Shown here: positions 1 through 64,000 of the stretch, piece by piece
Numbering within the stretch: position 1 is the first letter of the stretch
How the letters are laid out: each line of letters starts with the position of its first letter
DNA from: an uncultured Pseudomonadales bacterium
GTDB taxonomy: Bacteria; Patescibacteriota; Microgenomatia; UBA1400; Chazhemtobacteraceae
Length of the DNA stretch: 64,000 bases
Assembly (NCBI GenBank): GCA_964618725.1
Contig: CAZUBK010000004.1
Location: 79,485 to 143,484, forward strand
Direction of reading: 5' to 3'
Notes under the pieces: generated by a model
Seen by the model: the letters and a program-made list of their open reading frames with translations, nothing else
What the model was told of the DNA's origin: nothing
The model's database searches: none
Made by a program: the position numbers and the translations under genes

Positions 1-544
1 CAAAACATACTCTCTTTCTGAAGCCATCATTCTTTTAAGACAGATCTCATATTCTAAACTCAGAACCATCGAACTACACCTCAATACCAAAGAAACAGGT
101 ATCAGAGGTGAAGTCACTCTTCCCCATTCCATCGGCAAGCAACTCAGAGTCGTCATTTTCTCTCCTGAAGTAGAAACCGAAATCAAAGCCGGTAAAATAA
201 ACTTTGATATTCTCCTCGCCCGACCAAGTGACATGGCCACCATTGCCCCCTTAGCTCGTTTCCTGGGTCCCAAAGGCCTCATGCCAAATCCCAAAACTGG
301 TACCATTACCGACAAACCTGAAATTAGGGCGCAGCAGCTCCAAAAGGGTAGCACCCTCTCCTACAAGACTGAGGCCAAGTCACCCCTCATTCATCTGACC
401 ATTGGTAACCTCAATCAAGAAAACAAACAGATTGAAGAAAACATTATGGCTATCCTTACTGGCATCGGCATCCACAAACTTAACTCTACCTTCCTCAAGT
501 CCACCATGAGTCCCTCGATCAAGCTTGACCTCACCTCACTTTAA
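1..544 (+). CDS. rplA: 50S ribosomal protein L1, 5'-truncated at window edge
   Basis: Frame 2 is open from base 2. The translation contains the L1 hallmark LGPKGLMPNPKTGTIT and upstream ...RQISYSKLRTIELHL... The ORF track shows only the internal Met at 233. Confidence 0.85.
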   Translation, partial: KTYSLSEAIILLRQISYSKLRTIELHLNTKETGIRGEVTLPHSIGKQLRVVIFSPEVETEIKAGKINFDILLARPSDMATIAPLARFLGPKGLMPNPKTGTITDKPEIRAQQLQKGSTLSYKTEAKSPLIHLTIGNLNQENKQIEENIMAILTGIGIHKLNSTFLKSTMSPSIKLDLTSL

Positions 545-595
545 CTCAAAAAAACAAACGGATATGTTTAAGGGCGGCCAATTGGCCGCCCCTAC

Positions 596-1411
596 TCAAG
601 TTAACATTCCGAAAATCTTCTCCATCAAGGTCATAATATCCTTGGCTACCAAGAAAACCGATAGCAAGGAAAGACCCATGAAAGTGCCCACTAAGACTCC
701 ATTTGCCGTCCGAGACAATCGTTCCCGGTTACCTCCAAGGCAAACAAACAACTCGATCACCCAGGCCATTGTGACGTGACCCCCATCCAAAGCCGGAATC
801 GGCAACATATTGATTACCGCAAAAGCCAGGTTAAAGATTACTACCAAAGCTAGTGATACTCGAATGGGATCGATCGCCATCATCGGCGCTGTCATCGCCA
901 CCATCCCAATCGGGCTATACCACTCCGTAAGTGGGACTGTCCCGATAAACAGCGCTCTAATGCTTTCCAAGAGCACTGAGACTACCATTACTATCGCCTC
1001 CCAGCCACTCTGCCATCCGCCTGTGAGAATGACGAGAATGAGATAAGCTTGAATGAAGTTGATTGCCGGACCGGCCAAAGCAATTAGCGTCCGATGCCAG
1101 GCAGGGGTTTCCCAAAAACCTGGCTCAAAAGCGAAAAGCTTTCGCCAACCACTCACTTCCTCCTGATGACTCGGCTTACCTTTAAGGTAGTCGAGGTCAA
1201 CCGCCGCTCCAACCAGAAAAAACGGCGTCAAAACAATCTTGGTTGGCCCAATCTTGCCAAGACACCACTGATGCTTGGTCAGCGGCCATCCCAGGTATAC
1301 CGTCTTCGTAGGATAACCCAAGAGTCCGGCAACGATCGCATGCAGTGCTTCATGAAGGACAATCGCTTCGAAAAGAATGAGTATTACGATCAGTGAAAAG
1401 CCGATCAACAT
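596..1411 (-). CDS. Site-2 protease family (M50) zinc metalloprotease, membrane
   Basis: HEALH (HExxH) lies in the first TM region and a later LPIPALDGG motif is typical of RseP/S2P. The protein is polytopic and hydrophobic. Confidence 0.75.
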   Translation of the reverse strand: MLIGFSLIVILILFEAIVLHEALHAIVAGLLGYPTKTVYLGWPLTKHQWCLGKIGPTKIVLTPFFLVGAAVDLDYLKGKPSHQEEVSGWRKLFAFEPGFWETPAWHRTLIALAGPAINFIQAYLILVILTGGWQSGWEAIVMVVSVLLESIRALFIGTVPLTEWYSPIGMVAMTAPMMAIDPIRVSLALVVIFNLAFAVINMLPIPALDGGHVTMAWVIELFVCLGGNRERLSRTANGVLVGTFMGLSLLSVFLVAKDIMTLMEKIFGMLT

Positions 1412-1510
1412 TGTTATCTCCCCTTATATGTTAGTTTGTGAAAGTATCCTTGGATAATATCAACAATTGCACTATAAGTCAACCTCTTTATAATTTGCCC
1501 TCCTTTTTTT

Positions 1511-1834
1511 ATGATGTTGACAAAACTCCAACTCATACCATACTCTAAATTCATGGAAGAAATTACTGAGAGAGATCCTACCCAAAGCGCCGAAGAGATC
1601 GCAAAGAAGCTATATGGACCGTATGCAAGACTAGCTGATTTAGACCTTGGCCAACTTGAATCAATCCAAGAACAAATGGGTGGAACCTCAAAACGCAAAG
1701 AAACACCAGTTGCATCTACTCCTGAACCACCCAAACAACCTGAACCAATATCCTCTCAAACTCCAATATCTGAACAGACATCCACAAAAGAACTGACGGG
1801 TCTACTCTCAAGACTAAAGCCAAAGCAAGAATAA
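1511..1834 (+). CDS. hypothetical protein, low-complexity Pro/Thr-rich C-terminus
   Basis: 107-aa ORF with no recognisable motif. Confidence 0.35.
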   Translation: MMLTKLQLIPYSKFMEEITERDPTQSAEEIAKKLYGPYARLADLDLGQLESIQEQMGGTSKRKETPVASTPEPPKQPEPISSQTPISEQTSTKELTGLLSRLKPKQE

Positions 1835-1906
1835 TCTTGACCAACTTTCTCTTAAAGCTTATAATCCTCTCATAACGCTCTTTCATTCACGACTTAAGGA
1901 GATAGT

Positions 1907-2047
1907 ATGAAGCTCTTTTCCTTTCTAAGGCAATTCATCAACACCGCCATCTACTTCATCACTTACGACCCAGTCAATGCCGTTCTAGTAGCCGCCTTAA
2001 TCATTATTTGTATTATGGCTATTCTCACCCTCGTCATCCCAAATTGA
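1907..2047 (+). CDS. small hydrophobic protein (46 aa, one predicted TM helix)
   Basis: ATG at 1907 sits 5 nt after a strong SD, AAGGAG at 1896-1901. The protein is MKLFSFLRQFINTAIYFITYDPVNAVLVAALIIICIMAILTLVIPN. It is followed by a hairpin plus T-run. It is below the ORF-track length cutoff. Confidence 0.4.
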   Translation: MKLFSFLRQFINTAIYFITYDPVNAVLVAALIIICIMAILTLVIPN

Positions 2048-2059
2048 AACTTATCTCAA

Positions 2060-2090
2060 GGGGCCATTTAGGCCCCTTCCCTTTTTCCGT
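2060..2090 (+). terminator. intrinsic terminator (GGGGCC-ATTT-AGGCCCC hairpin plus CCCTTTTTCC)
   Basis: A GC hairpin followed by a T-run lies directly after the small ORF. Confidence 0.45.
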
Positions 2091-2097
2091 CTCCCCA

Positions 2098-2106
2098 TGA
2101 TACAAT
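2098..2106 (+). promoter_or_regulatory. extended -10 promoter (TGaTACAAT) ahead of the rplJ leader
   Basis: A TGnTACAAT match lies about 160 nt upstream of the rplJ start, but the -35 is weak. Confidence 0.3.
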
Positions 2107-2221
2107 CAAGCTACCTAAGACAGCAGGTTGAGCACCAAGACTCATAAATATATTGCGAAATCCCGACTTCAGTTGGGACGATCAATAAGTCCCGCTCAGG
2201 AAAATATCCATTCGGATCTTC

Positions 2222-2245
2222 CTCGCTTTTTAGGCGAGTTTTCAT
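2222..2245 (+). promoter_or_regulatory. possible attenuator hairpin in the L10 (rplJ) leader
   Basis: CTCGC-TTTTTAG-GCGAG hairpin followed by TTTTCATTT, about 20 nt before the rplJ ATG. L10 leaders are autoregulatory in many bacteria. Confidence 0.3.
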
Positions 2246-2262
2246 TTATACAGGTCAAATCC

Positions 2263-2796
2263 ATGCCATCTATAAAAAACCAACAACAACTAGAAGACAT
2301 CAAAGCCGCTATCAAAGACAGCAAAGCGCTCATTCTCACCAACTACGCCGGTCTCTCCGTTGCGTCCCAAAACTCACTCAGAAAAGCTATTACCACCGCC
2401 AAGGGTTCTTACTCAGTCTACAAAAATACTCTCCTCAAGATCGCCCTCAAAGAGATGTTTGGAGACCTCCCGCAAGAGGCCCACAGTGCCCTAGAAGGTC
2501 CTACTGCCATCCTTATCGCCCTTGAGGACCCCATCGCACCCACCAAAGCTTTGATGAAGTTCAAAAAGGACAATGAACTCCCTGAAGTAAAGGTTGGTTT
2601 CATGGACGGCTCCCTTCTCACCGCTAAGGATATCGAAAATCTCAGTCTACTTCCTGGCAAAGAAGAGCTCTTAAGTCAACTTGTCCGCCAGCTCAATGCC
2701 CCTATCTCCTCCTTTGCCCAAGTCCTTCGAGTCAACCTTCAAAATGTCGTCTACGTCGTAGACTCCATTAAACGCTCCAAAGAAACCCAAGCCTAA
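2263..2796 (+). CDS. rplJ: 50S ribosomal protein L10
   Basis: MPSIKNQQQLEDIKAAIKDSKALILTNYAGLSV... matches the L10 N-terminus. The longer ORF-track start at 2128 adds an implausible leader peptide. It is followed by rplL. Confidence 0.85.
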   Translation: MPSIKNQQQLEDIKAAIKDSKALILTNYAGLSVASQNSLRKAITTAKGSYSVYKNTLLKIALKEMFGDLPQEAHSALEGPTAILIALEDPIAPTKALMKFKKDNELPEVKVGFMDGSLLTAKDIENLSLLPGKEELLSQLVRQLNAPISSFAQVLRVNLQNVVYVVDSIKRSKETQA

Positions 2797-2832
2797 AACT
2801 TTATATAGAAATTAACAATTATAAAATCTACC

Positions 2833-3210
2833 ATGTCTGACAAACTTCAAAAAATCATCGACTCCGTCTCAGAGCTCACCGTTCTTGAACTCGCTGAGTT
2901 AGTTAAGGCTCTTGAAGAGAAATTCGGTGTCTCTGCCGCCCCGATGGCTGTTGCTGGAGTAGCCGCTGCTGCTCCTGTAGAGGCCGTTGAAGAGAAAACC
3001 AGTTTCGATGTCATTCTCGCTGATGCCGGCGCCAACAAAATTGGTGTCATTAAAGCTCTCCGCGAGATCAAGTCCGACCTAGGCCTTGTCGAAGCCAAGA
3101 CCTTGGCTGAATCTGCCCCCAAAGCTATTTTGGAGGGTGCCAAGAAAGAAGATGCTGAGGCCGCCAAAGCCAAGCTTGAAGCTGCTGGAGCGAAGGTCGA
3201 GCTGAAGTAG
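2833..3210 (+). CDS. rplL: 50S ribosomal protein L7/L12
   Basis: [36 protein letters not shown]..., an Ala-rich hinge, and a C-terminus ...[39 protein letters not shown]. Confidence 0.93.
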
Positions 3211-3263
3211 TGTACTTCAGCGAGATCCCGCGAGAAATTTAGTTTCGAGTAGGGACCGGAAAC

Positions 3264-3291
3264 AAAAAATCTCCTGTGAAGGAGATTTTTT
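3264..3291. terminator. bidirectional intrinsic terminator (AAAAAATCTCC-TGTG-AAGGAGATTTTTT)
   Basis: Perfect hairpin flanked by an A-run and a T-run between the convergent rplL (+) and sigma factor (-) genes. Confidence 0.7.
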
Positions 3292-3316
3292 GGATCGACA
3301 TCCTCCTCCCTTACTC

Positions 3317-4396
3317 CTACTCTCTCAAGAAATCTCTCAACCCTTCATTTATTTTGGGATACCTCAAGAAACGAAGTGCACTCCTCTCCAGTTGCCTCAC
3401 CCTCTCTCGAGAGATCCCCATTTCATTTCCAATCTCTTCAAGGGTGTACGTCTGCCCAAACGGCTCCAGACCAAATCTCATCTTGATAATCTGCTTCTGT
3501 CGTTCTTCCGGCAGTGTCTCTATTAACCTAGTCAACTCCACCGCCAACATCTTTCTCGATACTTGCTCAAACACTAAAGGTGTCTCTGTATCCTCTATTG
3601 TCTCTCCTCTTTCACTAAAGTCTCCCTCAGCCATCGGTTCGTCCAACGAGACCACCCCCCGATATGACAAGACATTCTTTGCCAACTCACCCGAGATCCT
3701 CCCCCTGTTATCCCCCATTCTTCGATTGAGTTCTTCGGCGATCTCCTCATAATTTACCTTTCCTCCTCTCGTTTTTACTTCCTTCTCAATTTCTCTCAAT
3801 TTTCCCACTCTCTCATGAACATGAGTCGGCATCGTTGGCCCAGGAGCATTCCGAGTGAATCCTCTCTTGATCCTCTGGTTAATCCAATAAGTCGCATATG
3901 TACTTAAACGATTCCCCATTTTGTAATCAAATTTATCAACCGCATGAGTCAACCCCTCATTCCCATCTTGAATCAAGTCAGCTAAGGCCGTCCCTCTCCT
4001 GGCATAACCAATGGCTATCTTCATCACCCAACGAAGATTACTCCTAATCAACCTATCCCTCGCTTCTAAACCCTCCGCCACACCCTTCTCTAGGGATATT
4101 CTTACCTCCTCATCTAATCTCTCATTTTCTAGTCTCTCTTTAGCCGCTTTACCCAGTTCCATTCTCTCAGCTAGTTGAGACTCCTCAGTCACCGTTAGTA
4201 GCGGCTCTTGCAAAGCCTGTTTTCGATACAAGGAAACTACGTCATCATACTCCACCAACTCTATATCACCACGAAAATCCTCTTCCTCAATCTCACCCTC
4301 TTCAGTCTTTGATATATCCATCCACTCATCCAAACCATTCTCCTCATCAGCATATTGGTCTTCCCTTTCTTTCATGCACGAGATTGTAACACGCAA
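3317..4396 (-). CDS. RNA polymerase sigma-70 family factor (RpoD/SigA-like)
   Basis: Regions 2 to 4 are recognisable: ...DLIQDGNEGLTHAVDKFDYKMGNRLSTYATYWINQRI... and ...YTLEEIGNEMGISRERVRQLERSALRFLR. The N-terminus is acidic. Confidence 0.85.
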   Translation of the reverse strand: MRVTISCMKEREDQYADEENGLDEWMDISKTEEGEIEEEDFRGDIELVEYDDVVSLYRKQALQEPLLTVTEESQLAERMELGKAAKERLENERLDEEVRISLEKGVAEGLEARDRLIRSNLRWVMKIAIGYARRGTALADLIQDGNEGLTHAVDKFDYKMGNRLSTYATYWINQRIKRGFTRNAPGPTMPTHVHERVGKLREIEKEVKTRGGKVNYEEIAEELNRRMGDNRGRISGELAKNVLSYRGVVSLDEPMAEGDFSERGETIEDTETPLVFEQVSRKMLAVELTRLIETLPEERQKQIIKMRFGLEPFGQTYTLEEIGNEMGISRERVRQLERSALRFLRYPKINEGLRDFLRE

Positions 4397-4500
4397 TCCC
4401 CTCCAATCACAAAATGGAAAGCTTAACTTTCCCTAATCCGCCTGCAAACAACTGTTCCTGTCCAAGGCAGCCATTTACAGGCAGGTTAGGAGATAGAAAA

Positions 4501-4752
4501 CTAACAGGATTTAAGTGCTTCATTGGCTAACTGTTGCGCTTCTACCGTCGTCGCCTCTACCTCCTCCATCATCTCCTCAACCATTGCCAGATCCGGCTCC
4601 TGACCCATCAAAGACTCCGCAATCTCTTCGATCACCTCTCTTCGCCTATCCGACACCTCTTCTAAGACCTCATTCACTCCCTTTATTCCTCCTTCTACCT
4701 CCGGATTACCCCAATCCCTCTCCACCACAAACTGCAACGATTCGTCTGCCAT
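4501..4752 (-). CDS. hypothetical acidic protein (83 aa)
   Basis: Glu-rich ORF whose coding-strand composition matches neighbouring minus-strand genes. Confidence 0.4.
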   Translation of the reverse strand: MADESLQFVVERDWGNPEVEGGIKGVNEVLEEVSDRRREVIEEIAESLMGQEPDLAMVEEMMEEVEATTVEAQQLANEALKSC

Positions 4753-4792
4753 ATCCTTAATCTACCTCTATTTGCCAAAAAGTAAAACTATT

Positions 4793-7498
4793 CTAAAACT
4801 CCACTATCCCCCACGGGTGCGTCATTGATCCCACTATCTCAAGCCCTGGCAAAGCATCTCGCAGCGCTCTCTCTAGCGCATCTGCCATCACCCCCCGCTT
4901 TTGAGTATGTCCAATGATTATCCTTTCCGGATGCGCCAACTTTATCATCTCCACCTGATGTTCAAAATCAGTATGCCCGGAAGCGTGAAACCGCCCTTGC
5001 GCCGCCGCGATTAAACCTCCACTACCCGCCCGAAAATCAGACAGGTACTTCCACCCTCTTCTCTCGCACTCATTCATCACATGTCTTACTTCTTTCTTGG
5101 CACTGTCATCATATGCCCAATAGATGCTATCAATGAACTTGACTTTAGTTCCCTGACCTCCAATTCCAAGATTTGAGATTCTGTCCCTATGATCAAGTAT
5201 CAGCATGAACTTGCGCGGAAACGCACTCATTTCATCATCCGATACATTTCCGTACATCTCCATCAACTCTTTTTCCCATTTGTGGTAGCTTTGTTTGTTC
5301 CCTTTATATACAAACACTCTGTCACTACGTAACAATGGTGCCCCTAAACTCATTTTGCCTTCCTCTAAAAGTCTCAGCCACTCTTCCTCATCTAAGGCCT
5401 CTTCCTCATCCTTATTCAACTGTTGCCAAATATTGTCCATATGTAGAAATTGTGCCACCCGCCTACTCACTAACACGATTCTGTCTCCAGCAATCTCCAC
5501 TAGATTTTGCAACCTCTCCTCGTTACCCTTCACTACTCGGATAACCAACAATTCGTTATCAACATTGCTCTCCTTCAACTCCTTGTGGATATTATCCTTC
5601 ACCATTGCTTCAGTTACCGCTGCCGACGACTTCTTTACCCCGGGAGGATTGGTTCCCTCAACAAACAATGTATGAACACCTCTCTTACCCACTTCTGCAA
5701 AAAAACGCGTGTCAAAACGGTAATCACCTGGATACGCTAATGACGCTATTACATTAGAAAACGCGTCCACGCTCTCAAGGTGATATCCCATCGCATCCAT
5801 ACTATGATAAATGGGCCACCCAGTCGCTCGTATTCCTCCTCCCAGATCAATCGTTTCTCCTTCTTCGAATACGATTACTGATCGATCCTCCACTGGATAG
5901 GCATTTTTCTTTCCTGTTTCTCTCATTTTTCGCTTGATCATTTCTTGGACCGTCCAGTGCCAACCAGAAATATAATCTACTTCACATACCAAATGCGTTT
6001 TCTTACTCATTCCAGCGGGAATTTCAAATCTAACAAACGATCCCCCTGCCGCATGATCTTGATGCCCATGAGTAAACAACATTGCCAAAAACTGTTCTTT
6101 ATCCAAATATTCTTTCTCCCTCCATCTGGGCAAAATCTGCTCCCACCGTCTCCAATTAATTGCATTTGCCTCATAAACCGGAATCGTTTTTCTTGTCATC
6201 TCTTTCAAATCAGGAAGACCATGACGATGATACAGCTCCTTTAACACGAACATCCCGTACCGATCTTCTGTATTAAACAGCTGCGCCGACATCGACACAT
6301 CTAACAAATCATGCCGGAGTAATCTCGGTACATCAGGAATGATTCCCGCTCTTAAATAAGGTAGCAGGCCGGCAGGGTAACCCGGCCTTCCCAGAACCGA
6401 GTCAATATTTTCATCCCGCCCAAATGGCCAGCCAAAATCTAACAATACCGTTTGTCGAAGCCCACCACGCTTGTTAGTAAAAAACATCTGCGTTCCCCCA
6501 ATATCCGAATGATCAGGTTCAAACATGCGTAAACTCACTTCCCCTCCCGTCCGACTGGGAATATAAAATCCATGCCGTACCTGAGTCACCTCATCACTAT
6601 CTTCCAAAAAAGCCACCACGTCTTTTTCTAATGCCACCACTCTTCCTTTTTCTCGCCACATCTGTAGTGTTTGTTTGGTCACTGCCAGTATTTGCAACTC
6701 CCGATTGCTAAACCACGTCCTCACCCACGTTTGCACCCCTCGTAACTTTTCTTTTCTTGCTCTAACTGAAATCCCATCCTCAAAAAAAATCATTCCCGCT
6801 ACATTAGCAATCGGCGCCTCTTCCCCCATCCCAACCTCTCCATGACCTCCACCGTACATAGTTAAGGTCATTGGTCGTCCCTCCCCTCCTCCTTCTTTCG
6901 GAACAAACAGGATATCTAACCCCGCCGTCACACTTCTGCCATCTACAAAACTACACTCTTTCTCAAGCCATCCTCCCTCGCCAAATAATGCCGGTATTAC
7001 CTCTTCCATAAAGGCCAGTTTCTCTTCCGAAATTACTTCCGCACTCTCATCTGTCATCAATTGCGAATTGGTTTCGGCAGGCTGCACCATTTTTTGATTG
7101 TTCAACCAATATTCAATTTGTCTTTTATACAGATGTCCAATCACCACTCCTTCATTTAACTGTCCCTCCGCGTTCAGTTCCTTCTCAACCTGCAGATATC
7201 GCTCCTGAACATTGTCATCCTCATCTATGACTACAATCGCCGCAACATATACCTCAACCCCCGCCAGCATCAAAGTAATCGACCTTACCCTCCCCGCCGC
7301 ATCATATCCCTTACTTTCTCCCTTTTTAGTTCCAACAAACAAAATGTCTGCCGACGGAGCCATTCCTGGTCGACTCACCCACTGTACCCCTCTACTTTGT
7401 AGCTGGTGCCGTACACTAGGCAGCCCCATCAATTTACCAATCAACTCTCCTTTTGTTCTACCTTCTTCCTTGTTCTCCCCTATTTCTCTTTCTACCAT
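4793..7498 (-). CDS. beta-CASP / RNase J-like metallo-beta-lactamase-fold hydrolase with ~300-aa N-terminal extension
   Basis: MBL motif THGHQDHAAGG. A C-terminal ...FHASGHTDFEHQVEMIKLAHPERIIIGHTQ resembles RNase J/CPSF beta-CASP motifs (SGHA...HGE). The first ~300 aa carry no recognisable motif. Confidence 0.6.
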   Translation of the reverse strand: MVEREIGENKEEGRTKGELIGKLMGLPSVRHQLQSRGVQWVSRPGMAPSADILFVGTKKGESKGYDAAGRVRSITLMLAGVEVYVAAIVVIDEDDNVQERYLQVEKELNAEGQLNEGVVIGHLYKRQIEYWLNNQKMVQPAETNSQLMTDESAEVISEEKLAFMEEVIPALFGEGGWLEKECSFVDGRSVTAGLDILFVPKEGGGEGRPMTLTMYGGGHGEVGMGEEAPIANVAGMIFFEDGISVRARKEKLRGVQTWVRTWFSNRELQILAVTKQTLQMWREKGRVVALEKDVVAFLEDSDEVTQVRHGFYIPSRTGGEVSLRMFEPDHSDIGGTQMFFTNKRGGLRQTVLLDFGWPFGRDENIDSVLGRPGYPAGLLPYLRAGIIPDVPRLLRHDLLDVSMSAQLFNTEDRYGMFVLKELYHRHGLPDLKEMTRKTIPVYEANAINWRRWEQILPRWREKEYLDKEQFLAMLFTHGHQDHAAGGSFVRFEIPAGMSKKTHLVCEVDYISGWHWTVQEMIKRKMRETGKKNAYPVEDRSVIVFEEGETIDLGGGIRATGWPIYHSMDAMGYHLESVDAFSNVIASLAYPGDYRFDTRFFAEVGKRGVHTLFVEGTNPPGVKKSSAAVTEAMVKDNIHKELKESNVDNELLVIRVVKGNEERLQNLVEIAGDRIVLVSRRVAQFLHMDNIWQQLNKDEEEALDEEEWLRLLEEGKMSLGAPLLRSDRVFVYKGNKQSYHKWEKELMEMYGNVSDDEMSAFPRKFMLILDHRDRISNLGIGGQGTKVKFIDSIYWAYDDSAKKEVRHVMNECERRGWKYLSDFRAGSGGLIAAAQGRFHASGHTDFEHQVEMIKLAHPERIIIGHTQKRGVMADALERALRDALPGLEIVGSMTHPWGIVEF

Positions 7499-7719
7499 TA
7501 ACGACTCAATATATCCCCCACCAATCTTCTTGTCAAAGCCATAAAGAGTGGACTAAATACCACCTATCTATCAACTAGTGCATCAACTCATGCCTAAAAA
7601 CGTTTCCACAAAATCACTCCGACAAAGTCGAAACAGACAACAACTACATCTTGACGACCAAACGACTCTTCTGTTATTTTCTACATCAGACCTTGTATAT
7701 ATCAAGACGATAACTCAAA

Positions 7720-7806
7720 AGCAGTTATCGGCGAAGATATAACAGGAAGCGCAGTGCTTCGGACAAGTAACGATTAGTTACTCCGAATAAGCGAGCAAGC
7801 TGTTAT
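7720..7806 (+). repeat. copy A of a ~90-nt structured repeat family (closing stem ATAACAG/CTGTTAT)
   Basis: Shares TTATCGGCG...TATAAsAGGAAGCGCAG...GAGCAAG with copies at 15450 and 52043. It has an internal hairpin AGTAAC-GATT-AGTTACT. Confidence 0.5.
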
Positions 7807-7811
7807 CAGAT

Positions 7812-8027
7812 ATGTCCAATAGAAAAGATCTCGATCTAAGTAACCTCCCCGACCTCCTCACCGTCCGTGAAGTCGCCGACATCCTTCGAGTCTCCATTCT
7901 CACCATCAAGCGCTGGGGCAAACGAGGCAAACTACCTGCCATCAGAATCAACTCCCGGGGTGACCGCCGCTATCGCAAGGAACAAGTTCTCTATCTTCTC
8001 GGTATTGACCCCAATATGCAGAGGTAA
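7812..8027 (+). CDS. excisionase/MerR-like helix-turn-helix DNA-binding protein (71 aa)
   Basis: LLTVREVADILRVSILTIKRWGKRGKLPAIRINSRGDRRYRKEQV is paralogous to the N-terminus of the 2460-aa protein at 24704. Confidence 0.6.
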   Translation: MSNRKDLDLSNLPDLLTVREVADILRVSILTIKRWGKRGKLPAIRINSRGDRRYRKEQVLYLLGIDPNMQR

Positions 8028-8063
8028 GCGTGTTGTAGACAGCAAAGGCGAAACTACTGATCT

Positions 8064-8570
8064 CTAACTTTTTTTCTCTAACGTCTCAGCATTATCACTA
8101 AACTTATTTGCCGCTCCGGATAAGACATCACTGATCCTTCTATTAACACCTTGTTGCCATTCATCAATAGATCTGTTTACATCCTGTTTTAATTTATCAG
8201 CACTGTCTTTAATCCATTCCTGAGTATTTCTCACCGTTTCAGACCCTTTATTAGCAGCGTCACGTCTCGCCGCATCTAAAATATCAGGGATTTTCGGTAG
8301 CACAGAAGCTACATCTGTCACAGCCACTCCTACCTTCTCGCCAGCCGCCATACCAACTCCCACGGCTCCAGCTTCAGCAAGAATAACACCCATTTCAGAT
8401 CCTGCAGGAACACCAATCAAAGCTAAAGCCGCTGCCATAGCTAAACCAGCCCCCAAACCAACCGCTACCCTCGCTTGACCACGGATAGCCCCCTTCTCAG
8501 CTTCAGTTCGCTCTGGCCACCGTGTACTTTCAGGATCGCCCCCACTAATCCCGCTTATTTCATCAACCAT
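8064..8570 (-). CDS. hypothetical protein with Gly/Ala-rich glycine-zipper-like membrane segment
   Basis: GLGAGLAMAAALALIGVPAG...GVGMAAG. It overlaps the upstream ORF by 8 nt, suggesting translational coupling. Confidence 0.5.
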   Translation of the reverse strand: MVDEISGISGGDPESTRWPERTEAEKGAIRGQARVAVGLGAGLAMAAALALIGVPAGSEMGVILAEAGAVGVGMAAGEKVGVAVTDVASVLPKIPDILDAARRDAANKGSETVRNTQEWIKDSADKLKQDVNRSIDEWQQGVNRRISDVLSGAANKFSDNAETLEKKS

Positions 8571-9024
8571 TTGTGTTTACCTTATTACTAACTTCTAACT
8601 TCTTTCCAAACTCTACCAGGATGTCCCTCATCTGAAGCACTTTGTCATGCTCCATATTCGGTAGCGTACTGTTAAACCACTGCCCCATGATTACTTGTGA
8701 TGACTCAAGCACCTGTTTACGTACTTCTTCAGCCTCAAAATTATCTGCCAGTACGTTCAGTAACACTTCAGCCTCGTCGCTCACCCCCATCTCCGCCTGG
8801 ATCTCCATTCTCTTTTCCTCGTCAAGTCCTTCCATCAGCCTACCCAAAGCCCTTCTGTATATATTGGCTATTTCTTCTTCCGCCACTCTTCCTGCATCTG
8901 GCACCTCCGCTATCGAATACAGAGTCACAAACAACCTGTGAAGGTCATCAGATTCCAGTCCTACTTGTTTCTTCGTATTTTGGTCCATAAAAACACAACT
9001 AAAAGATAATAGCTTCTTACTCAA
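8563..9024 (-). CDS. hypothetical protein (153 aa)
   Basis: Acidic ORF in an operon arrangement with 8064..8570. Confidence 0.5.
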   Translation of the reverse strand: MSKKLLSFSCVFMDQNTKKQVGLESDDLHRLFVTLYSIAEVPDAGRVAEEEIANIYRRALGRLMEGLDEEKRMEIQAEMGVSDEAEVLLNVLADNFEAEEVRKQVLESSQVIMGQWFNSTLPNMEHDKVLQMRDILVEFGKKLEVSNKVNTNG

Positions 9025-9119
9025 TCCCCGGCTTGACGTCTGTGGCTCTCAGCCAAGTCGGTATTATATCCACACTATATATTCTGCCAAACAAAATCAA
9101 GTCACCAATCGAATGAAAC

Positions 9120-9950
9120 TCAAGACACTCCTTCTCTTATCACCAACCACCAGAACTTAAATAGCTTTAGCTGTCTCTTCCATCTCCAGGGCTCATCCAC
9201 TAGTCTCCATAGCCACTCTAGCCCCATCCTACCGATCCATACCGGTGGTTGCTTAGCCATACCAGCCATATACCTCAACGCTCCCCCGACTCCCATCCCT
9301 ATCCTTATGTCTAACTTCTCTATATTCTCAAGTAACCATCTCTCCTGCTTACCATGGCCAAAGGCGACAAACAACAAATCCGGCCCAAACCTATTGATTC
9401 CCTCAATCAACTCCATCTTCTCTTGCTCACTCGCTCTTAGTATTTTTCTCGGTCCAGGATTAGCCTTTATATTCATCTCTCCCCATCGTTTTTGTATCTG
9501 CAAGGCCGCCATTGACGCCTCCTCGCCTTCACCACCAAGCAAATATACTTTTAGTCCTTTTCTCGCCGCCACAGCCAATAGGTCCTCCATCAATCCCACT
9601 CCCGTAACTCTCTCTGATATCTTCTGATCTATTTTCCCGGGTCTTAACCAATGCAATAGCCTACTTGCTAGTACGACTCCCATCCCATCTGGTATATTTA
9701 AAGTTGCACTACTCAAAACCTTCCTAAACTCCTCACTCTCAGCCGCCTCCACCAAGATCTCCGAGTTAGGCGTGAAGATCAATCTTTTCTTCATCTTTTC
9801 CTTCTTGCTCTCACCTTTCTCGTCAAGCCACCCAGTCACCAGATCTAGCACTTGTATCCCCGTTCTGCTAGAAACATCCACCCCTAGTATTTGACTGATA
9901 AATCGATTCTTTCCTTTGGTCACTTTAACTCCATCTCTGATCTTAGCCAC
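9120..9950 (-). CDS. WecB/TagA/CpsF family glycosyltransferase
   Basis: ...NIPDGMGVVLASRLL..., ...FGHGKQERWL..., GMGVGGALRYMAG. Confidence 0.8.
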   Translation of the reverse strand: MAKIRDGVKVTKGKNRFISQILGVDVSSRTGIQVLDLVTGWLDEKGESKKEKMKKRLIFTPNSEILVEAAESEEFRKVLSSATLNIPDGMGVVLASRLLHWLRPGKIDQKISERVTGVGLMEDLLAVAARKGLKVYLLGGEGEEASMAALQIQKRWGEMNIKANPGPRKILRASEQEKMELIEGINRFGPDLLFVAFGHGKQERWLLENIEKLDIRIGMGVGGALRYMAGMAKQPPVWIGRMGLEWLWRLVDEPWRWKRQLKLFKFWWLVIREGVS

Positions 9951-11207
9951 TGGTTATGGGACTAACTGGTAATCTCTATCTCTTATTTTACAACTTTCCC
10001 AAGACTTGCATACAACAAAAGTCATTAAGAAAGCCACTAAGGTTCTCCAAGAGATAGCCCTGTAATGCAGAAAGAATCCTATTACCTCTAGTCAGAAACT
10101 ATATTCCTCTTCACATACACTTGCGCCGTATCCAACTTACCAGCAAACGAATACAAAACTGACTCGGTCACTGACCATGATCCTTCTTAAACGCGTCTCA
10201 AACGAGCGTAAATCAATCATAGCCGCTCCCAACACTTACAGATCCTCCCCTCACGTTTTCAAATCGTCTTTTCTTTAATCCTGTAGCATCTGGAGCACCT
10301 ATCCGATAACTGAATCAGAGTGTACCAATTTCACATTATTTTTATTCCTCCCCAAACCAGATCTTTAGTAACTCAATTTCATCAAACTCTCCAATCGGAT
10401 ACCTGAGCACAATCTATTGGGTCTCATTTCACCAACAACTATCTAACCACTCAACCAAATCATCACCAAGACGTAACACCCTTTAATTCTCTCAAACTCC
10501 CTGGCCACAAAAGATTCAAAGTATCTACAAAAAGTATAATTTTTAAAACAACTATCTCCAGCCTAAATCATATCCCTCCAGCTTAACAACAAACTATTAC
10601 TGAGATAATCTTCTTACAACAAAGTAAATCACACCAGTACACTTTCACTTCAATAAAAATACCGCAACCCTCAGCCAGCCCCTTAAAACATAAGTTTCTC
10701 TTCGCTCCCGCTCTTCTAATCTCTCTCATTTCTAAAATTACAACTACTTACATGCACATCAACACAAACTCCCTAACAATACTAAAGCTTATATAATTTA
10801 CTAGCTCCCATCTGATCCCTATAGACTGTTGTACAGTCGATCCTGTCACTATGTGTATCATTCTCACTAACCAGTCAATCATCCAATCCGTAATGAAACC
10901 CTCGTTCCATCCTGTCACCTCGTCAATAGCCCACATTATAGACTATTTTTCTCTCACTACAAATTCCGCAAATAAAAGCTATATTTGATCTCAGTATCTC
11001 TATTGTCACTCTACACTAGTAAGTGACAAACAAACGAGAAAAAGCTGGACTAAACAAACTAAAAGCACGAACTGCAATTACCCGTCTATATCAATCCCAA
11101 CCCCCTGAACTATATCTCGAAAAACACCTCTCGTATTTCCCCAACAAATCTCCTAATCGCTTAACCAAAACTCGATTTGTAAAATATGGAATAAGTTGCC
11201 TTAACTT

Positions 11208-12218
11208 CTATTTCGTACTAACTGATCTCTTGTACATCTCTAGATTCTCTACCACTACTCCTGTACCCTTAGCAACACATAGTATTGAGTCCTCGGCTAT
11301 AAATGCCGGAACATTTGTCTTCGCTGTAAGCAATCTATCAAAGTTGTTAAGTATCGCCGTCCCACCACTCATTACCATTCCTTTATCGATAATGTCACTG
11401 CTCAATTCTGGTGGAACCTCTTCTAATACTCGTCTTACCATCTCAATGATTTTCTCTAAAGGCAGTGTAATCGCTTCAGTGACCTCCGAGGAACTGATCT
11501 CGATCAAACGGGGCAGACCCGTCACTGAGTCCCGTCCTCTGACCTCCATCTTTTCTTCTTTCTTGGTCGGGATCGCACTCCCTATCTTTATCTTTATCTT
11601 CTCCGCCGTCTGATCTCCAATGACCAAATTATTTTTCCTCCTTATATATGAGGCAATCGCCTCATCAATCCTGTTCCCCGCCATCCGGACACTTTTGCTC
11701 ACCACTACCCCGCCCAGTGAAATCACCGCCGCTTCTGCTGTCCCTCCTCCCATGTTCAAGATCATGTTTCCCGTTGCATCGGCAATCGGTATCCCCGCCC
11801 CAATCGCCGCCGCTAGTGGCTCGTCAATAAGATACGCATTTTTGGCTCCCGCGCTCAGTGATGCATCCATCACCGCTCGTCTCTCTACTTGAGTCACTCC
11901 TACCGGCACCGAGACCACCACTTCTGGCCGAAAAAATGCCCCTCGCCCCAACACCTTACTAAGAAAATAACGGATCATTGCCTCGGTTACTCGATAGTCA
12001 GCAATCACTCCGTCTCTCATCGGTCGACTTGCCTTGATGTTGCCCGGAGTCCGTCCCAACATTTCTTTTGCCTCATTTCCTACCGCCAAGACTCGTTCAT
12101 CATCCAAAGAGACAGCTACTACTGTTGGCTCATTGAGCACTATCCCCTGTCCCGCCACATAGACAAGCGAGTTAGCTGTCCCAAGATCAATTCCAATTCT
12201 TTTATTCAAATTAAACAC
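11208..12218 (-). CDS. mreB: rod shape-determining protein MreB
   Basis: [36 protein letters not shown]...; actin-like ATPase motifs are present. Confidence 0.93.
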
Positions 12219-12242
12219 AGGCCAAGTCTAACATGACTTTTC

Positions 12243-13658
12243 TTGATACAATATTACTTGATGTCAATCAAACGCACCCGTCTCCTTCTTTCTATTTTAG
12301 TTGCCATTGCCTTAACCACCGGCACCGTCACCGCCATCTATTTTGCCAAAGGATATCGCCCCAACCTTAAAGGCGGCAAGATCCAAGGCACCGGCCTTCT
12401 CTCCGCCACCTCATATCCTAACTCTGCCCAAGTCTACATCGACGACAAGCTCACCACCGCTACTGATGACACCGTCAATCTTCTTCCTGGCCTCTTTCGC
12501 GTCCGCATCAGCAAAGAAGGCTTCATTTCCTGGGAGAAATCACTCAAGGTGCAAGCCGAACTTGTAGCTACTACCAACGCTCGTCTTTTCCCCGCCGTCC
12601 CCAGTCTCTCCGCGGTGACCTTCTCTGGGGCATATTCACCAGTTCCTTCCCCTGATGGCAAGAAGATTGCCTATCTGGTTAGGAATTCTCAACTTGAAAG
12701 CGATAATGGTCTTTATGTAATGGACATCAACTCCTCTCCCTTTGCCTTTAGTAAAAATCCCCTCCAAATTGCTTCAATCTTAAGACCAGTCGATCAAGAA
12801 AATCTTTCTTTCATTTTTTCCCCTGATTCAAAACAAATCCTCCTCACCTTCCTAGATCCCAAAAGGACAGTTATCATCAGAAGCTACCTGCTTGAACTCG
12901 ATAGACTAACCAACTTAAACTCAACTGCCGACACCACCATCCGTCTTCCCCTCATTTTCTCCCAGTGGGAAGGCCTCCTAACCCAAACCCATTTGCAAAA
13001 CCTTCGACGCCTTCCCCAGTTCATGGAGAATATCGCTTCTTCCTCTGCTGTCAACGTTTTTTTCTCCCCTGATGGGGAAAAAATGCTCTATACCACCACA
13101 ACCGAAGTCGAAATCCCAGTTCGACTAAAAGCTCCCCTGACTTCCATCAACTCCACCCCAGAAGACCGTTCCCTAAAACCCAATCACACCTATGTCTACG
13201 ATATCAAAGAAGATACCAACTATCTCATTTCTTCGCTGAACTCCCAGATTGAAGACCTTGCAAGGAACTCTATTAACTCTGTTTCCTTACTTTCTCCCCT
13301 ATTACCACAACCAACTAAAGACGTTAGCACGCCCGCTGCCAGCAGTATCAGCCCGCTTTTCGATCGTCTCCAAAAAGACCATACCCCACTGGAGACTCTC
13401 CGTCTCTTTGCTCTCTACAGTAACCCCCTCCTAAGTAATAATCCCACTTGGTACCCTACTTCACAGCATCTTATTACCCTCAAAGACAACCAAGTCAGCA
13501 TTTTTGAATATGACAATACCAACTACGCCACGGTTTATTCCGGCCCCTTCGATCCATCCTTCATCGTTCCTTCCCCAAACGGCAACCGCCTTCTTCTTCG
13601 TACCAATCTCAATGCCTCCGATGCCCCCGCCAACCTATACAGTCTCGACTTGAAGTAA
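12243..13658 (+). CDS. membrane-anchored PEGA-domain / TolB-like beta-propeller repeat protein
   Basis: N-terminal TM helix, a PEGA-like segment SAQVYIDDKLTTATDDTVNLLPGLFRVRISKEGF, and repeated SPDG/SPNG propeller-like motifs. Confidence 0.55.
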   Translation: MIQYYLMSIKRTRLLLSILVAIALTTGTVTAIYFAKGYRPNLKGGKIQGTGLLSATSYPNSAQVYIDDKLTTATDDTVNLLPGLFRVRISKEGFISWEKSLKVQAELVATTNARLFPAVPSLSAVTFSGAYSPVPSPDGKKIAYLVRNSQLESDNGLYVMDINSSPFAFSKNPLQIASILRPVDQENLSFIFSPDSKQILLTFLDPKRTVIIRSYLLELDRLTNLNSTADTTIRLPLIFSQWEGLLTQTHLQNLRRLPQFMENIASSSAVNVFFSPDGEKMLYTTTTEVEIPVRLKAPLTSINSTPEDRSLKPNHTYVYDIKEDTNYLISSLNSQIEDLARNSINSVSLLSPLLPQPTKDVSTPAASSISPLFDRLQKDHTPLETLRLFALYSNPLLSNNPTWYPTSQHLITLKDNQVSIFEYDNTNYATVYSGPFDPSFIVPSPNGNRLLLRTNLNASDAPANLYSLDLK

Positions 13659-13732
13659 TTAAAGTTAGCCGTTTTCTAAAGAAACGTGATAGAATGTGAG
13701 CCTTCTTTCGCACCTTAATTTAGGAGGCAATT

Positions 13733-14752
13733 TTGAAACTTCGTCACCCCCCAGTGAGCTTTGACAATCCAGAAAGAATCAGGCGCCTACTGGAAGAGAA
13801 AGCCCTTTTGCCCGACGGCATAAGTTATCAAGAAATCCACGAGCGTCTCCCTGATATTGCACAAGAAGAACTTCAACGTGAACTTATCGGAGCCGTCACC
13901 ACATCGCAAAAAACCAACAATGGCCTCATCTTGCGTTACAATGTTCTCAAAGACAAAGTCAGTATTCGCTTCTTCATTATCCCGCAAGGCATCCCCACCC
14001 CCAAAGAGCTGATCGCCCGTATCCAAGGACCTAAGATCATCAGAGATGAATCAACTTGCCGGATCGATTGGACTAGGACACTCCGCTACGCCATGCGCCA
14101 AACTGGAGCCGCAGGCGTCACCATCGACCAATTAGCCATCATCTATGGCCGGTGCCTAATGCTCGACAAGAACCTGCCTGATGAAGGCATTGCCCGCCAA
14201 ACTCTTGCCGGTTACCTCGTCAGCGATCGACGCCACCACCAAGGCATGCAACAAACTAAAGACAAACGCTGGCTGGCTGACTCTCTCTTCGAAGAAACCG
14301 ATCTGGATGAGCAACGAACTGAGAAGTTTCTTGGTTTGAGTACTCTTGCCCGTGTCATTTACTGGCACGGACCAACAGATCTAATCGATCTTGAGAGTCT
14401 TTGTCTCTTCCTCGAAGTCCGAAACCTCTTTCCCGGCGATACTCTTGACCGTGATCAGGTTCGCTTGGCAGTTGAAGAAGTCAAGCAATTTGTCTTCGAG
14501 AAAAGCTTTCAGCCTGAAGTTCAAACGATTCCCTTCGAAGACAACAACAGTAATTATGTCATTGGTCCAGGTCCTCAACCAACTTTTTCACCAGACAAAG
14601 TCATCGGTCCCGGCCTCAAGCCGGATACTTCAAACCCTTCTTTTACCATCCGCCTTACCCCCCCTTTTTATAAGATCCGCCTCACCCAAGTCAATGGCAC
14701 CGTTATCGAACTCCCCATCCTTGACCATATCGATATCGACGTCTTCTCCTAA
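13733..14752 (+). CDS. hypothetical protein (339 aa)
   Basis: TTG start 7 nt after TAGGAGG; no recognisable domain. Confidence 0.5.
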   Translation: MKLRHPPVSFDNPERIRRLLEEKALLPDGISYQEIHERLPDIAQEELQRELIGAVTTSQKTNNGLILRYNVLKDKVSIRFFIIPQGIPTPKELIARIQGPKIIRDESTCRIDWTRTLRYAMRQTGAAGVTIDQLAIIYGRCLMLDKNLPDEGIARQTLAGYLVSDRRHHQGMQQTKDKRWLADSLFEETDLDEQRTEKFLGLSTLARVIYWHGPTDLIDLESLCLFLEVRNLFPGDTLDRDQVRLAVEEVKQFVFEKSFQPEVQTIPFEDNNSNYVIGPGPQPTFSPDKVIGPGLKPDTSNPSFTIRLTPPFYKIRLTQVNGTVIELPILDHIDIDVFS

Positions 14753-14812
14753 GACAGTACAAGTTTCGCACTAAGATAAATCCAACCGATCCCACCCAGG
14801 GTCGGTTTCTTG

Positions 14813-15286
14813 TTACTCTCCGTCCGCCTGATCTTCCAAGATCTGCTCTATTCTATCTCTATCTACATCTTTAAGCATCTCGGCTAATGTCCCGTCTCCA
14901 CTCAGATCAATCTTTTGCTTCTTTGCCATCAAACTCAGTATTTCCAATGCCTTAGTTATCTCCTTCTCGGTAATCACATCCATTTGTAAATCCACTTCTT
15001 CCCGCAAATCAGCGATCTTTGCCGCCCGGTTTTGCGAAATCAAGACAAAGATAGCTAGAATAATCGCCTCTATCGAAACTACCGTCGTCAACATCACAAA
15101 CGGGTACGGATCAAAAGGCACATTCCCAAGTATACCCGAATTCATCGTCAACCAACCCAAGAACCAGACCACATTAATCGACAAAAACAGGAACGTCCCT
15201 GAGGCTGTCACCACTCTATCCGCCATCCTCTCGGTCACACTTCTCCTCGCATCTGCCTTTGCCTTAAGACTGCGTATCTTGAACAT
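14813..15286 (-). CDS. DUF1003 family membrane protein
   Basis: FDPYPFVMLTTVVSIEAIILAIFVLISQNR...DLREEVDLQ matches the DUF1003 signature. Confidence 0.65.
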   Translation of the reverse strand: MFKIRSLKAKADARRSVTERMADRVVTASGTFLFLSINVVWFLGWLTMNSGILGNVPFDPYPFVMLTTVVSIEAIILAIFVLISQNRAAKIADLREEVDLQMDVITEKEITKALEILSLMAKKQKIDLSGDGTLAEMLKDVDRDRIEQILEDQADGE

Positions 15287-15320
15287 AAGACCAATATACT
15301 ACATATTCCATTACTCCTTT

Positions 15321-15392
15321 GTCGGGGTGCTGAGAATTGAACTCAATCTACACGCACCCGAAGCGTGCGTACTACCGTCATACTCCACCCCG
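15321..15392 (-). tRNA. tRNA-Pro (anticodon CGG)
   Basis: Minus strand CGGGGTG...TTCGGGT anticodon loop...TTGAG-TTCAATT-CTCAG T-arm...CACCCCG-A. Cloverleaf folded by hand; C1-G72 and A73 are typical of tRNA-Pro. No CCA is encoded. Confidence 0.7.
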
Positions 15393-15449
15393 AGAAACTC
15401 ATTTTATAACAAACAATAGTGAACCCACCAGGCTCACTATTGCTTAGGC

Positions 15450-15524
15450 TATAACAGGAAGCACAGTAAAACAAGCAAAATAGTCATAAACTATGCTTAG
15501 TGAAGCGAGCAAGCTCTTACCCTG
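15450..15524 (+). repeat. copy B of the ~90-nt structured repeat family
   Basis: TATAACAGGAAGCACAG...GAAGCGAGCAAGCTCTTACCCTG; the closing stem is only CAGG/CCTG. Confidence 0.4.
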
Positions 15525-15535
15525 CCCCTTTCCCC

Positions 15536-15564
15536 TTGACAAATTGGTCCACCTATAGTATACT
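15536..15564 (+). promoter_or_regulatory. consensus sigma70 promoter (TTGACA - 17 nt - TATACT)
   Basis: Exact -35 and near-consensus -10 with 17-nt spacing. No CDS lies downstream before the terminator at 15743. Confidence 0.6.
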
Positions 15565-15570
15565 GACCGC

Positions 15571-15770
15571 CTTCTTAACAAAAAGGATGTTTCAACACGC
15601 TGGGCGCTCGCCCAGGTAAAATCCCAAGGAGACGCCGCGTGAAGACGAAACGACCTCTCTAGGGCACGGGACTGCGTGAGTCCTAAACAGAGTACGCAAC
15701 GCGTCTCTGCACGGCCATACCCCGTGCCCAAAATAACAAATACCCCCAGCTAAAGCCGGGGGTTATTTTT
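15571..15770 (+). ncRNA. candidate ~200-nt structured small RNA of unknown family
   Basis: Bounded by the consensus promoter and an intrinsic terminator. It contains a perfect 9-bp long-range stem, GGGCACGGG at 15662-15670 pairing CCCGTGCCC at 15721-15729, and a CTGGGC-GCTC-GCCCAG hairpin. No convincing ORF. Confidence 0.4.
15743..15770. terminator. intrinsic terminator (CCCCCAGC-TAAA-GCCGGGGG plus TTATTTTT), usable on both strands
   Basis: Hairpin plus T-run on the + strand. The reverse complement is followed by TATTTGTTATTTT and sits downstream of ndk on the minus strand. Confidence 0.65.
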
Positions 15771-15796
15771 GATGGTAAAATATCTCTGTCTACTCC

Positions 15797-15870
15797 GCTC
15801 TTGTAGCTCAACTGGATAGAGCAGGCCCGTCCTAAGGGCAAGGTTGGAGGTTCAAGTCCCCCCAAGAGCA
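15797..15870 (+). tRNA. tRNA-Arg (anticodon CCU)
   Basis: GCTCTTG-TA-GCTC-AACTGGATA-GAGC...loop GTCCTAA...T-arm GGAGG-TTCAAGT-CCCCC...CAAGAGC-A. There is one A·C mismatch in the T-stem. Confidence 0.7.
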
Positions 15871-15875
15871 CCTTT

Positions 15876-16352
15876 CTACCTCAAATCCTCATCTGGGTAA
15901 ACCAGCACCTCACTCGCCGACTTGTACTCATGGATCTCCTTGCTCGAAAATACCAGCGCCAATTCCCGCTCGGCTGCCTCTAATGAGTCTGATGCATGAA
16001 TCAAGTTGTAAACCTGACTCATCCCAAAGTCTCCTCTAATCGATCCTGCCTCTGCCTCACGCGCCTTAGTGATCCCAACAATCTTTCTCACTGCTGCTAC
16101 CGCTTCAAGTCCTTCCCATACCATGGCTACCACCGGTGTCCAACCAATATACGCCTTTAAATTTGGGAAGAAACTTTTATCTTTGTGCTCCACATACCAT
16201 TGATCCAGGGTTTCGTCAGAAAGTGCCACCATCTTAAGGCCAATCAATTTCAGCCCCTTACGCTCAAATCTACTCATTATCTCACCCACCAATCCTCGCT
16301 GTAGTCCATCAGGTTTGACCAACACAACAGTTCTTTCCATCATATTACCCAT
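15876..16352 (-). CDS. ndk: nucleoside diphosphate kinase
   Basis: ...ERTVVLVKPDGLQRGLVGEIMSRFERKGLKLIGLKM...NLIHASDS... Start chosen at MGNMMERT, which has an AAGGTGG SD; the ORF track extends further upstream. Confidence 0.9.
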   Translation of the reverse strand: MGNMMERTVVLVKPDGLQRGLVGEIMSRFERKGLKLIGLKMVALSDETLDQWYVEHKDKSFFPNLKAYIGWTPVVAMVWEGLEAVAAVRKIVGITKAREAEAGSIRGDFGMSQVYNLIHASDSLEAAERELALVFSSKEIHEYKSASEVLVYPDEDLR

Positions 16353-16496
16353 TTTACCCCACCTTGATCTCAAAAACCATTCTCCCCAACATGTCTCATT
16401 CGACCCTTGACAAGGAGTAACAAAATAAAATAAAATATAAGATTGTAAGTTCTTTTATATCTTAACTTAGTGCACGAGCACAAAGGAGTTTCTCTC

Positions 16497-16685
16497 ATGA
16501 TGTTCATTCCCTTGTTCGTCATTGGCGTGATGGTGTTGGCACTGGTCATCATCGTCATGACCGCGCCCTTATGGGCCCGTTCAGGTTCTGCTTTGTGGAA
16601 ACTGCTCGGTAACCAGATGAAGGAAGCGGGCGAAACCATTGACGAATCGCTCGCACCCACCAATAGCTCTGAGGAGAAAAATTAA
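16497..16685 (+). CDS. small membrane protein, possible partner of the downstream SPFH protein
   Basis: AAGGAG SD before the ATG at 16497. One TM helix. Its stop abuts the next gene's ATG. Confidence 0.45.
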   Translation: MMFIPLFVIGVMVLALVIIVMTAPLWARSGSALWKLLGNQMKEAGETIDESLAPTNSSEEKN

Positions 16686-17660
16686 ATGCGCGGTAGCTCA
16701 GTTGCTTTAATCTTTCTGGTTGTTATCGTTGCCTTGGCCGGCTGCGCCGGTCTTCTTTCCGTTCGACGAGTTGACCCCGGCAATGCTGGCGTAATTATCC
16801 ACTACCGAACTGATGGACAAACCGTAGTAGAACCTGTTCCAACCGGTACCATTAAGTTTATCAATATCATTAATCAGCGCTTCGTCGAATACCCCATCTC
16901 CCAGCAGACTCTCACCATGGTTCAGTCAACTGAAGAAGGTGACGTAAAGGGTGATGATTCAGTCAAATGTCAGGATCATAATGGCGTTTTACTGAACATC
17001 GACTCCTCCGTTCTCTGGAAGGTTGATCCCATTCACGTTGGCGATTTATACCTTCTTCGTCCAGGCATGCCTCTGGTAAACAATCCAGGCGCGGACATTA
17101 GCAGTATCATTGTTCGACGCGAGGTGCGCACAGCTATTACGTTAGCGTGTAGCAAATATCGCTATGACGAGATGCTCGGAGATAACCGTTCATCGCTCAA
17201 CAACGACGTTGAACAACTTCTTGCTCCCGAGTTAGCCAAAATGTATATCATTTTGGACTCTGTTCAGATTGCTGAAATCCATCTACCCCAAGAACAACAA
17301 GACGCGATTACCCGTGTCAGCATTGCTCAACAGGCAGCGCGTGAGGCATCGTTCGCCGCCGAAAAGGCCCGCAACGAGGCCGATGCCGCCATTGCCACCG
17401 CTGAAGGACAACGTCAGGTCGCCATTCTTGCCGCCGAAGGTGAAGCGGAATCTATCCGTATCATCAACGAACAATTGGCTCAGTCACCGGACTACATCAA
17501 GTATCTTTATGCCTTAAACTGGGACGGCAAACTACCGACCACCCTCGTCATCACCGACAGTAACGGCAACCCCCTCCTCACTCTGCCTCTGGGCAGCACC
17601 GGAGTTGGAACGACTCCCACCCCTGTCCCTAACGGCGACGATAACGGTGGCGGTCACTAA
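16686..17660 (+). CDS. SPFH/band-7 (prohibitin/HflC-like) domain protein
   Basis: N-terminal TM helix, an SPFH core, and a C-terminal ...AIATAEGQRQVAILAAEGEAESIRIINEQLAQSPDYIKYL... Confidence 0.8.
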   Translation: MRGSSVALIFLVVIVALAGCAGLLSVRRVDPGNAGVIIHYRTDGQTVVEPVPTGTIKFINIINQRFVEYPISQQTLTMVQSTEEGDVKGDDSVKCQDHNGVLLNIDSSVLWKVDPIHVGDLYLLRPGMPLVNNPGADISSIIVRREVRTAITLACSKYRYDEMLGDNRSSLNNDVEQLLAPELAKMYIILDSVQIAEIHLPQEQQDAITRVSIAQQAAREASFAAEKARNEADAAIATAEGQRQVAILAAEGEAESIRIINEQLAQSPDYIKYLYALNWDGKLPTTLVITDSNGNPLLTLPLGSTGVGTTPTPVPNGDDNGGGH

Positions 17661-17671
17661 CAATTCTTCTC

Positions 17672-17700
17672 TGGCGGACCATTTTGGTCCGCCTTTTTTT
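17672..17700 (+). terminator. intrinsic terminator (GGCGGACCA-TTTT-GGTCCGCC plus T9)
   Basis: Perfect hairpin followed by a T-run. Confidence 0.75.
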
Positions 17701-17767
17701 GTATTTCAAGACTAATGAGACACGTACATCATTGACATGCAATTCATAATGACTTATCATCTTTATT

Positions 17768-18013
17768 ATGTTAACTACATATACCACCATTACACCCAAT
17801 TTCCAGCTTCATATTCCTGTCAGCATCCGTAAGACCATCGGACTCAAAAAACACGGCAAAGCCATCATTAAGGCAGATCAGGGCAACATCGTCATTCAAC
17901 CAATGAAAGAGTCCCCCGTCCTCAAACTTGCAGGAACTCTTAAAGCTTTTAAACCATTAAAAAAGATTGATCTAGATAATATCAGAGACTATATCGATTA
18001 CTCCCGTGCCTAA
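17768..18013 (+). CDS. AbrB/MazE/SpoVT-family antitoxin (VapB-like)
   Basis: ...HIPVSIRKTIGLKKHGKAIIKADQGNIVIQP... swapped-hairpin motif. It overlaps the PIN gene by 8 nt. Confidence 0.65.
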   Translation: MLTTYTTITPNFQLHIPVSIRKTIGLKKHGKAIIKADQGNIVIQPMKESPVLKLAGTLKAFKPLKKIDLDNIRDYIDYSRA

Positions 18014-18428
18014 GATTCTTATAGACACCAATGTTTGGCTAAGATACCTACTTCAGGATTCTCCCGAACAATACATCCAATGTTTACATATATTTGAACA
18101 AATCGAAATTGGCAGAATACAGCCATACATCTCCAGCATTACTCTTCTCGAAATCGTCTACACCCTCAAAACATTTTACAAGGTTCCGGCAAAAAAGATC
18201 TTTACAATTTTAAAAACCATCCATTTAACTCGTAACCTTACCATTCTCGAAAAAACTGATAGTCAACTCGCAAGCAGAATGTACATTAAGACAGGTGTCA
18301 AATATGCTGACTGTCTAATAGCTAGTCAAATCAAACCAGGCACGACTCTAGTCACATATGACCGTGACTTCCTCAAATTAATACCCAAACAAACAAGTAC
18401 TCCCAAAGATCTTTTGTCTTTAGTTTAG
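18006..18428 (+). CDS. PIN-domain toxin (VapC-like)
   Basis: MPKILIDTNVWLRYLL...ADCLIASQ...TYDRDF carries the PIN acidic residues. Confidence 0.75.
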   Translation: MPKILIDTNVWLRYLLQDSPEQYIQCLHIFEQIEIGRIQPYISSITLLEIVYTLKTFYKVPAKKIFTILKTIHLTRNLTILEKTDSQLASRMYIKTGVKYADCLIASQIKPGTTLVTYDRDFLKLIPKQTSTPKDLLSLV

Positions 18429-18451
18429 ATACTTTTGAAAAAATACACTCT

Positions 18452-19312
18452 ATGCGTCGTTACCTTCCCATCCCCGTCATTTTTTTCCTTAGTCTACTAG
18501 CCTTTTTTTCTCTTCGCTCTATTCTCCCATCTCGTACCCCGGCTCCCCTACTACCCACTCCTACGGAAATTGTCCCAACTCCTACTCCAGCTCCGCCAAC
18601 TCCCACCCCTAACCCCCCCCCCCTTACCTTTGATGAAATAAGCGCCTTCTCTGGCCCCTGCACCAGACTCCCCACCCTGATGTATCATCACATTGAACCA
18701 CTCGATCAAGCCGAGGCCGCCAACCACAAATATCTCGCTGTTGCTCCGGAGATCTTCCGAAGTCAACTCCAATATCTCACAAGCAAAGGTTATCGTTTTG
18801 CCTCGATGCAAGAACTTGTCAATTTCTTTAACTCCAATACTCCTGTTCCAGCCAAATCAATTCTCCTTACCTTTGATGACGGCTATGTCGATTTCGCTAC
18901 CTACGCCACTTCCATTCTCAACGAGTTTGGCGCTACTGCCACTCTCTTTCTCTCCACTGGCCTGACCGAGAATCCCAACTACATCTCCTGGAATCAAGCC
19001 CGTTCCTTCCCTTCTACTACTCTCATCGCCAACCACACTTGGTCTCACAAAAACATGCAAAATACGAAAGCCATCGTCGAAAAGGAAATTACCACCGCTG
19101 ATACCCAGCTAGCCGAAGCAGCCTTCAATAATCCTAAGATCTTTGCCTATCCTTATGGCTTTTCTAGTCAAACCGCCATCACCGTCCTGCAAGATTTAGG
19201 CTACCAAGCCGCCTTCACTACTAATCCCGGCTCCATTCTCTGTCGCAAACAACGCTTTCAACTCCCCCGTATCCGCATCGGCAACTCCTCTATGGCCAAC
19301 TACGGCTTCTGA
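18452..19312 (+). CDS. polysaccharide deacetylase (NodB/CE4) family protein, secreted
   Basis: Signal/TM segment, a PT-rich linker, LTFDDGYVDF, and ANHTWSHKNM. Confidence 0.8.
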   Translation: MRRYLPIPVIFFLSLLAFFSLRSILPSRTPAPLLPTPTEIVPTPTPAPPTPTPNPPPLTFDEISAFSGPCTRLPTLMYHHIEPLDQAEAANHKYLAVAPEIFRSQLQYLTSKGYRFASMQELVNFFNSNTPVPAKSILLTFDDGYVDFATYATSILNEFGATATLFLSTGLTENPNYISWNQARSFPSTTLIANHTWSHKNMQNTKAIVEKEITTADTQLAEAAFNNPKIFAYPYGFSSQTAITVLQDLGYQAAFTTNPGSILCRKQRFQLPRIRIGNSSMANYGF

Positions 19313-19336
19313 CCTAAACCTCTCTTCTTCTCTAAG

Positions 19337-20629
19337 CTACTCAAATATCGCTAGAAGCCTTTTCTCATCCCTAAACGGTCCTACAATACTCAAGTTCATC
19401 TTTGTAGGCGTAAACAGCTCTCGTGCTAGCTCCATCACCTCATCTTCAGCAACCCTGTCTACACCTTTAATCAGCTCCTCTGGACTCCTCACCTCCCCAC
19501 CTCTAAGCACCCAGTCATCAGCCATCAACATTGCTACCTCCTGACTATCTTCCAAGTCAAGTTTTAATCCCCCCTTAATCCCTTCTTTAGCCATTAGTAA
19601 CTCTTTCTTGCTTACCTTTTTCTTCGTCAACTTCATCAGCTGCTCCACAATGATCTTTACTGCTTCTTCTACTTTCTTAAGTTTTACTCCTGCCCTGACA
19701 AATACCACTCCATTATCACTCTGGCTGTAGAATCCTGATCGGACATAATACGCCAAGCCTCGTTTCTCTCGAATCTCATCCCACAACCTACTACTCATAT
19801 TTTCTCCTAATATCTGGTTCAGCACCCACAAAGAATAGTTACGATCATCAGTCGCCGATATCCCTCGCAGCCCCAAAGCCAGGTGAGCTTGTTCAGTTTT
19901 CTTGTTACTCAATACTATCCTTGCCGTCTCTTGCGTGAAAATCTCGTGATACCCAAATCTATCAAACTTCTCCTTTTTCTTGTCGATTGAACTAAACTCT
20001 TCCTCAATTGAAGCCCGCAAGACACCTGCCTGTGGTAGCTTCCCTGCCACCACCACTACCATGTTTTCCGGATAGTACCAGCGATCTCGAAAAGTTTTCA
20101 AGTCTTCAATTTTCATAGCCGAAACCGATACACTGCTCCCTAAAGTCGGTCTCCCAAGACCCGAATTAGGAAATATTATCTTCTCCATTTCTTCGACGGC
20201 TTTTTTGGGGAAAGTATCCTCATACATCTTTATCTCTTCAATGATCGTCCCTTTCTCTTTCTCTAACTCTTTCTCCGGAAGCAGCGGTTCACAGACCATT
20301 TGTGATACTACTGATAGTCCCGTTCGCCACTGACTATCTCCCACCTTAACCCAATAACCCGTAAAGTCCGTCCAGGTAAACGCATTCATTTTCCCTCCTA
20401 TCTCATCTATCACTTTGGTAGTGTCATTTACCTTTGGATATCGTTTGGTACCTTTAAATACAAAGTGTTCTAGAAAGTGGGCTACTCCATATTGCTCAGG
20501 AGTCTCATCCCTGCTCCCTGCTCGAATCATCGTTAAGATAGTCACCGACTCGCCCGGCAACGGCACTGACACTAGAGTCAACCCCGACTTAAGCTTTTCT
20601 ATCTTTGGCTCAATTTGCATAACAACCAT
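19337..20629 (-). CDS. M16 family (pitrilysin/insulinase-like) zinc peptidase
   Basis: HFLEHFVFKGT carries the HxxEH inverted zinc-binding motif. Confidence 0.8.
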   Translation of the reverse strand: MVVMQIEPKIEKLKSGLTLVSVPLPGESVTILTMIRAGSRDETPEQYGVAHFLEHFVFKGTKRYPKVNDTTKVIDEIGGKMNAFTWTDFTGYWVKVGDSQWRTGLSVVSQMVCEPLLPEKELEKEKGTIIEEIKMYEDTFPKKAVEEMEKIIFPNSGLGRPTLGSSVSVSAMKIEDLKTFRDRWYYPENMVVVVAGKLPQAGVLRASIEEEFSSIDKKKEKFDRFGYHEIFTQETARIVLSNKKTEQAHLALGLRGISATDDRNYSLWVLNQILGENMSSRLWDEIREKRGLAYYVRSGFYSQSDNGVVFVRAGVKLKKVEEAVKIIVEQLMKLTKKKVSKKELLMAKEGIKGGLKLDLEDSQEVAMLMADDWVLRGGEVRSPEELIKGVDRVAEDEVMELARELFTPTKMNLSIVGPFRDEKRLLAIFE

Positions 20630-20685
20630 TCTACCTCCTCATCGTCCTCTTGACAAAAGTCCACCAAACATGTTAAAAAGTATCT

Positions 20686-20946
20686 ATGTTTAATCAAACA
20701 CCACAAACTTATACACCAGAACAGGCTGCCCAGCTATTGCAGTTGTCCAAAAATACCATCTATGAACTAATCAATCGTGGCGAAATCGTTGCTAAGAAAC
20801 TGGGCAAGGTCTATCGTATCCCCCGAAGTTCTCTCTCGTTCATCTTCACTGGTCTGGACACAGATCTCTACCGAGCAGAACGTCAAGATCTAAAGACTAT
20901 CAATAAAGTTGAAACTGTCCTTTCTCGGGTTCGCCAACAACTATGA
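20686..20946 (+). CDS. excisionase-family HTH protein, putative antitoxin
   Basis: YTPEQAAQLLQLSKNTIYELINRGEIVAKKLGKVYRIP. Its stop overlaps the downstream start (ATGA). Confidence 0.55.
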   Translation: MFNQTPQTYTPEQAAQLLQLSKNTIYELINRGEIVAKKLGKVYRIPRSSLSFIFTGLDTDLYRAERQDLKTINKVETVLSRVRQQL

Positions 20947-21377
20947 AATTCAAAGCAAGAATCTTTCTTGACTCAGACGTCATTATCTCCTCCCTCATCT
21001 CCACTACAGGCGCCGCCCATCTCCTGACTCGTACCTCTCAACTCGATTTATATATCTCAAATCATTCTCAAAAGGAATTAGCAATTGTCGCCACTCGTCT
21101 TAAACTAAGCCACCCCAAATTACATTCCCTAATTAAACAATTTACCGTCATTACTTCTGATCAAACGCTAAATAAGATAAAGAAAGAGTTTTCTCAATAT
21201 ACAAATGATCCAAATGATAGTCATATCATCGCTGGAGCTGCACAAAGTCAAGCAGATTTCCTGATTACATATAACCTTAAACATTACAAAATCGAAACGA
21301 TCAAACGCCAATTGAATTTTATGATTCTCACACCAGGGCAATTTCTCCAATATCTCAGATCACTCTCTTCATCTTAA
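20943..21377 (+). CDS. putative PIN-like toxin partner
   Basis: MKFKARIFLDSDVIISSL... matches a PIN-like N-terminal motif; the weak call is partly supported by gene context. Confidence 0.45.
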   Translation: MKFKARIFLDSDVIISSLISTTGAAHLLTRTSQLDLYISNHSQKELAIVATRLKLSHPKLHSLIKQFTVITSDQTLNKIKKEFSQYTNDPNDSHIIAGAAQSQADFLITYNLKHYKIETIKRQLNFMILTPGQFLQYLRSLSSS

Positions 21378-21392
21378 GAGAAGTTAAGTCTT

Positions 21393-22220
21393 CTAAAGTA
21401 CTAGAATCAAATAAGCCAGCCCCAGTCCTATCGCCCCAACTCCTAGTGTCAATAATACTTGTACTACCACTGCCATTTGGATCCTCGCCCCCGCCAACGG
21501 ATTCCTCCCTATTGCCTCTACTCCTGCTTTGGCTACTCGACCAAAGTATATAAATCCAACTACAAACGACACAACCACTATCACCGCTGCCGCTAAGTAA
21601 CGTAATGCGGACAACGGATCCAAAAACGGAACACTCAAACCCTCTCTTAATGTCTCAAATAGATTCTCTCCGATACTCTGTAAATTCAAACTAGGATGCA
21701 CTTTTATCGACACCTCTATTTGCCCCACTTGGTTAGGATCACCACTCTCCCATCCTTCCAGTGCCGTCCCCAAGACAAATCCGTTCTTAACCGCCTTCAC
21801 TCCGATTCCCGGCGTTGTTGAGCTAGTAACTAGATCTCCCTGAACGATTGCTCCTCTGGAAGCATTCACCCGTACCACCGCCCTTCCAGAGGTAATGACT
21901 GAAAACGAATTAGGTATGTTGGTCGCTACAATTGCCGCCGCCGGGCTCGCTACGACTACTCCAAACATCTCCACCTGAAACTCTTGGTTACACAAAACAT
22001 ACTCGTCTCCCGCGTTACAAATGACACTACCAAGTGGCACTTCCCCCTCCGTAACAGTTACCGGTATTGCTACCCCCAAGTCAATTGACTGAGCCAGGAC
22101 TTGTCCAGAAGATCCCATCATCAATAAAAACATCAAAACCAAGAAAAAGAAATTCTTCATTACTTTCAATGTAACAAATTTCTCCAATTTAGAGATATCT
22201 AAAAAAACCCTTGTATTCAC
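21393..22220 (-). CDS. hypothetical secreted/membrane protein
   Basis: N-terminal signal/TM segment. The C-terminus has a two-helix hairpin ...VAKAGVEAIGRNPLAGARIQMAVVVQVLLTLGVGAIGLGLAYLILVL. Confidence 0.5.
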   Translation of the reverse strand: MNTRVFLDISKLEKFVTLKVMKNFFFLVLMFLLMMGSSGQVLAQSIDLGVAIPVTVTEGEVPLGSVICNAGDEYVLCNQEFQVEMFGVVVASPAAAIVATNIPNSFSVITSGRAVVRVNASRGAIVQGDLVTSSTTPGIGVKAVKNGFVLGTALEGWESGDPNQVGQIEVSIKVHPSLNLQSIGENLFETLREGLSVPFLDPLSALRYLAAAVIVVVSFVVGFIYFGRVAKAGVEAIGRNPLAGARIQMAVVVQVLLTLGVGAIGLGLAYLILVL

Positions 22221-24229
22221 TTCCTAAGAATGCCACAATCAACCCCATGTCCGCCCAACAACAAACCAAAGCCTTTGATACCCTTTCCTTAATCAGTCTT
22301 TTTGCCATCGTCTTCCTCCTACCTCTTATCTTCCTCCCCTCCTTTGTCAACTCGCATATTACCGGCAAGCTGACCCTTCTTGGTATCGGCCTTACCCTCA
22401 TTCTCGCTTCCAAAATCGCCAAGACCCTAATTAACAGAAGGCTTGAGATCACTTTAAGCCACTTTGACTTGCCTATTTTCTTTTTTGCCCTCATATACAT
22501 AGTAGTTACCTTCCTCCGCACTCCCAATAAGATGGAAGCTTTCTTCCTCCCCGGCACCACCAGCTTCGTCATCGCCGGCACCATCCTCTACTTCAGCCTC
22601 ACCCAGCTTTCGGCAAAGCTTAGACAGACCGTCCTTACCACCCTGATTCTCTCGGGAATCCTCGTCAACTTTATTTTCACCCTTTCCCATACCGGCGTCT
22701 TTGCCAAACTAAACGTCTTCCCTGCCTTTCTTAACACCAGTTTCACCACTTTCGACGGTGTTTTGGCCCAGACTATTTTCACCATTACCCTCCTCCTCAT
22801 TCTACTTAGCCAATTAGCCAGCAAACCCAAAAACCCAACCAAAGGTTTCTTCCTTGTTTCTCTAGTTCTTCTCACTATTGGCAGTTTCTTCTCCGTCAAC
22901 AGCCTTCTTCCGGGCAAAACACTCTCACCCCAACTTCTTGGCTTCAAGGACTCCTGGGTCATCATGGTCGACAGCATCAAAGAAAAGCCCTTCCTCGGCA
23001 GCGGCCCGGGCAACTTCGTCAGCGCCTTTGCCCGCTTCAAGCCCCTCGACATCAACAACACCGATCAATGGAACACCCTTCATGCCACCTCCCGCAATCT
23101 ATATTTCACCATTGCTACCGAAACCGGACTACTTGGAGTCCTCCTTATTATCATCTTCCTCCTCTACTGGATCAAAGTCTTAAGAACTACCTCAAACAAT
23201 CTCCCACAGGGATCTTCGATCTACTTAGCCTGTCTCTTCCTTCTCTTGGCTCTTGTCTTTTTCCCAACCTCCAGTAGTCTCCTTGTCATTCTCTTCCTTC
23301 TCACTGGACTAGCTTCACCAGCCAAAAAACACTTGAAACTAGAAAACAAAATCGTCCTCCTGGGTACCACTCTTCCGCTTATTATCGCTTTGGCAGCCTT
23401 CGTCTTCTTTGGCGGTTCAGCCCTTGCCGCTGAAAACCATTACAAAAATGCCCTAAGCAGCCCCAATGCCCAGTATGTCTTTGAAGAGCTAAGAAAGGCG
23501 ATTAAGGCAAGCCCCTATGTCGACCGCTACCACCTCACCTTCTCTCAAGTTAACATCAACCTAGCCGCCAATCTCTTCAAAAAAGGCCAGTTGAGCGAAG
23601 ACGAACAAAAATCCCTCAACCAATTGATCGACCAAGGCATCAACCAAGCCAAGATCTCAGTCAATTTGAATCCGCAAAGAGCCAGCAACTGGGAAATCCT
23701 AGCTAACATCTACCAATCCCTTACCCGCATTGCCAAGGGTGCCGACGAATTTGCCTACACCGCCTATCAGCAGGCCATCACCCTCCATCCCTACAACCCT
23801 ATCCCCCGTCTTTCCCTTGGAGGCCTCCTATATACCCAAGGTCGTTTCCAAGACGCTGTACGGGTCTTAGAAATGGCCGCCCTCACCAAACCAGACCACG
23901 CAAATATCCGTTACAACCTGAGCCTTAGCTACCGCGAAGCCAATCAAGTCGACCAAGCCATCGAACAACTAAACACTCTCCTCACTCTAATTGAGAAGGA
24001 CTCAAAAGACTACGAACTAGTTAAGGCCCTTCTTGATCAACTTGCGTCACGCAAAAAATCAGAAGCCCCCTCCGGTGAGGAGTTGACCGCTCCAGTAGCC
24101 CCTCCCAAACGACCCATCACTCCCCCTCTAGAACTTCCCGATACTTCCGCTCCACCAGAGAATCCTCTCCCCGAAGCGACACCCACTCCCACTTCGACAG
24201 AGAATCCTACCCCAACACCCTCCATATAA
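22211..24229 (+). CDS. O-antigen ligase (Wzy_C) family membrane protein with C-terminal TPR repeats
   Basis: Polytopic. ...FLGSGPGNFVSAFARFKPLDINNTDQWNTLHATSRNLYFTIATETGLLGVLL... matches the ligase loop. TPR-like repeats and a Pro-rich tail follow. Confidence 0.7.
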   Translation: MYSLPKNATINPMSAQQQTKAFDTLSLISLFAIVFLLPLIFLPSFVNSHITGKLTLLGIGLTLILASKIAKTLINRRLEITLSHFDLPIFFFALIYIVVTFLRTPNKMEAFFLPGTTSFVIAGTILYFSLTQLSAKLRQTVLTTLILSGILVNFIFTLSHTGVFAKLNVFPAFLNTSFTTFDGVLAQTIFTITLLLILLSQLASKPKNPTKGFFLVSLVLLTIGSFFSVNSLLPGKTLSPQLLGFKDSWVIMVDSIKEKPFLGSGPGNFVSAFARFKPLDINNTDQWNTLHATSRNLYFTIATETGLLGVLLIIIFLLYWIKVLRTTSNNLPQGSSIYLACLFLLLALVFFPTSSSLLVILFLLTGLASPAKKHLKLENKIVLLGTTLPLIIALAAFVFFGGSALAAENHYKNALSSPNAQYVFEELRKAIKASPYVDRYHLTFSQVNINLAANLFKKGQLSEDEQKSLNQLIDQGINQAKISVNLNPQRASNWEILANIYQSLTRIAKGADEFAYTAYQQAITLHPYNPIPRLSLGGLLYTQGRFQDAVRVLEMAALTKPDHANIRYNLSLSYREANQVDQAIEQLNTLLTLIEKDSKDYELVKALLDQLASRKKSEAPSGEELTAPVAPPKRPITPPLELPDTSAPPENPLPEATPTPTSTENPTPTPSI

Positions 24230-24353
24230 TTTCCAAAACCGAAGCCATACCCGAAACAACTGCAAATTTGTACATTCAGCCTCAAAACTGTACAACTTTC
24301 ACGCTTCTCTTTCCTAACTCCGCTTCTTTCTTCTACTTACAAATTTCGCATTT

Positions 24354-24497
24354 AAGTTCTAGATACCTGTAAACAAAAACATTACGCAGACAGAAAAAGC
24401 CGGTTTCGAAACGAAGTGAAGAATTTTTCTAGTCGAGTAAGAGACTGGCCGAGTCGCTGGACGAGGAACATGTCGTTTTTTGTGACAGGTATTTGGA
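24354..24497 (+). repeat. ~145-bp dispersed repeat, copy 1
   Basis: About 85% identical to 39584..39727. Both copies begin GTTCTAGAT and end ATATTTrGAAyA, which are imperfect terminal inverted repeats. Confidence 0.6.
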
Positions 24498-24703
24498 ATA
24501 TCAGAAGTGCGAAAGTTGCACTAGATATTTCACTTCCTCCATTCTTCCCTCCAGTGTTCGCGTCATCAATCCATTCCCACTTTTACCTGTTGACTTCACC
24601 CACAAAATCCTTCATAAATTAATACTAGATAAAGTTGTACATTTAGCCTCAAAAAATATCTAAATTTTATATACAACTTTTCTCCAAAGACAAAACTGCC
24701 CAA

Positions 24704-27700
24704 ATGTCCGCCCAAAAACATACCCAAACTAGCGAAAATCAAACTCTCACCCTTACTCAAGCGGCGCAAATCCTGGACGTCAACATGGCCACCGTCCGCC
24801 GCTGGACTAACAATGGCAAACTCCCTTCTTTCCGTACTCCCGGAGGCCATCGTCGCCTCCACCAGGCCGATGTCGAAAAAATCGCCCTCCAAAAACAGCG
24901 CCGCCAACTTCTCAAGCAACAAGCCCTGGCCGATGCCATCCAAATCCAACAACTCGCTCTTCCTAAAACCCCCCTCAAACCAATCTCAAGTCTGCTCACT
25001 GAACCCTCCCTGAAAGTCATCGACTCTGACCCCCTCAACATTCCGCAAGCCGAAGGTCCCCGTGGGATCCCGTTAGGGATAGACAACAAATCCAAGTCTT
25101 CCTTTCGTTCCTTTCTCACCCTCGCTTTGATCCTTGCTACTCTTCTTGTTTCCTTCAAGGGAGTCAAAGCCTTTAGAGACACCATTGCCTACGAAACCCT
25201 CTACAACACTCTCCCCTTCTTGTCCCGTTTTACGGGATCCCCTCTCTCTCCTCTTACTCAAAACAAAATCACAGACAAATTAAAGGGTTCCGTCCTCCAA
25301 GCCACCGATACTGTCGAGGAACTAATCTTTGAAGTCAATATCCCCACGAATATTGATAATGACCTCAATGTCAGTGGTGATCTCACCGTCGATGGAGACC
25401 TCATCACTAATGGCAATGTTGCTTTTGACAGTATCTCTGCCGATACCGCAGACTTTGGTTCTGCCGACATCACCACTCTTAGTATCGGTGGTACTACTCT
25501 TACCTCCACTGCTACGGAACTAAACTACCTCGATGGCCTGACTCTCGCCGCTGGAGGTATTGCCTACTCTACCTCTACCGGTCTTCAGATCTCCGCTGCC
25601 GGCACCAGTAGCCAGGTTCTGACCAGCAACGGTAGCGGTGCCCCCACATGGAAGAGCGTTTCCAGTATCCAATCTACCGACGCCTCAACGCTGGACAGTC
25701 TTGACTCCACCGCCTTCCTGCGTAGTAACGCCGATGATACTTACGACTCCGGTAACACCTTAACCGTCGCCGGTGCTCTCGCAGTTTCTGGTTCCCTGAC
25801 CTCCACCGGAGACGTCAGCATCTCTGACACCAATATTGCCCTCAATGGCGCCACCACCACCTTTACCACCACCGGAGACTTAACTCTTGCTGTCGGGGGG
25901 TCCGACATCCTCTCAACTTCTCGAATGACTTTGGGCTCTGCCACTGCCGGAACTGCCCAACTTCTGATCGACGGCAACGCCGATGTCATCCAACTTCAAA
26001 TCCAAGGACACTCTACCCAAACCGCAAGCACCTTCGTCATTGAACAGTCCGATGGTACGGATGTGCTTGCGGTAGGCAACACCGGGGTCCTGACGCTCAC
26101 CAACAGCGGCACCACCAACACCACCTTCAACCTCTCCAGTTCCGGAGACTTCATCATTCAGGACAACGGCACCGCCTTCATCACCTTTAACAGCAGTGGC
26201 CAGGTCGTGGGAAGCGATACCCTTCTTTTCAATCTCTCCGCTGCCACCCATAATTCCACCACTCCCGAAGGTATCATTCTCCCTCAAGCCACTTCCTTTA
26301 CCTCTCCCTCTTCCGGAGAAGGTTACATTGCCTGGGACTCTGATGACAACAAGTTGATGATGTATACAGGTAGCGCCTGGGTTGACGTCGCTGCTGCTGG
26401 AGGATCACTCTGGACTGACGGAGGAACGACCACCTACCTCACCGCTACCACCGACGATCTCGCCGTTGGCGGCACCGACTCGGAAAGCAACCTCTTCTTT
26501 GATGAGTCCGCCTCCGCCCTCTCTCTTAACCCCTATGGCACTTCTGCCGGTAATACTGGTGAATTAAGGTTTGAAGAGTTAGAAGCCAACGGTGACTCCT
26601 ACACTGGATTCAAAAGTCCCGATTCGCTAGCCGCCAATGTCGTCTACACTCTCCCTTCTGCCGACGCTACTACCAGTAACCAAGTCCTCGCCTCCTCTGC
26701 CGCCGGCGTTCTCTCTTGGATTGACGTCTCTGCTGGTGCCGGCACTCTCTGGACCGATGGAGGTACCACTACCTACGTTACCTCTACCACCGACGATATC
26801 GCTATGGGAGGAACTACCGCCGAATCCCCTTTCTGGATGGACGTCTCTGCTTCCCTTCTTAATCTCAACCCCTACGGCACTTCTACCGGCAATACCGGTG
26901 CTTTTGTCTCCCAAGAACTCGAAGCCAATGGCGACTCCTACACTGGTTTCAAAGCTCCAGACTCTTTAGCCGCTTCTGTCGTCTACGCTCTTCCCCTTGC
27001 CGATGCCTCCTCTGCCAACCAAGTCCTTTCGAGTAACGCCTCTGGTACCCTCGCCTGGATTGACGTCACTGGCGGTGCTGGTGCTCCCTGGACTACTTCC
27101 ACCACCAATACATATCTCACTACCACCACCAACGACGTCATCGTCGGTGCTTCCACCCCCGTCTCCTCTGCCAAACTTAGTGTCGATGGTGATGACGACC
27201 AGATTCAACTTGTCGTCCAAGGTAATGCCACTCAAACCGTCGCCACCCAACTCTTCCTCGTCGAGACCTCTGCCGGATCAGATCTTTTTTCCGTTGATGT
27301 CAACGGCGACTTAGTTCTCTCTGGCGAACTCGACATCAACGGTACCGGTACCCACGACATCGCAGGAACATTAAACCTCTCCGGGACAACCTTAACTGCC
27401 AGTGGCGACCTCACCATCACCCCCGTTGGTGGAGACGTCATCCTGGGATCCTCTGTGGCGCTTACCGCTTCCAAAATTAACAAAGTCATCGTCGTCGACG
27501 GCACCACCTATGCCCAGACGTGTGCCGGCATCAATGCCGCCATTGATGCGCTGGGAGCTAGTGGAGGAGAGATATACCTCCCCGAAGCTACTTACACCTG
27601 TACCGAAACGATAACGGTGGATTACAACAACACCACCATACGGGGCGCGGGGAAAGGGAGTAAAATTGTCGCGTCCGCTTGGGGTAGCTGGGGGACGCCG

Positions 27701-30700
27701 GGGGATGTGATAACGACTGGGACCACCGACTACAATAGTTTCCGTGATTTTCAGATTGACGGAACGCTTTTGACGGCACAAGCCTATGATCTTCTCGATC
27801 TCCCCAACGGTTCCAACTACATCGTGATTGACGGACTCTACCTAAAAAATAGTGATCGATACGGGATAAACATCAATCCCGGCGGAGCCTTCGTCATGAT
27901 CACCAACAGTATCATCGAAGGGTCAGATAGCTATGGCATTGTGGCTGATAACACCTCGGCGTATACCAATATTGCCAATAACATCATCCGCACAAACGAT
28001 TATGGTATCGTCATCGCGGGTGATTTCGTCGACGTAAGTAACAACATTATCACCGGCAACACCACCGCCGGTATTTCCGCAACCGGTTGGGGCGAGGATG
28101 CGACGATTACCGGCAACACCTTTTTTTCCAACGGGACGTATGGGGTATATGTCAGCGGTACAGGCTTTGATACCAATAACAATGTCACCATTTCCGGTAA
28201 TGAATTTAAAACGCATACCAACGGCGTTTATCTAAATAACACCAAGCAGGTAGCAGTGGTCGGCAATAACATTTTCCAATACTCCACCCAAGCCGGGCAG
28301 TATGGCGTGTACATAACCGGTGCTTCTGCTGATCCGGCCAACAGCAATCTGATTTCCAATAACGTCATAACGGGCTATACCGATGCCGGGGATATAGGTA
28401 TCTACATCGTCAACAGTTATGCCAACAATAACATCCTTTCTTACAATAGCTTTTCCACCAACGAAACAAACATCACGGATAATGGTGTTAACACACAGAT
28501 CAGCAATGCTGACTCCGGTAATCTTAGTATCGGCGGTGCCGACTCCACCCCAGACACCACCCTTGAACTCTTCCGTGCTTCAGGTTCCGACTCCACTTTC
28601 AGTATGACCGACGGTGACGTCGCCCATGGAGTTACTACGCTTGCCAATACTGACGCCTTCTTCCACGCTGGCCCCATCTCCTCCACCGTTGGTGGTACTA
28701 GACTAACTTCTCTTGCCGATGCTGATGGCCAAGCCCTGGAACTAAGAGCAGTCCAAACTGCTCCTACTGATACCACCCCCGCCATTAAACTCGTCGGTGC
28801 CAAAGCCTCTGGAACTGGAGTAGTTGACCTTGATGCTGCAGAGACTGTCTTTCAGGTGGCAAATAACGACGACGCGGCAGCACTTACTGTCTTAGGATCC
28901 GGGTCAGTCGGGATCGGTGATACCACTCCAGACGCCGTTTTCGACGTCGATTCCACTTCAGCTACCGCCGTCATTTTTGGCGACGGCACCAGTAACTACT
29001 TTACCTTTGACGGTTCCACCGATGTTGGCGACACTTTGTTTACCTTCACCGGAGCCAGTTCGGGAATAACTTCCGGAAAAATACTTTCCGTAGTCGCCGA
29101 TACCATCACAACTGGCAATGCGTTAGATTTCTCGGTTGATGGCATCTCCACTGGAAATGGCATGTATTTGGAATCTACTTCAACCGCCCTCTCCTCAGGC
29201 AATATTGCCTCGTATTACTGGAATCCTGGGAGTGCCACTACCGCAACCGGCGACATTCTGCGGCTAGATGTAGGGAGCAATGGGACCATCGGAAATATTC
29301 TAAACGTGATGAACGGTGGTTCTTCAGTCTTTTCTGTATCACAATCCCAAATTACTAGTGCATTACCCCATCAGTTTACCGCCGCAGGAGATGTATCCAT
29401 CGCCTATGACTTGCAATTTACTAACCAGACTGCTTCCTACATAAAGTCGTATGCCCCGTTGTATATCGAAGCAGGAGAGACGTTTGAAAACAACGACTTA
29501 ACCTTGAGAACCTATGGAACTGGTGATGTGATTTTGGATTTCACCACTTCAACGGGAACCGGAAAGTTACAGATTGCCGCGCCTGATCCATCCATCGTTT
29601 TCGATACCGAAACAGCCACCGATACTGACTTTTGGATGGGGGTAGTTGAAGACGCGGGCGCAGATGATGACGACACCTTCCAGATTGGTGATGGCACCAC
29701 TCCTGGAACCAATCCCTGGTTAGTCTTAGATACCAGTGGTAACGTAGGTATTGGTCCAGACACCACCCCAGATTACAAGTTCGAGATCAATGTGGCCGCC
29801 AGCAGCGACTCAACCTTCGCCTTAGTGGACGGTGACGTCGCCCACGGTGTCACCACCCTCGTCAACACCGATGCCTTCTTCCACGCTGGCCCCATCTCCT
29901 CCACTGTTGGTGGTACTAGACTTACTTCTCTTGCTGACGCTGACGGTCAAGCATTTGAGATCAGTGCTGTTCAAACCGCTCCCACCGATACCACTCCTGC
30001 TATTAAACTAGTTGGTGCCAAAGCCTCTGGTACTGGAGTCGTTGACCTTGATGCCGCCGAAACTGTCTTTCAAGTGGCAAACAATAATGACACGGCAGGG
30101 ATTACCATGCTTGGTGATAGTTCTGTCGGTATTGGAACCGTCACACCCAGCTCCTTTGCTAATAAACTCGCAGTTATATACTCAGTTAGTGGCATCACCG
30201 GTGGTACCAGCGGCACTTTCCAAAATACTTTTACTCCCACGGCGAATACCGCCGGTAGCCCTATCGCTCTCAAAGCCGCCACCACAGTCAGCGGTGGATC
30301 AACTAACTACTCCTCGGCCAATACTGCTATACGGGCACAAGCAAGTAATGTGAATAACACAGGTTCATTAACCACCACCTATGGCGTATATTCCCAACAC
30401 GGAGCCCTTTCCGGAGGAACAACCGGATCTTCTGCCGCCTCTTATGGCGTTTACTCTGATACCGCCTGGAGCTCATCAGCTACATTGGCATCTGCCTATA
30501 ACTATGCCGCAGTTATTTCGGCCAACTCTGGCACCTTCACCAATACTTATGGATTCTATGCTGGTGACCTGACTTCTGGCACTCAAAGTAACACTCCTTT
30601 CTCTTTCTATGCTTCAGATACGGGTACATTCAATTATTTCGGTGGTCGTACTGGCATCGGCGACACCTCACCTCTTGGTATGCTCGAAGTCAGTAGCGCC

Positions 30701-32086
30701 TCTGTTGATACTTACGGCAAAGCCCTTGCCATCTTCAACCACGATGAGACCGAGGACTTGCTAACAGCCTCTGCCTCCAGTGTCACCAAGTTTGCTGTCA
30801 GTAGTACCGGTGCCCTGTACGTTGGTGACAACACCACCCTTGGTACCTCTACTGCCCTTTGTTGGGAATCGGTGACGCGTAATGGTGCCACCGTCTACCA
30901 GGTAGGTGACTGTACCGGTACCCCCGGAGACTATGCCGAAATGTATCCGGTGGAGAATGATATCACTTATGGAGACGTCGTGACGCTAGGAACTGAGAAT
31001 GTCGTCCAAACAGACGGACAGATTGTGAAGAGATTAGTTAAGAGTAGTCGAGAGTATGACAGCAGTGTCGTCGGTATTGTCAGCAACAACTACCACGACT
31101 TTACCTTAGCAGGGAGCGCCTCTCTTAACTCCTCCGACAACCCCATGCCAGTCGCTCTCAGTGGACGTGTTCCCGTTAAAGTCTCCACCTCCTCGGCTGA
31201 AATCCAAGCCGGTGATTTTTTGACTACTTCTACCGAGGCAGGTAAGGCGATGAAGGCAACAGTCAGTGGTTATGTCATTGGTAAGGCCCTGGAAGACTGG
31301 AGTCCTGGCCAAACCACGGTGATGGTATTTGTCAACAACACCTATTACTCAGGGATTGCTCTCAATGAGCAAGGACAAACAGGAGTAACTGCCAATTCAG
31401 ATACAGAAGGTACTATACCTTCCGATGAGCAAGTCCTTGCTAAAGATCTTCAAGACAATCAGTATGCTTCACAGTCCGCTGCACTCAAACAAGAGATTGA
31501 CACCTTAAGTTCCAAGGTAACTGAGTTGACCACAAACCTCGACTCCCTCACCTCTCTTGTCCTCAGTGCCTCCGACTCCGCACTCGTAAATCCTGAATCA
31601 TATATCTTAAATCTCAACGATGAAACTGCCACAGTTTCGTCGTTGATGGTCACAGACAAACTTCTCACTCAGGATCTTGGCATCACCGGCTCCCTCACCA
31701 GTGGCCTTCTCACAATCAACGGTCTCAACGGCGACATCCATACCCTCGCCGGCCCCTTACGTCTTCAATCCTCTCCCCTTGCTTCTTTAACAGAAGGTAT
31801 TGAAATCCTAAATGGCTACCTTACCATCGATACTAAAGGTAACCTAAACATCAACCAAGGACATATTAAAGGCAATGATACCTTCCGTGGCTCCATTACC
31901 CTACCCACAGGTAAAATCAAAGTCACTGTTCCTCAAGAGTGGGAGACCGTACCTACCTCCATTACCTTGACCCCAAGTTATCTCACCGTCACCGCCATAA
32001 CTAATATCACCACTGACGGCTTCACTATCGAAGTCCTGACCCCCTCTCTTAAAACAGAGAAGATATACTGGACCGCCATTTGGTAG
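24704..32086 (+). CDS. giant 2460-aa protein: N-terminal excisionase-type HTH, one TM helix, then a repetitive beta-helix surface domain
   Basis: N-terminus LTLTQAAQILDVNMATVRRWTNNGKLPSFRTPGGHRRL. TM helix FLTLALILATLLVSF. PbH1-like repeats NNIITGNTTAGIS...ISGNEF. Three ~113-aa tandem repeats and a ~340-bp internal duplication. C-terminal coiled-coil. Confidence 0.8.
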   Translation: MSAQKHTQTSENQTLTLTQAAQILDVNMATVRRWTNNGKLPSFRTPGGHRRLHQADVEKIALQKQRRQLLKQQALADAIQIQQLALPKTPLKPISSLLTEPSLKVIDSDPLNIPQAEGPRGIPLGIDNKSKSSFRSFLTLALILATLLVSFKGVKAFRDTIAYETLYNTLPFLSRFTGSPLSPLTQNKITDKLKGSVLQATDTVEELIFEVNIPTNIDNDLNVSGDLTVDGDLITNGNVAFDSISADTADFGSADITTLSIGGTTLTSTATELNYLDGLTLAAGGIAYSTSTGLQISAAGTSSQVLTSNGSGAPTWKSVSSIQSTDASTLDSLDSTAFLRSNADDTYDSGNTLTVAGALAVSGSLTSTGDVSISDTNIALNGATTTFTTTGDLTLAVGGSDILSTSRMTLGSATAGTAQLLIDGNADVIQLQIQGHSTQTASTFVIEQSDGTDVLAVGNTGVLTLTNSGTTNTTFNLSSSGDFIIQDNGTAFITFNSSGQVVGSDTLLFNLSAATHNSTTPEGIILPQATSFTSPSSGEGYIAWDSDDNKLMMYTGSAWVDVAAAGGSLWTDGGTTTYLTATTDDLAVGGTDSESNLFFDESASALSLNPYGTSAGNTGELRFEELEANGDSYTGFKSPDSLAANVVYTLPSADATTSNQVLASSAAGVLSWIDVSAGAGTLWTDGGTTTYVTSTTDDIAMGGTTAESPFWMDVSASLLNLNPYGTSTGNTGAFVSQELEANGDSYTGFKAPDSLAASVVYALPLADASSANQVLSSNASGTLAWIDVTGGAGAPWTTSTTNTYLTTTTNDVIVGASTPVSSAKLSVDGDDDQIQLVVQGNATQTVATQLFLVETSAGSDLFSVDVNGDLVLSGELDINGTGTHDIAGTLNLSGTTLTASGDLTITPVGGDVILGSSVALTASKINKVIVVDGTTYAQTCAGINAAIDALGASGGEIYLPEATYTCTETITVDYNNTTIRGAGKGSKIVASAWGSWGTPGDVITTGTTDYNSFRDFQIDGTLLTAQAYDLLDLPNGSNYIVIDGLYLKNSDRYGININPGGAFVMITNSIIEGSDSYGIVADNTSAYTNIANNIIRTNDYGIVIAGDFVDVSNNIITGNTTAGISATGWGEDATITGNTFFSNGTYGVYVSGTGFDTNNNVTISGNEFKTHTNGVYLNNTKQVAVVGNNIFQYSTQAGQYGVYITGASADPANSNLISNNVITGYTDAGDIGIYIVNSYANNNILSYNSFSTNETNITDNGVNTQISNADSGNLSIGGADSTPDTTLELFRASGSDSTFSMTDGDVAHGVTTLANTDAFFHAGPISSTVGGTRLTSLADADGQALELRAVQTAPTDTTPAIKLVGAKASGTGVVDLDAAETVFQVANNDDAAALTVLGSGSVGIGDTTPDAVFDVDSTSATAVIFGDGTSNYFTFDGSTDVGDTLFTFTGASSGITSGKILSVVADTITTGNALDFSVDGISTGNGMYLESTSTALSSGNIASYYWNPGSATTATGDILRLDVGSNGTIGNILNVMNGGSSVFSVSQSQITSALPHQFTAAGDVSIAYDLQFTNQTASYIKSYAPLYIEAGETFENNDLTLRTYGTGDVILDFTTSTGTGKLQIAAPDPSIVFDTETATDTDFWMGVVEDAGADDDDTFQIGDGTTPGTNPWLVLDTSGNVGIGPDTTPDYKFEINVAASSDSTFALVDGDVAHGVTTLVNTDAFFHAGPISSTVGGTRLTSLADADGQAFEISAVQTAPTDTTPAIKLVGAKASGTGVVDLDAAETVFQVANNNDTAGITMLGDSSVGIGTVTPSSFANKLAVIYSVSGITGGTSGTFQNTFTPTANTAGSPIALKAATTVSGGSTNYSSANTAIRAQASNVNNTGSLTTTYGVYSQHGALSGGTTGSSAASYGVYSDTAWSSSATLASAYNYAAVISANSGTFTNTYGFYAGDLTSGTQSNTPFSFYASDTGTFNYFGGRTGIGDTSPLGMLEVSSASVDTYGKALAIFNHDETEDLLTASASSVTKFAVSSTGALYVGDNTTLGTSTALCWESVTRNGATVYQVGDCTGTPGDYAEMYPVENDITYGDVVTLGTENVVQTDGQIVKRLVKSSREYDSSVVGIVSNNYHDFTLAGSASLNSSDNPMPVALSGRVPVKVSTSSAEIQAGDFLTTSTEAGKAMKATVSGYVIGKALEDWSPGQTTVMVFVNNTYYSGIALNEQGQTGVTANSDTEGTIPSDEQVLAKDLQDNQYASQSAALKQEIDTLSSKVTELTTNLDSLTSLVLSASDSALVNPESYILNLNDETATVSSLMVTDKLLTQDLGITGSLTSGLLTINGLNGDIHTLAGPLRLQSSPLASLTEGIEILNGYLTIDTKGNLNINQGHIKGNDTFRGSITLPTGKIKVTVPQEWETVPTSITLTPSYLTVTAITNITTDGFTIEVLTPSLKTEKIYWTAIW

Positions 32087-32128
32087 CATCGCTACCAAAT
32101 ACGATTTACGATTTAAGAATTAAGATTT

Positions 32129-32509
32129 ATGAACACAAAAATCAAAGACTTCACCGATCTGAAATCCTGGCAAGAAGCACATAAGCTAGTTCTTGACATA
32201 TACAAGGCGACCAGGTCTTTTCCCAAAGAAGAAACTTACTCACTAACCGACCAGATCCGCCGCGCAGCCGTATCAATTAGCAGTAATATCGCTGAAGGAT
32301 TCGGCAGACAAACATACAAAGAAAAAGTCCAGTTTTACTATCTAGCCCAGGGGTCACTTGTCGAGGTCAAAAATCAACTGTTTATTGCCAAAGATGTTGG
32401 ATATCTAAACCCACAATCATTTGCCACGTTAATGAGACAGGCCAATATTGCTCACCAGCTATTGCAGGGCTTAATCACCAAATCAAAATCTTTTATTCGT
32501 AAATCATAA
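32129..32509 (+). CDS. four-helix-bundle protein (23S rRNA IVS protein / Avd-like family)
   Basis: ...SWQEAHKLVLDIYKATRSFPKEETYSLTDQIRRAAVSISSNIAEGFGRQ...YYLAQGSLVEVKNQL... is characteristic of the family. Confidence 0.8.
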   Translation: MNTKIKDFTDLKSWQEAHKLVLDIYKATRSFPKEETYSLTDQIRRAAVSISSNIAEGFGRQTYKEKVQFYYLAQGSLVEVKNQLFIAKDVGYLNPQSFATLMRQANIAHQLLQGLITKSKSFIRKS

Positions 32510-32514
32510 ATCTG

Positions 32515-35500
32515 ATGTCTAAAATCTTAAATCATAAATCTTATCTCATAAATCGTAGATCTCGGTTGCTGTTAAAACTTGGTCTTCTCTTTCTCTCTAT
32601 TACCCTCCCCATCGCCCTCCTCATCGCCCAAAACCCCAAAACCGTGGGAGCCGCCTGGTGGAACGGTGACTGGAAATACAGAAAAGTCATCCCCATCAGC
32701 TCTCATACCGCTGCCGAAACCAACGTCTACATCGCCATTACGGCTTATGACGCCTCCGACACAACCCGCTACCAGACCGACTGCGGCGACGTTCGCTTTA
32801 CCAAATACAGTGGCGAACTTTTGCCCTACACCGTCACTAGCTGCGGCGCTTCTACCACCTTTAACGTCCTCTTTGACACCTTCCCCGCTGGCGCCCAGGA
32901 TATCTATCTCTATTACGGCAACGGCAACGCCGCCAACGGTTTTCAAACCACCGCCTTTTCTACCCAAGCATCCGCCTATGTCATCGGCACTACCGGTTCT
33001 GAAGCCACCACCCCCGGTCCCGTTGCCTACTGGAAATTTGACGAAGGCCAGGGGCAGATCATAAATGATCAAACCACCCATAATAATGACGGTACCCTGG
33101 GCGCCGATTCTTCTTCCGCCTCCGACGACCCCACCTGGGTAGAAGCAGGCCGCTGTGTGAGCGGCAAGTGTTTGAGTTTTGACGGCAGCAATGACTTCGT
33201 AAATTATACTGGCTTGCCAACCCTTTTTTCCGATTGGGGAAGCACGTCGTTCTCCATGAGCACATGGTTTAAGACGATTGATAACGCCACTGATCGAGGT
33301 GTCTTTGGTTCATACGCTGCTAATGACATTGTTCAAATGAGAATAAATCCAAACTCAGATAATAAATTATCAGTCTACATGAGAGGATCCGCTAGTTGTG
33401 GTTGGGTCTCAAGTAATTCTGCAGTAGCAAATAACCAGTGGTACTACGCTACGATGGTGTACGATAGAACAAACTTGTATCTTTATGTTAATGGTCAGCT
33501 GCAAAATTCAACTGCATGCAACATAACGAGCGTTAATTTAAGTACATTTAGTGTGGGAAAGGTCACAGGAGCAGCTTCGTCGTTTACAGGCTTCATCGAC
33601 GAACCCAAAATTTATCCCTACGCCCGCACGGCAGCGCAGGTAAAACTGGATTACGATCAGGGCGCCCAGGCGGTGCTGGGCAGCACCAACACCGTCGGCG
33701 GCTCACCGGGATTTTTAAGCAATGGCTTGGTGGGGTACTGGAAACTCGACGAATCTTCCAGTACCGCCGCGGATTCTTCAGGCAATAGCAACAGTGGCAC
33801 TTGGAACGGCACTGCCGCTGCAGCTGCAGGTAAATTTGGTAATGGCATCTCCCTAGACGGAGACAGTGACTACGTCAGCATCGGAGACACAGAATTAATC
33901 AGCACAGCCTTCACCACCTCCGTCTGGTTCAAACCTGACAACGTCACCCAAACCGGCCCTATTATCAGCAAATACACTACTACAGGTGACAATAGGTCGT
34001 ACATCATCAGACTCGACTCTAATGATTATTATTTTGCCCTTTCCAGTGACGGCACCAGTGCTAGCGGCAAATTTGACCAGCTCACCGTCAGCAACGTAGT
34101 TAGCGCCAACGTCTGGCAGTTGGCTACCGTCACCTACGACGGCACCACCGTCAAAATGTTCCTCAATGGCAGTGAGGTTGGATCTTTTGCTCATACTGGC
34201 GGAGTTTATGCCAGCGGAACTGCTTCACTATTATTCGGTAACCAATCTACTAACTATTTTGACGGCACGCTCGACGAAACCCGCATCTACAATCGCGCCC
34301 TGTCCGCCGCCGAAGTCCGCCAGCTCTACTCCTGGGCGCCCGGGCCAATTGGCCGTTGGAACCTTGATGAGGGGACAGGCACCTCTGCTGCAGATGATAG
34401 TGGAAATAGCAATACTGGGACGATTACCGATCCAACCTGGATAAATGGAAAATTTGGCAAAGCCCTTTCTTTCAATGGAACAAGTGCAGAGGTAAACATC
34501 GGAGATACAGATAACACCTCTGGTATGCTGACCATTTCTGCATGGATCAAACCAAACACCGTCAGCGGTGGGTATGATGCCATCTATGGAGAAAGCGGCT
34601 TTGGATTTTACAACTTCAATGGCGTTCTAACCTTGTGGACATCAGCGTTTACTGGAGGCACGGGTACGCTTACTGTTAATCAATGGCAACACGTAGCCGC
34701 AACATTTGACTCCAGCACCGATTCCATTTATTTCTACATTAATGGGACTCGCGTGTACAGTAAAACAAACTGGACAGGCACGGTGCCCAACGATGCAAAC
34801 ACAGAATTTATTGGTTCCTATAACGGTAGTCAGGAATGGTTTTCAGGTTTAATCGACGACATGCGCATCTACAACTACGCCCGCACGGCCGGGCAAATAA
34901 TGGAAGACATGAATGCCGGGCATCCAGTGGGCGGCTCGCCAGAAGGCTCCCAGGTTATCTACTACAAATTTGATGAACAACAAGGCAGTACCGCCAATGA
35001 CACCGTTGGCAACCAAAACGGCACCGTTACCAGTGCCAGTTGGCTGACTAAAGCAAGCTGCAAAATTAACGGCTGTTTAAGCTTTGACGCCGCCGGCGAA
35101 GTCGTAACTATCGCCACCGCCAACGACAGTGTGGTTGATTTTAACAGTAGCGAAACCTTCTCCGGCTCCGCCTGGGTCTATGTCACTACTATGCCCGGCT
35201 CTGGGGAACAAGATGCCATCATTGCCAAATGGGACGATACCGGAAATCTTGCCGATTACAAACTCTACGTCGAAAACGACGACGCCGATACCACCGGCAA
35301 CTTTGAGGTCCAGATCTATGATGAATCCGCCAGCCAAGCCATCACCGCCAGCCAGGCCATTGACCAGGTAGCCGTCAACACCTGGTATCACGTTTCTTTC
35401 ACCTTTAACGGCGGCACAGCTGGCGCCGCCGGCGACCTCAAACTCTACGTTGGTGGCAAATATACCGCTCAAAACGCGGCCAATACTTCCTTCTTGGGGT

Positions 35501-37071
35501 TAGAGGACAAGGCCAGCGACTTTACTATTGGTGAATATGATACCGGTGATGTAGTTTCCACCAATACCGCCTTCACTGGCTATATCGACGACGTCAAAAT
35601 GTATAGCTCCGCCCTCACCGCTGACCAAATCGCCGTCGACATGAATGCCAATGCGGCGCTCAATTTTGGCACCACCGCCAACGCCGAAGCCGCGGATTTA
35701 AGTGACGGCGCCGGCAACGCACCAGTGGCCTACTGGAATATGGACGAAAAAACGGGCCAATCTACTAACGACACTTCTGGCAACAGCAATACCGGCACTT
35801 TAGGCGCTACCTCCTCCTCCGCCTCCGACGACCCCACCTGGGCTACTGGTAAATACGGAGCGGGGTTAAGTTTTGATGGGAGTAATGATTATGTGAATAT
35901 TACAACGCCTTCCATATACAATCAAACTCAATATACTATTTCAGCTTGGATAAAATTGACCAACACCACTGGTAGTCAAACGATTTATTCAGAAGGTCGT
36001 AATGCTAGTTTAGGTTTTCTCTGGTTTTATATAAATGCCGGAAAAATAGAACTTCGTGATAATGATGGGACTAATTATAACCAGTACGATGGTAGCACTA
36101 CTCTCTCCACAGGTGTCTGGCACCATGTTTTGGTAACTAGAAATGGCAATACCGCAGCAAATATTTATCTGAACGGTAAACTTGAAACGTTAAGCGTAAA
36201 TTCAACTTTGGGTAGCGGAACTCTGCCCACGTTAACACTGGCTTCTGTTGGTAGCTTGTTACGTAGTACTAATGCCTCATTTTTTAACGGTTCTATAGAC
36301 GACGTCCGCATCTACAACTACGCCCGCACGGCGGCGCAGGTGGCCTACGATTACAATCGCGGCGCGCCGGTGGGCTGGTGGAAGCTGGACGAGTGCCAGG
36401 GGACGGTGGCTAATGACGCGAGTGGGAATGGCAACCACGGCACCATCACCATCGGCGCTTCGGGTGAAGACACTGTCGGCACCTGCCAAACCTCCTCCAC
36501 TGCCTGGGGCAGCGGGGCAACAGGAAAATATGGGGCGAGTTTGAGCTTTGACGGAACGGATGATTATGTGGATATCTCAACAACGGGGACCAACTATGCA
36601 CCCACGGACAAACCATTTTCTGTCTCTTCGTGGTTTAAGTCAGCTGCTTCTCCTACAGTATATGGCAGAATAGTAAACTTAAAATCCAATTCTTCTCCGT
36701 TTCATCTTATATATTCAACAGACACTAGTTATAATCTTGGATTTGGGGGTGATACCTGGGGAAAGACATGGAAAGTTCCTCTTCCCTCTTCCAACACATG
36801 GCACCATGTTGCAATAGCATATAATGGCAACGGGGTAACAACCGCCAGCAACTTCTTGGTCACAGTCGATGGATCAAGTCAAACTCTAACTAATGCTGGT
36901 AGTATTGGAAACGTATCAAACACTTCATTTATAGGAAAATATTCCGGCGCTGCGGCCAATGAGCATTTTGCTGGCCAGATCGACGACGTGCGCATCTACA
37001 ACTACGCCCTCTCTGCCGCCCAGGTGCGCAAACTCTTCAACGAAGGCGCCAGCGTGCGGTATGGCAATTAA
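32515..37071 (+). CDS. DUF2341 domain plus multiple LamG-like (concanavalin A-like lectin) repeat protein, 1518 aa
   Basis: N-terminal TM helix, WWNGDWKYRKVIPIS (DUF2341), then about 8 LamG_3-like units with the recurring ...WKLDE...G.....G...FDG..DYV...DE.RIYN.ALSAAEV pattern. Confidence 0.8.
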   Translation: MSKILNHKSYLINRRSRLLLKLGLLFLSITLPIALLIAQNPKTVGAAWWNGDWKYRKVIPISSHTAAETNVYIAITAYDASDTTRYQTDCGDVRFTKYSGELLPYTVTSCGASTTFNVLFDTFPAGAQDIYLYYGNGNAANGFQTTAFSTQASAYVIGTTGSEATTPGPVAYWKFDEGQGQIINDQTTHNNDGTLGADSSSASDDPTWVEAGRCVSGKCLSFDGSNDFVNYTGLPTLFSDWGSTSFSMSTWFKTIDNATDRGVFGSYAANDIVQMRINPNSDNKLSVYMRGSASCGWVSSNSAVANNQWYYATMVYDRTNLYLYVNGQLQNSTACNITSVNLSTFSVGKVTGAASSFTGFIDEPKIYPYARTAAQVKLDYDQGAQAVLGSTNTVGGSPGFLSNGLVGYWKLDESSSTAADSSGNSNSGTWNGTAAAAAGKFGNGISLDGDSDYVSIGDTELISTAFTTSVWFKPDNVTQTGPIISKYTTTGDNRSYIIRLDSNDYYFALSSDGTSASGKFDQLTVSNVVSANVWQLATVTYDGTTVKMFLNGSEVGSFAHTGGVYASGTASLLFGNQSTNYFDGTLDETRIYNRALSAAEVRQLYSWAPGPIGRWNLDEGTGTSAADDSGNSNTGTITDPTWINGKFGKALSFNGTSAEVNIGDTDNTSGMLTISAWIKPNTVSGGYDAIYGESGFGFYNFNGVLTLWTSAFTGGTGTLTVNQWQHVAATFDSSTDSIYFYINGTRVYSKTNWTGTVPNDANTEFIGSYNGSQEWFSGLIDDMRIYNYARTAGQIMEDMNAGHPVGGSPEGSQVIYYKFDEQQGSTANDTVGNQNGTVTSASWLTKASCKINGCLSFDAAGEVVTIATANDSVVDFNSSETFSGSAWVYVTTMPGSGEQDAIIAKWDDTGNLADYKLYVENDDADTTGNFEVQIYDESASQAITASQAIDQVAVNTWYHVSFTFNGGTAGAAGDLKLYVGGKYTAQNAANTSFLGLEDKASDFTIGEYDTGDVVSTNTAFTGYIDDVKMYSSALTADQIAVDMNANAALNFGTTANAEAADLSDGAGNAPVAYWNMDEKTGQSTNDTSGNSNTGTLGATSSSASDDPTWATGKYGAGLSFDGSNDYVNITTPSIYNQTQYTISAWIKLTNTTGSQTIYSEGRNASLGFLWFYINAGKIELRDNDGTNYNQYDGSTTLSTGVWHHVLVTRNGNTAANIYLNGKLETLSVNSTLGSGTLPTLTLASVGSLLRSTNASFFNGSIDDVRIYNYARTAAQVAYDYNRGAPVGWWKLDECQGTVANDASGNGNHGTITIGASGEDTVGTCQTSSTAWGSGATGKYGASLSFDGTDDYVDISTTGTNYAPTDKPFSVSSWFKSAASPTVYGRIVNLKSNSSPFHLIYSTDTSYNLGFGGDTWGKTWKVPLPSSNTWHHVAIAYNGNGVTTASNFLVTVDGSSQTLTNAGSIGNVSNTSFIGKYSGAAANEHFAGQIDDVRIYNYALSAAQVRKLFNEGASVRYGN

Positions 37072-37122
37072 GCACCAATTTTCAATCAATATCAAATTGA
37101 AAATTACACAGGCAAACTAGTC

Positions 37123-37479
37123 TTAATATACTGCCTCATAATGGTCGATCCTTACCGTTTTCCCTTTTTCATCTAACACCACCGCCACTACGTCAATTCT
37201 CTTTAGGTTATTTACCGCTTTGAAATACATATTTGCCATTCGCTGGACTTGGTTTAGTTTTCTCCAATTCACCATCTCCTCCGGACTGCCAAAACCTGCC
37301 CCCACTTTCGTCTTCACTTCCACAAACACAAACACATCACCATCTTTCGCAATTATGTCTATCTCCCCAAATCGGTTTCCCCAATTAGTCTCAATAATAT
37401 TATAACCCTTTTTCTCAAGTAACCCTCTTGCTATTTCTTCTCCTTTCTTTCCCGTCGTTTTGTTGTTTTTCTTCGGCAT
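37123..37479 (-). CDS. YraN/UPF0102 family predicted endonuclease
   Basis: GEEIARGLLEKKGYNIIETNWGNRFGEIDIIAKDGDVFVFVEVKTK. Confidence 0.75.
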   Translation of the reverse strand: MPKKNNKTTGKKGEEIARGLLEKKGYNIIETNWGNRFGEIDIIAKDGDVFVFVEVKTKVGAGFGSPEEMVNWRKLNQVQRMANMYFKAVNNLKRIDVVAVVLDEKGKTVRIDHYEAVY

Positions 37480-37488
37480 ACTTTTCAG

Positions 37489-37710
37489 TTACAGATCAAC
37501 CAAGAAATCACTCAACGAAATCTCTGCTTGTCGCAAGATCGCCCGCAAAGTCCCAGTTCTAACAGGCCTATTATGAACAGGCACTACTGTCCTTTTTCCA
37601 TTTTTATGGGTAAACACAACATGACTTCCCTTCCCTTTTCTCGGAAGAAAGCCTCTCTTAATCAAAACTCTTTCAACATCCCTTGGTTTTATTTGTGGCA
37701 GCTTCGACAT
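37489..37710 (-). CDS. hicA: HicA-family toxin
   Basis: KPRDVERVLIKRGFLPRKGKGSHVVFTHKNGKRTVVPVH matches YcfA/HicA. Confidence 0.75.
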   Translation of the reverse strand: MSKLPQIKPRDVERVLIKRGFLPRKGKGSHVVFTHKNGKRTVVPVHNRPVRTGTLRAILRQAEISLSDFLVDL

Positions 37711-37712
37711 TT

Positions 37713-38012
37713 CTAGATTACAGCAAAGTTTCCTCCAACCCCAATCTGAGTAGAAGTAATAATGTCTCTTTCGGGTCTATCGATAGGCACAGGTCGACGA
37801 TCTTCAATCAAACTATCAACATACGTTTTTATCGCTTGCGTCACATTTTCTACTGCTTCTTCCACAGTATCTCCATCATCAGCAACTCCCAAAGTTGGAG
37901 AATAGGCATAAAAACCAGGTTTGCCAGTTCCTGTTTCTTCATCCGGTTCAACAATGATTCTGTAGTTCAAAAATGTTTTCTGCATATCCCTCATTATATA
38001 CCCTCTTGCCAA
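37713..38012 (-). CDS. hicB: HicB-family antitoxin (UPF0150)
   Basis: ...YRIIVEPDEETGTGKPGFYAYSPTLGVADDGDTVEEAVENVTQAIKTYV... It lies immediately upstream of hicA. Confidence 0.7.
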   Translation of the reverse strand: MARGYIMRDMQKTFLNYRIIVEPDEETGTGKPGFYAYSPTLGVADDGDTVEEAVENVTQAIKTYVDSLIEDRRPVPIDRPERDIITSTQIGVGGNFAVI

Positions 38013-39551
38013 TCAAAATACTCTCATTCGATACTGCAACGCTTCAGCAATATGTTCCGATTTAACAGATTCCGATGAGTTCAAATCGGCGATAGTCCGT
38101 GCTACCTTCAGAACTCTAAAATATGACCTTGCTGACAGATCATACTTCTCTACTGCCAATCTCATTAGCCTGGTGCCTTCTTCGTCAAGCACGCAGTACC
38201 TAGTGACCAATTTGTTTCTCATCTGTGAGTTTGTGTAGATTCCTGTCAAATCTTGGAATCTGTTTTCTTGAATCTTCCTGGCATTTCTAACTTTGTCTCT
38301 AATCTGGCTACTATTCTCTCTACCTTCTACATTCAACCTTCTATCGTCCGCCAACTTTTCTACCTCCACTGCCGGCACATGAACATGTAAATCAATTCGG
38401 TCCAAAATTGGCCCTGAAATTCTCCGTTTATATCTGTCAATCTCCCTAATTGTACAAACACATTCTTTCTTGGGATGATTCAAATACCCACACGGACATG
38501 GGTTCACCGCTGCTACTAACATGAAGTTCGCTGGATACTCAACCCTCCCTGCTGCCCGACTTACCACAACCTTCCCATCTTCCATTGGTTGACGAAGCGA
38601 CTCCATCACTGTCCGAGGAAACTCTGCCATCTCATCCAAAAACATCACTCCTAAGTGCGCCAGACTCACCTCTCCCGGTAAGGGTTTGCTGCCCCCTCCA
38701 ATTAATCCCGCCAAAGAGGTCGAGTGGTGTGGCGACCTGAAAGGTCTCACCCTTATTATTGCTTCACCTGCCCCCAACAGTCCCGTTGCCGAATAAATCC
38801 TTGTCACCTCCAAAGCTTCTTCGGAAGATAATGGGGGCAAAATTCCGGGCAGTGCTCTTGCCAGCATCGTTTTTCCCGATCCTGGGGGTCCACTCATCAA
38901 AATATTGTGTCCACCTGCCGCCGCGATCATACACGCTCTTTTGGCCTGTTCTTGACCCAGAATATCAGCAAAATCAAACTCAATCTCGTGATTACTAACA
39001 AGCCGCTCAATCGGAATTGTTTTTAGCACCTCAATTAACTTTTCCTCATTCAAATGTCTTACTAGGTCCGTTAAGCTAGCAACCGGTAGTACTGTCACTC
39101 CTTCAACCACCGCTGCCTCCTGAGCAGATTCCTTCGGGACGAAAACATCTCCAAAACTCTCTTTCTGTGCCAAAATTCCTACCAATAACACCCCTCGGAC
39201 GTGACGTAGATGTCCATCCAGTGACAACTCGCCATAAAAAATTGCTTTCTCATCCACCCGCTTGACTTGCTCCGATGCCAGCAAAATCCCCACCGCAATC
39301 GGCAAATCATAACAACTACCATCCTTGGCTAAATCTGCTGGCGCCAAATTCACCGTAATCTTTTTCTGTGGGAAAGAAAAATCCGAGTTGGTAATCGCCG
39401 TTCTGACCCTCTCCCTGGCTTCCTCAACCGCTTTACTCGGAAGTCCAACAATATTAAATCCCGGAAATCCTTGAGTCGCAACATCGACCTCAACTTCGAC
39501 AAGAACACTGTTAAGTCCGATATGTGCCACCGAGTTTACCTTAACAATCAT
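38013..39551 (-). CDS. YifB/ComM family Mg-chelatase-like AAA+ ATPase
   Basis: N-terminus MIVKVNSVAHIGLNSVLVEVEVD; Walker A GPPGSGKT; C-terminal helical domain. Confidence 0.9.
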   Translation of the reverse strand: MIVKVNSVAHIGLNSVLVEVEVDVATQGFPGFNIVGLPSKAVEEARERVRTAITNSDFSFPQKKITVNLAPADLAKDGSCYDLPIAVGILLASEQVKRVDEKAIFYGELSLDGHLRHVRGVLLVGILAQKESFGDVFVPKESAQEAAVVEGVTVLPVASLTDLVRHLNEEKLIEVLKTIPIERLVSNHEIEFDFADILGQEQAKRACMIAAAGGHNILMSGPPGSGKTMLARALPGILPPLSSEEALEVTRIYSATGLLGAGEAIIRVRPFRSPHHSTSLAGLIGGGSKPLPGEVSLAHLGVMFLDEMAEFPRTVMESLRQPMEDGKVVVSRAAGRVEYPANFMLVAAVNPCPCGYLNHPKKECVCTIREIDRYKRRISGPILDRIDLHVHVPAVEVEKLADDRRLNVEGRENSSQIRDKVRNARKIQENRFQDLTGIYTNSQMRNKLVTRYCVLDEEGTRLMRLAVEKYDLSARSYFRVLKVARTIADLNSSESVKSEHIAEALQYRMRVF

Positions 39552-39583
39552 GGATTGATCTTACTACGACTTTCGCGTATGGG

Positions 39584-39727
39584 TTCTAGATGTTTACAAA
39601 CAAAAACATTACGCAGATTAAGAAAAGCCGGTTCCTGAGTCAAACGAAGGATTTTTCTAATCGAGTTAGAGGCTGGCCGAGTCGCTGGACGAAGAACATG
39701 CCGTTTTTTGTAGTAAATATTTAGAAC
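39584..39727 (+). repeat. ~145-bp dispersed repeat, copy 2
   Basis: Aligns base-for-base with 24354..24497, including the shared core GGCTGGCCGAGTCGCTGGACGA...CGTTTTTTGT. Confidence 0.6.
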
Positions 39728-39739
39728 ACTGAAAAAAAC

Positions 39740-40548
39740 TTAAGTCACGTAAAACTTTCCGTCTCTTTCTGTCACTTCCCCTCTTAGTTGCAACATCGAC
39801 AACTCCACGCTTACCTCTCCGACTGATTTCTTCAATTTCATCGCCATCTCATCCATAGTTAGTGCCTCAATAGACAGTAGCTTGTAGAGCGTAGAGCGTG
39901 ATCCACCGTTTTTTCTACCCTCTACCTTCAACCTTCTAAGTTCTAGTGCTTCTAAAATGTCATTCGCGCTTGTCAGCATCTGCGCCTGCCCTTCTTTGAT
40001 TAAATTGTTTGTCCCAACACAAACCTTGGAGGTAATTGGTCCCGGCACCGCAAACAACTTCTTGCCAAATTTGAGTGCCAAATCCGCCGTAATCAAACTT
40101 CCGGATTTCTCCGCCGCCTCAATCACAATTGTTACCTTGCTCATCCTCGCTACAATCCTATTTCGCTGCGGAAACATCCATACTTGGCAGCCCCTTCATA
40201 CTCACTTATAATCAAGCCCTTTTTCTGTATTTCTGAATACAATTTTTGATCTTCAAAAGGGACCTTCCAATCAATCCCCCAGCCCAAAACAGCCACCGTC
40301 TTCCCACCACAGGAAAGCGCTATCTTATGCGCCTCTTGATCCACCCCATACATAAACCCCGAAACAATCGTTATTCCGACGTCACAAAGAGACGGAATAA
40401 TTTTTTCCAAAACCGTCTTTCCATAACTAGTCATCTTTCTACTCCCCACTACTGCCACACAATTTTCTAAATCCGCTTCCTCCAAAACCCCCTTGCGGTA
40501 AAGCTTCTTGACCTCAGGCTTAATATCCTCGAATAACCCTCCATTCAT
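39740..40548 (-). pseudogene. dprA: DprA/Smf DNA-processing protein split into two ORFs by a frameshift near 40150-40180
   Basis: The upstream ORF 40150..40548 carries the DprA Rossmann N-part. The downstream ORF 39740..40177 begins MFPQRNRIVARMSKV, the conserved DprA FPxRNRIIAGLS motif. The two frames overlap by 28 nt. Confidence 0.6.
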
Positions 40549-40628
40549 AACATCATTTTACAAGGTCTCTCCTTGTTATTTACTTATAATTAACACTTGC
40601 AAACCCCAAATTTGTTACACTAATTTTA

Positions 40629-41618
40629 ATGCCCACCGATCAGGATACCAGTCCGACAACTCACATCACCGACCCTGTCATGCCCGAAGATTACTCCACC
40701 GTCAAAACGCCTACTTCACTTCCCCCTCTCCCTAATCTACCTTCTCTTGAGAGGCCTTCTTCTACACCTACATCCTCACCCCCACCTTCACCCATACCAA
40801 GCACCAGACCTTCTCTCGTCACTCCCCCTACCCCTCAACTCGTCCCGGCCTCTCTTCCCCAATCTAAATCAGCCTCTGGCATTGTCATCTTCATTCTGAG
40901 TCTTCTTGCCTTCACAGGCATTGCCGCCAGCACTTTTTTCTACACCCAAAATCGTAAACTAAATCAACAACTCTCCACTCTCGAGTCGATCGAAGCGCAA
41001 CGTACTGTCCCCGAAATCACTCCTACCCCAGAGATCACCCCCGTCTCTACCACCTCCGCCGCTCCCTCTGCCACTCCCTCTGCCTCAATGAGTGCCTTTA
41101 GCAATCTCTCCTCGATTCTTGACTTAGCCAAACAAGAAGCTGATACCGCCCAGCTCTTGATGGTTACCAGTGACAATCTTCTCGCCAGTAAACCCGTTTT
41201 TAAATACTGGTTCCGTCGTGCCCCCAGTCTCAAATCGTATTTCTTCATTCAATACGAAATGGGTTCACCCGCCCAACTCTTCTCTTCTGCTAATGTCACT
41301 CCCGACAACAACATCCCCGACCTAATTGAATATCACAATCAGAATACTCTCGGCCTGGATATCGAAGCCACTCACAAACTCGCTCTTGACCAAGTAGTTA
41401 CCGTTGCCAGCAGCGGCAAGAATCCTGTTTCCGTCAACGCCAAATATCTTCGTTCCTTCAGCAGCAATCCTTCCCTAAATACCCCGGTCAACCTCTGGCA
41501 ATTAAGCTACAAATTTGACGCCAATGCCGGAGTCCCTGACATAATCGTCCAAGTCAATGCTCAAACCTCTGAGATAGTCTTCACTAGTCTTCCCAAAGAG
41601 ATTCCTACTACTCAATGA
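40629..41618 (+). CDS. hypothetical membrane/secreted protein with Pro/Ser/Thr-rich N-terminal region
   Basis: Low-complexity P/S/T segment, then a TM helix, then a globular C-terminal domain. Confidence 0.5.
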   Translation: MPTDQDTSPTTHITDPVMPEDYSTVKTPTSLPPLPNLPSLERPSSTPTSSPPPSPIPSTRPSLVTPPTPQLVPASLPQSKSASGIVIFILSLLAFTGIAASTFFYTQNRKLNQQLSTLESIEAQRTVPEITPTPEITPVSTTSAAPSATPSASMSAFSNLSSILDLAKQEADTAQLLMVTSDNLLASKPVFKYWFRRAPSLKSYFFIQYEMGSPAQLFSSANVTPDNNIPDLIEYHNQNTLGLDIEATHKLALDQVVTVASSGKNPVSVNAKYLRSFSSNPSLNTPVNLWQLSYKFDANAGVPDIIVQVNAQTSEIVFTSLPKEIPTTQ

Positions 41619-41671
41619 CTTGACTTTTGTTCACTGTCATCTTATAGTAACCAAAATTCTGGAGGTGCACT

Positions 41672-42058
41672 TTGTTAAAGATAGCCTATCAACATAGTCT
41701 CGCCAAAATCTGTGAGATCAAGGCCAAAGACGTACCCCTACCTACCCAAGATCATTTAGAGTACTGGCTGGCGCATTGGTCCAACCTTGATTGGATCAAG
41801 AAAATCAAGTTTGTTCTGCTCGCCCTCATCTTCACCCCCCTTGTTCTTTTCACCCTCAACTATATCCAAAAACAGACGGAGCTTGAATCTGAGAGTGTTC
41901 TCCCTCCTTCACAGGAAGATTGGGACAACGACGACACACCGGTCGACCTCTCATCGACCTGGAAAGCCTTCATCAACACCCTTGATCTTCCCCAAAACGC
42001 CGAAGATCAGGACAAACCACCCGGTCGCTATTACAGCGACTATCCCTTCTTTTACTAG
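41672..42058 (+). CDS. hypothetical membrane protein (128 aa)
   Basis: One TM helix; nothing else recognisable. Confidence 0.45.
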   Translation: MLKIAYQHSLAKICEIKAKDVPLPTQDHLEYWLAHWSNLDWIKKIKFVLLALIFTPLVLFTLNYIQKQTELESESVLPPSQEDWDNDDTPVDLSSTWKAFINTLDLPQNAEDQDKPPGRYYSDYPFFY

Positions 42059-42089
42059 TCTCGTAAGCGGTGCCACCAGGCACCGCTTC

Positions 42090-42896
42090 TTACTTCATAC
42101 CTTCGACCCACCACTTCTTCCCATCACTGACTACCACCACCTCTCTATCAATATCAGTCCTCAACACTCTTATTCCCAGCACTCCAAGCCTGTCCAACAC
42201 CTCTCTCGTCGGATGTCCGTAACGGTTATCTTTCCCCACCTCAATTATCGCCAATTCCGGCCTTACCGATTTCAAAAACTCTTCACTACTCGAATACTTT
42301 GATCCATGATGCGCCACCTTTAGTACTTCAATGTCTTCCAGCTCTCCCAACATCTCTTCTTCTTGTTTCTCGCTAATATCCGCCATAAATAGAGCATTAA
42401 ACCGACCATAACTTAATTCCAGAACAATCCCTCGCTCGTTAGTTTCTCCTTCGTATCCCTCCCTGGGCCACAAAACTTTGAATTCCAACTCTCCCACTTT
42501 TATTCTCTCTCCTGTCTTTGGATGATACTCATCGTCAACTAGTCGCTTGAACCTTCTGTAATCATCTCCCAGACCTTCCATTCCGTTACTAAGTACCCTG
42601 CCTACTGTGTATCTTTCCAAAATATCTGGTAACCCCCCAATATGATCTTGATCTGGATGAGTACTGACCACCAACTCAATCTCTCTATCCCAAAAAGGCA
42701 TGTTTCTGCCCAAACACGAAAGCACCCCCTCCTCGGTTGGCCCGCCGTCGATCACTATCTGTACCTGTTTCCAGATCACCAACAAAGCATCCCCCTGCCC
42801 CACATCACAGAAAACCACCTTCAATCGCTCTGACGGCCACTGTTTCACCAACCAGAAAACACTCAACCCGAAAACAATCGCTATCCATTTCTTCAT
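42090..42896 (-). CDS. ComEC-type metallo-beta-lactamase domain protein, membrane-anchored
   Basis: N-terminal TM helix, ...VVFCDVGQGDALLV...IVIDGGP..., and HPDQDHIGG. Confidence 0.7.
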   Translation of the reverse strand: MKKWIAIVFGLSVFWLVKQWPSERLKVVFCDVGQGDALLVIWKQVQIVIDGGPTEEGVLSCLGRNMPFWDREIELVVSTHPDQDHIGGLPDILERYTVGRVLSNGMEGLGDDYRRFKRLVDDEYHPKTGERIKVGELEFKVLWPREGYEGETNERGIVLELSYGRFNALFMADISEKQEEEMLGELEDIEVLKVAHHGSKYSSSEEFLKSVRPELAIIEVGKDNRYGHPTREVLDRLGVLGIRVLRTDIDREVVVVSDGKKWWVEGMK

Positions 42897-43113
42897 ACAT
42901 CTAGTCTAACCCCTCTTCCCTCACTTGACTCAGAACCCATAACTATATATAATTCACTCAACGCACATTCTAAAAGATACCTGTTTCGCATATCAAGAAA
43001 AAACGAGACTGTAGCATTTACCGCGCACAGCGACCCCATGCTTGACAGGGGCACGTGAGCACGGATAAATGCGCAGTTAAGTAAAAATTCCAAACTGCGA
43101 AACTCGTAAAGGA

Positions 43114-43605
43114 GTGGATATGTACTACGAAGACTGGTTACAAAACGACACCGGCCTCACCCGCTTCATCGTCAGCGTCATCCCCAATCTGACTGAAAAC
43201 ATCTACCGGGCCAACTGCTTTGGTCAATACGTCACCCTCGACTTTGGCAATCGCCCGCAAATGCTCGCTCTCGCTATTCGGGATGGCGTCCTTCATTCCA
43301 AGCACCGCGACATCGACACCTTCCTCCACGGCCTTCGCACCTGGAAGCACATGCTCGACATCCGGCTTTTTCACCGCATTCTCGACCTTCTCATCGCCAA
43401 GGACGTTAAATCGACCGCGGCGATCCTCGTCAAACTCGGTTTGCACGAATGCCCATGCGGAGGCAGTAGCACTTGTGAGTTGTGTATCGCCCTTGATCAA
43501 ACCGTCCTCCGTAGTGACCTACGTCGTCGTCAGACAACCCATCCCCACTTTTGTCTCGATGAACTCGACGAAGACGTCTTTGAACTCCTCCAGTACACCA
43601 ACTAA
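43114..43605 (+). CDS. hypothetical Cys-containing protein inserted between the comEC halves
   Basis: AAAGGAG SD before the ATG at 43114. Local GC is higher than its surroundings. Contains HECPCGGSSTCELC. Confidence 0.5.
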   Translation: MDMYYEDWLQNDTGLTRFIVSVIPNLTENIYRANCFGQYVTLDFGNRPQMLALAIRDGVLHSKHRDIDTFLHGLRTWKHMLDIRLFHRILDLLIAKDVKSTAAILVKLGLHECPCGGSSTCELCIALDQTVLRSDLRRRQTTHPHFCLDELDEDVFELLQYTN

Positions 43606-43626
43606 ACTTAGGCCCCAATCCGGGGC

Positions 43627-44760
43627 CTACCCTTTTCCAAACCACCCAATCAAGACCACCATCAAATGAAGCAGGCTAAAGCTTATCGGTGCCACTAGAT
43701 TCCCAAGCGGCTCCCAAACTAAATTGAGCAATATCTGAAGCGTTCCTAATACCATCACTGGAGTAATTAACGGCAAAACAAACAGATTGCTGATGATCCC
43801 CATCAAGTTGATTCGTCCAAAATGCCAGGCAATTAGCGGCGCTGTCATCAATGTCGCCGACACCGTCGGTACCAACTCTGTTTGTAATACAAACGATACC
43901 AAACTGTTCTTGAATCTATCAAGCATCTTCTCTAGAAACGGGCTGACATAAATCATTCCCAGCGTTGCCGTTACTGACAACTGAAAACTTACTTCCTCAA
44001 GTAGAGATGGCCGTACCTGTAGCATTATCAAGCACGCCATCAAAAGCAACTCTCCTCCCTCTATTTGTCTTCCCTTTACCTTGGTGAGGAGCATCACACT
44101 CCCCATTATCGCCGCCCTCACAACCGGTGGCTCTCCTCCTGCTAACAATACATAGAATACTATCGCCAAGATCACCAAAACGGTTGCCTCTCTTCGTCTT
44201 AAGAAAAAGTTACTGAGATACAACACCGCCAATCCCACCACACTCACGTTGTATCCCGACGCCACCGCAACATGAATCGTTCCCGACTCAATTAACGCAT
44301 TGGTAAAACCCTTGCCCAAAGACCCCTTATATCCCAACAAGATCCCTGCTAATAGTCCATTTTCCGGCTCAGGTAGCTGTTTTGCTGTGGCTATTAACAG
44401 CTTTTCTCGAAAACTTTCTACCTGCCTGACTAGCCACGCCTTTTTCATCACTTCCATGGATCTTTCCTCTATCCTTGGCTCTATCAAGCTAATCTCACCC
44501 CGCAAGATTTCTATCACTCCCCTGCTACATTTGCCAACCAGGGAAACTTGCTCCCCCACCAAAATTCGCTCTTTCCCCTCCCAAACTACCCGAAAATTGC
44601 CGATCAGTAATATACTCTTTGTTTTATTGCGATATACTTTCTCAACTATTCCCGCAATCCTAACTAGATCATTTGGTTTACACCGCGAAACCAAACCAAA
44701 ATTGACCATTAACCGCAAAGCCAAAAGCAGTAATATCACTCCCACCCTCATATCTTTCAC
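43627..44760 (-). CDS. ComEC/Rec2 competence membrane-channel domain protein
   Basis: Polytopic. ...LLAGILLGYKGSLGKGFTNALIESGTIHVAVASGYNVSVVGLAVLY... matches the Competence domain. Confidence 0.75.
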   Translation of the reverse strand: MKDMRVGVILLLLALRLMVNFGLVSRCKPNDLVRIAGIVEKVYRNKTKSILLIGNFRVVWEGKERILVGEQVSLVGKCSRGVIEILRGEISLIEPRIEERSMEVMKKAWLVRQVESFREKLLIATAKQLPEPENGLLAGILLGYKGSLGKGFTNALIESGTIHVAVASGYNVSVVGLAVLYLSNFFLRRREATVLVILAIVFYVLLAGGEPPVVRAAIMGSVMLLTKVKGRQIEGGELLLMACLIMLQVRPSLLEEVSFQLSVTATLGMIYVSPFLEKMLDRFKNSLVSFVLQTELVPTVSATLMTAPLIAWHFGRINLMGIISNLFVLPLITPVMVLGTLQILLNLVWEPLGNLVAPISFSLLHLMVVLIGWFGKG

Positions 44761-45389
44761 CAGATCTCCTCCTTGATCTTCTCAAAGACTGCCTTGGTTA
44801 GTATCTTTTTGCTAAGCAATTCGTCAATACTCCCGTATGGCCTCCCTCCAATGATCGCTTTGGCTCGACTTTCGCCGATTCCCGTCAATCTCTCCAGTTG
44901 AGCCTGACTGGATGTATTGATGTTTACTCTACCTCCGATTACTTGACTACCAACACTTATGCTTGTTCCGGCTACCTGTCCTCCCCCTTCTCCCTCTTTG
45001 GGAATGTATATTTTCACTCCATCAGCGACTTTCTGAGCCAGGTTTACATATCTGGCAACGAAGCTTCTGTCTGCGCTACTACTTAAGCCCCCTGCTGCCA
45101 ACAAGGCATCTTTTACCCTAGCCTCACCTTCCAATTGATAAACTCCTGCCTTCTCAACTGCTCCCTGAACATCCACCCAGACTTGTCCTGAGCTGACCAA
45201 AGGATCTTTCCCATTTCTATCCTCTGAAATTATCTCCACTTTTACCGGCGTCCGATTCTCCCACCACCATAATCCTCCTCCAATCAACAAAATACTCCCC
45301 ATTACTCCAACAATCATCATCATCTTCTCTTTACCTACCACCGTTTTGATCTTTTCTATCATCTCTTCCATCCCCTCTATCTTTCCCAT
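44757..45389 (-). CDS. comEA: ComEA DNA-binding competence protein (SLBB + helix-hairpin-helix)
   Basis: N-terminal TM helix, and C-terminal INTSSQAQLERLTGIGESRAKAIIGGRPYGSIDELL. Confidence 0.8.
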   Translation of the reverse strand: MGKIEGMEEMIEKIKTVVGKEKMMMIVGVMGSILLIGGGLWWWENRTPVKVEIISEDRNGKDPLVSSGQVWVDVQGAVEKAGVYQLEGEARVKDALLAAGGLSSSADRSFVARYVNLAQKVADGVKIYIPKEGEGGGQVAGTSISVGSQVIGGRVNINTSSQAQLERLTGIGESRAKAIIGGRPYGSIDELLSKKILTKAVFEKIKEEIW

Positions 45390-45404
45390 CCCACCACCTT
45401 CCTG

Positions 45405-47999
45405 TCAACTAGGAATCTCTCTAGAAACAAAATTAACCAGCCTTCCCGGTACAAAAACCGTTTTCTCCCCACCCTTAAGCCATTTGTTGACTTTCTCATT
45501 CCCCCTCACCTTCTCTAAAACCTCTGTCTCTATCCTCGACCCATCTTTGTCCATTTCAAACACTTCTCGGGTTCGTCCATTTACTTGGACAACCATCTTC
45601 ACGGTCTCATCTTCAACTTCAACCGCCTCTGGCCAAGCACTAAAATGGATCGAGGTCTTCTCACCTAGATTGCTCCAGATCTCTTCGGTAATAAAGGGGG
45701 CAAAAGGGGCGAGAATCTTCAAAAACCGCTTCAAGTCATCCTGACTTAACTGTGATTTACTCCAGGCATTGGCAAATTCCATCATCCCAGCAATCGAGGT
45801 ATTAAATTTCTGCGTCGTTATATCCTCGCCTACTTTTTTAACCAGCTTGTTCAGGGCAGCCGCCAGTTTCAACTCACTTGTCCCCGTCACATTTTCAAAA
45901 GACAATTTGTAGATCTTTTCCATGAATCGATAGCACCCCACCAACGATCGGGTATCCCAAGCTATCGCCTGCCCCCAGGGACCCATAAACATTTCGTAAA
46001 CTCGCAAGGCATCAGCTCCAAAACGCGCTACCATATCATCAGGATTGACCACGTTTCCCCACGACTTACTCATCTTCCGTCCGTCATCGGCCAAAATTGT
46101 TCCTCTATCTCTAAGTCTAAGGAATGGCTCCTCAAAAGTAATTAATTCCAAATCATAAAAAGCCTTGGTCCAAAACCTAGCGTACAAAAGATGTAACACT
46201 GCATGTTCCGCCCCCCCCAAGTACCAGTTAACCGGCAACCAATTCTCTAATTTGGGGCGAAAGATCTCTTCCCATTGTTTCTTCAGATCTCCACTTTTTT
46301 CTCCCGCTGTTCTCATTTCCGCTCCATTTAAGGCAAAATATAGAAAGTACCAACACGATCCTGCCCAGTTAGGCATTGTGTCTGTTTCCCGCCTGGCTTT
46401 TTCACCACACTTGGGACAATTTACCTCTACCCATTCGCTAGCCGCTACCAAAGGCGATTCTCCCGTCCCTGAAGGCTCGTATTGCTCCAGGTAAGGCAGT
46501 GTCACTGGCAATTGGTCTTCTGGTACCAGCACCACTCCATTCTCATCACCACACTTACTACAGTAGATCAATGGAAACGGCTCTCCCCAGTAACGCTGAC
46601 GAGAAAAGATCCAATCTCGAAGATGATAGTTGGTCTTTTCTGTGGCCCACTTCTGACCAACCAGCCATTCTGCTATTTTCTTTTTACCTTCCCCCCAAGC
46701 CGGTAGGCCGTCAAACTCTCCTGAATTAATCAGGATTCCATCTTCTTCATGACTCCTGGTCCCCCTAGACACTGCCTCATTTATCTCCCGATCTTCATAT
46801 TTGACTACCTGCTTCATCTTCAAACTGTATTTCTTGGCAAAATCAAAGTCTCGTTCATCGTGAGACGGCACTCCCATCACCGCTCCACTCCCGACGTTAG
46901 CCAAGACATAATCCGCCACCCAAACCGGCACATCTTCTCCAGTGGTTGGATTCTTAACCGTCAATCCAGTATCAACACCAGTCTTGTCTTTAGCTCCTTC
47001 AAGACGGCCCTGTGTAGTTCTGCTCAAAGAAGCAGTCACGTAATCCATCACTTCACCAGACAGTTCTAGCCCCGATTCCGTCCACTCCTTGACTAATTCT
47101 GGTGCCACCACTAAGAAAGTGGCTCCGAAAATGGTCTCGTAGAACTTCGTCCAAACTGGTAACCTCTGACCATTGCTCAACTCAAAAAATATCTCAAGTC
47201 CCCTATCCTTCCCGATCCAGTTCTTTTGCATCTCCAAAATTCCTTTCGGCCAATCCAATCCCTTTCGCTCGTTTCCATCTTCGTCTACCCATTCATAGTA
47301 CATCAAATCATTCAAAAGTCGATCAGCATAATCAGTAATCCGCATCATCCACTGCGGCATCAGTTTCTGCTCGACTTTAGCTCCACACCGTTCGTGGGTT
47401 CCATCAGAAAGGACTTCCTCATTAGCCAAACCAGTCTTACAAAAGGGGCACCAGTTAATTGGAGTTTCTTTTCTATATATCAATCTCTCTCCTTTATCGT
47501 TCTTTAGTGAATACAGCTGTAAGAACAGCCACTGCGTCCACTTGTAATATTTGGGATCAGTCGTACTAAAGCATCTGTCCCAATCGTAAGACACTCCCAC
47601 CAATTCAAACTGGCGTTTGAAATTGGCTTCATTCTTGGGGACCATATCCATTGGATTCGTCTTTCTCTTTATCGCCGCATTCTCTGCTGGCAACCCAAAC
47701 GAGTCCCACCCCATTGGCATCAGTACTTTTTTCCCCCTCATTCTCAGATAACGCGACATAACATCTACAGCCGCAAAGACTCTCAAATGCCCTACATGGA
47801 GCCCTTCTCCCGATGGGTATGGAAACATACCAAGTACATAGGTAGAAGGCCTCTCTTGCCCATCTGACGTCTTGTAAAGACTAAGCTCCTCCCATAGTTT
47901 TCTCCATTTTGACTCGATCGCCTTCGGATCGTATATCTTCCTTTTCAACATAAACTTGATTTTACCACTTCTTTTCTCACTTCCTCCATGCCCAAACAA
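45405..47999 (-). CDS. leuS: leucyl-tRNA synthetase
   Basis: HVGHLRVF (HIGH motif), RKMSKSWGNV (KMSKS motif), and the CP1 editing and anticodon-binding regions. Confidence 0.95.
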   Translation of the reverse strand: MFGHGGSEKRSGKIKFMLKRKIYDPKAIESKWRKLWEELSLYKTSDGQERPSTYVLGMFPYPSGEGLHVGHLRVFAAVDVMSRYLRMRGKKVLMPMGWDSFGLPAENAAIKRKTNPMDMVPKNEANFKRQFELVGVSYDWDRCFSTTDPKYYKWTQWLFLQLYSLKNDKGERLIYRKETPINWCPFCKTGLANEEVLSDGTHERCGAKVEQKLMPQWMMRITDYADRLLNDLMYYEWVDEDGNERKGLDWPKGILEMQKNWIGKDRGLEIFFELSNGQRLPVWTKFYETIFGATFLVVAPELVKEWTESGLELSGEVMDYVTASLSRTTQGRLEGAKDKTGVDTGLTVKNPTTGEDVPVWVADYVLANVGSGAVMGVPSHDERDFDFAKKYSLKMKQVVKYEDREINEAVSRGTRSHEEDGILINSGEFDGLPAWGEGKKKIAEWLVGQKWATEKTNYHLRDWIFSRQRYWGEPFPLIYCSKCGDENGVVLVPEDQLPVTLPYLEQYEPSGTGESPLVAASEWVEVNCPKCGEKARRETDTMPNWAGSCWYFLYFALNGAEMRTAGEKSGDLKKQWEEIFRPKLENWLPVNWYLGGAEHAVLHLLYARFWTKAFYDLELITFEEPFLRLRDRGTILADDGRKMSKSWGNVVNPDDMVARFGADALRVYEMFMGPWGQAIAWDTRSLVGCYRFMEKIYKLSFENVTGTSELKLAAALNKLVKKVGEDITTQKFNTSIAGMMEFANAWSKSQLSQDDLKRFLKILAPFAPFITEEIWSNLGEKTSIHFSAWPEAVEVEDETVKMVVQVNGRTREVFEMDKDGSRIETEVLEKVRGNEKVNKWLKGGEKTVFVPGRLVNFVSREIPS

Positions 48000-49152
48000 T
48001 CAGCAATATTCGTCTGTATCTGACAATTCGAAGATTATATAAAACAATAAGCAGTCGATACTCAGTCATGACAACTTACGAACAAAATATATCAGTCAAT
48101 TGACGTATCGGATTACACCTCCCAAGACAGCCCTCTTTCTCTAAGTTACCTTCCCTTACTTCTCCTCCTTCCTATACTCAAATTACTTGGGTATATCTCC
48201 TCGCTCTGACTCCTCGACATTGTAGTCCCTTTCTACACCCCTCTATCCTGACACGCAGCAACTTAAGGGTATATCCTAGATCCCAAATATCTATCGAAAA
48301 CAACTTAACAACAAACCATATCAGGCAACCTTGAAGACAGGCCCACATCCCTGAACCCTCTCTAATATCCCCTTCATCATCCAAACTTGATAGTCATTAC
48401 CCTCGCTCTACGTATTTAGCGCTCTCATCGATTATTTTGCCCAGCTCTTTTTCCTATCAAAACAATCACCCGAGTGCTAAATGGTCCATTACAGTCAAAA
48501 ATTGTCTAGATTTCCGAGTAAAGAAAAAACCAGACTCCTTACGCGCAAACCTTATCCCGCTCATCTGCTGCTAAATCCAATAACCGACCCACATCAACAC
48601 TATGACGTCCACACTTCACCGTCCTAGGCACAGATATATCACTTCCCGGGTTCAGCAAATCAATCTAGATCAGAATATCTCAAAATTCTTTTCACTCCAG
48701 ACAGGTCTACAGTACAACACCTTCGGAAATAATCAACAAATATATAACAAACACCTCCTCCGTAGGCTCGGTCCATCACAAATTAGTTTTCCGCATAGAT
48801 TCCCACAAAGCTAGATCTCCACAAAGTCTATCCTAACCGTTTTCATCCTCCTGATGTATCTTCTTTTTCATAAATGGCCCTTTTTTGACATGCAACTCAT
48901 CTCAAACCCGTAGTGAGCCAAGTAATGACCCTAGACTGTTCACGTCCTTTTGTTCCACACAAATCAAGGGCCTCACCACTCCCCTTTCATTTGTCGTCTT
49001 CATTTAGACTATTTCGCAAAAAAATTAGTAATGTCCTATCAACTTTCTCTTCCAGACCAATCAGTACAAACCACCTGAAGATAGATTTTCTATCGAAAAA
49101 TTATTAACGGTTAGCGTTTTAGCAACACGATCTTCAGTCTGGAATAGCAAAA

Positions 49153-49176
49153 TGGGGGCATTGCTGCCCCCATTAT
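49153..49176 (-). terminator. intrinsic terminator for the 49176..50084 gene (TGGGGGCA-TTGC-TGCCCCCA)
   Basis: 8-bp GC hairpin followed on the minus strand by TTTTGCTATT. Confidence 0.65.
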
Positions 49177-50084
49177 TAGTTCCCTTCTTCTAACCATTTG
49201 TTGTACTGAACAAACGCTTCCGCCTCAGTCCAGCCAAAGGCTTTTTCAAAGGCCACCGGTGATGCCTCCCCTGCACAGAGACTTCGCCAATAGAGATGGA
49301 AAACTTCCAGACTACTAGCCTCTACACTCGGCGCTTCAAGTAGCAAAAAGACTGCAAAAGCCTCCGCTGTAGGGACTCCGTCACCAGACACTCTACCTGT
49401 AGACATTTCCTCAATTAACGGCTTTTCCCAAGTCTTTAGATTGAGAATCCAATCCTGATACTGAGAGGTCTCTAACAATTCCCTCCAGGTCGTCTGTTTT
49501 TTGGGGAAAGACCCCTCCAACTGACTATTCACCAAATCCTGAAGTAGATATGCTTCGCCTTCAATCATGTAGCCAGGCGCCGCCATATTGCCGCAACTTA
49601 GATGTCGTTGTGACGCATGAATCAGTTCATGGGTGAGTATTTTTGTCCGCCAAGCAGCATCCAGTTGATACCAACCTTCTGTCCCGTCAATAATAATCAC
49701 TACCTGACCGGGCTCCTGTCCTGAAAGAGTTAGACCGCGAATCTCCTCATTACTCCAAGCGTTTTCAGAACGTCCTGAAGTTGACAATCTCTCTGTCGCC
49801 CGCATGATTAGTTCACGATCAAACCCAACCACAATCCGCGTTCCCTCAGGTAAAACGTAACCCTCTAAGGAAAGATAATCAACCACCGACAGCAACTGCG
49901 CTGCAGCGTTTACTTCAATAGCAGGGTCAACCGGTTCCAGATATTCTAACTCCGGCAACCCAACCAGCGTCGCTGTTTGGTACTTCTCGATTTTGTTTGT
50001 CTCCTGAATTAACCAGAACAACTCAACTGCCACAATCGTCCAGACAAAAATAGCTACGAAAGTCCAGGATCGCCTTTTCATCAA
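49176..50084 (-). CDS. putative HExxH zinc metallopeptidase, membrane-anchored
   Basis: N-terminal TM helix, and THELIHASQRH followed by ...MIEGEAY, possibly a gluzincin third ligand. Confidence 0.5.
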   Translation of the reverse strand: MMKRRSWTFVAIFVWTIVAVELFWLIQETNKIEKYQTATLVGLPELEYLEPVDPAIEVNAAAQLLSVVDYLSLEGYVLPEGTRIVVGFDRELIMRATERLSTSGRSENAWSNEEIRGLTLSGQEPGQVVIIIDGTEGWYQLDAAWRTKILTHELIHASQRHLSCGNMAAPGYMIEGEAYLLQDLVNSQLEGSFPKKQTTWRELLETSQYQDWILNLKTWEKPLIEEMSTGRVSGDGVPTAEAFAVFLLLEAPSVEASSLEVFHLYWRSLCAGEASPVAFEKAFGWTEAEAFVQYNKWLEEGN

Positions 50085-50167
50085 TACCTCCGCAAAAAGT
50101 GAATGTACTACCCCATACTATATCATATAGATACAAATTGGGGTGGCTTAAGCCACCCCAATAGAAA

Positions 50168-50557
50168 CTACTTTTCCAAAATCCGAGCCATCAGCAAAGT
50201 GTAAAACAAAGATGCCAAGGCCATCAAGATCATCACCAGCGGGAGCACTGCTCCCCCAATTCCCAATATCTGCATATCTGGTAGCCAGGAAGCACCCAAC
50301 ACTGCCCACAGCTCAACAACATACAATCCTATTTCCGCCGGGTGACTATTCTGCTCACTAAAGTAAAGACCCACCTTGACCGGCGTGGCCAAAAACAGCT
50401 GGACCAAGACCAGCAGAAGGTAGTTCTCGAAACGAAGTTCCGGTAACCACAAAAAGATCGCGGCAATAGTCAGCACTACACCACTGACCACCGCCTGAAT
50501 TAAGTCCTGGAGCTCATACGGCTCCTTTAACGCCTGTTGTAAATTAACCCTTCCCAT
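50168..50557 (-). CDS. hypothetical small polytopic membrane protein
   Basis: Three hydrophobic helices. Confidence 0.5.
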   Translation of the reverse strand: MGRVNLQQALKEPYELQDLIQAVVSGVVLTIAAIFLWLPELRFENYLLLVLVQLFLATPVKVGLYFSEQNSHPAEIGLYVVELWAVLGASWLPDMQILGIGGAVLPLVMILMALASLFYTLLMARILEK

Positions 50558-50695
50558 TTCTCTATCCTTTCAAAGAACCAAGTTGCCGATAGTATATCAA
50601 GACTGTGATGTGTAAGCAATTACAGATCTTGACAAGCCCCCCTTCTTATGGTACTATAGGACCCATCGTTTCCACATTATAATATTGGAGGAAAC

Positions 50696-51238
50696 ATGGA
50701 TCTCTTTAACAGCGCTAAAGCCAAGGTTGTTCTGGTCAAGAATCATACTCTCACCCAGACCGTCCTCGACGTTCTGGAAGGCGTGATTCTGATTTTGACA
50801 GCCATCCAGGCTGCCAAGGTCACCCTGCTGTTCGCTCTCCATCTGTTTGGGGCGCAAATCCCCAGCTGGGGCGCACAGCTCGCCGGAACTTCCTACCTGC
50901 TGGTTTTGGGGGATTTCGCCCTTCGGGGCGCCGTCCTCTACGGCCTGGTCCGGCTCGAATCTGACCCGAATCAGCGGCGTGAGCTTCACGCCACGGCCAC
51001 GCCCATCATGGCGCTGGCCAGCCTGGGCCTGATTGTCAACCTGCTCCCCTTTGAATGGCGGAGTCTGGGAACAATCGTTCTGATCGGCGCCTTCGGCGGC
51101 ATCACCCATGTGAGCCTCCACGGCACGCTCATGAATTGGAAGCAGACGATTAGTGCCGTCGAGGCACTGTTCAACAAGGCGAACGACAAGCTCGCCAAGA
51201 CTGCTCCGGCTCCGGCCAAGAAACAGACCACCAGCTAG
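50696..51238 (+). CDS. hypothetical polytopic membrane protein in a GC-rich islet
   Basis: Four TM helices. Local GC is about 60% versus about 45% for the window. A strong terminator follows. Confidence 0.55.
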   Translation: MDLFNSAKAKVVLVKNHTLTQTVLDVLEGVILILTAIQAAKVTLLFALHLFGAQIPSWGAQLAGTSYLLVLGDFALRGAVLYGLVRLESDPNQRRELHATATPIMALASLGLIVNLLPFEWRSLGTIVLIGAFGGITHVSLHGTLMNWKQTISAVEALFNKANDKLAKTAPAPAKKQTTS

Positions 51239-51253
51239 CGCAACAAAAGATCA

Positions 51254-51278
51254 CCGCCCCTCATCGAGGGGCGGTTTT
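51254..51278 (+). terminator. intrinsic terminator (CCGCCCCTC-ATC-GAGGGGCGG plus TTTT)
   Basis: Perfect 9-bp hairpin followed by a T-run. Confidence 0.75.
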
Positions 51279-51290
51279 CGTATACAAAAT

Positions 51291-51318
51291 GCCCTCTTTG
51301 TCTAAAAACAAAGAGGGC
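51291..51318 (-). terminator. hairpin terminator for the convergent minus-strand gene (GCCCTCTTTGT-loop-ACAAAGAGGGC)
   Basis: 11-bp perfect stem. The minus-strand downstream sequence is ATTTTGTATA. Confidence 0.5.
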
Positions 51319-51343
51319 TGAAAGTCCCGTTAGAGACGAAAAG

Positions 51344-51943
51344 CTATTCCTGCCGCGTCTGTGACCGCTCCCGGGGTGCCTCGGTTGGGATCCGTGGCGT
51401 CGCCGCCCTGGCCACCGGTATAGTCGCCGACGCATCGGGTTCTTCATTCATCCGCGCCTCAAGACTAGCCGCCGCGTCACCGGCAATCTGACCGATCTTG
51501 GCGCCAACTGGCTTAAGAGCCGACATGAGCATGGAAAGACCAGTGACCAAACCAATCCGAACTCCCCTAAAGACACCCAATTGGTGGTTCTCAACCATCC
51601 AAAGGAGGCCGAAACCAACGAGCAGGACCAGAAGTACGGGTACCGCCGATAACGACGGTAGTAAAATTACCCCAACTGCCGCAATCAACGTCAAACCAAT
51701 CACCAGCAACTCAAAGGCTGCATCTTCAGCCGTATCGAAAAACCAGGTCATCACTTGGAAGACAGCAATCAACGCGATCGATCCACCAGCCAAGTACAAT
51801 GCTTCCATCGGACTCTCGCCCAAAAGTAGGTTCAACAGCAAGTCAACACAGATGATCGTCAGAAAGATAGATTGAATCACATCCCAAACCATCGCCATCT
51901 TCGGCTTGGCTCGCTTATTCTTCCACGCATTCCACAAACCCAT
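51344..51943 (-). CDS. hypothetical polytopic membrane protein in a GC-rich islet
   Basis: Four TM helices and a GC-rich C-terminal tail that is Pro/Arg-rich. Confidence 0.55.
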   Translation of the reverse strand: MGLWNAWKNKRAKPKMAMVWDVIQSIFLTIICVDLLLNLLLGESPMEALYLAGGSIALIAVFQVMTWFFDTAEDAAFELLVIGLTLIAAVGVILLPSLSAVPVLLVLLVGFGLLWMVENHQLGVFRGVRIGLVTGLSMLMSALKPVGAKIGQIAGDAAASLEARMNEEPDASATIPVARAATPRIPTEAPRERSQTRQE

Positions 51944-52042
51944 TTAAGTTTCTCCTTTTTAAGATATAAATGTTCGAATACGCAAATTATACTTCATAGT
52001 AGTGATAAGTCAATCTCATAACCAGACGATAGTAAGATTATT

Positions 52043-52142
52043 ATCGGCGCAGTTATAAGAGGAAGCGCAGGACATCATTTCGATAATACATATTATCGAA
52101 GGTAAGGATGAGCAAGTCGTAAATCCTTTAGGGCTCTTATAA
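52043..52142 (+). repeat. copy C of the ~90-nt structured repeat family (closing stem TTATAAGAG/CTCTTATAA)
   Basis: Shares TTATCGGCGCAG...TTATAAGAGGAAGCGCAG...GAGCAAG with copy A. It has an internal hairpin CGATAAT-ACAT-ATTATCG. Confidence 0.5.
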
Positions 52143-52147
52143 GGTAG

Positions 52148-53053
52148 TTACTTTTCAAACCATCGATTGAATATCACGCTTGTTTCATGAAATTTCGCCC
52201 GAAATGCCGGATAAACAAAATAGGCCGCCATTGCTTCCGCAAATTTTTCTCCGTTTTTTAACACTACATCCAAGGTCTCCAACTCTCCCGTTGCATAATC
52301 ACGAGTCACATCAATTCTCGTATCACTTTCATCTTTCTCAAGAGCCGAAATAACATCGCCTTGTTCTTCTGGTGACAACTGAGCCCAAATAAGATGAGCC
52401 ATTTCGTGCCGAAATGTTCTTTCATACGCTGCCAATAATATATCAGTCTTGTCTCCAGATACCTCCCTCATTCGACTCACAGTAGGTAAATACAGAAGGA
52501 CTCTTTTCTGTTTAATTTCTGAATGGCCCCCATATACACTTTTGCGAGACTGGCTGTACCAGCGAGTCGGTATAACCACTATCTCTGAAACTACATCTTC
52601 CTTCTCTATATCACTCGGCACCATCTCCTCTACCATCACCATCATCTTTTTTCGAAACTCCTCCATCTCCATAGCAGTCATATCAAATCCCTCTGGTCCC
52701 AGTATCCTAACCCCATCAATTGGAGCAATCTCACTAGTCTTAGCAAGAATCTGCCACTTCCCCTCAATATCTTCCCAAGTTCTTGCCGTATGGAGAGCAC
52801 TGTCAGGAAATTCTTGTCTTCTCAACATCTTTTCAGCCATGGTCTGGACTTGCTCATCAGCTTTGTGAGATACCCCCTGCTTTGCTCTTAATGCAAAAGT
52901 TGTCCAAAGCACCTTCTCAACATTCATTTTCCTATTAGTTTGTCCTTCAAAGTCAGCCGGTCTACTAGGTTGTTTCAACAACTTATACACCCACAACCTA
53001 TCACGGTTCTCAACCTCTCGCTCTGTCGGTCTAGTCTCAATCGTCTCATCCAT
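52148..53053 (-). CDS. putative HExxH metallopeptidase-like protein (paralog 1)
   Basis: FRHEMAHLIWAQLSPEEQ lies near the C-terminus, with the same placement as in 53320..54471. Confidence 0.5.
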   Translation of the reverse strand: MDETIETRPTEREVENRDRLWVYKLLKQPSRPADFEGQTNRKMNVEKVLWTTFALRAKQGVSHKADEQVQTMAEKMLRRQEFPDSALHTARTWEDIEGKWQILAKTSEIAPIDGVRILGPEGFDMTAMEMEEFRKKMMVMVEEMVPSDIEKEDVVSEIVVIPTRWYSQSRKSVYGGHSEIKQKRVLLYLPTVSRMREVSGDKTDILLAAYERTFRHEMAHLIWAQLSPEEQGDVISALEKDESDTRIDVTRDYATGELETLDVVLKNGEKFAEAMAAYFVYPAFRAKFHETSVIFNRWFEK

Positions 53054-53056
53054 ACC

Positions 53057-53320
53057 TTAGGCTTCAATTCTATAACCGTTCTCAAATAACACAGCCCTCA
53101 ATCCTACAAAATACTCTAGATCATTTACATCCGTTACTAGTTTAACTCCATGCCCTATGACCCCATCTCCAGCTACAACTGTTCTCACTTCCACACCTTC
53201 TTTTACCGTCTCTAACACTCGTTTCAACTCTAGACCATTCTCTCCAACAACAACCCAATTTCCATTCTGGTATTGGATCCTCCATTCTCTGTTATCTTTT
53301 TTTACTCTATATTCTTCCAT
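53057..53320 (-). CDS. small hypothetical protein (87 aa) between the two HExxH paralogs
   Basis: Tightly packed, with a 4-nt gap and a shared boundary, suggesting one operon. Confidence 0.45.
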   Translation of the reverse strand: MEEYRVKKDNREWRIQYQNGNWVVVGENGLELKRVLETVKEGVEVRTVVAGDGVIGHGVKLVTDVNDLEYFVGLRAVLFENGYRIEA

Positions 53321-54471
53321 TATTTGATTTTTGGATTATGTATTTCGTCTAACACTCGCATTGTATTCCTAAAGAATTTCTTATACTGTCCCAGCTTCCC
53401 ATAGCTCTTGTATATTTCCATAGACATCGTGTATATCTCCTGCTGCTGTTGTTCTTCAAGGAGTTTTAGTAAATATCTCTCGGGATAAGCAAAGGATGGT
53501 AAATACCCATCATTCGTTTGTTCGTCAAGTACGGCCGCTTGTAGTATTTGATCTTTTTGTTCATCAGTCAAGACATAATTCCAGTCTAAATGTCCAATTT
53601 CATGTATGAAATAATCTCTATAAAGATATTTAAATGTCTCAACGGCATCCTGACTCAAACCAGCCAAGAAGACTTTAGCCATAGGGGATATTTGTATATA
53701 TCTTCTATCGGAGTCAGCACGACCCACAACAACCATTCCGCCTACCAACAGTACATTTTCAGGAACAAAATCTATATGATCAACTAAATCAACTACTTCT
53801 CCCCCTGGTAACATCACTGTATCACTAACATCTTTATTTACACAGCTTTCATTCATTATCATCTCATACGTACTATAAAGTCTCCTTATCTCATCCTCGG
53901 TTAATCCCCAAAGTTCCAACCCCCTTATTTTCCCTCCCCCAGGCACCTCTCCCTTTCTGTCTGATACTTCTTTCCTCAATACAATCAAACGTTTGACCAG
54001 TGAATTGTAAATTTTCTGATCAAAGCTATCTTCATCCCAAAGAGTGTTTGAGATTTGATCTGCCTCTTCTCGCAATACCACCATTTGATCTCTCAAGTCA
54101 CCCAATTCCTCATCCTCTAAAACAGCATCTGCTGCTGCCACTATGTAGCTTGCTACTAATATCTGACCACCGAATTTCACCTTCCTTTTACCAACCCTAC
54201 CCTCCTTACTCTCCTGTATCATCCATTTTGCTATCTCACCAATATCCTCCTTCATTCTTTTGACCGGTAGTCCTGGGATTAGTACTTTGTCATACAAAAA
54301 CTCATACAACTTTCGACTCAGTTCACAACTTCTTTCTTCCTCCTGACTTTCTGGGTCCTTCATCCTCAGGGGAAATAACTCGCCAAACCTATCAAACACC
54401 CATTTGCTTTCGACTTGCCGTACTCCATCAATTTTCACCCCTTCCGAAATCTCATCCGCCATATTCAACAT
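53320..54471 (-). CDS. putative HExxH metallopeptidase-like protein (paralog 2)
   Basis: FIHEIGHLDWNYVLTDEQ has the same motif placement as 52148..53053. Confidence 0.5.
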   Translation of the reverse strand: MLNMADEISEGVKIDGVRQVESKWVFDRFGELFPLRMKDPESQEEERSCELSRKLYEFLYDKVLIPGLPVKRMKEDIGEIAKWMIQESKEGRVGKRKVKFGGQILVASYIVAAADAVLEDEELGDLRDQMVVLREEADQISNTLWDEDSFDQKIYNSLVKRLIVLRKEVSDRKGEVPGGGKIRGLELWGLTEDEIRRLYSTYEMIMNESCVNKDVSDTVMLPGGEVVDLVDHIDFVPENVLLVGGMVVVGRADSDRRYIQISPMAKVFLAGLSQDAVETFKYLYRDYFIHEIGHLDWNYVLTDEQKDQILQAAVLDEQTNDGYLPSFAYPERYLLKLLEEQQQQEIYTMSMEIYKSYGKLGQYKKFFRNTMRVLDEIHNPKIK

Positions 54472-54508
54472 CCTACCACCAATCCCCCTCTTCTTCTATT
54501 CTTTCTTG

Positions 54509-54582
54509 TGGACCCGATCGGGATCGAACCGATTACCTCCACTATGCCATAGTGGCGCTCTAGCCAAGTGAGCTACGGGCCC
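54509..54582 (-). tRNA. tRNA-Ala (anticodon GGC)
   Basis: Minus strand GGGCCCG-TA-GCTC-ACTTGGCTA-GAGC...CCACT-ATGGCAT-AGTGG...ATCGG-TTCGATC-CCGAT-CGGGTCC-A. The G3·U70 alanine identity pair is present. Confidence 0.8.
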
Positions 54583-54699
54583 GCGTAAAACGTGGCAAGC
54601 CAAGCTACATTTTACCATGTTATTATAACCACCAATAGTGAAAATTAAGCTCTTATCCCCCTACGCACCTTTCCATTCATGTTCTTAAGGAGACCTCCC

Positions 54700-54909
54700 A
54701 TGTCCAATCTTCCTCTGTCAAGCATCAAAGTCTTCTCTGATACCACTCCTTTCAAGGTCGAAGTTCAAGCCCAAACCTGGTCAGAGCTGATGAGTCGCAC
54801 CTACAACAACTTCCAGATCACCGCCCTTACTTCTACCTATACTCCAGCCGAAGGCCGCCACAAAGCTTTTTTCATCCTGACAATCGCCTATACTTACGAT
54901 CCCTTTTAA
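54700..54909 (+). CDS. small hypothetical protein (~69 aa) between inverted tRNA-Ala genes
   Basis: AAGGAG SD at 54687-54692, 7 nt before the ATG at 54700. The ORF-track start at 54679 is less likely. Confidence 0.4.
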   Translation: MSNLPLSSIKVFSDTTPFKVEVQAQTWSELMSRTYNNFQITALTSTYTPAEGRHKAFFILTIAYTYDPF

Positions 54910-55013
54910 TCCTTTTTTTCACCACCTCCTCTTGGCTGGTTTCTGTCTGTTTCTTCCATCAGTGTGGCAAACTATCTCTGGCTTGCCGCGTTTTGGCTTG
55001 CCGCGTTTTACGC

Positions 55014-55084
55014 GGGCCCGTAGTTAAACGGTATACCATACCCTTCGCATGGGTAGATTCCGGGTTCGACTCCCGGCGGGTCCA
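55014..55084 (+). tRNA. tRNA-Ala-like (anticodon CGC), possibly degenerate
   Basis: GGGCCCG acceptor identical to the minus-strand tRNA-Ala, G3·U70, loop TTCGCAT, T-arm CCGGG-TTCGACT-CCCGG. The D-arm is atypical with one mismatch. Confidence 0.5.
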
Positions 55085-55681
55085 CATCTCAACAAAACTC
55101 TCCCGAAAGGAAACGCACCTTGATTCTCAAACACGTCTTTACTCTGGAAAGAAAGCAAGCCATCCGCGTCTTTAATTTCTCCGGCTTTCGCTTCACCTTC
55201 ATCGATGACAAATTCCCCATCACTCTAGTCAAAGCCATTCTCCATCTCACCCCTACTCAACTCAACCCCAACCTTTCTTTTCTTAACGACTTACCTATTA
55301 ACTCACCCCTCATCTTCACCTTCACCAACTGGGTTCTCCCCTTTGAGCCGTCCCCCCCGCTTAACTTTGACTTAAGTAGGCTTACCGACTCCGACCTCCT
55401 CATCCGCTCCCATCACTCCAGTTACGAAGCCATCCCCCGCTACCACTCGTATGCTCACTCCATTAGACGAATATATCGTCGTCTTACTCTAGAGAGTTCA
55501 GCCTTTAATTCTGTTGGCACCCGTCCCAAACACCAAATAATTCTCCCTCTCAGCCGCCAACACTTTCGCTTAAGCCAACATCTTCTCCCTGGGACTGTCT
55601 TTCGCTTTAATCTGCAACTCAAAGTCGATAACTAGTTTCACTCCCCCGCCAACCGGCGGGGTTCTCGTGTAAAATATCCTT

Positions 55682-55870
55682 ATGTCAGATCTAACCCTTA
55701 TCTGCAAGAACTGCGATAACGAATTTGTCTTCTCACAAGTCGCAGATCCCCGTATGGGGAGCGAACAGACTTTCTATACCCAAAAAGGCATTCCTGTCCC
55801 GATATATTGCCCAATTTGCCGTGCCCTGAAAAGAGCAGAAAGTCTCCACCCACCCAAACCAAAAATCTAA
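55682..55870 (+). CDS. zinc-ribbon protein (CxxC...CPxC)
   Basis: ICKNCDNEF...YCPICRA. A GC hairpin lies about 15 nt upstream. Confidence 0.5.
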   Translation: MSDLTLICKNCDNEFVFSQVADPRMGSEQTFYTQKGIPVPIYCPICRALKRAESLHPPKPKI

Positions 55871-57216
55871 TGTAATCTCTCCAGAAACTCAATATTCGTC
55901 CTGATTCCCTTCTCCCACATACTCAAACTCAACTTCTCGTTCGGGCTATGCAATCCATCATCAGGCAATCCATACCCCATCATCACACTATCAATCCCTA
56001 GTATTTTCTTGAAATCAACCGTTATCCCGATACTCCCGCCAGCCAGTTCATAAAGTGGCTTGTTACCAAACACTTTCTCAAACGCCTCCTCTGCCGCCTT
56101 GAAATACCGACTATCTTTATTAAGCAACAGCGGCTCCGCTCCATGAAGCGATATCACCTCAATAGTTGCTCCTTCCGGAGTCAGCGACTTGATATATCCA
56201 GTAAACTTCTCCGCAATATCCTTACTCGTTTGGTTTGGTACTAACCTCATACTGATTTTGGCATGCGCTTCTGCTGGTATCGCCGTCTTTGGCCCGACCC
56301 CAGTATACCCACTCCAAATTCCGTTTACATCCAATGTCGGCCTTGCCCCCGCTCTCATCTGGACACTCATCCCTTCTTCCCCCACTGCTATTGTGGCTCC
56401 TGTCTCACTCATTACCTCTTTTTCAGTAAAAGGAAACTTCTCTAATTGCTTTCTCTCCTGAACTGACACCTCCCTCACTTCATCATAAAAGCCTGACACC
56501 AATATTCGCCCATCTTTATCTTTCAGTTTGGCAATTATCTCCGCTAAGACATTGGCTGCATTTAAGACATTTCCTCCATACGTCCCACTGTGAACGTCAA
56601 AAGACAATGTCTTCACATGGACTTCCATATAGGCCAGCCCTCGTAAGCCATATGTAATCACCGGTTGGTTTTCTGACAACGAATGATTATCCGACAAAAC
56701 ACAAATGTCACTTTTCAAAAGCGTCTTGTTATCCGCTACAAACTCACTTAACCCTTTCGATCCTATTTCTTCCGCTCCCTCAATCAGAAACTTTATATTC
56801 ACCGGCAATCTCCCCTTCTTTTCCAATAGCGCCTCGACCGCCGCAATCCAGGTGTATAGCTGTCCCTTGTCATCCGCCGTCCCTCTACCGTAGATATTTC
56901 CTGCTCGAATCTCTGGCTTAAACGGTTCGCTGCTCCACTCCCCTAACGGTTCCGGCGACTGGACGTCGTAATGGCCATAGATCAAGACCGTTGGCGAGAG
57001 GTCTCCTGCATCAAGTCTCTCCGCATAGACCACCGGCCGTTCATTTTCCATCACCTTCGCTTCAAAGCCCATCCCTTTCAGTTTGTTTATCAACCACAAC
57101 GCCGCCTCTTCCATCTGGGGAGCATATTCTTCATCCGCTGATAGCGACGAAATCGCTAATAGTTCAGATAGTTCCTTCAACCATTTTCCTTTTTTCTCTG
57201 CCGTAATCTCAGCCAT
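55867..57216 (-). CDS. M20 family dipeptidase/peptidase (ArgE/DapE-like)
   Basis: ...LIYGHYDVQSPEP...GRGTADDKGQLY...FLIEGAEEIGS... Start chosen at MAEITAEKK; the ORF track extends about 94 codons further. Confidence 0.8.
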   Translation of the reverse strand: MAEITAEKKGKWLKELSELLAISSLSADEEYAPQMEEAALWLINKLKGMGFEAKVMENERPVVYAERLDAGDLSPTVLIYGHYDVQSPEPLGEWSSEPFKPEIRAGNIYGRGTADDKGQLYTWIAAVEALLEKKGRLPVNIKFLIEGAEEIGSKGLSEFVADNKTLLKSDICVLSDNHSLSENQPVITYGLRGLAYMEVHVKTLSFDVHSGTYGGNVLNAANVLAEIIAKLKDKDGRILVSGFYDEVREVSVQERKQLEKFPFTEKEVMSETGATIAVGEEGMSVQMRAGARPTLDVNGIWSGYTGVGPKTAIPAEAHAKISMRLVPNQTSKDIAEKFTGYIKSLTPEGATIEVISLHGAEPLLLNKDSRYFKAAEEAFEKVFGNKPLYELAGGSIGITVDFKKILGIDSVMMGYGLPDDGLHSPNEKLSLSMWEKGIRTNIEFLERLH

Positions 57217-57297
57217 AAAGCAATTGTACTCTAACCCTTGCACATTTGTTAAGGGTTGTATATACTTATAGGATCGACATCTACACAAGGAGAAAAC

Positions 57298-57516
57298 TTG
57301 TCCAAAACATCGCTGCCCCGCGTCAAAGTTGTCTTTGACGCCACCACAGGTGAATATTTTCTCAGCACTAACGGTGAAGCCGAACCACATCTCGCCCTCG
57401 TTGCCTTGCGCAAGACCGCCGCAGACGATGGTTGGGAGATCCACTCCAAGCTCCAGCGGATTCTCGGCTCGTATCGCGTCCTCGTCGTCAAAGCACATTC
57501 AGAAACGGAGAAATAA
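57298..57516 (+). CDS. small hypothetical protein (TTG start after AAGGAG)
   Basis: Its stop overlaps the ATG of the next gene (TAATG). Confidence 0.4.
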   Translation: MSKTSLPRVKVVFDATTGEYFLSTNGEAEPHLALVALRKTAADDGWEIHSKLQRILGSYRVLVVKAHSETEK

Positions 57517-57980
57517 TGATCAAAGTTGCTCGTTACGCTGGAATCAAAGTCACTCAGTCCAATAATACTCTGATGATTAGTGGCACCTCGCTGAGCATCA
57601 ACGCAAAGTGGGCCGCCAGCCAGTTTGCCAAAAAATATGGTTATGAACTCGATACTGAGTTAGCGAAACGGGAGTATCCCACCCTTCATTTCGTGGTTGG
57701 CATTAAACCCAAGGTCACTTACACGGACGGCAACATTCTTGTCACCGGACTTGATGCCAATGGTACACAAAGTATTCAATCCATTCTCGAGTTGGCTTTG
57801 GAATACACTCGGGAAAACCAGTTGATTCTCGACTCAATCGACCCCGAACAGATCGTGTATCTCCATCTGATTACTTCAGATGGTCATATCCCGGCCTATC
57901 TCATTCCTGCCAAACCAATTACCTGGATCCGCCCGGAACCAACCGCGCACTCGCCTCTTGGCATGCCAGACGCCTGGTGA
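57516..57980 (+). CDS. hypothetical protein (154 aa)
   Basis: GGAG SD before the ATG at 57516 (MIKVARYAG...). Confidence 0.55.
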   Translation: MIKVARYAGIKVTQSNNTLMISGTSLSINAKWAASQFAKKYGYELDTELAKREYPTLHFVVGIKPKVTYTDGNILVTGLDANGTQSIQSILELALEYTRENQLILDSIDPEQIVYLHLITSDGHIPAYLIPAKPITWIRPEPTAHSPLGMPDAW

Positions 57981-58012
57981 TATATCTCGACCCCCTCTCA
58001 CAGGGGGTCATT

Positions 58013-59035
58013 TTATACTTTCTTGAGTAACATCTTCTTCAACTCCTCAATCCCTTTTCCTGTTGCTGCCGAAACAGGCAGAATATCCACTCCCTTGTCC
58101 GCCAAATACCCGACTATTTGCTCCACCTCTCCTTCTCCCAACACATCGATTTTACTTAACACCACTATCTCTTTTTTCTTTAATAGCTTCTTGTCGTATT
58201 CCTCCATCTCTTTGCTGACTATCTGATAACTCTCCCACAATGCGGCAGGTTCCCTACCTTCCAGAACATGGACCAAAACTCTCGTCCTCTCAATGTGGCG
58301 CAGAAACTCATCTCCCAAACCCCTACCATGACTTGCCCCTTCAATCAATCCAGGAATATCGGCAACAACAATCCCTTTCCTCTCTTTTCTTCCTCCCACC
58401 TCTAATACTCCCAGGTTTGGCACCAAAGTCGTGAAGGGGTAATCGGCGATCACCGGATTTGCCCGAGTTAATACACTAAGAAGGGTGCTTTTCCCCGCAT
58501 TCGGCAGCCCTATCAATCCTACCTCAGCTAATAGTTTCAACTCTAAAATCAATTCTCTCTCTTCTCCCCGTGTCCCTTCCTCAAACTCCATTGGCGTCTG
58601 ATTTGATGCACTTCTAAATCGCCAGTTTCCTCGTCCACCTCTACCTGCCTGCACCACCATTATTCTTAGTCCTTCTTCATTAAGATCCAAAATATGATTC
58701 TCTCCCCGCCTATCTTGATATTTAACTAACGTTCCTACCGGCACTTTTAAAATCACATCCAACCCGCCTCTCCCCGTCATCTTGTTTATTCCTCCCGGTT
58801 TGCCGCTCTCTGCCTCAAATTCTTTTTTGTAGCGAAAATTGATCAAAGTGTTCAAATTTCGGTCCGTCTCTACATATATTGATCCACCATCCCCTCCATC
58901 ACCGCCGTCAGGTCCTCCTTTTGGTTGATGTCGTGATCTCAAGAAATGAACCATCCCGTTTCCTCCATCTCCCGCCTTCACTTGTATTTCCGCATAGTCT
59001 ATCATTTGTCCTATTTTAGCATTGATTATCCTCAA
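58013..59035 (-). CDS. obg: GTPase Obg/CgtA
   Basis: Obg fold with the Gly-rich GGPDGGDGGDGGSIY, G1 GLPNAGKST, and G3/G4 motifs. Confidence 0.9.
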   Translation of the reverse strand: MRIINAKIGQMIDYAEIQVKAGDGGNGMVHFLRSRHQPKGGPDGGDGGDGGSIYVETDRNLNTLINFRYKKEFEAESGKPGGINKMTGRGGLDVILKVPVGTLVKYQDRRGENHILDLNEEGLRIMVVQAGRGGRGNWRFRSASNQTPMEFEEGTRGEERELILELKLLAEVGLIGLPNAGKSTLLSVLTRANPVIADYPFTTLVPNLGVLEVGGRKERKGIVVADIPGLIEGASHGRGLGDEFLRHIERTRVLVHVLEGREPAALWESYQIVSKEMEEYDKKLLKKKEIVVLSKIDVLGEGEVEQIVGYLADKGVDILPVSAATGKGIEELKKMLLKKV

Positions 59036-59059
59036 ATGCTATGAGTCTGAAAATATTCT

Positions 59060-60298
59060 CTACTTCAAGAAACTCAATGGATTAAGCCCCACTCCCGTCT
59101 GCCGGATCTCGAAGTGTAGATGCGTCCCAGTTGACCGACCGGTCGATCCCATCGCCCCCAAGACATCCCCTCTCTTTACCGATTGACCTGCCACCACATT
59201 AAACTTACTCAAATGAGCATACAGCGTCCTAAATCCATTCCCATGATCGATCACTACTCTGTTTCCATATCCAAAATTATCCGGCCAACCTGCCACCACT
59301 ACTCGTCCCGAATCAGCCGCCAAAATCGACCCTCCCGCCTTGTTTGCGATATCAATCGCCGTATGCCACGGTCTCCAGGGCTGAGTAATCCGTCCCGCCG
59401 CTGGCCAAATCCACGTTCCTGTCGCCGAGACCGCTCCTGCATCTGGTGTCAGGACTCTCGCAATACTGCTCGCTGGTGACCACGTCACCTCTGTCTTTAC
59501 TCCGTCAGGAACATAAAGAGTTTGCCCTATCGCCAAAGCAAAGGTCTCATCATTGGTAAAGATATTGAACGGAAAATCCACCATTGACTGCGCATCAGTG
59601 TCATATTTCTTAGCAATCGAATATATCGTCTCCCCACTTTTAACCATATGCACCACTCCCGTTATCGGAGGGATCTTCAACGTCTGGCCCGGCTTAATAC
59701 TGTTAACCGACACCACTTTATCTTCATTTTCCCATCTGATCGTATCCGTACTCACTCCGAACTTTTCTGCAATAGAACTCAAGGTGTCTCCCGTTTGAAC
59801 TTCATAATCTACCACCTCTGACCTTGGCTTATTACTTTCCTCTGTTTGCGTATTGATTCCAATATTTGTTCCAAGGATTACTCCTCCCACGCCACGACTC
59901 TCTTCATCATTTCCCAGAGGCAACGAGGCCACTTCTGTCGCACTTTCCCCAAATACTCTCTGTGTCCATTGCTTTTGCGTTGCATCACTCCCCGACAAAA
60001 TCGCCGGTCCCAGTGTCAACCCAAAAAAAACCAACATCACCATCCCGACATGAACAAATATTCCTGCATATTTCCCCCGTTGTCGATACATCCCTCCCAC
60101 CAAGACTCCCTTACCTGCTTCAAAACTACCAAAGTATCCACTTATTCTTTGTTTAAGATAGTTACTAAATACAACCAAAAACGTTCCGAATTCCTCAATC
60201 CACTCAATCCATAGCTTCTGCCACCAACCTTTTGTATTTTGGCGCTCGAGTCGCTTCCATCTAGTCTCTAACATGACAACTAAGTATTGTAACATCAA
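59060..60298 (-). CDS. LysM-domain M23 family peptidase
   Basis: Two LysM segments (TGDTLSSIAEKFGVSTDTI and SGETIYSIAKKYDTD) and a C-terminal M23 domain ...VVIDHGNGFRTLYAHLS...GSTGRSTGTHLHFEI. Confidence 0.8.
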   Translation of the reverse strand: MMLQYLVVMLETRWKRLERQNTKGWWQKLWIEWIEEFGTFLVVFSNYLKQRISGYFGSFEAGKGVLVGGMYRQRGKYAGIFVHVGMVMLVFFGLTLGPAILSGSDATQKQWTQRVFGESATEVASLPLGNDEESRGVGGVILGTNIGINTQTEESNKPRSEVVDYEVQTGDTLSSIAEKFGVSTDTIRWENEDKVVSVNSIKPGQTLKIPPITGVVHMVKSGETIYSIAKKYDTDAQSMVDFPFNIFTNDETFALAIGQTLYVPDGVKTEVTWSPASSIARVLTPDAGAVSATGTWIWPAAGRITQPWRPWHTAIDIANKAGGSILAADSGRVVVAGWPDNFGYGNRVVIDHGNGFRTLYAHLSKFNVVAGQSVKRGDVLGAMGSTGRSTGTHLHFEIRQTGVGLNPLSFLK

Positions 60299-60530
60299 TA
60301 ATTTGACATTTTTGAAAGTTTAATATAGGATTAAGAACATGACTACTAAAATTAGCAACCCTCTCTGCCCCTTCAACCGATTAAAACTCGGTGCCTTAAC
60401 AGTTCATCTTTTTGTCGCGGCTTTTGACCGGGAAACCTAAAAACATTCTTTTCCTCTTGATCAAACGCTGCGGCACAATCCGCAGCGTTTTCGGTATTAG
60501 CTCTTTAACAAATTATTCATAGGAGGAAAT

Positions 60531-62378
60531 GTGACTTTCTCAAACCATCCCCGGGGATCAATTGTCGTCAAAACCGCCATTCATTTCCGTCGTCTTCATC
60601 GTCAAATCACTCGCTTAAACAAAACCATAATTAGTCTCTACCATCTTACTAAACCTTTTCACCCCACCATTCTTGGTTTCTTCGCCATTCTTGGCCTTTA
60701 CGAGGGTCTTCAAGCCGCTGACTCGCTTTTCCCTAGTCTGATCGTCAGCTTTGCCTTAAGGCAAGCTACTCTTGCTCACTGGATTGGCTTGTTTGTTGCC
60801 ATTCTCGTCATGAGTGCTGTCCACATTTGGCTTGATAACAAGCTCGACTGGGTCATCATCATGAACCTGAGCAACCCCGTCTATATCCACCTCAAGGAAA
60901 TTGCCTTCAGTAAACTTCTTAATCTTCATATGGCTTGGCACCAAGCGACCAACTCCGGCGCCGAAGTCGGCAAAGTCCAGCGTGGCGTCGACAAGACGCA
61001 AGAGATCTTTAGCTTATGTCTTTGGGAATTCGTTCCCACTCTCGTTCAGAGTCTCATCGATGCCGTTATCTTGCTTGTCAGAAGCCCTTTTGTTTTGATT
61101 AATATGATTCTTTCTTTAGTCATCTTCATGTATCTTTCTCTGAGCAACTTCGTCAAACGCACTTGGCCTCGTCGCAAACGGCACGACGATTACGAAGACG
61201 AGTGGATCCTCTTTAATCAATCGACCGAATCCGCCGCCGTTGAAACCATCAAAAGCTATGGTCAAGTCGACCACTACGTCGATCGCCTCCGGACTATTCT
61301 CTATGACATCAAGCACCAGGCCGGTATTGAAAGCCAAATCGGCATCTACGGTTACAATCGTCCCCGTATCGCCATCATCAAGGCCTCCCGTACCCTCAAT
61401 TGGGTCATCTGGGCCCTCCAAATGCAAAGCGGTACCCTCACCATCCCTGAGTTTATCTTTCTTCAAACCCGTGCCGAAAAGATCTTTCATTCATACTGGC
61501 GCTTTGCCCGTCTCTTTGAACAGTTCCAGGAAGCCGTCGAAAGCGTCGATCGCCTTATGCGCGTCCTCGCTACGACACCCCAGATTGATAGTAGTCTCGG
61601 TGAACAGTTCCAAGATGTTACCCCAACCATCTCAATTGAGGATCTCCAGTTCACCTATCCCTCCAGCAACAGCAAAAATAACGGTGGCCTCCATGGCATT
61701 AATCTAAATATTGCTGCCGGCGAAGTTGTCGGCGTTGTCGGCACCTCCGGAGCGGGTAAAACCACTCTCCGCCGCCTCATTACCGGCCTCTGGCTGGCCA
61801 ATGCAGGGCAAATCCTCATCGGCGGACACACGATCAATGAATGGAATCCAAACGCCCTCTTGTCTCAATTTGCCTATGTACCTCAAGGCCACGACGTTGT
61901 CCTCTGGGATTTTCTCACTATGGGTGAAAATATCAGCCTCTCTCGCCCCACTGCTACTCAAGAAGAGATCGAAACCGCTGCCCACCTCGCTGGCATCCAC
62001 GACTATATCGTGAGCCTCAAAGGAGGTTACTCTTCTAAGGTTGGTGAACGTGGCGTCCATCTTTCTGGCGGTCAAAAACAGCGCCTTGCCCTAGCTCGTG
62101 CCATTCTGGCTGATCGCCCCTTCTTCATTCTTGATGAAGCTACCAGCAGCGTCGACAAAATCACCGAACATGAAATCCAGAAAAACCTCAAAAGTGGCCT
62201 TCTGGCCGGAAAAACCGTCATCGTCATCGCCCACAACCTAAGCACGGTTTGGGACATTGCTGACCGTATTATCGTCATGCAGCATGGCCGCATTATCGAG
62301 CAAGGCAGTCACGAAGAGCTCCTAACTCAAAAAGGCGTCTATGCCCAAATGGCTGCCCTACAAGGTGGCTCACACTAA
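60531..62378 (+). CDS. ABC transporter permease/ATP-binding protein (type I exporter, MsbA-like)
   Basis: GTG start after AGGAGG. Six TM helices, then GTSGAGKTTL, LSGGQKQRLALARA, and ILDEATSSVD. Confidence 0.88.
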   Translation: MTFSNHPRGSIVVKTAIHFRRLHRQITRLNKTIISLYHLTKPFHPTILGFFAILGLYEGLQAADSLFPSLIVSFALRQATLAHWIGLFVAILVMSAVHIWLDNKLDWVIIMNLSNPVYIHLKEIAFSKLLNLHMAWHQATNSGAEVGKVQRGVDKTQEIFSLCLWEFVPTLVQSLIDAVILLVRSPFVLINMILSLVIFMYLSLSNFVKRTWPRRKRHDDYEDEWILFNQSTESAAVETIKSYGQVDHYVDRLRTILYDIKHQAGIESQIGIYGYNRPRIAIIKASRTLNWVIWALQMQSGTLTIPEFIFLQTRAEKIFHSYWRFARLFEQFQEAVESVDRLMRVLATTPQIDSSLGEQFQDVTPTISIEDLQFTYPSSNSKNNGGLHGINLNIAAGEVVGVVGTSGAGKTTLRRLITGLWLANAGQILIGGHTINEWNPNALLSQFAYVPQGHDVVLWDFLTMGENISLSRPTATQEEIETAAHLAGIHDYIVSLKGGYSSKVGERGVHLSGGQKQRLALARAILADRPFFILDEATSSVDKITEHEIQKNLKSGLLAGKTVIVIAHNLSTVWDIADRIIVMQHGRIIEQGSHEELLTQKGVYAQMAALQGGSH

Positions 62379-62384
62379 CGAAAA

Positions 62385-62415
62385 CCCCTCTCAATTGAGA
62401 GGGGTTCTTTTTTTT
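62385..62415. terminator. bidirectional intrinsic terminator (CCCCTCTC-AATT-GAGAGGGG plus T9)
   Basis: Perfect hairpin between the ABC gene (+) and the 62425..62718 gene (-). Confidence 0.75.
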
Positions 62416-62424
62416 GCCCAATGG

Positions 62425-62718
62425 CTAGCGGCGGCGGCCGCCACCCCCATGGGGGGCAGCCTTCTTCTGGCGCGCCTTTTCCTCCGCCTTGACGACGGAG
62501 GGTGACTTGTAAACCGCCACCAACATCAGCGTCCGGCCAGAGCCGGGATGACGCCCGTACAGGCCGTAGCCCTGAGGCCCGTTTTGAAGGGTGGCGACCA
62601 CCGTCACGAACCGTGTCTGGAGCTTCGCTCCAGTCTCGGTTGTGACAACCTCGCGGACCTTGAAGGTCACGGTCGGCCGACGCTCGATGTCCCAGCCTGC
62701 CACTTTGAAAGTTGCCAT
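62425..62718 (-). CDS. hypothetical protein (97 aa) in a GC-rich islet
   Basis: AAGGAGG SD 5 nt before the ATG. A consensus promoter (TTGACA-17-TATATT) lies upstream on the minus strand at + coordinates 62768..62796. Confidence 0.55.
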   Translation of the reverse strand: MATFKVAGWDIERRPTVTFKVREVVTTETGAKLQTRFVTVVATLQNGPQGYGLYGRHPGSGRTLMLVAVYKSPSVVKAEEKARQKKAAPHGGGGRRR

Positions 62719-62767
62719 CGTTTCCTCCTTGAAAATGCTGTCACAGCTGAGGGAATCGATAACCCGT

Positions 62768-62796
62768 AATATACTACAAAATCACCTATTTGTCAA
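62768..62796 (-). promoter_or_regulatory. consensus sigma70 promoter for 62425..62718
   Basis: Reverse complement reads TTGACA-aataggtgattttgtag-TATATT. Confidence 0.55.
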
Positions 62797-62861
62797 GTCA
62801 TGGGCCGTTGGCCCGAAGATCCCGAGCGTAGCGAGGGACCACAATTTACAAGAATATTCCA

Positions 62862-62890
62862 TTGACTTTCAGACCCCAATATGGTACTAT
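62862..62890 (+). promoter_or_regulatory. sigma70 promoter (TTGACT - 17 nt - TACTAT) for a small peptide gene
   Basis: It is divergent from the minus-strand promoter about 70 bp away. Confidence 0.5.
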
Positions 62891-62920
62891 AAGTTTATCA
62901 AAATCTACGGAGGGCAAAAA

Positions 62921-63010
62921 ATGACTTGGCTTCTGGGCAAGATCATCGCGGTGGCCTTGTTCACCGCCGCAACTATGATGGTGGGCCTCACCATCGCCCG
63001 CCTGTTTTAG
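62921..63010 (+). CDS. 29-aa hydrophobic peptide (MTWLLGKIIAVALFTAATMMVGLTIARLF)
   Basis: GGAGGG SD 6 nt upstream, its own promoter and its own terminator. The overlapping longer ORF 62591..63010 is less plausible. Confidence 0.4.
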   Translation: MTWLLGKIIAVALFTAATMMVGLTIARLF

Positions 63011-63025
63011 ATCTCGATTCCAAAC

Positions 63026-63046
63026 CCCCGCCTTGTGCGGGGTTTT
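63026..63046 (+). terminator. intrinsic terminator (CCCCGC-CTTGT-GCGGGG plus TTTT)
   Basis: It lies directly after the small peptide ORF. Confidence 0.6.
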
Positions 63047-63073
63047 CCTTACAAGGTTCGTAACCTTGCTTTT

Positions 63074-64000
63074 TCATCCCTTCAGACTGGCCAAGAATTC
63101 TTTATTTGTCTTCGTCTTCTTCAATCGTTCCAGCAAGACATCAGTTCGCTCTCCGTCATTAAGCATGTCAAGCATCCTCCGCATCAGGATAATATTTTGG
63201 TATTCCGCTGAGCCAAAGAGCAAATCCTCTCGTCTGGTACTGGAGGCCTGGACATCCACCGAGGGGAAGATCCTCCGGTTAGCCAGCTTACGGTCAAGCA
63301 CCAACTCCATGTTGCCCGTTCCCTTGAACTCTTCGTAAACCAGATCGTCCATTCGGGAACCGGTATCGACCAAGGCCGTACCAATAATGGTTAACGATCC
63401 ACCGTTTTCCATCTTTCTCGCCGCCCCGAAAAATCTCTTAGGAGGGAACAAGGCAGCCGGATCAAATCCTCCGGACAATGTCCTTCCCGAAGTCGGCATC
63501 GCCAGGTTGTAAGCACGAGCCAAGCGCGTAATCGAGTCAAGGAGTATAACTACATCTGCGCCTTGTTCAACCATTCTTCGCGCTCGCTCTAAAGCGATTT
63601 CTGCTACTCGAGTCTGGTCTTCCGGTCTCTCGTCAAAGTTACTCGCAAAGGTCTCCCCCGGCATCTTACTTTTCTTAGTGATTGCTTCAATGTGTCTGGC
63701 AATATCCGTCACCTCCTCGGGACGTTCCCCGATTAAAACTGCCATTAAATGAATCTCTGGATAATTTGCCGCCATTCCCGTCGACATCTCTTTGATTACC
63801 GTTGTTTTACCGGCCTTCGGTTGGGCCACAATCATGCCCCGCTGCCCCTTACCAATCGGCGCCACCAAATCGATCAAACGGGTTGACAGCGGTTCCGGGC
63901 CTGTCTCTAGCGTTAGCTTCTCAAACGGATAAATGGGCGTCAGTTGATCAAACTTAGGTCGCTTGTTTAAGCCTATCATCTCTTTATCACCATTAACCGC
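63074..64000 (-). CDS. rho: transcription termination factor Rho, N-terminus beyond the window edge
   Basis: ...VAPIGKGQRGMIVAQPKAGKTTV..., the RecA-like ATPase, and a C-terminal ...RKLANRRIFPSVDVQASSTRREDLL. The Walker A sits only about 55 aa from the ORF start, so the N-terminal RNA-binding domain must lie upstream. Confidence 0.85.
   Translation of the reverse strand, partial: AVNGDKEMIGLNKRPKFDQLTPIYPFEKLTLETGPEPLSTRLIDLVAPIGKGQRGMIVAQPKAGKTTVIKEMSTGMAANYPEIHLMAVLIGERPEEVTDIARHIEAITKKSKMPGETFASNFDERPEDQTRVAEIALERARRMVEQGADVVILLDSITRLARAYNLAMPTSGRTLSGGFDPAALFPPKRFFGAARKMENGGSLTIIGTALVDTGSRMDDLVYEEFKGTGNMELVLDRKLANRRIFPSVDVQASSTRREDLLFGSAEYQNIILMRRMLDMLNDGERTDVLLERLKKTKTNKEFLASLKG

Follow-up and report, generated by a model that had tools for sequence, protein, structure and literature searches.

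The question raised by this locus is whether a near-consensus promoter with no gene behind it, followed after ~200 nt by an intrinsic terminator, drives a small RNA of its own. Bacteria of the CPR (Patescibacteria) are without most of the classical regulators and, to our knowledge, almost nothing is known about their regulatory RNAs; a strongly expressed orphan small RNA would, if true, provide a starting point, although a single sequence that has no relatives is too little to carry that. The locus was analyzed within the 64-kb stretch of DNA that contains it (hereafter the window), and its features are collected in Table 1. Judged from its sequence, the candidate is a plausible lineage-specific small-RNA transcription unit with a putative function; we tentatively give a probability of about 0.45 to the reading in which it is a stand-alone, lineage-specific unit on the + strand that yields a discrete ~200-nt noncoding RNA ending at the terminator T1. 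Of the proposal made in the preliminary description, a candidate novel small RNA, the promoter, the lack of an ORF, the usable terminator and the lack of an Rfam family all hold; no homologue was found, and the fold is better on the opposite strand.

Table 1. Positions of the features discussed (window coordinates unless a locus of a relative, numbered with L, is named)
Feature	Position	Strand	Description
Sigma-70-type promoter	15536–15564	+	TTGACA, 17-nt spacer, TATACT; 11/12 consensus bases
Predicted noncoding transcript, ~200 nt	15571–15771	+	No ORF; fold z −4.1; no Rfam match
Hairpin domain 1	15584–15656	Unassigned	On the − strand a 32-bp rod, then CCUUUUUGUU (15586–15577)
Putative mini-ORF	15626–15662	+	SD-like AAGGAG, 7-nt spacer, GTG, 7-codon ORF (MKTKRPL, stop); read from sequence
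Hairpin domain 2	15662–15729	Unassigned	9-bp closing helix around GGACU/AGUCC and CAGAG-ACGC/GCGU-CUCUG hairpins
Bidirectional intrinsic terminator T1	15742–15771	Both	T-runs on each strand
Extended −10 box TGGTAAAAT, putative own promoter of tRNA-Arg	15773–15781	+	15 nt ahead of the tRNA
tRNA-Arg(CCU)	15797–15872	+	Rfam and ARAGORN
ndk	15876–16373	−	Pfam NDK, 7.9e-49; convergent with the candidate
Putative remnant of a dead tRNA-Pro copy	15523–15551	−	5′ bases 1–12 (15535–15523) and decayed box TGGACCAAT (15551–15543)
Intact tRNA-Pro(CGG)	15321–15392	−	Rfam and ARAGORN
Decayed copy of the ~110-nt, TA-flanked, two-hairpin repeat	15404–15522	+	Covariance model R2, 41 bits, E about 1e-5
Better repeat copies	7697–7808; 52016–52124	+	Within the window
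Internally deleted repeat remnant	About 54620–54656	+	Within the window
Repeat copies elsewhere	L007 4578–4690; L007 5176–5294; L010 4972–5078; L065–L184	−; +; +; 	More than 110 copies in L065–L184

The orphan promoter and its predicted transcript

The −35 element of the promoter occupies 15536–15541 and the −10 element 15559–15564. It had been described as being as good as any in the window, and it is indeed the joint best, sharing its score with nine other sites. Ten sites with at least 11/12 consensus bases are present in the window, against the 0.9 ± 0.7 expected from Markov-shuffled sequence; at the shuffled-sequence rate, such a site is expected only ~0.004 times in a 300-bp stretch. The remaining nine sites all face ORFs, at distances of 7–160 nt, leaving the site at 15536–15564 as the sole orphan. 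The enrichment of these sites, together with the position of the other nine before ORFs, indicates that they are real promoters in this organism. The arrangement looked for in a small-RNA gene, a functional promoter with nothing coding behind it, is thus present, and this promoter is the strongest evidence for the candidate: a chance origin is very unlikely. That a consensus promoter has stayed intact in a decaying neighborhood (see below) also argues that the + strand is transcribed.

Among the nine ORF-facing promoters, one precedes a 46-aa ORF that has its own terminator and two are of the leaderless type (17732–17768 on the + strand and 7536–7498 on the − strand). At both, the start codon lies just 7–9 nt past the −10 element, so the mRNAs would be leaderless; one of them encodes a protein of 901 aa for which Pfam gave no match. 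Direct reading of this genome reveals sigma-70-like promoters, leaderless starts and TGGTAAAAT, a promoter box for tRNA genes.

Behind the orphan promoter there is neither an ORF of at least 20 aa nor a start codon at leaderless distance, in agreement with the earlier statement that nothing coding follows. RNA polymerase would start ~7 nt past TATACT, near 15571, and transcribe ~200 noncoding nucleotides before stopping in the T-run of T1, a terminator shared with the convergent ndk gene; both ends of this transcript are predicted. The tRNA-Arg gene downstream would be transcribed from its own TGGTAAAAT promoter. The RNA would be expected to accumulate and may act in trans, most likely by base pairing through the single-stranded stretches CCUUCUU (15570–15576) and CCUCUCU (15654–15660), which resemble the anti-Shine–Dalgarno seeds of small RNAs that occlude ribosome-binding sites. 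A scan for duplexes with 111 translation-start regions, by a crude method, gave nothing above the shuffled controls.

Relatives of the candidate were sought at several levels. Searches with blastn and nhmmer revealed no homologue in 63 ndk-syntenic loci or in ~120 metagenome loci, a single-sequence covariance model (R1) run over 0.96 Mb of CPR DNA matched only the candidate itself, and the exact domain-2 22-mer had no match in IMG/VR. The conservation or covariation that would mark a small-RNA gene was consequently not found in the syntenic loci and ~1 Mb of CPR DNA. In the protein and genome collections, the nearest Ndk proteins share at most 74–76% identity with that of the window, and the best matches belong to Woesebacteria MAGs. 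The source is an uncultured CPR bacterium belonging to the Woesebacteria/Microgenomates group. Other assemblies of the locus consist of two short Logan contigs from one run, both identical to the window, and offer no strain variation. Within the window, the 200-nt part has no paralogue and no significant similarity to the tRNAs; the same search exposed the repeat element considered below.

Folding of the two strands and the competing explanations

The + strand of the candidate folds more stably than shuffled sequences (z = −3.7, or −4.1 when the terminator is included), and to this extent the structured transcript of the preliminary description stands; the reverse complement of 15571–15738, however, folds better still, at −74.1 kcal/mol (z = −5.5, MFE frequency 0.11) in comparison with −58.0 kcal/mol (z = −3.7) for the + strand. 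The gap in energy arises in the helices UAGAGAGG/CCUUUUUG and CUUGGG/CCUGGG, where G·U pairs on the − strand correspond to A·C on the + strand, and nine G·U pairs lengthen the − strand helices. The + strand helices are nearly all pure Watson–Crick, which suits young or DNA-level palindromes.

The same tendency is seen module by module. Domain 1 has an energy of −37.0 kcal/mol (z = −4.65) on the − strand versus −25.6 kcal/mol (z = −2.2) on the + strand, where six of its G·U pairs become A·C mismatches. In domain 2, the perfect 9-bp long-range helix noted previously, GGGCACGGG/CCCGTGCCC, is present (15662–15670 paired with 15721–15729), as are the other hairpins; its closing helix and main hairpins are Watson–Crick and so carry no clear strand information. 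The GC-rich T1 hairpin, ACCCCCAGC-TAAA-GCCGGGGGT at 15742–15763 followed by TATTTTTG, reaches −13.7 kcal/mol on the + strand, on which A15748 and C15757 are mismatched, and −18.2 kcal/mol on the − strand, on which they are replaced by a G·U pair; a consensus terminator scan reported this hairpin for the − strand only. T1 is therefore best described as a bidirectional terminator that works better for the convergent ndk gene. For the candidate, the hairpin with UUAUUUUU lies 178 nt past the −10 element and provides a same-strand intrinsic terminator at the distance usual for a small RNA; what had been called a strong terminator ~200 nt downstream is thus a usable hairpin and T-run ~180 nt on, weakened on the + strand by its one A·C mismatch.

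As all three hairpin modules are stabler on the − strand, the fold does not constitute independent evidence for a + strand RNA. Neither does it prove an RNA on the − strand: that strand is G- and T-rich at the candidate and G-rich across the window, and a biased mutation pattern could suffice to give rise to G·U pairs, making the strand asymmetry weak evidence. GC skew is uniformly negative throughout the window (−0.08 to −0.44 in 2-kb windows over 1–64000), which places the whole window on one replichore with an unusually strong strand asymmetry.

The surroundings of the candidate bear on how its hairpins should be read. The tRNA-Pro/tRNA-Arg locus is a young rearrangement hotspot. Relatives keep the order ndk, tRNA-Pro(CGG), tRNA-Arg(CCU), with the two tRNA genes adjacent in L001, L002, L003, L005 and L009, and separated by unrelated inserts in L007, L008, L010 and L012. 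At this hotspot, the insert of L012 (5120–5824) is an ORF flanked by AAGTNACYTAAGT tandem repeats, and those of L007 (4815–5175) and L010 (4628–4920) have in common a fragment of tRNA-Arg preceded by a small ORF rich in Cys (CGWCGQ...HKDCF). In the window, the ndk stop codon lies 3 nt from the antisense tRNA-Arg gene (in the stretch 15876–15742 of the − strand), and ndk transcripts must cross that gene and its promoter head-on before they meet T1, an arrangement suggestive of a recent inversion. On the other side of the candidate, its position and partial identity to the intact genes in L007, L150, L154 and L169 lead us to infer that 15523–15551 is the remnant of a dead tRNA-Pro copy. As this putative copy, with its repeat insert, stands just upstream, the candidate promoter overlaps the copy's old upstream region, its −35 and −10 elements coinciding with the former leader and promoter region.

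From these observations follows the most serious alternative, possible though somewhat unlikely, that no RNA gene as such exists here: the hairpins would be features of the − strand, comprising T1 and domain 1 as ndk terminators in tandem together with debris left by rearrangement in a tRNA hotspot, and any + strand transcript would be a by-product, its apparent structure owed solely to the ability of terminator palindromes to fold on either strand. The greater stability of T1, domain 1 and domain 2 on the − strand favors it, as do the variability of the locus among relatives and its content of a decayed repeat and a tRNA fragment. Domain 1, moreover, lies at the site that the ndk terminator takes up in relatives, directly before the tRNA-Pro promoter box: with CCUUUUUGUU it sits on the − strand ~25 nt ahead of the decayed TGGTAAAAT-like box (TGGACCAAT), and this is the spot at which L007 and L010 carry their ndk terminator, ahead of the promoter for tRNA-Pro. 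An old ndk terminator, read in antisense, therefore probably makes up part of the structured transcript. The by-product explanation nevertheless leaves an intact 11/12 promoter unaccounted for, where ~0.004 would be expected by chance; domain 2 is not a terminator, as it lacks a U-tract on the − strand; and the genome-wide excess of G over C and of T over A on the − strand would itself generate G·U pairs. A stand-alone + strand small RNA can accommodate the same hairpins, in that domain 1 and T1 probably derive from opposite-strand terminators and did not evolve for the + strand RNA.

A second alternative, in our estimate quite unlikely, makes the 15536 promoter serve tRNA-Arg(CCU) and the 200 nt a ribosome-dependent attenuator leader, in which translation of the predicted 7-codon ORF (15639–15662) would decide whether T1 forms. 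The order of promoter, mini-ORF, terminator and same-strand gene is the expected one, and the spacing of AAGGAG, 7 nt and GTG looks genuine, agreeing with that of real genes in the window; by a rough estimate, such a site would occur by chance in 200 nt with a probability of ~0.01. The 5′ arm of T1 could form a helix with GCUGGG (15599–15604). This putative antiterminator, however, lies at a distance of 140 nt and comprises just 6 bp, and the MKTKRPL ORF contains no AGG codon (the peptide has a K-x-K motif). The tRNA-Arg gene also has a canonical TGGTAAAAT box past T1. The same box lies upstream of tRNA-Ala on the − strand of the window (54617–54609) and 14–30 nt ahead of many tRNA genes in the CPR loci that were retrieved (including the flanks in L073, L088, L093, L154 and L169), and TGGTAAAAT, with no −35 element, appears from this distribution to act as the promoter for tRNA genes in these CPR bacteria. 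With its own box between T1 and the gene, tRNA-Arg does not need the 15536–15564 promoter. Mutually exclusive terminator and antiterminator structures, and a downstream gene dependent on the promoter, were accordingly not found at this locus. We know of no precedent for leader-peptide control of a tRNA gene. The boldest proposal, a new and highly expressed CPR riboregulator, whether a Shine–Dalgarno/7-codon-ORF/terminator leader that would gate read-through into tRNA-Arg(CCU) or a small RNA born in a tRNA hotspot remodeled by the element, we consider a long shot.

It is similarly improbable that the functional RNA lies on the − strand, either as a structured continuation of the 3′ UTR of ndk or as a small RNA from the weak promoter TAGACA-16-AAAAAT (15792–15765). 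The fold of that strand is the better and better-defined one (z = −5.5, MFE frequency 0.11), its helices extended by nine G·U pairs; its sole promoter candidate, however, scores 9/12, T1 should halt ndk transcripts ahead of the region, and no conservation was found in the loci searched. Finally, a divergent known RNA (6S, SRP, tmRNA, RNase P or a riboswitch) or a real gene on the antisense strand is very improbable and excluded as far as the tools (Rfam, ARAGORN, Pfam) allow: although a 6S RNA could be of this size, the A-rich 5′ and 3′ ends are unable to form the 6S closing stem, a search of Rfam 15 with both strands gave no family but only terminator-like noise, whether at the gathering score or with E values of up to 10, covariance models for SRP RNA, tmRNA, RNase P RNA, tRNA and riboswitches had no match, ARAGORN detected no tmRNA, and the 95-aa antisense ORF (15444–15731) has no Pfam match and runs through the repeat element and the tRNA fragment, so is not a gene. 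In both respects the preliminary description, which had recognized no SRP, 6S, tmRNA or RNase P elements and had dismissed the ORF, the only one to overlap the candidate, as implausible, was correct.

The adjacent tRNA-associated repeat family

What the preliminary description had missed is the repeat inserted in the putative dead tRNA-Pro copy just upstream of the candidate. It belongs to a previously uncatalogued repeat family of Microgenomates, which is a more solid and better-supported novelty than the small-RNA candidate. Most copies score 70–120 bits with R2, the upstream copy being a decayed one, and all four copies in the window are on one strand. The core pattern was matched in at least 120 metagenome contigs and in none of the viral contigs of IMG/VR; Rfam 15 had no match to the copy in 7690–7830 or to the 3′ half of the copy at 15404–15522. 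A literature search on CPR noncoding RNAs or repeats returned nothing relevant; a paper dealing with group I introns of Patescibacteria tRNAs (PMC13011429) bears on neither the candidate nor the repeat.

The repeat has sharp ends (TA/TATWYC ... GAGCAAGCTCT/TA, with the slashes marking the boundaries), two hairpin domains and a nearly invariant core, TATAAGAGGAAGCGCAG ... GAGCAAGCTCTTA. Covariation in its helices, Pa/Pb and P1/P2, is very strong: 28 of 35 pairs have double changes, and pairing extends to 92.6% of cells, versus 32–45% in slid controls; G·U pairs are very rare. Neither the counts of G·U versus A·C nor the strand-wise energies decide on which strand the repeat is read. At 58 of 74 loci (58:16), the C-rich strand carries the repeat as written, with GC skew only a proxy for the direction of replication, and there is no bias relative to the direction of coding (36:38). 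No recurrent protein family occurs within 3.5 kb of 106 repeat copies and no transposase was found nearby, and beside the copies in the window the only Pfam match is to HTH_17. The latter is a 71-aa HTH_17/MerR-type (excisionase-like) ORF (7812–8027, + strand) that begins 4 nt past a repeat copy and has no Shine–Dalgarno sequence.

Genes for tRNAs often harbor the repeat, inserted in either orientation at a TA that lies in the D-loop or the anticodon loop or at position 9/10 (L007 4500–4815, L010 4920–5165, and L073, L081, L120, L150, L154, L169, L181 and L183). TA, often as TTA or CTA, is present at both junctions, which fits a 2-bp duplication and a target-plus-end motif alike. Next to each disrupted tRNA copy, in tandem, there is always an intact one for the same tRNA, the two sharing direct repeats of 9–48 nt. 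In L007, the layout is promoter, leader, tRNA-Pro bases 1–10, element, tRNA-Pro 3′ remnant, duplicated leader and intact tRNA-Pro; with a single promoter and the leader duplicated, the element would be transcribed within the tRNA-Pro precursor, framed by the halves of the acceptor stem. The window has a decayed version of this dead-plus-live architecture, in which 15523–15535 would be what remains of bases 1–12, and the putative −10 element of its intact tRNA-Pro (TGTTATAAA, 15414–15406 on the − strand), read from the sequence, is supplied by the end of the repeat. A widespread structured repeat that is absent from Rfam scans thus leaves tandems of a dead and a live tRNA copy, which can cause errors of annotation and breaks in assemblies; in one case, an assembly covering this locus stops inside tRNA-Pro.

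Comparison with known systems

Intergenic genes for trans-acting small RNAs run from a sigma-70 promoter to an intrinsic terminator, as exemplified by RsaE/RoxS of the Firmicutes with their C/U-rich seeds. The candidate resembles this type in its own strong promoter, its length within 100–250 nt and its lack of an ORF, in stem-loops parted by single-stranded C/U-rich stretches, and in sharing a Rho-independent terminator with a convergent gene. It differs in having no homologues in the collections searched and no target found in the duplex scan, in seeds that are guesses, in being known from sequence alone, and in a fold no better than that of the opposite strand. With 6S RNA (RF00013) it shares a length of ~200 nt and a position behind a strong housekeeping promoter; unlike 6S RNA, the predicted MFE structure has two separate hairpin domains and unpaired A-rich ends, with no 5′/3′ closing stem or central bubble, and RF00013 gave no match at E up to 10. 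Leader-peptide attenuators of the trp/his and erm/cat types likewise combine a promoter, a mini-ORF preceded by a Shine–Dalgarno sequence in a structured leader, a terminator and a same-strand gene; in contrast to them, the gene downstream of the candidate is a tRNA with its own promoter, and there is neither codon logic nor a convincing antiterminator.

The closest analogues of the repeat are the miniature elements derived from IS200/IS605 (PATEs), the REP/BIME elements and the Correia elements of Neisseria. Like these, it is short (~110 nt), multi-copy and intergenic, with hairpins that reach its ends, sharp boundaries with TA on each side, almost purely Watson–Crick helices and an orientation biased with respect to GC skew. 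As in IS200/IS605 miniatures specifically, terminal or subterminal hairpins occur with no terminal inverted repeats, and the orientation is biased relative to replication (58/74, with GC skew as proxy); a Y1 (HUH) transposase, or full-length copies with the same ends, was not found within 3.5 kb of 106 copies. In addition to having no transposase nearby, the repeat departs from all of these elements in targeting the loops of tRNA genes, the tRNA copy that it strikes always standing in tandem with an intact one. Also unlike them, its internal loops (GAAGCGCAG / GAGCAAG) are nearly invariant, and from their sequences these loops look more like a functional RNA or a protein-binding site.

Follow-up and report, generated by a model that had tools for sequence, protein, structure and literature searches.

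What is the sequence of about 145 nt that stands twice between genes, in one and the same orientation, in this stretch of DNA? A reading made from the sequence alone had described it as 'MITE-like or structured RNA', with two loci aligning over their full length at about 85% identity. Within the window (the whole stretch analysed, 64,000 nt) the full-length match holds, with a blastn E of 3e-33 between copy 1 and copy 2, while the measured identity is lower, at 80-82% (118 identical positions in 147 aligned columns). In a common register the repeat spans 24356-24499 (144 nt) and 39583-39727 (145 nt), both on the plus strand; the copies proposed earlier are real, and their start at GTTCTAGAT had been set off by 2 nt in copy 1 and by 1 nt in copy 2. 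Local alignment carries the homology about 22 nt further in the 5' direction, to 24334 and 39562, respectively. Substitutions between the copies run in both directions and are mostly transitions (26 of 29, made up of 16 G<->A and 10 C<->T, with 3 transversions). A covariance model built from both copies scores 175.5 bits on copy 1 and 177.8 bits on copy 2, and no further copy was found in the 64-kb window with this model run with its filters off, with a 20-mer search allowing three mismatches or with a repeat finder.

Both copies are intergenic and in the plus orientation, as had been noted, and their neighbours differ in strand, those of copy 1 being on the plus strand and those of copy 2 on the minus strand:

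22211-24229, plus strand: TPR/Wzy-like gene, upstream neighbour of copy 1
24264-24299, no strand assigned: palindromic unit AAATTTGTACA-TTCAGCCTCAAAAC-TGTACAACTTT, context, possibly outside the element
24704-32086, plus strand: 2460-aa gene with an HTH_17 N-terminus, downstream neighbour of copy 1
38013-39551, minus strand: comM, neighbour of copy 2
39740-40548, minus strand: dprA, neighbour of copy 2

Copy 1 stands 127 nt past the stop of the TPR gene and 205 nt ahead of the start of the 2460-aa gene, and copy 2 takes up the 188 nt that separate dprA and comM, antisense to both genes. The best named relatives of ComM are from Gottesman-, Woese- and Collierbacteria and a 'Patescibacteria group bacterium'. 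The dprA gene itself is read as two overlapping ORFs, with a frameshift near 40150-40185, just ahead of the FPQRNRIVA motif, which marks a pseudogene, unless the assembly is wrong there. The region 24704-37071 is taken up by two giant genes with long internal repeats, one encoding 2460 aa with an HTH_17/MerR-like N-terminus and the other 1518 aa with six Laminin_G_3 domains; no homologue of the first 600 aa of the 2460-aa protein was found at E <= 1e-10 among 5.8 billion proteins.

On the plus strand, each copy is predicted to fold into a rod that consists of helix P1, a 2-nt junction, helix P2, an internal loop, helix P3 and an apical hairpin:

24356-24499, plus strand: copy 1, core rod, 144 nt, MFE -44.8 kcal/mol
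24356-24370 with 24485-24499, plus strand: copy 1, P1, 15 bp, formed by the element ends
24373-24380 with 24475-24483, plus strand: copy 1, P2, 8 bp
24399-24407 with 24441-24449, plus strand: copy 1, P3, 9 bp
24408-24440, plus strand: copy 1, apical hairpin
24340-24353 with 24505-24518, plus strand: copy 1, outer helix P0, inverted repeat I4, 86% complementary
39583-39727, plus strand: copy 2, core rod, 145 nt, MFE -37.3 kcal/mol
39583-39597 with 39713-39727, plus strand: copy 2, P1, 15 bp
39600-39607 with 39703-39711, plus strand: copy 2, P2, 8 bp
39627-39635 with 39669-39677, plus strand: copy 2, P3, 9 bp
24334-24355 (copy 1) and 39562-39582 (copy 2), plus strand: 5' leader, TACTTACAAATTTCGCATTTAA in copy 1, found as an extension of the local alignment
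24382-24389 (copy 1) and 39609-39616 (copy 2), plus strand: 5' loop motif UUACGCAG, identical in both copies
24450-24464 (copy 1) and 39678-39692 (copy 2), plus strand: 3' loop motif CGAGUCGCUGGACGA(G), in a loop with 23 of 25 positions identical

The terminal inverted repeats described before correspond to the 15 pairs of P1, followed by the 8-bp helix P2, ACAAAAAC/GUUUUU(U)GU. In P3, GCCGGUUUC pairs with GAGACUGGC over 9 bp, and the apical hairpin beyond it is variable between the copies. The internal loop is asymmetric (5' side 19 nt, 3' side 25 nt), and RNAalifold suggests pairing of ACGCA in the 5' loop with UG(Y)CGU adjoining P2 as a further possibility. The shared core that had been given as GGTTyCGAAACGAAG is exact in copy 1, whereas copy 2 has GGTTCCTGAGTCAAACGAAG. 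When P0 is included, copy 1 becomes a rod of about 180 nt (-60.1 kcal/mol, z = -5.9); in copy 2 only five pairs of P0 are left and the extended fold has a z of -1.45.

The way in which the two copies differ shows selection for this pairing. Across both copies, the 32 modelled pairs are standard in 63 of 64 cells. P1 has taken 11 substitutions with 15 of 15 pairs intact, by way of four double changes and three changes to or from G·U, none of them breaking a pair; the difference between ACCTGT/ACAGGT and GTTTAC/GTAAAT, noted before as retaining pairing, is compensatory. When 11 substitutions were placed at random, all 15 P1 pairs were spared in 6, 25 or 165 of 400,000 trials, depending on the setting of the transition bias (chance <= 4e-4). 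However, template switching can produce a cluster of compensatory changes at a single stroke, without selection, and the clustered change in inner P1 could be one such event and not serial compensation. Conservation between the copies is uneven, being 95% in P2, 92% in the 3' loop, 89% in P3 and 89% in outer P1, and lower in the 5' loop (79%), the apical part (70%) and inner P1 (25%, though fully paired). Such a pattern would be expected for an RNA with a functional loop.

The fold is also specific to one strand. Each copy contains five G·U pairs, in place of which the opposite strand would have A·C mismatches, and the z of the fold is -3.8 on the plus strand versus -1.6 on the minus strand for copy 1, and -3.6 versus -1.1 for copy 2. 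The base composition is to be read against a strong strand bias: the overall GC skew of the window (1-64000) is -0.285, the cumulative skew declines monotonically, and the GC3 skew on the plus strand is -0.45 to -0.69 for genes in either orientation. The same bias has been described for Microgenomates of the order UBA1400, with 29.8% C and 15.0% G on one strand (PMC7143001). Three related contigs (L119, L208 and L209) are much less skewed (0.04-0.16). Inside the element, G and C number 37 and 23 in copy 1 (skew +0.23) and 33 and 24 in copy 2 (+0.16), the intergenic flanks of copy 1 have G-C skews of -0.58 and -0.47, and both copies rank within the top 0.2-0.7% of 145-nt windows for G-richness. 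In the 3' trailer, GAAGTGCG of copy 1 is opposed to AAAAAAAC in copy 2, where the pairing partner is gone and the G's have been lost, which is the expectation for neutral decay under the mutational bias of this genome. Because there are five G·U pairs per copy, and more G than C on a strongly C-rich strand, pairing and composition point to a plus-strand function under selection. A foreign island or inverted segment was considered for the 15 kb between the copies and rejected, the GC3 skew there (-0.50, -0.61) being like that of the rest of the window; the total skew of this segment is weaker because its first codon positions are G-rich.

Taken together, these observations lead us to a reading to which we give about an even chance, namely that the plus strand of the element encodes a small, structured non-coding RNA, with two paralogues and a 6S-like shape. 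Between the two identities offered by the sequence-only reading, structured RNA has thereby gained support and the MITE has gained little. With similarly balanced confidence, the copies may be regarded as paralogous RNA genes, or as one gene and its decaying duplicate. We infer that the element is transcribed. The plus-strand RNA would fold into a rod in which the closing helix of at least 23 bp (P1 and P2, plus P0 in copy 1) forms the outer support, and the 9-bp helix with its variable apical hairpin the inner support, of a large, asymmetric, purine-rich internal loop that bears UUACGCAG and CGAGUCGCUGGACGAG and would be held open by these helices. This conserved loop would be the functional surface, presumably a platform for binding a protein. 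Several points count against an RNA gene. No sigma-70-like promoter was called beside either copy, the 5' leaders included, and no terminator-like site was called at either copy; only two sequences and one outside sequence type (see below) stand behind the reading, and absence from related syntenic contigs would be odd for a housekeeping RNA.

6S RNA (SsrS) is a regulator that binds RNA polymerase, and Bacillus has two 6S paralogues, 6S-1 and 6S-2. The likeness of our element, known from its sequence and predicted fold, to 6S RNA is one of shape: a rod closed by a long stem of its paired ends, then a large central bubble with unequal sides, then a terminal stem-loop, with conservation in and beside the bubble while the helices drift, and two paralogues in one genome. 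The element differs from 6S RNA in its length of 144-145 nt (with P0, copy 1 reaches about 180 nt), which equals that of the shortest 6S RNAs or falls below it, and in its absence from the related contigs examined. Furthermore, neither locus matches a 6S, 6S-Flavo or related Rfam model at E <= 10, which counts against a 6S-like identity. A decoy role like that of 6S RNA is put forward as our preferred specific guess, made by analogy.

Comparison with Rfam 15, which had been proposed as a check on the repeat, returned no family for the element: at gathering thresholds the whole window contains four tRNAs only, and at E <= 10 both loci and the outside contig L120 gave noise only (4-18 bits, compared with thresholds of 38-100). 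Two divergent tRNA-Ala genes (GGC and CGC, 54508-55085) carry a 31-nt inverted repeat, 97% complementary (54573-54603 with 54993-55023), that extends over their 5' ends and upstream DNA. The element has no blastn match in phage and plasmid collections, and searches of viral contigs with four patterns returned nothing, or only chance matches in high-GC or coding DNA. The 20-mer CTGGCCGAGTCGCTGGACGA has only chance matches in 185,579 genomes, all in high-GC coding DNA and none reaching into the next 8 bases; being G+C-rich, it matches such DNA by chance and is a poor gauge of distribution.

A scan of metagenomes with the pattern TTACGCAGA-N45-75-CGAGTCGCTGGAC returned one contig, L120, and the same sequence type, of 127 nt, was recovered in full from two others, L121 and L211; together with the two window copies it brings the known examples of the element to three. 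Both loop motifs, UUACGCAG and CGAGUCGCUGGACGAG, are present in this type, as imposed by the search pattern that found it, and lie 58 nt apart, compared with 60-61 nt in the window copies. Three more bases past the second motif are identical, and a GCG in the equivalent place could form pairs with CGC in the first motif. The closing helix, of 18 bp, is unrelated in sequence (AAGAAAAGCGU.UUUG.GAC/GUC.CAAA.ACGCUUUUCUU), as is the apical hairpin (UUCGGUGC/GCACCGAA), and the fold is rod-shaped with a z of -3.0. In L211 the locus is non-coding and adjoins an SPW membrane-protein gene and, on the opposite strand, ligA. The two-copy covariance model gives this type 11-17 bits, which is not significant, and since the search pattern itself required the motifs, the case for homology rests on motif spacing, architecture and location. 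The probability that a chance match to the pattern would be bracketed by a perfect 10-bp helix was estimated at <1%. Judged from these features of sequence, the type is probably a relative of the window element, which suggests conservation beyond the source genome through one other sequence type. It is doubtful that these sequences are the founding members of an undescribed family of rod-shaped regulatory RNAs in Patescibacteria (UBA1400 and beyond), defined by UUACGCAG and CGAGUCGCUGGACGAG and acting as a 6S-like or other protein decoy in organisms not yet reported to have one.

The alternative that survives best is a non-autonomous palindromic mobile element of the MITE, REPIN, ERIC or Correia type, moved by an enzyme encoded elsewhere in the genome. 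The element would have spread as DNA or single-stranded DNA; one candidate for the enzyme is a RAYT-like Y1 (HUH) transposase, which recognises DNA hairpins, and the hairpin would be retained since the enzyme needs it. The gene content of relatives bears on this alternative. In six related contigs with comM, whose ComM is 71-74% identical to that of the window, the element was not found in about 65 kb of syntenic DNA; both of its copies occupy rearranged spots. A RAYT-like Y1_Tnp gene of 207-222 aa adjoins comM in five of the six, and the window lacks this gene. The gene order in L119, L208 and L209 is dprA, Y1_Tnp (207-210 aa), comM and UPF0102, and copy 2 sits in the exact place of the Y1_Tnp gene. 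The genes and the REP-like palindromes of these contigs are located as follows:

L119:9367-9999: RAYT-like Y1_Tnp gene
L208:9338-9967: RAYT-like Y1_Tnp gene
L209:7461-8084: RAYT-like Y1_Tnp gene
L214:1954-2622: RAYT-like Y1_Tnp gene
L215:1659-2327: RAYT-like Y1_Tnp gene
L214:1191-1221, 1528-1558, 1926-1956 and 2656-2686: REP-like palindromes, four copies in 4.8 kb
L215:1605-1633 and 2326-2356: REP-like palindromes

The best NCBIfam match of Y1_Tnp is the REP-associated tyrosine transposase, at 42 bits, which does not reach the cut-off of 80 bits. The palindromes are perfect (TAGCTTCAAAAGACG-T-CGTCTTTTGAAGCTA and TAGCCTCGCAAGGC-GAG-GCCTTGCGAGGC), fill intergenic spacers in L214 and L215 and flank the Y1 genes; these two contigs have identical ComM, yet the Y1 gene is placed differently. 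In the three contigs with the order dprA-Y1-comM-UPF0102, the genes form an operon with spacers of 1-70 nt, and an HUH single-strand DNA enzyme within a competence and DNA-processing operon is unusual.

Copy 1 has a palindromic context of its own. The unit at 24264-24299 is duplicated at 24631-24680, just upstream of the 2460-aa HTH_17 gene, and the two units (36-50 nt, AAAKTTGTACA...TRTACAACTTT) bracket the copy; exact half-sites number four in the window, all within these two units. The loop of the unit, TTYAGCCTCAAAA, is similar to the left half of the REP-like palindrome in L214. The unit may serve as an operator, or may mark where an insertion carried copy 1 in. It is because of the Y1 gene at the copy 2 locus of relatives, the REP-like palindromes and this bracketing unit that we still count a mobile, hairpin-based origin as possible, though on the unlikely side.

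The element also resembles the mobile classes in its build. Like REPIN/REP-RAYT, ERIC, Correia and RUP elements, it is a long imperfect intergenic hairpin in the range of 100-150 nt with compensatory changes, and relatives have RAYT-like genes and REP palindromes at the copy 2 locus; like MITEs, it is small, intergenic and non-coding, with terminal inverted repeats (15+8 bp). However, no target-site duplication of at least 4 bp was found at either copy under five boundary definitions with shifts of up to 3 nt, and neither TA nor any other duplication is present. Only two copies, diverged to 80% identity, occur in 64 kb; the window contains no Y1_Tnp homologue or other transposase, and a hairpin scan of it found no REP-like or other repeated palindrome family. 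The arms, GTTCTAGATACCTGTAAACAAAAAC, are not self-complementary, unlike those of REPs, and the inner third of what would be the terminal inverted repeat of a MITE is wholly diverged yet paired. The shared orientation, the strand-specific G·U pairs and the G-richness would be unexpected for elements of these kinds, as would internal loops that are better conserved than the inner terminal repeat. Finally, the sequence type in L211 keeps the loops and not the termini, the reverse of what recognition by a transposase predicts. The element ends were also compared with sequence ahead of the RAYT-like gene in L214 (GTTCTAAAT GTTCTAGTAT); blastn gave no significant match, and a likeness between them is regarded as unproven and was set aside.

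It is improbable that the element is a cis-acting RNA hairpin in neighbouring transcripts and not a free-standing RNA. In this case copy 1 might, for example, be cleaved by RNase III, act from the 3' UTR of the TPR gene as a stabiliser or terminator, or belong to the 5' UTR of the 2460-aa gene, and copy 2 might be an antisense element over the dprA-comM junction. The position of copy 1 between two plus-strand genes and the failure to detect a promoter for the element itself agree with such a role, and a long perfect rod is a typical substrate of RNase III. However, copy 2 is antisense to both of its neighbours, so that the copies share no transcript context, yet the plus-strand fold is kept in both, and the locus in L211 lies in still another context. 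A scan called no intrinsic terminator at either copy, and that identity was rejected for both hairpins: the rods end in GGAAUAUCAG or GAACACUGAA with no U-tract after them, and the organism uses classic intrinsic terminators elsewhere, for example after rplL.

We consider it highly improbable that the repeat is a functionless relic of a segmental duplication, a quasi-palindrome whose hairpin has been renewed by template switching and not by selection: the compensatory changes are clustered (five of the six inner P1 positions are changed on both arms), as a single template-switch event would leave them, there are just two copies, and the adjacent dprA is frameshifted, which suggests local decay, but the composition of the element is far from the mutational equilibrium of its immediate flanks, P1 and P3 contain three more wobble changes at scattered positions, conservation in the loops is 79-92% versus 25% identity in inner P1, and an independent sequence type has the same motifs and shape.

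Other element classes were rejected on simple grounds. A conserved small ORF does not fit, as copy 2 has 45 codons and copy 1 is out of frame without an ATG. The differences are not adenine-specific, go in both directions and separate two intergenic copies, unlike those of a DGR TR/VR pair. Integron attC sites have R'' RYYYAAC and R' GTTRRRY boxes at their ends; the ends here are GTTCTAG... and ...TTAGAAC or ...TTGGAAT, and neither strand fits both boxes. A retron msr-msd would be followed by a reverse transcriptase, and what lies downstream is the 2460-aa HTH_17 gene and the antisense dprA, respectively.

One more G-rich island lies between genes on the C-rich strand of the window, at 52020-52150 (plus strand), with a fold z of -2.9 and no Rfam match; its nested hairpins pair UUAUAAGAG with CUCUUAUAA and UCGAUAAU with AUUAUCGA, and it may be another unannotated RNA. 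Next to it, on the minus strand at 51941-52020, the Rfam freshwater-2 motif scores 24.7 bits, short of its threshold of 49.9 bits; this match stops where the gene at 51344-51943 has its ribosome-binding site and start codon.

Where the G/C strand bias of a genome is extreme and runs along the whole chromosome, a functional RNA on the C-rich strand shows as a G-rich island, and unselected parts of a repeat visibly decay by loss of G. Were the element mobile, it would be tied to the RAYT/REP-like systems that lie beside comM in relatives. A search of full-text literature found nothing relevant on 6S RNA or structured non-coding RNA in bacteria of the candidate phyla radiation, whose regulatory RNAs appear little studied, and the element, which we prefer to read as a structured RNA, is a reasonable candidate for a new RNA motif rather than a surprise. 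If this reading is true, a rod-shaped RNA that is conserved and binds a protein through its loop would offer a handle on gene regulation in these unculturable bacteria.

What the first reader, a model, noticed from the sequence alone, without database searches (positions are those of the whole stretch)
24704..32086. Giant transmembrane protein with a cytoplasmic excisionase-type HTH and a ~2300-aa beta-helix ectodomain
The first ~115 aa form an excisionase/MerR-like HTH (LTLTQAAQILDVNMATVRRWTNNGKLPSFRTPGGHRRL). A single TM helix follows (FLTLALILATLLVSF), then a Thr/Gly/Ser-rich region of about 2300 aa. That region carries pectate-lyase-like PbH1 repeats, three ~113-aa tandem repeats, a duplicated ~340-bp module and a C-terminal coiled-coil reminiscent of tail-fibre or adhesin tips. 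A DNA-binding domain fused through the membrane to a huge surface structure is a ToxR/CadC-like one-component topology taken to an extreme. I do not know a described family with this architecture. A standalone paralog of the HTH exists at 7812..8027.
Basis: partly seen in the sequence, partly recalled or inferred. Interest (0 to 1): 0.75.

Follow-up and report, generated by a model that had tools for sequence, protein, structure and literature searches.

The report
Membrane-anchored DNA-binding giant surface fibre
A 2,460-residue surface fibre built from phage-tail-fibre-like parts is held in the membrane by one helix whose cytoplasmic end is a BldC-type DNA-binding domain, and repeats resembling that domain's binding site sit on the gene's own promoter, so the fibre may be wired directly to its own gene.

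Summary
ORF 24704..32086 (+) is one uninterrupted 2,460-aa gene with four parts:
- an N-terminal BldC/excisionase-type winged HTH (Pfam HTH_17 above cutoff; AF2 model 1.3 Å from BldC);
- a disordered linker;
- one hydrophobic helix (aa ~134-153);
- a T/S/G-rich ectodomain made of a beta-helix, duplicated modules and a phage decoration/tail-fibre-like C-terminus.

The fusion is not an assembly error. Of the best 150 matches to the HTH profile, 49 of the 52 that are at least 600 aa long show HTH(x1-2)-TM-large ectodomain. All 11 of the 19 full-length homologues that carry the HTH show a single TM after it. In eight related contigs the gene sits in a conserved Patescibacteria locus: an ~255-aa membrane protein (-), then the HTH-giant (+), usually followed by a second large gene (+).

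Three new results:
- Every BldC DNA-contact residue checked except K26 and K33 is invariant.
- A BldC-box-like motif, AAnTT(G/A)(G/T)ACA, mostly as inverted pairs, abuts a TTGACA promoter upstream of the giant gene in 8 of 10 loci (11 observed, 0.76 expected, 0 of 2000 shuffles).
- The motif appears to co-vary with the residue equivalent to BldC K26.

Best reading: a membrane-tethered, ToxR-like-in-topology regulator that controls its own gene and is fused to a tail-fibre-like adhesin. DNA binding and function are untested. I found no published description.

The parts
24264..24299 (.). Distal operator-like inverted repeat AAATTTGTACA-N14-TGTACAACTTT
   Evidence: Found by the repeat finder as I9 and D1. 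Exact motif matches in the 64-kb window cluster in this intergenic region.
24590..24620 (+). Promoter-like element: TTGACT (-35), a 17-19 nt spacer, then CATAAATT (-10-like)
   Evidence: Read from the sequence. The CTTGAC -35 aligns in all five orthologous upstream regions compared. The consensus scanner did not call it.
24631..24680 (.). Proximal operator-like inverted repeat AAAGTTGTACA-N26-(A)TATACAACTTT, between the promoter and the start codon
   Evidence: The same motif class lies upstream of the giant gene in L004, L005, L009 and L017-L020. Enrichment is 11 observed against 0.76 expected, reached by 0 of 2000 dinucleotide shuffles.
24704..32086 (+). Giant ORF, 2460 aa
24743..24886 (+). 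BldC/excisionase-type winged HTH (aa 14-61)
   Evidence: Pfam HTH_17; NCBIfam excise and HTH_BldC; PDB profile hits to BldC at 1e-14 and RacA at 5.5e-8. AF2 pLDDT is 90-98, and Foldseek places it 1.3 Å from BldC 6amk_A over 48 aa at 44% identity.
24863..24955 (+). Long helix following the HTH (aa 54-84), then a low-confidence linker (aa 85-129)
   Evidence: AF2 model. The linker is not conserved in the alignment.
25103..25162 (+). Single transmembrane helix (aa ~134-153, core F137-F151)
   Evidence: Hydropathy scan, AF2 helix at aa 130-174, positive-inside statistics over 61 family members.
26375..27052 (+). Two tandem 113-aa repeats (aa 558-670 and 671-783)
27806..28150 (+). Right-handed beta-helix (PbH1-type) region, aa ~1035-1149
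   Evidence: Pfam Beta_helix E=9e-11 and NosD E=7e-8.
28577..28930 (+). Duplicated 118-aa module, copy 1 (aa 1292-1409)
29795..30148 (+). Duplicated 118-aa module, copy 2 (aa 1698-1815), 85% identical to copy 1
30929..31348 (+). C-module beta domain (aa 2076-2215), starting with the conserved D-x-A-E motif; phage decoration/cement-like fold
   Evidence: AF2 pLDDT is mostly 82-94, with dips to 50-65. Foldseek matches Borrelia phage BB1 decoration proteins, phi29 gp8.5 and XM1 gp53. Sequence hints are sub-threshold: phi29 gp12 autochaperone 3gqh, Peptidase_G2 and K1-lyase_C.
31433..31561 (+). Long alpha-helix (aa ~2244-2286), putative coiled coil
   Evidence: AF2 secondary structure, at low confidence.
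31886..32083 (+). C-terminal beta-sandwich knob (aa ~2395-2460)
   Evidence: AF2 pLDDT 86-95. Foldseek matches the Pam1 tailspike receptor-binding domain, R-pyocin fibre tips and H-type lectins.
21393..22220 (-). Conserved partner gene: 275-aa membrane protein whose beta domain is homologous to the giant's C-module
   Evidence: phmmer E=4e-13. Positional orthologues sit divergently next to the giant gene in L003, L004, L005 and L017-L020.
22211..24229 (+). Wzy_C-like polytopic protein with TPR repeats, immediately upstream
   Evidence: Pfam TPR_19 at 1.6e-12 and a weak Wzy_C hit. Similar genes lie beside the giant gene in L003 and L004.
32515..37071 (+). Downstream second giant gene, 1518 aa, DUF2341 plus 6x Laminin_G_3
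   Evidence: Pfam. A large gene follows the HTH-giant in L004 and L017-L020; it carries LamG domains in L004, L019 and L020.
7812..8027 (+). Stand-alone BldC-like HTH paralogue (71 aa)

Best explanation
The gene encodes a type-II (N-in) membrane protein of a Patescibacteria (CPR) bacterium.

The C-terminal ~2300 aa form a fibre resembling a phage tail fibre or tailspike. It contains a beta-helix, duplicated beta modules, a decoration-protein-like domain, a long helix and a lectin-like distal knob. By analogy with those phage modules it is probably a trimer, and it probably acts in adhesion to, or degradation of, a host surface.

The N-terminal ~85 aa stay in the cytoplasm as a BldC-type winged HTH that binds DNA. 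Its most likely target is the set of BldC-box-like half-sites AAnTT(G/A)(G/T)ACA that abut or overlap the -10/start region of the gene's own promoter. In some genomes the same motif also lies before the divergent partner gene.

The membrane-installed protein would therefore repress, or otherwise set, its own transcription: a one-component, ToxR-like-in-topology feedback that counts installed fibres. Oligomerisation of the ectodomain would bring several HTHs together for cooperative binding.

Shown here: the architecture, the fold, conservation of the DNA-contact residues, conservation of the fusion and of the locus, and the position and enrichment of the motif. Inferred: the trimeric state, binding of this particular HTH to this motif, the sign of regulation, and any link to host contact.
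For: Architecture.

DNA-binding fold: HTH_17 and TIGR01764 score above their cutoffs. Profile hits reach BldC at 1e-14 and the RacA DNA-binding domain at 5.5e-8. The AF2 model lies 1.3 Å from DNA-bound BldC.

Contact residues: BldC residues T27, R30, W31, H46, R47 and R48, and interface residue G44 (PMC5859096), map to T30, R33, W34, H49, R50, R51 and G47. All of these are invariant in 12 giant-protein HTHs.

The fusion is real and widespread. All 11 HTH-bearing homologues among the 19 full-length ones have a single TM after the HTH. Of the top 150 cluster representatives, 52 are at least 600 aa long, and 49 of those show HTH then a single TM then a large ectodomain of up to 5310 aa.

Operator: the motif lies directly after TTGACA-N17-19-TAAT-like promoters in the window and in L004, L005, L009 and L017-L020. 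In 250-nt upstream windows it occurs 11 times against 0.76 expected, reached by 0 of 2000 shuffles. In loci not used to define the motif it occurs 6 times against 0.59 expected, again 0 of 2000. All 6 exact AASTTGKACA matches in ~286 kb lie in these intergenic regions. The half-site fits the BldC consensus AATTNNNN(C) and resembles the optimised whiI site AATTCGGACA. The arms are not always complementary (L004, L017), which favours a DNA site over an RNA hairpin.

Covariation: where the residue equivalent to BldC K26 is K, half-sites read (G/A)GACA. In this window it is A and half-sites read GTACA. In P0001 and P0002 it is D and the motif is absent.

Phage-fibre nature of the ectodomain.
Against: - No experiment supports any of this. 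The motif could instead be bound by another regulator, for instance the stand-alone BldC-like paralogue at 7812..8027.
- BldC binds direct repeats head-to-tail, whereas most sites here are inverted pairs.
- The core TTG(G/T)ACA is one insertion away from a -35 hexamer, so extra promoter-like elements are not excluded.
- Two of ten loci (L001, L003) lack the motif.
- The covariation rests on few lineages, and those are not phylogenetically independent.
- The HTH_BldC score (54 bits) is below NCBIfam's cutoff of 77.
- The hydrophobic core is short (15 aa), and topology was not tested with a dedicated predictor.
- Relatives with 2-8 tandem HTHs before the TM look more like avidity-driven DNA tethers than classical regulators.
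- Some family members carry a plain signal-anchor instead of the HTH (P0010, P0014, P0017, P0019), so the fibre can work without it.
Confidence: 0.5

Rival explanations
1. RacA-like DNA tether. The cytoplasmic HTHs do not regulate transcription. They fasten the chromosome, or particular loci, to the membrane at the base of the fibre, for polarity, segregation or positioning of the nucleoid under the attachment organelle. The promoter-proximal sites would be just one set of anchoring sites.
For: The HTH profile hits the B. subtilis chromosome-anchoring protein RacA (5i41, E=5.5e-8), and the AF2 model matches the RacA-DNA complexes. Relatives carry 2 to 8 tandem HTH copies before the TM helix, for example P0024 with 8, which suits avidity-based tethering. 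The recognition residues are nearly invariant across very different ectodomains, as expected of a generic docking module.
Against: In the sequence available, the motif is concentrated on the gene's own promoter rather than spread over the region. Its position abutting the -10/start region is typical of an operator. Whole genomes were not scanned, so other sites may exist.
Confidence: 0.22
2. Proteolytically released regulator. Host contact, or shedding or self-cleavage of the ectodomain, triggers intramembrane proteolysis that frees the HTH to act as a soluble BldC-like factor. This would resemble RIP of anti-sigma factors, cleavage-dependent activation of CadC, or MYRF.
For: A Peptidase_M50 (site-2 protease family) gene lies in the window at 596..1411. 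The C-module starts with a conserved D-x-A-E motif that aligns with residue 1 of the phi29 gp12 autochaperone (3gqh). Two family members hit Peptidase_G2. MYRF shows that a phage-tailspike chaperone domain can drive release of a membrane-bound transcription factor (PMC3742443).
Against: The putative self-cleavage site (G2075|D2076) is extracellular and about 1900 residues from the membrane, so cleavage there cannot by itself free the HTH. M50 proteases are nearly universal. The Peptidase_G2 and 3gqh matches for this protein are sub-threshold (E=0.076). No conserved cleavage motif was seen in the variable linker.
Confidence: 0.13
3. The HTH is not used for DNA. It is a cytoplasmic protein-interaction or biogenesis handle, as the HTH of RodZ binds MreB. 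The upstream motif would belong to a different regulator.
For: RodZ is a precedent for the layout HTH - TM - extracytoplasmic domain with a non-DNA role (established knowledge, not tested here). MreB is encoded in the window at 11208..12218. A juxtamembrane motif FPxLYxxL recurs in several homologues. One relative, P0003, carries a different N-terminal domain, an integrase SAM-like domain.
Against: Six BldC DNA-contact residues (T27, R30, W31, H46, R47, R48) are invariant, which would not be expected if DNA binding had been lost. The alternative domain in P0003 is also a DNA-binding module. The motif resembles a BldC box and co-varies with a recognition-helix residue.
Confidence: 0.1
4. Artefact. 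Two genes, a small excisionase-like regulator and a secreted giant protein, were fused by a sequencing or assembly error, or the true start codon lies after the HTH.
For: None found. The gene has no obvious Shine-Dalgarno sequence.
Against: The same fusion appears in dozens of independent assemblies from NCBI, ENA, JGI and Logan. The stop-to-stop frame opens only at 24647. There is no Met between M28 and the TM helix, so no HTH-less isoform could still carry the anchor.
Confidence: 0.02

Closest known systems
ToxR-like receptors (ToxR, TcpP, CadC, PsaE, VtrA): membrane-integrated one-component regulators
   Same: An N-terminal cytoplasmic DNA-binding domain, one TM helix and an extracytoplasmic C-terminal domain. 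The protein binds promoter DNA while still in the membrane (CadC: PMC5430869).
   Different: The DNA-binding domain here is MerR/BldC-type, not the OmpR/PhoB winged helix. The outer part is a ~2300-aa structural fibre built of phage-like modules, not a small sensor domain. The host is a monoderm-like CPR bacterium. The inferred target is the gene's own promoter.
BldC (Streptomyces developmental regulator; PDB 6AMA, 6AMK)
   Same: The closest relative in sequence and structure: 44% identity and 1.3 Å. Six DNA-contact residues (T27, R30, W31, H46, R47, R48) are conserved, and the candidate half-site fits AATTNNNN(C).
   Different: BldC is a free 68-aa protein that multimerises head-to-tail on direct repeats. 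Here the domain is tethered to the membrane, is followed by a longer helix, and the sites are mostly inverted pairs. The HTH_BldC subfamily cutoff is not reached.
RacA (B. subtilis chromosome-anchoring, kinetochore-like protein; PDB 5I41, 5I44)
   Same: A MerR-like winged HTH used to attach DNA to the cell envelope; significant profile and fold matches.
   Different: RacA reaches the membrane indirectly, through a coiled coil and DivIVA (established knowledge). Here the HTH is covalently joined to a TM helix and a surface fibre.
MYRF (myelin regulatory factor)
   Same: A membrane-bound DNA-binding protein that has recruited a bacteriophage tailspike assembly/self-cleavage module (PMC3742443).
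   Different: In MYRF the phage domain (Peptidase_S74) lies between the DNA-binding domain and the TM helix on the cytoplasmic side, so cleavage frees the factor. Here the phage-like modules are all outside the cell. The DNA-binding folds are unrelated (Ndt80 against MerR-like).
Phage tailspikes and tail fibres with C-terminal assembly domains (phi29 gp12 pre-neck appendage, K1 lyase/endosialidase-type, R-pyocin fibres)
   Same: A right-handed beta-helix, a C-terminal decoration/chaperone-like beta domain, a long helix and a distal knob.
   Different: This gene is chromosomal, lies in a conserved housekeeping context rather than a prophage, and is anchored by an N-terminal TM helix with a cytoplasmic HTH instead of a virion-attachment domain.
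RodZ
   Same: The layout cytoplasmic HTH - single TM - extracytoplasmic domain.
   Different: RodZ has an XRE-type HTH that binds MreB rather than DNA (established knowledge), and its outer domain is small.

Membership tests
Pfam HTH_17 / TIGR01764 excisionase-family DNA-binding domain | Profile score above the curated cutoff | tested here: met
   HTH_17 scores 42.2 bits against a cutoff of 27. TIGR01764 scores 36.2 against 28.8.
BldC family (NCBIfam NF033787) | Score at or above the subfamily cutoff of 77 bits | tested here: not met
   54.3 bits, E=9e-15. It is BldC-like but not a member by NCBI's criterion.
BldC family | Small stand-alone wHTH protein with no other domains | tested here: not met
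   The domain is the N-terminus of a 2460-aa membrane protein.
BldC family | Conserved DNA-contact residues (T27, R30, W31, H46, R47, R48) and interface residue G44 | tested here: met
   T30, R33, W34, H49, R50, R51 and G47 are invariant in 12 sequences. Residue roles are taken from PMC5859096. K26 is A in this protein and K33 is N.
BldC family | Binds AT-rich AATTNNNN(C) direct repeats as head-to-tail multimers | not testable with these tools
   Candidate sites fit the 9-mer but are mostly inverted pairs. Binding was not measured.
Canonical MerR-family regulators | N-terminal wHTH | tested here: met
   MerR_1 scores 23.2 bits against 21.6. Fold matches to CueR, CadR, SoxR and MtaN.
Canonical MerR-family regulators | Antiparallel coiled-coil dimerisation helix followed by a C-terminal effector-binding domain | tested here: not met
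   A helix at aa 54-84 is followed by a disordered linker and a TM helix. No effector domain was found.
ToxR-like receptor family | OmpR/PhoB-type winged-helix DNA-binding domain (Trans_reg_C) | tested here: not met
   No Trans_reg_C hit; the domain is MerR/BldC-type.
ToxR-like receptor family | Topology: cytoplasmic N-terminal DNA-binding domain, single TM, extracytoplasmic C-terminal domain | tested here: met
   Hydropathy, AF2 and positive-inside statistics. No dedicated topology predictor was run.
Phage pre-neck appendage / Peptidase_G2 tailspikes | Beta-helix followed by a Peptidase_G2 (IMC) self-cleaving domain | tested here: inconclusive
   The beta-helix is present. Peptidase_G2 is not significant for this protein but is hit by 2 of 13 aligned homologues (best 5e-9). 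3gqh gives E=0.076. By Foldseek the fold is closer to phage decoration proteins. Cleavage cannot be tested here.
RacA-type chromosome anchors | MerR-like wHTH plus a C-terminal coiled coil that binds DivIVA | tested here: not met
   The wHTH is similar, but anchoring here would be through a covalent TM helix. No RacA-like C-terminus was found.
Trimeric autotransporter adhesins | C-terminal YadA-type beta-barrel anchor | tested here: not met
   No such Pfam hit. The C-terminus is a soluble beta-sandwich knob. Two distant homologues are labelled this way by JGI, but the defining feature is absent.

The most novel reading that the evidence does not exclude
A previously undescribed class of Patescibacteria envelope organelle. 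A phage-derived, probably trimeric surface fibre carries BldC-type DNA-binding domains on its membrane anchor, so the state of the host-contact apparatus (installed, oligomerised, loaded or lost) is passed to the chromosome with no soluble messenger. This could work by occupying an operator on its own promoter, by physically docking the nucleoid beneath the attachment site, or both. It would function together with a conserved ~255-aa ring-like membrane partner and a LamG-rich second giant protein.
Probability: 0.3. Interest if true: 0.85.

Novelty: new variant of a known kind. Interest (0 to 1): 0.7.

Why it matters
Patescibacteria (CPR) make up a large share of bacterial diversity, and the cultivated ones live attached to host cells. 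They encode few recognisable regulators, and little is known about how they sense or control attachment.

This protein appears to be a conserved, syntenic, fast-evolving surface fibre. Its cytoplasmic tail has the fold and contact residues of a characterised DNA-binding protein, and a matching site-like motif sits on its own promoter.

If binding is confirmed, it would be one of the simplest links yet between a surface structure and gene expression. It would be the first ToxR-like topology I know of built on a MerR/BldC domain. It would also be another case, besides MYRF, of phage fibre modules recruited into a membrane-bound DNA-binding protein.

The work also yields a concrete, cheaply testable prediction: about 85 aa of protein and about 60 bp of DNA.

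Tried and rejected
- Tandem Repeats Finder found no arrays in the gene. The repeats are too divergent and were recovered with the repeat finder and BLASTP instead.
- A word-indexed homologue search with the N-terminal 233 aa returned only 4 small proteins. The same search with the C-terminal profile returned mostly proteins under 815 aa, many of them fragments. Neither gave statistics on N-terminal domains.
- The exact protein is not in the contig index.
- Rfam found only tRNAs in the window. The ~230-nt nested inverted repeat upstream folds only modestly better than shuffles (z = -2.1), so I make no RNA claim.
- A strict scan for tandem BldC sites (AATTNNNNC twice at 9-bp spacing) found nothing upstream of the gene. 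The operator emerged only from comparing orthologous leaders.
- I first read the leader palindromes as lineage-specific hairpins. I revised this after aligning more loci.
- Prophage origin is rejected. The flanks are housekeeping genes and synteny is chromosomal.
- The alternative N-terminal domain is verified only in P0003 (Phage_int_SAM_1, 5.9e-8). P0018 gave no significant hit.
- Seven literature searches found no description of this architecture. The library does not cover most subscription-journal papers.
Full report

Window 24704..32086 (+) is a single 2460-codon ORF starting at ATG. Pfam places HTH_17 on aa 15-61 (E=9.5e-11, above cutoff), with weaker MerR/MerR_1 hits, and Beta_helix/NosD on aa ~1035-1149.

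A Kyte-Doolittle scan finds exactly one hydrophobic segment in the whole protein. Its core is F137-F151, flanked by R135 and K152. The remaining 2300 aa are T/S/G/A-rich with only four Cys.

DNA and protein self-comparisons correct two details. There are two full 113-aa tandem copies (aa 558-783, 68% identical) plus about 44 nt of a third. A 118-aa module is duplicated at aa 1292-1409 and 1698-1815 with 85% identity.

The stand-alone paralogue at 7812..8027 is a 71-aa HTH_17/BldC-like protein. A third HTH_17 ORF (20677..20943) precedes a PIN gene.

**2. The N-terminus has a DNA-binding fold.**

NCBIfam gives HTH_BldC at E=9e-15 (below the subfamily cutoff) and TIGR01764 'excisionase family DNA-binding domain' above its cutoff.

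A profile of 12 giant-protein HTHs hits several solved structures:
- BldC (6AMK/6AMA) at 1e-14;
- a CarH-like protein;
- the chromosome-anchoring protein RacA (5I41) at 5.5e-8;
- CarH, BrlR, TipA and CueR.

An AF2 model of aa 1-175 has pLDDT 90-98 over aa 11-80. Its topology is α1-α2-β1-β2-α3. A low-confidence linker (aa 85-129) follows, and then a long helix (aa 130-174). Foldseek superposes the model on DNA-bound BldC at 1.3 Å over 48 residues with 44% identity. The next best matches are RacA-DNA, mycobacteriophage Xis and MerR-family regulators.

The BldC paper lists T27, T29, K33, W31, R47, R48, H46, R30 and K26 as DNA contacts, and G44 as essential for the head-to-tail interface (PMC5859096). 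With an offset of +3 these map to T30, R32, N36, W34, R50, R51, H49, R33, A29 and G47. In the 12-sequence alignment T30, R33, W34, R44, T45, G47, G48, H49, R50 and R51 are invariant.

**3. The fusion is genuine and widespread.**

A full-length search returned 19 giant homologues of 1483-4304 aa. Eleven carry PF12728 at the N-terminus, and in all eleven a single TM follows the HTH.

An exhaustive HMM search with the HTH profile against 1.84 billion cluster representatives gave 36,695 hits at E≤1e-3. The top 150 are biased towards tandem-HTH proteins. Fifty-two of them are at least 600 aa long, and 49 of those have N-terminal HTH(s), a single TM within 400 aa after the last HTH, and an ectodomain of up to 5310 aa. 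Across the wider set of 61 members the HTH-to-TM distance is 11-203 aa, median 45. One protein has eight tandem HTHs before the TM.

Across those 61 members, K+R in the 15 residues before the helix averages 2.9 against 2.0 after it (before > after in 36 members, the reverse in 10). This fits an N-in topology.

Some relatives replace the HTH with a plain signal-anchor. One (P0003) carries a phage-integrase SAM-like domain instead, which is itself a DNA-binding module.

Relatives found in GTDB species genomes are labelled Paceibacterota, Nomurabacteria, Saccharibacteria, Kerfeldbacteria, Uhrbacteria and 'Patescibacteria group'. A few automated 'Gammaproteobacteria' labels sit on contigs with the same gene content. 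The second refutation criterion, a fusion artefact, is not met.

**4. The ectodomain is a phage-fibre-like structure.**

An AF2 model of the last 430 aa has three confident or recognisable parts:
- a beta domain at aa 2076-2215;
- a long helix at aa ~2244-2286, at low confidence;
- a terminal beta-sandwich at aa ~2395-2460.

Foldseek matches the first to phage decoration/cement proteins: Borrelia phage BB1, the phi29 gp8.5 base and XM1 gp53. It matches the last to tailspike and R-pyocin fibre tips and to H-type lectins.

At sequence level, Pfam gives sub-threshold XM1_gp53 and Phage_cement_2 hits for this protein. Among 13 aligned homologues, K1-lyase_C is hit by four and Peptidase_G2 by two. 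The profile touches the phi29 gp12 autochaperone 3GQH at E=0.076, and its residue 1 aligns to the conserved D of a D-x-A-E motif at D2076. From memory, gp12 cleaves itself just before that Asp. Self-cleavage at G2075|D2076 is therefore a lead, not a result.

Together with the PbH1 beta-helix, the outer part reads as a tail-fibre- or tailspike-like appendage, probably trimeric, with a distal binding knob.

**5. Genomic context.**

The window is ordinary chromosome. It encodes:
- Peptidase_M50, sigma-70, MreB, ComEC and LeuRS;
- NDK and a Peptidase_M16-like protein, assigned by eye from the translations and matching Pfam-annotated genes in the syntenic loci L001 and L005;
- ComM and DprA.

Eight related contigs share an arrangement: iPGM (-), an ~242-264-aa protein with no Pfam hit (-), an intergenic region, then the HTH-giant (+). 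In L004 and L017-L020 a second large gene follows; it carries DUF2341/LamG domains in L004, L019 and L020.

In this window the small partner is 21393..22220 (-). It has a signal peptide and a beta domain homologous to the giant's C-module (E=4e-13). It also has a conserved C-terminal two-helix hairpin with the motif 'EAIGRNPLAG'. A Wzy_C/TPR gene lies between this partner and the giant gene, and a four-helix-bundle gene lies between the giant gene and the LamG giant.

These homologues are thus positional orthologues of one conserved locus. The ectodomain of the giant protein varies from 1483 to 3420 aa.

**6. A conserved operator-like motif (new).**

Upstream of the ORF there is a promoter-like element: TTGACT, 17-19 nt, then CATAAATT (24590-24620). 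Directly after it lies the inverted repeat AAAGTTGTACA-N26-TATACAACTTT (24631-24680). A second copy, AAATTTGTACA-N14-TGTACAACTTT, lies at 24264-24299. Matches to AAANTTGTACA with at most one mismatch number 13 in the window against 4.3 expected, and five of them cluster in this intergenic region.

Aligning orthologous leaders showed a conserved CTTGAC -35 followed by related half-sites. In L004, L005, L009 (five sites), L017, L018, L019 and L020 the sites follow the consensus AAnTT(G/A)(G/T)ACA. They usually occur as inverted pairs 12-14 nt apart, abutting or overlapping the -10.

The statistics are as follows:
- All six exact AASTTGKACA matches in ~286 kb of window plus loci lie in these intergenic regions.
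- In 250-nt upstream windows, AANTTRKAC occurs 11 times against 0.35 expected from the background rate and 0.76 from dinucleotide shuffles of the same windows, reached by 0 of 2000 shuffles.
- In the seven loci not used to define the motif it occurs 6 times against 0.59 expected, again 0 of 2000.

The arms are not always complementary (L004: TTAGACA and TTGGACA; L017), which argues for a DNA site rather than an RNA hairpin. In L019 and L004 additional sites lie ~70-95 nt before the divergent partner gene.

The half-site fits BldC's consensus AATTNNNN(C). It resembles the optimised whiI site AATTCGGACA, including the 5'-TG-3' step that BldC R30 reads on the opposite strand.

There is also a hint of covariation. 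Proteins with K at the position equivalent to BldC K26, the residue that contacts guanines at bp 7-8, have (G/A)GACA half-sites. This window's protein has A there and has GTACA half-sites. P0001 and P0002 have D there and lack the motif. The sample is small and the lineages are related, so this is suggestive only.

**7. Mechanism.**

My preferred reading (confidence ~0.5) has three steps:
- The protein is inserted N-in and its ectodomain assembles into a fibre.
- The tethered BldC-type HTHs, clustered by that oligomerisation, occupy the operator on their own promoter and in some genomes on the partner gene's promoter.
- Occupancy sets expression according to how much protein is installed in the membrane.

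CPR cells are tiny, so a membrane-tethered factor can reach the nucleoid, as ToxR and CadC do in larger cells.

Rivals:
- a RacA-like DNA tether (~0.22), favoured by the tandem HTH arrays and the RacA similarity;
- release of the HTH by regulated proteolysis (~0.13);
- a non-DNA role with the motif bound by another factor such as the stand-alone paralogue (~0.1);
- an artefact (~0.02).

The first three are not mutually exclusive.

**8. Comparison with known systems.**

In topology it works like a ToxR-like receptor, but it fails that family's defining feature, the OmpR-type winged helix. Its DNA-binding domain is BldC-like, yet it is neither a stand-alone protein nor above the BldC subfamily cutoff. 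It shares with RacA the use of a MerR-like wHTH at the envelope. It shares with MYRF the combination of a DNA-binding domain, a membrane anchor and phage fibre modules, although in a different order.

Full-text searches found nothing describing HTH_17/BldC-TM-giant proteins. The library misses most subscription journals, so absence is not proof.

**9. Verdict.**

The finding is real, is not an artefact, and belongs to a large uncharacterised family. I class it as a new variant of a known kind: membrane-integrated one-component DNA-binding proteins combined with phage-like fibres. Interest is 0.7, because it yields a sharp, cheap biochemical test and bears on how episymbiotic CPR bacteria control their surface.

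Noticed in passing
window 21393..22220 (-): A conserved 275-aa partner protein with a signal peptide, a beta domain homologous to the giant's C-module (E=4e-13) and a C-terminal two-TM hairpin with the motif 'EAIGRNPLAG'. Positional orthologues lie next to the giant gene in seven other contigs.
   Followed up: partly
window 39740..40548 (-): DprA is split into two overlapping ORFs. One covers PF02481 positions 29-137. The other covers positions 145-210 plus DprA_WH. This is a frameshift, a pseudogene or an assembly error in a competence gene. It lies next to an intact ComM (38013..39551).
   Followed up: partly
window 24290..24521: Nested inverted repeats (arms of 19-24 nt) span ~230 nt of the intergenic region upstream of the giant gene. 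The RNA fold z-score is only -2.1 and there is no Rfam hit. This could be a structured leader, a MITE-like remnant or chance.
   Followed up: partly
window 32129..32509 (+): A four-helix-bundle protein (TIGR02436, E=9e-36) sits between the two giant genes. It has weak similarity to the DGR accessory protein Avd (E=6e-6). No reverse transcriptase was noticed in the window.
   Followed up: no
window 32515..37071 (+): A second giant protein, 1518 aa, with DUF2341 and six Laminin_G_3 domains. Its best NCBIfam hit is 'TafC family fimbrial protein', below cutoff. A large gene follows the HTH-giant in L004 and L017-L020, with LamG domains in L004, L019 and L020, so the two are probably co-transcribed.
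   Followed up: partly
window 22211..24229 (+): A polytopic Wzy_C-like protein with TPR repeats lies directly upstream of the Thr/Ser-rich giant gene, and similar genes recur in L003 and L004. It may be an O-glycosylation enzyme acting on the fibre.
   Followed up: no
window 20677..21377 (+) and 18006..18428 (+): An HTH_17 antitoxin-like ORF (E=1.5e-14) is followed immediately by a PIN-domain gene. A second, solitary PIN gene lies 2.5 kb upstream.
   Followed up: no
whole window: GC skew is strongly negative throughout (-0.08 to -0.44 in 2-kb windows), including over plus-strand genes. In the giant gene this probably reflects the Thr/Ser/Ala-rich codon content. Elsewhere it probably reflects the predominance of minus-strand genes.
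   Followed up: no
window 4793..7498 (-): A 901-aa ORF with almost no family assignment. The only hit is a sub-threshold Lactamase_B_2 match, and the protein contains an HGHQDH motif.
   Followed up: no
P0024, P0031, P0033: Relatives with 5-8 tandem BldC-like HTH domains. P0024 has eight followed by a TM helix. P0031 and P0033 have their arrays internally or at the C-terminus without a following TM. These suggest multivalent DNA binding.
   Followed up: partly
homologue N-termini: A cytoplasmic juxtamembrane motif, (F/Y)PxLYxxL followed by basic residues, recurs just before the TM helix in several homologues (P0001, P0002, P0004, P0011, P0015) but has diverged in this window's protein. A membrane-proximal extracellular motif, VL(Q/G)A...hNVP, follows the TM helix, including in homologues that lack the HTH.
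   Followed up: no

Follow-up and report, generated by a model that had tools for sequence, protein, structure and literature searches.

Within the window, by which we mean the whole stretch of 64,000 nucleotides that was analysed, from an ultrasmall, uncultured member of the Patescibacteria, three consecutive genes probably make up a composite locus, in which a surface module of Patescibacteria is combined with an IVS-like cassette encoding an S23p protein. The three plus-strand open reading frames announced in an earlier note are real and have the coordinates given there: g1 (24704-32086, 2460 aa), g2 (32129-32509, 126 aa) and g3 (32515-37071, 1518 aa). The spacers, formerly given as 43 and 6 nt, measure 42 nt (32087-32128) and 5 nt (32510-32514). 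No terminator-like site was found in either gap and, given the common strand and these short distances, the proposed single g1-g2-g3 transcript is plausible.

The cassette is an insert of about 460 nt (about 32100-32561) that has g2 as its core and inverted arrays of 7-nt repeats as its ends. The 5' arm (32100-32132, + strand) is a series of tandem heptamers (TACGATT TACGATT TAAGAAT TAAGATT TATGA), the last of which contains the start codon of g2. The 3' arm (32497-32561, + strand) is composed of TAAATCN heptamer arrays complementary to the 5' arm and runs from the last codons of g2 through codons 1-16 of g3, its best-pairing, stem-forming part (32532-32561) overlapping g3 codons 6-16. The arms form inverted repeats of 30-33 nt that are 82-87% complementary, with a lag-7 identity of 0.68 (5' arm) and 0.66 (3' arm), and the MFE fold (-114.7 kcal/mol, z -4.26) joins them in a long-range stem of about 30 bp (32103-32132 with 32532-32561). 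A third array of GATTYAN-type heptamers (31584-31613, - strand) lies in a g1 linker (aa 2294-2303, ESYILNLN) that is variable and not conserved among homologues; it is oriented like the 3' arm, and an alternative pairing with the 5' arm is possible. All 12 matches of the heptamer pattern in the 64 kb fall at 31584-31613, 32103-32132 and 32497-32561, for an expectation of 0.86.

This organisation defines a class of elements. Most of 80 g2 relatives (54-76% identical) share the same design, that is an ORF of about 125 aa with heptamer arrays on both sides and mutually complementary arms; the heptamer sequence varies among elements and the arms within each element remain complementary. The z-score of the arm-pairing duplex has a median of -3.2 and is below -2 in 53 of 81 cassettes, against a median of +0.10 and 4 of 76 for control genes, and the lag-7 identity of the flanks reaches 0.48 and 0.52 versus 0.28 at random. 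The four-helix-bundle (4HB) genes are mostly co-oriented with their neighbours (upstream 56/66, downstream 51/61), at median gaps of 36 nt upstream and 42 nt downstream, and these neighbours belong to unrelated operons: LivH/LivM, PFOR alpha/beta, Rho/LysM-M23, HlyD/ABC, flippase/GT2, Wzy_C/PMT_2, Obg, ArgRS and T4SS. No rRNA was present in the 40 short contigs checked. The same design occurs in a cultured cyanobacterium, Trichormus variabilis ATCC 29413, where AVA_RS28115 is located in a VirB10 operon (z -6.5). The design also matches that of the Coxiella 23S rRNA IVS, which has a 28-bp terminal stem and heptamer repeats preceding the S23p start (PMC4990558). Both share an S23p ORF, heptamer repeats and a terminal stem, but the g2 cassette sits in an mRNA context; we found no paper on such S23p cassettes outside rRNA.

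The g2 protein belongs to the S23p / 23S-rRNA-IVS family (Pfam 23S_rRNA_IVP, 1e-38, 132 bits; NCBIfam TIGR02436, 122 bits), for which 7,758 50%-cluster representatives were counted at E<=1e-10. Its AF2 model has four helices and Foldseek aligns it with 2GSC (TM 0.76-0.85), 2RLD (0.72-0.83) and the Avd structure 4DWL (0.65-0.82); 2GSC is also a sequence match (6.5e-19, 40% identity), versus 11-14% identity to Avd. The earlier description as a 23S IVS/Avd-like four-helix bundle is thus correct for the family and the fold, while the Avd models stay below threshold (bAvd 23.9 for a cut-off of 40, DivGenRetAVD 26.5 for a cut-off of 80) and the likeness to Avd is distant. The protein is net basic (19 K+R versus 11 D+E) and under purifying selection (pN about 0.2 versus pS 0.77-0.93), and tblastn detected no second 4HB gene in the 64-kb window. 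As a basic pentameric four-helix bundle it might bind nucleic acid, and the repeat arms of its own cassette are one possible target.

At the g1-g3 junction g2 is facultative. In four orthologous junctions (L004, L008, L011 and L026) a g1-like gene is followed by a DUF2341-LamG gene with an overlap or 3-13 nt between them, and these empty junctions have neither a 4HB gene nor a period-7 signal. This bears on another reading, in which g2 serves the surface proteins as a dedicated accessory (for instance a cytoplasmic chaperone, an RNA-binding regulator acting on the very long mRNAs, or a secretion/assembly factor) and the three genes act together. The tight, co-oriented packing, the purifying selection on g2 and two further occupied junctions with the same 5-nt gap (L015 and L006) agree with it. 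Moreover, 4HB genes are enriched beside giant/LamG genes: in a LamG-centred sample, 10 of 15 are located within 200 nt of one and co-oriented with it, versus 8.6% expected (p 4e-8), and the same is true of 9 of 58 in a 4HB-centred sample. However, besides the four empty junctions, 54-76% identical relatives lie between LivH and LivM, between PFOR subunits, between HlyD and ABC genes and in other places, and the 4HB copies from surface contexts show no sequence clustering (p 0.37). We therefore regard a dedicated accessory as unlikely, and the earlier proposal of one functional unit is not supported, since g2 is missing at some junctions and has close relatives in unrelated operons. The 4HBs found at the three occupied g1-g3 junctions also differ in subtype (those of the window and L015 are canonical, that of L006 is of the 4helix_suffix type), which speaks against a dedicated accessory as well; taken with the enrichment, this repeated occupation makes some functional link or target preference conceivable.

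The surface module itself comprises two giant proteins and their neighbours. The first, g1, starts with an HTH_17 domain (aa 15-61, nt 24746-24886, 9.5e-11) of the BldC/excisionase type (match to BldC, PDB 6AMK, 3.6e-6), included in a net-basic 132-aa tail that precedes a single hydrophobic helix (aa 136-154, nt 25109-25165). Beyond this helix extends a Ser/Thr-rich ectodomain of 2300 aa containing three tandem units of 339 nt (26372-27093), a right-handed beta-helix (nt ~27785-28123; Beta_helix/NosD at aa ~1028-1150, with 6.6e-16 for this piece scanned on its own), a duplicated module of about 100 aa (28610-28909 and 29828-30127), a beta module reminiscent of phage cement (nt 30944-31363), a coiled coil (31424-31561) and, at the C-terminus, a conserved beta-sandwich whose last residues are YWTAIW. 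The combination of HTH_17 with a giant architecture was seen in 11 of 19 homologues. The sequence predicts a type-II-anchored protein with its HTH in the cytoplasm; a trimeric fibre is suggested by its beta-helix, its coiled coil and its cement-like trimer module, and the tethered HTH might couple the state of the surface to transcription.

The second giant, g3, has a basic N-terminal tail followed by a TM-like helix in the hydropathy profile (aa 19-37, nt 32569-32625), which is probably an anchor or a secretion signal. A DUF2341 domain (aa 89-147, nt 32779-32955) begins with a conserved AAWW..W.YRK; its Pfam score of 21.4 bits is slightly below the 23.4 cut-off, but PF10102 is present in more than 1000 g3 homologues, which go by the name "DUF2341 domain-containing protein". 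The remainder is a LamG array (nt ~33020-37045) in which Laminin_G_3 matches six stretches (3e-138) and the end-of-domain motif G.IDD.RIYNYA occurs in six copies. We conclude that g3 has six LamG domains rather than the roughly eight suggested earlier, the anchor helix, DUF2341 and LamG assignments being retained. The family is large (more than 1100 matches of about 1500 aa) and predominantly from Microgenomates.

Upstream of g1 lie a 672-aa polytopic membrane protein gene (22211-24229, + strand; about 10 TM and a C-terminal TPR domain; TPR_19 1.6e-12, with a weak O-antigen-ligase-like Wzy_C match, 0.0033) and a divergent gene for a secreted/membrane protein of 275 aa (21393-22220, - strand). 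The latter shows a signal-like N-terminus and two C-terminal hydrophobic helices by hydropathy, has no Pfam or NCBIfam match, and shares a beta module of about 90 aa with g1 (aa ~2143-2205). These genes recur together in Patescibacteria. The synteny check identified g1-like genes directly upstream of DUF2341-LamG genes in L004, L006/7, L008, L011, L015 and L026, and the two adjoin in roughly half the loci that were informative. Wzy_C-TPR homologues are found beside g1-like/LamG genes in ten loci (L004, L008, L013, L014, L015, L027, L044, L046, L095 and L102), Wzy_C being annotated on the L008 record, and the 275-aa protein has homologues in the same divergent position beside g1-like genes in L004, L005 and L008. 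The recurrent module thus consists of the Wzy_C/TPR protein, g1, g3 and usually the divergent 275-aa membrane protein. From domain homology we infer that g1 and g3 would be displayed at the cell surface for adhesion to host cells or glycans, and that glycosylation or processing of these Ser/Thr-rich giants may fall to the Wzy_C-TPR protein. The surface/adhesion role proposed in the earlier note fits the single N-terminal anchors, the lectin and beta-helix folds and what has been published on giant DUF2341 proteins of Patescibacteria.

Some of these domains could also suggest a phage origin for the block as a whole, either as a degraded prophage or as a tail-fibre/tailspike cassette. Indeed, the g1 N-terminus matches excisionase families (TIGR01764, phrog_66), its C-terminal module resembles phage cement or the phi29 head-fibre base (a weak fold match, E 3e-3), g3 matches phrog_8510 "virion structural protein" (1e-82), and Peptidase_S74 and Peptidase_G2 each occur in one homologue. 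Yet 11 homologues carry the HTH in frame with a TM helix and an ectodomain, each giant is anchored in the membrane near its N-terminus, the module is chromosomally conserved in many Patescibacteria, and the block is flanked by genes for housekeeping and competence (M16 peptidase, YraN, ComM, DprA, ComEC, ComEA, LeuRS), with no capsid, portal, terminase or integrase genes; we hold a phage origin to be very unlikely.

Even less probable is that the heptamer arrays are incidental AT-rich low-complexity DNA or ordinary intergenic repeats beside a plain small gene. In favour of this, the arms are rich in AT and partly made up of coding sequence (g3 codons 1-16), the third array lies inside g1, and 28 of 81 relatives lack significant arm pairing within +/-60 nt. 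Against this, the period-7 signal and the complementarity mark the flanks of 4HB genes and are missing around control genes and at empty junctions, arms stay complementary in elements whose heptamers differ, every match in the window lies at the cassette or 500 nt away, and cyanobacteria and the Coxiella IVS have the same design.

Diversity-generating retroelements (DGRs) are common in CPR, and g2 could in principle be an Avd-type DGR accessory diversifying the LamG protein, with the RT and template repeat elsewhere or lost. This idea, a lead from the earlier note, draws on the similarity of the g2 fold to bAvd (4DWL, 8UB7; TM 0.65-0.82), on a match to PHROG 3206 "Avd protein of DGR" (8.4e-13) and on PF05635 being the Pfam family most frequent beside DGR RTs (PMC10053308), but its probability is close to nil: g2 is of the S23p type, its nearest solved relative being the non-DGR S23p 2GSC, and has its own inverted heptamer arms; the absence of a reverse transcriptase noted earlier extends to about 46 ORFs covering all long ORFs of the window, with no RVT domain in 64 kb; eight repeat families in the window include none with A-biased mismatches, the internal repeats of g1 and g3 being domain duplications with unbiased spectra; and the 80 relatives show no pattern of RT-sized neighbours. 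With the sub-threshold Avd models, this largely refutes a DGR for this window. LamG is not known to serve as a variable-region scaffold.

The IVS-like cassette would be a selfish or domesticated insertion, neither a partner of the surface proteins nor part of a DGR. Synonymous sites between cassette copies are saturated, and neither a filled/empty pair at the DNA level nor a target-site duplication was found as a sign of mobility. Arm pairing is equally good on the antisense and sense strands, so that an RNA stem is indistinguishable from DNA terminal inverted repeats. In a g1-g2-g3 transcript, the paired arms could offer an RNase III-type substrate or, alternatively, occlude the g2 start and the 5' end of g3, and pairing might in this way uncouple the expression of g3 from that of g1, or modulate it. 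A cut by RNase III at the predicted stem would fall within g3 codons 6-16, which looks costly.

Two other structured elements were noted. A 146-nt repeat has one copy (24355-24500, + strand) in the 474-nt interval that precedes g1 and a second at 39582-39728, with fold z-scores of -4.7 and -3.7 and compensatory differences in two stems; it has no Rfam match, was not found in the relatives' loci L001-L168, and is a candidate leader or ncRNA element, linked to the cluster only tentatively. Finally, a perfect 10-bp hairpin without a U-tract spans the g1 stop codon (32078-32100, + strand), where it was detected by the inverted repeat search and also in the MFE fold.

The small middle gene of the surface cluster, g2, is one copy of an abundant and conserved cassette that resides in operon junctions, resembles the intervening sequences (IVS) of rRNA and encodes a protein of the S23p family. 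The three consecutive + strand genes lie where the earlier note had placed them, ORF calls and translation giving the beta-helix giant g1 (24704-32086, 2460 aa), g2 (32129-32509, 126 aa) and the LamG giant g3 (32515-37071, 1518 aa); the spacers, reported as 43 and 6 nt, measure 42 and 5 nt. In profile searches, g2 scored far over the cut-offs of PF05635 23S_rRNA_IVP (1e-38, 132 bits, cut-off 33.8) and TIGR02436 (122 bits, cut-off 24), and the sole solved relative found by a PDB sequence search was the non-DGR S23p pentamer 2GSC (6.5e-19). The Avd-like fold that had been anticipated for it was borne out by an AF2 model (single-sequence, pLDDT 71) with four helices, which is closest to 2GSC (TM 0.76-0.85, 40% identity), then to 2RLD, and only after these to bAvd (TM 0.65-0.82, 11-14% identity, E 0.03-0.08). 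On the HMM scores, the nearest structure and the later rank of bAvd, g2 is thus an S23p-family member with an Avd-like fold.

Heptamer repeats enclose this four-helix-bundle (4HB) gene, forming with it an insert of about 460 nt (about 32100-32561). On the 5' side, tandem heptamers (TACGATT TACGATT TAAGAAT TAAGATT TATG) hold the start codon within their last unit, and on the 3' side complementary arrays (TAAATCN) run from the last g2 codons through codons 1-16 of g3. The two arms (32103-32132 and 32532-32561) are 87% complementary across 30 nt and form a duplex in the minimum-free-energy structure of 32076-32580 (-114.7 kcal/mol, z -4.26), with a duplex z of -4.8 and a lag-7 identity of 0.68 at the 5' heptamers. 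The double-heptamer pattern has 12 matches in 64 kb for 0.86 expected by chance, all of them falling within the arms of the cassette or within a third array that lies inside g1, 500 nt upstream (31584-31613; 3'-arm orientation, 519 nt ahead of the 5' arm). This third array encodes a linker (ESYILNLN) that varies between g1 homologues, and may be an alternative pairing partner or the footprint of an earlier element. A perfect 10-bp hairpin (32078-32100, ATTTGGTAGC/GCTACCAAAT) encloses the g1 stop codon, with no U-tract behind it. Because the 3' arm lies within codons 6-16 of g3, the expression of g3 would be expected to respond to cleavage or to formation of the stem.

Arms of this design accompany most relatives of g2. 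Their arm-arm duplexes have a median z of -3.2, with z < -2 in 53/81, against a median of +0.10 and 4/76 for ordinary genes taken from the same loci. Lag-7 identity over 80 relatives is 0.48 upstream and 0.52 downstream, compared with 0.28 in random windows, and a second periodicity peak appears at lag 14. As the heptamer varies by element (GATTTAY, GAATTTG, AAGTTAA, GAATGAA, TCAGAAT and others) while the arms within each element stay complementary, the conserved thing is the pairing or the shared repeat unit. Sense and antisense duplex energies show no asymmetry, and this strand-symmetric pairing does not separate an RNA stem from DNA terminal repeats, nor does it hint at excision by RNase III. 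The 4HB protein is under strong purifying selection (pN about 0.2, pS 0.77-0.93), and the saturation of pS indicates that the copies are old. Filled and empty junctions (with or without a 4HB gene) exist among orthologous loci, at protein-level divergence only. Among the loci compared, no target-site duplication was recognised; the copies have no associated transposase, and the empty junctions bear no "scar" heptamers save a faint period-7 signal in L004 (0.39).

The known element closest to this design is the IVS of Coxiella burnetii, which is 428 nt long, sits in helix 45 of the 23S rRNA, carries a 28-bp terminal stem and tandem heptamers (GACAGAT) ahead of the S23p start, is excised by RNase III and is of unknown origin (PMC4990558); CPR rRNA insertions also contain 23S_rRNA_IVP ORFs (bioRxiv 10.1101/2024.02.27.582315). 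With the rRNA IVS that bear an S23p ORF (e.g. Coxiella; also Leptospira and CPR) the cassette has in common the protein family PF05635/TIGR02436. With the Coxiella type it further shares the size of the element (~430-460 nt), inverted repeats at the termini with a predicted stem of ~28-30 bp around the ORF, tandem heptamers directly upstream of and reaching into the start codon, and the lack of a canonical Shine-Dalgarno sequence before the ORF. Three differences separate it from the rRNA IVS: the latter lies in 23S helix 45/25 whereas the cassette lies between two protein-coding genes of an operon; the ORF is decaying in the Coxiella IVS but intact and under purifying selection in the cassette; and the 3' arm of the cassette, unlike that of rRNA IVS, extends into the beginning of the next gene. 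A search with Rfam at the gathering threshold detected no rRNA on 40 short contigs with 4HB relatives; the window has none either. Since the protein family, size, enclosing stem and heptamers before the S23p start are present and the rRNA location is missing, the element is classed as IVS-like and not as an rRNA IVS.

The earlier note had taken g2 for a possible Avd, the accessory protein of diversity-generating retroelements (DGR). Beyond the fold, the kinship with Bordetella phage BPP-1 bAvd (4DWL / 8UB7) covers the small, basic character of the protein and a homologous superfamily, and the match of PHROG 3206 "Avd" (8.4e-13) is homology at that superfamily level only. The DGR identity itself did not hold: g2 reached neither NF033474 DivGenRetAVD (26.5 bits, cut-off 80) nor PF22296 bAvd (23.9 bits, cut-off 40). 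Pfam scanning of about 46 ORFs, that is every long ORF of the 64-kb window, found no reverse transcriptase (RVT) domain, as had been noticed, and no template/variable repeat pair differing at adenines was found across the window. The repeat search (direct repeats >=40 nt with their mismatch spectra) yielded eight families, which are domain duplications within g1 or g3 except for an intergenic pair (D4/D7), and their spectra are unbiased. With both curated Avd models missed as well, the DGR reading was rejected for this window. For annotators, we would stress that a PF05635 gene beside big surface proteins is not evidence for a DGR, and that close spacing by itself is not evidence of functional partnership.

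Nor did the three-gene unit that had been assumed find support, for the 4HB gene is missing in several orthologous loci and its relatives sit in unrelated operons. The giant passes directly to the DUF2341 gene, by overlap or across 3-13 nt, in L004, L008, L011 and L026. A canonical 4HB gene is found at the g1-g3 junction of L015, with a gap of 5 nt as in the window, and the junction of L006/7 holds another 4HB subtype (TIGR02436 plus 4helix_suffix TIGR04258). Elsewhere, a 4HB gene follows the LamG gene (L027, L033, L050) or precedes it (L016, L039, L043, L071). In a sample centred on g2 (the best 80 of at least 455 relatives, 54-76% identical), the 4HB genes are wedged, co-oriented, into the junctions of unrelated operons. 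These junctions join two BPD_transp_2 permeases of a Liv-type transporter (L108, and likewise four further loci), PFOR subunits (L129, L133), Rho with a LysM-M23 peptidase (L101), HlyD with an ABC ATPase (L168), a flippase with GT2 (L116) and Wzy_C with PMT_2 (L121); other copies precede Obg (L152), follow ArgRS (L144) or lie within T4SS pilin/PrgI clusters (L123, L142). Upstream neighbours share the strand of the 4HB gene in 56/66 cases and downstream ones in 51/61, with median gaps of 36 and 42 nt. The whole 4HB family amounts to 7,758 cluster representatives at 50% identity (E<=1e-10).

Within this broad distribution, 4HB genes are over-represented at the borders of giant/LamG genes in a sample centred on g3 (10/15 against 8.6% expected, p 4e-8); 9/58 lie at such borders in the g2-centred sample. 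No sequence clustering, by identity, of the copies from surface contexts was seen. Behind the enrichment may stand a tolerance of insertions, a target preference or a functional benefit such as the uncoupling of very long cistrons. Two observations from single loci concern the same borders. Two 4HB cassettes lie inside 1.5 kb between two LamG-type genes in L094 (1240-2707), which shows that a single surface-protein cluster can gather more than one cassette. In L006 (GCA_040960375.1; 3502-4180 and 8833-10252), 9-mer arrays (ATAAGTCCY) stand on either side of the 4HB gene as direct rather than inverted repeats, and 1 kb past the LamG gene are a 96-aa GIY-YIG ORF and a 286-aa protein with another 4HB domain.

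The cassette design is seen in contigs of Patescibacteria type and in Cyanobacteria. AVA_RS28115, on plasmid C of Trichormus variabilis ATCC 29413, shows it in a TrbI/VirB10 operon; its arms are (TCAGAAT)n / (TTCTGAC)n, and its z is -6.5. Arm binding, RNase III processing and effects on neighbouring cistrons are directly testable, since copies exist in cultured, tractable cyanobacteria. On plasmid alpha of Nostoc sp. PCC 7120 (L169, 3776-4126), a 4HB gene has a downstream array only (CTTCTGC/CCTCTGC x6), and the genes around it encode transposases, two annotated as plain "transposase" and one as IS200/IS605-family tnpA; these arrays presumably recall the STRR heptanucleotide repeats of heterocystous cyanobacteria.

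The nature of IVS elements and the role of the S23p protein are questions that have stood since about 1990. To our knowledge, IVS work has so far been limited to the rRNA copies, whose ORF often looks dead; here, an ORF with inverted heptamer arms occurs in many protein-coding operons, and purifying selection clearly acts on its protein. The part of the literature searched contained no account of cassettes like these in operons of protein-coding genes. We tentatively suggest, while judging it somewhat less probable than the contrary, that heptamer-armed 4HB ORFs are widespread, apparently undescribed operon-resident elements, free-living counterparts of IVS and relatives of Avd. The basic pentamer of each would recognise the arms of its own element, whether as RNA or as DNA, and the element would be a module for mRNA processing or uncoupling, or one with transposase-independent mobility, preferring the junctions of giant surface genes.

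The two giants that flank the cassette had been read as a surface apparatus, a reasonable view to which their synteny lends partial support; their function is predicted from homology. In g1, Pfam and NCBIfam place an HTH of the HTH_17/MerR/BldC type at aa 15-61, and hydropathy shows a single hydrophobic helix (aa 136-154) preceded by a net-basic tail of 132 aa; the protein is probably type-II-anchored. Its ectodomain (25% Ser/Thr) comprises tandem repeats, a right-handed beta-helix (Beta_helix/NosD match near aa 1030-1150; Pfam, NCBIfam) and a module present in duplicate. Next come a small beta module with weak likeness to trimeric phage cement or phi29 head-fibre bases (Pfam 0.002-0.003; Foldseek E 3e-3), a long coiled coil and, at the C-terminus, a conserved beta-sandwich. 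Beta-helix, coiled coil and small beta module are common to g1 and to phage tailspikes, head fibres and cement proteins (phi29 gp8.5/gp12, lambda gpD-like); unlike these, g1 is chromosomal and membrane-anchored, has no virion genes by it, and matches their fold weakly (E ~3e-3). The fold search with the C-terminus returned weak phage-cement matches alone and was not taken as an identification. Peptidase_S74 or Peptidase_G2 autochaperone domains are present in g1 homologues, and from its anatomy g1 is probably a trimeric fibre or spike.

The HTH of g1 matches BldC (PDB 6AMK, 3.6e-6), and its N-terminal 60 aa score 54.3 bits (9e-15) with NF033787, under the cut-off of 77. A BldC family regulator was rejected on this score and because the HTH shares one polypeptide with a TM helix and an ectodomain of 2300 aa: BldC, the Streptomyces MerR-like developmental regulator (6AMK/6AMA), is a free protein of ~70 aa, whereas here the HTH is the tail of a 2460-aa membrane-anchored protein, resembling the membrane-tethered regulators ToxR/CadC in logic, not in family. 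The BldC-like cytoplasmic HTH is conserved within the g1 family, which suggests a putative membrane-tethered DNA-binding function, e.g. autoregulation. The homologues are few (19, those with names belonging to the "Patescibacteria group"), and in 11/19 HTH_17 is fused to a protein of 1.5-4.3 kaa. Small free-standing or short HTH_17/MerR-type proteins akin to the g1 tail are encoded in the window (7812-8027, + strand) and adjoin g1-like genes in L008 (16947-17777) and L005 (20-346). One 4304-aa homologue (P0003) bears phage-integrase SAM-like domains (PF13495, PF02899) in place of the HTH_17 tail and, additionally, Peptidase_G2; what such giants seem to conserve is therefore a DNA-binding tail in the cytoplasm, whose family may differ.

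Six Laminin_G_3 stretches (Pfam/NCBIfam) and six copies of a LamG-terminal motif (repeat family D3) were counted in g3, fewer than the roughly eight LamG units of the earlier note. DUF2341 is near the Pfam threshold (21.4 bits, cut-off 23.4), a single helix (aa 19-37, hydropathy) lies behind a basic tail, and Ser/Thr make up 22% of the ectodomain. The protein aligns with dozens of ~1500-aa proteins having PF10102 and PF13385 over 99-100% of its length (35-44% identity), so that anchor, DUF2341, multiple LamG and full-length homology all assign it to the DUF2341-LamG surface family. This family of ~1500-aa "DUF2341 domain-containing proteins" is very large (named homologues: Collier-, Davies-, Woese-, Roizman- and Levybacteria). 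With its Patescibacteria/Microgenomates members (~1500 aa, 35-55% identity to hundreds of homologues) g3 shares the N-terminal anchor, the AAWW..W.YRK start of DUF2341, the LamG repeats and a presumed adhesin role. The full-length start at 32515 agrees with the family consensus. An NCBI protein 100% identical to g3 (P0020) is annotated with 1304 aa, i.e. 86% of the ORF 32515-37071. In structure, g3 is probably a lectin-fold array.

DUF2341 (MJ1470) proteins have been found in archaeal type IV pilus loci and proposed as pilus-associated adhesins (PMC4858521), one DUF2341 gene of M. maripaludis is needed for transformation (PMC10133366), and giant Patescibacteria proteins were noted to contain DUF2341 domains (PMC11809585). 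Unlike the archaeal pilus proteins, g3 has no pilin-type (class III) signal, and no pilus assembly genes (pilins, ATPase, TadC/PilC) are among the window ORFs scanned. A type IV pilus tip adhesin (PilY1-like / archaeal DUF2341) was therefore rejected, the window ORFs scanned including no pilus genes and DNA-uptake genes alone (ComEA, ComEC, DprA, ComM) lying nearby; an adhesin or pilus-tip role of DUF2341 proteins is no more than a literature analogy. The TafC family of fimbrial proteins (NF052521) was discarded too, g3 scoring 177 bits for a cut-off of 410 with its LamG repeats alone matched, and so was a defence system, for which PADLOC returned just the HTH (mad1) and one marginal match.

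Directly upstream of g1 lies a protein with ~10 TM, a weak Wzy_C match (17.6 bits, threshold 31.7) and a TPR tail (22211-24229, + strand); it aligns full-length (6e-118) with an L008 homologue that has PF04932 on record. By its predicted domains, this Wzy_C-TPR protein may glycosylate, or ligate glycans to, the Ser/Thr-rich g1 and g3. A 275-aa membrane protein, p275 (21393-22220, divergent from g1), has a beta module in common with g1, and its homologues recur in L004, L005 and L008. Synteny was assessed from neighbourhood look-ups and an 80-locus sample centred on g3 relatives, with ORF and HMM scans. Co-conservation, which had been proposed as a check, holds in part for the giants, a g1-like gene lying immediately upstream of a DUF2341-LamG gene in L004, L006/7, L008, L011, L015 and L026, but not for the facultative 4HB gene. 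Wzy_C-TPR homologues adjoin g1-like or LamG genes in L004, L008, L013, L014, L015, L027, L044 and L046. No g1-like gene was found directly upstream of DUF2341-LamG in L012, L017, L018, L020 and L024, and the closest g1 homologue (L002/L003) sits beside LeuRS-ComEA-ComEC, as in the window, with no LamG gene. As adjacency is present in some loci and absent in others, the surface module (Wzy_C-TPR, HTH-TM giant and DUF2341-LamG, with p275) is recurrent and not obligatory. This conserved neighbourhood adds to the candidate host-attachment systems of ultrasmall episymbiotic bacteria, and counts among its members an unusual giant whose DNA-binding tail is cytoplasmic.

The window comes from the chromosome of a Patescibacteria (CPR) organism. 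The cluster is flanked by housekeeping genes, with an M16 peptidase and a PIN protein before it and, on the other strand after it, YraN, ComM, DprA (split), ComEC (split), ComEA and LeuRS. The adjacency of g3 to this competence block (YraN, ComM, DprA, ComEC, ComEA) is suggestive; it is not kept in L004 or L008. The + strand carries two copies of a 146-nt element, one in the spacer of 474 nt that precedes g1 (24355-24500, fold z -4.7) and one between ComM and DprA, antisense (39582-39728, fold z -3.7). The copies are ~80% identical, and they differ in a compensatory manner in an inner stem and in the closing stem of 15 bp; the element has no Rfam match and no copy in loci L001-L168, and may be a new ncRNA or a MITE. 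Island att sites, considered for this direct repeat spaced by 15 kb, were rejected, the repeat being a two-copy structured element that encloses housekeeping genes (YraN, ComM). DprA consists of two overlapping ORFs (39740-40177 and 40150-40548, - strand), a split that may be due to a frameshift or an assembly error or may mark a pseudogene. The competence domain and the Lactamase_B part of ComEC are on separate ORFs (42090-42896 and 43627-44760, - strand), and a 329-aa ORF with no annotation (40629-41618, + strand) lies between DprA and the Lactamase_B ORF. Finally, the + strand has an extreme GC skew of -0.3 to -0.4 across the 64 kb with no sign change, weaker inside g1-g3 (-0.1 to -0.2), and by this negative skew the coding strands of g1-g3 are C-rich.
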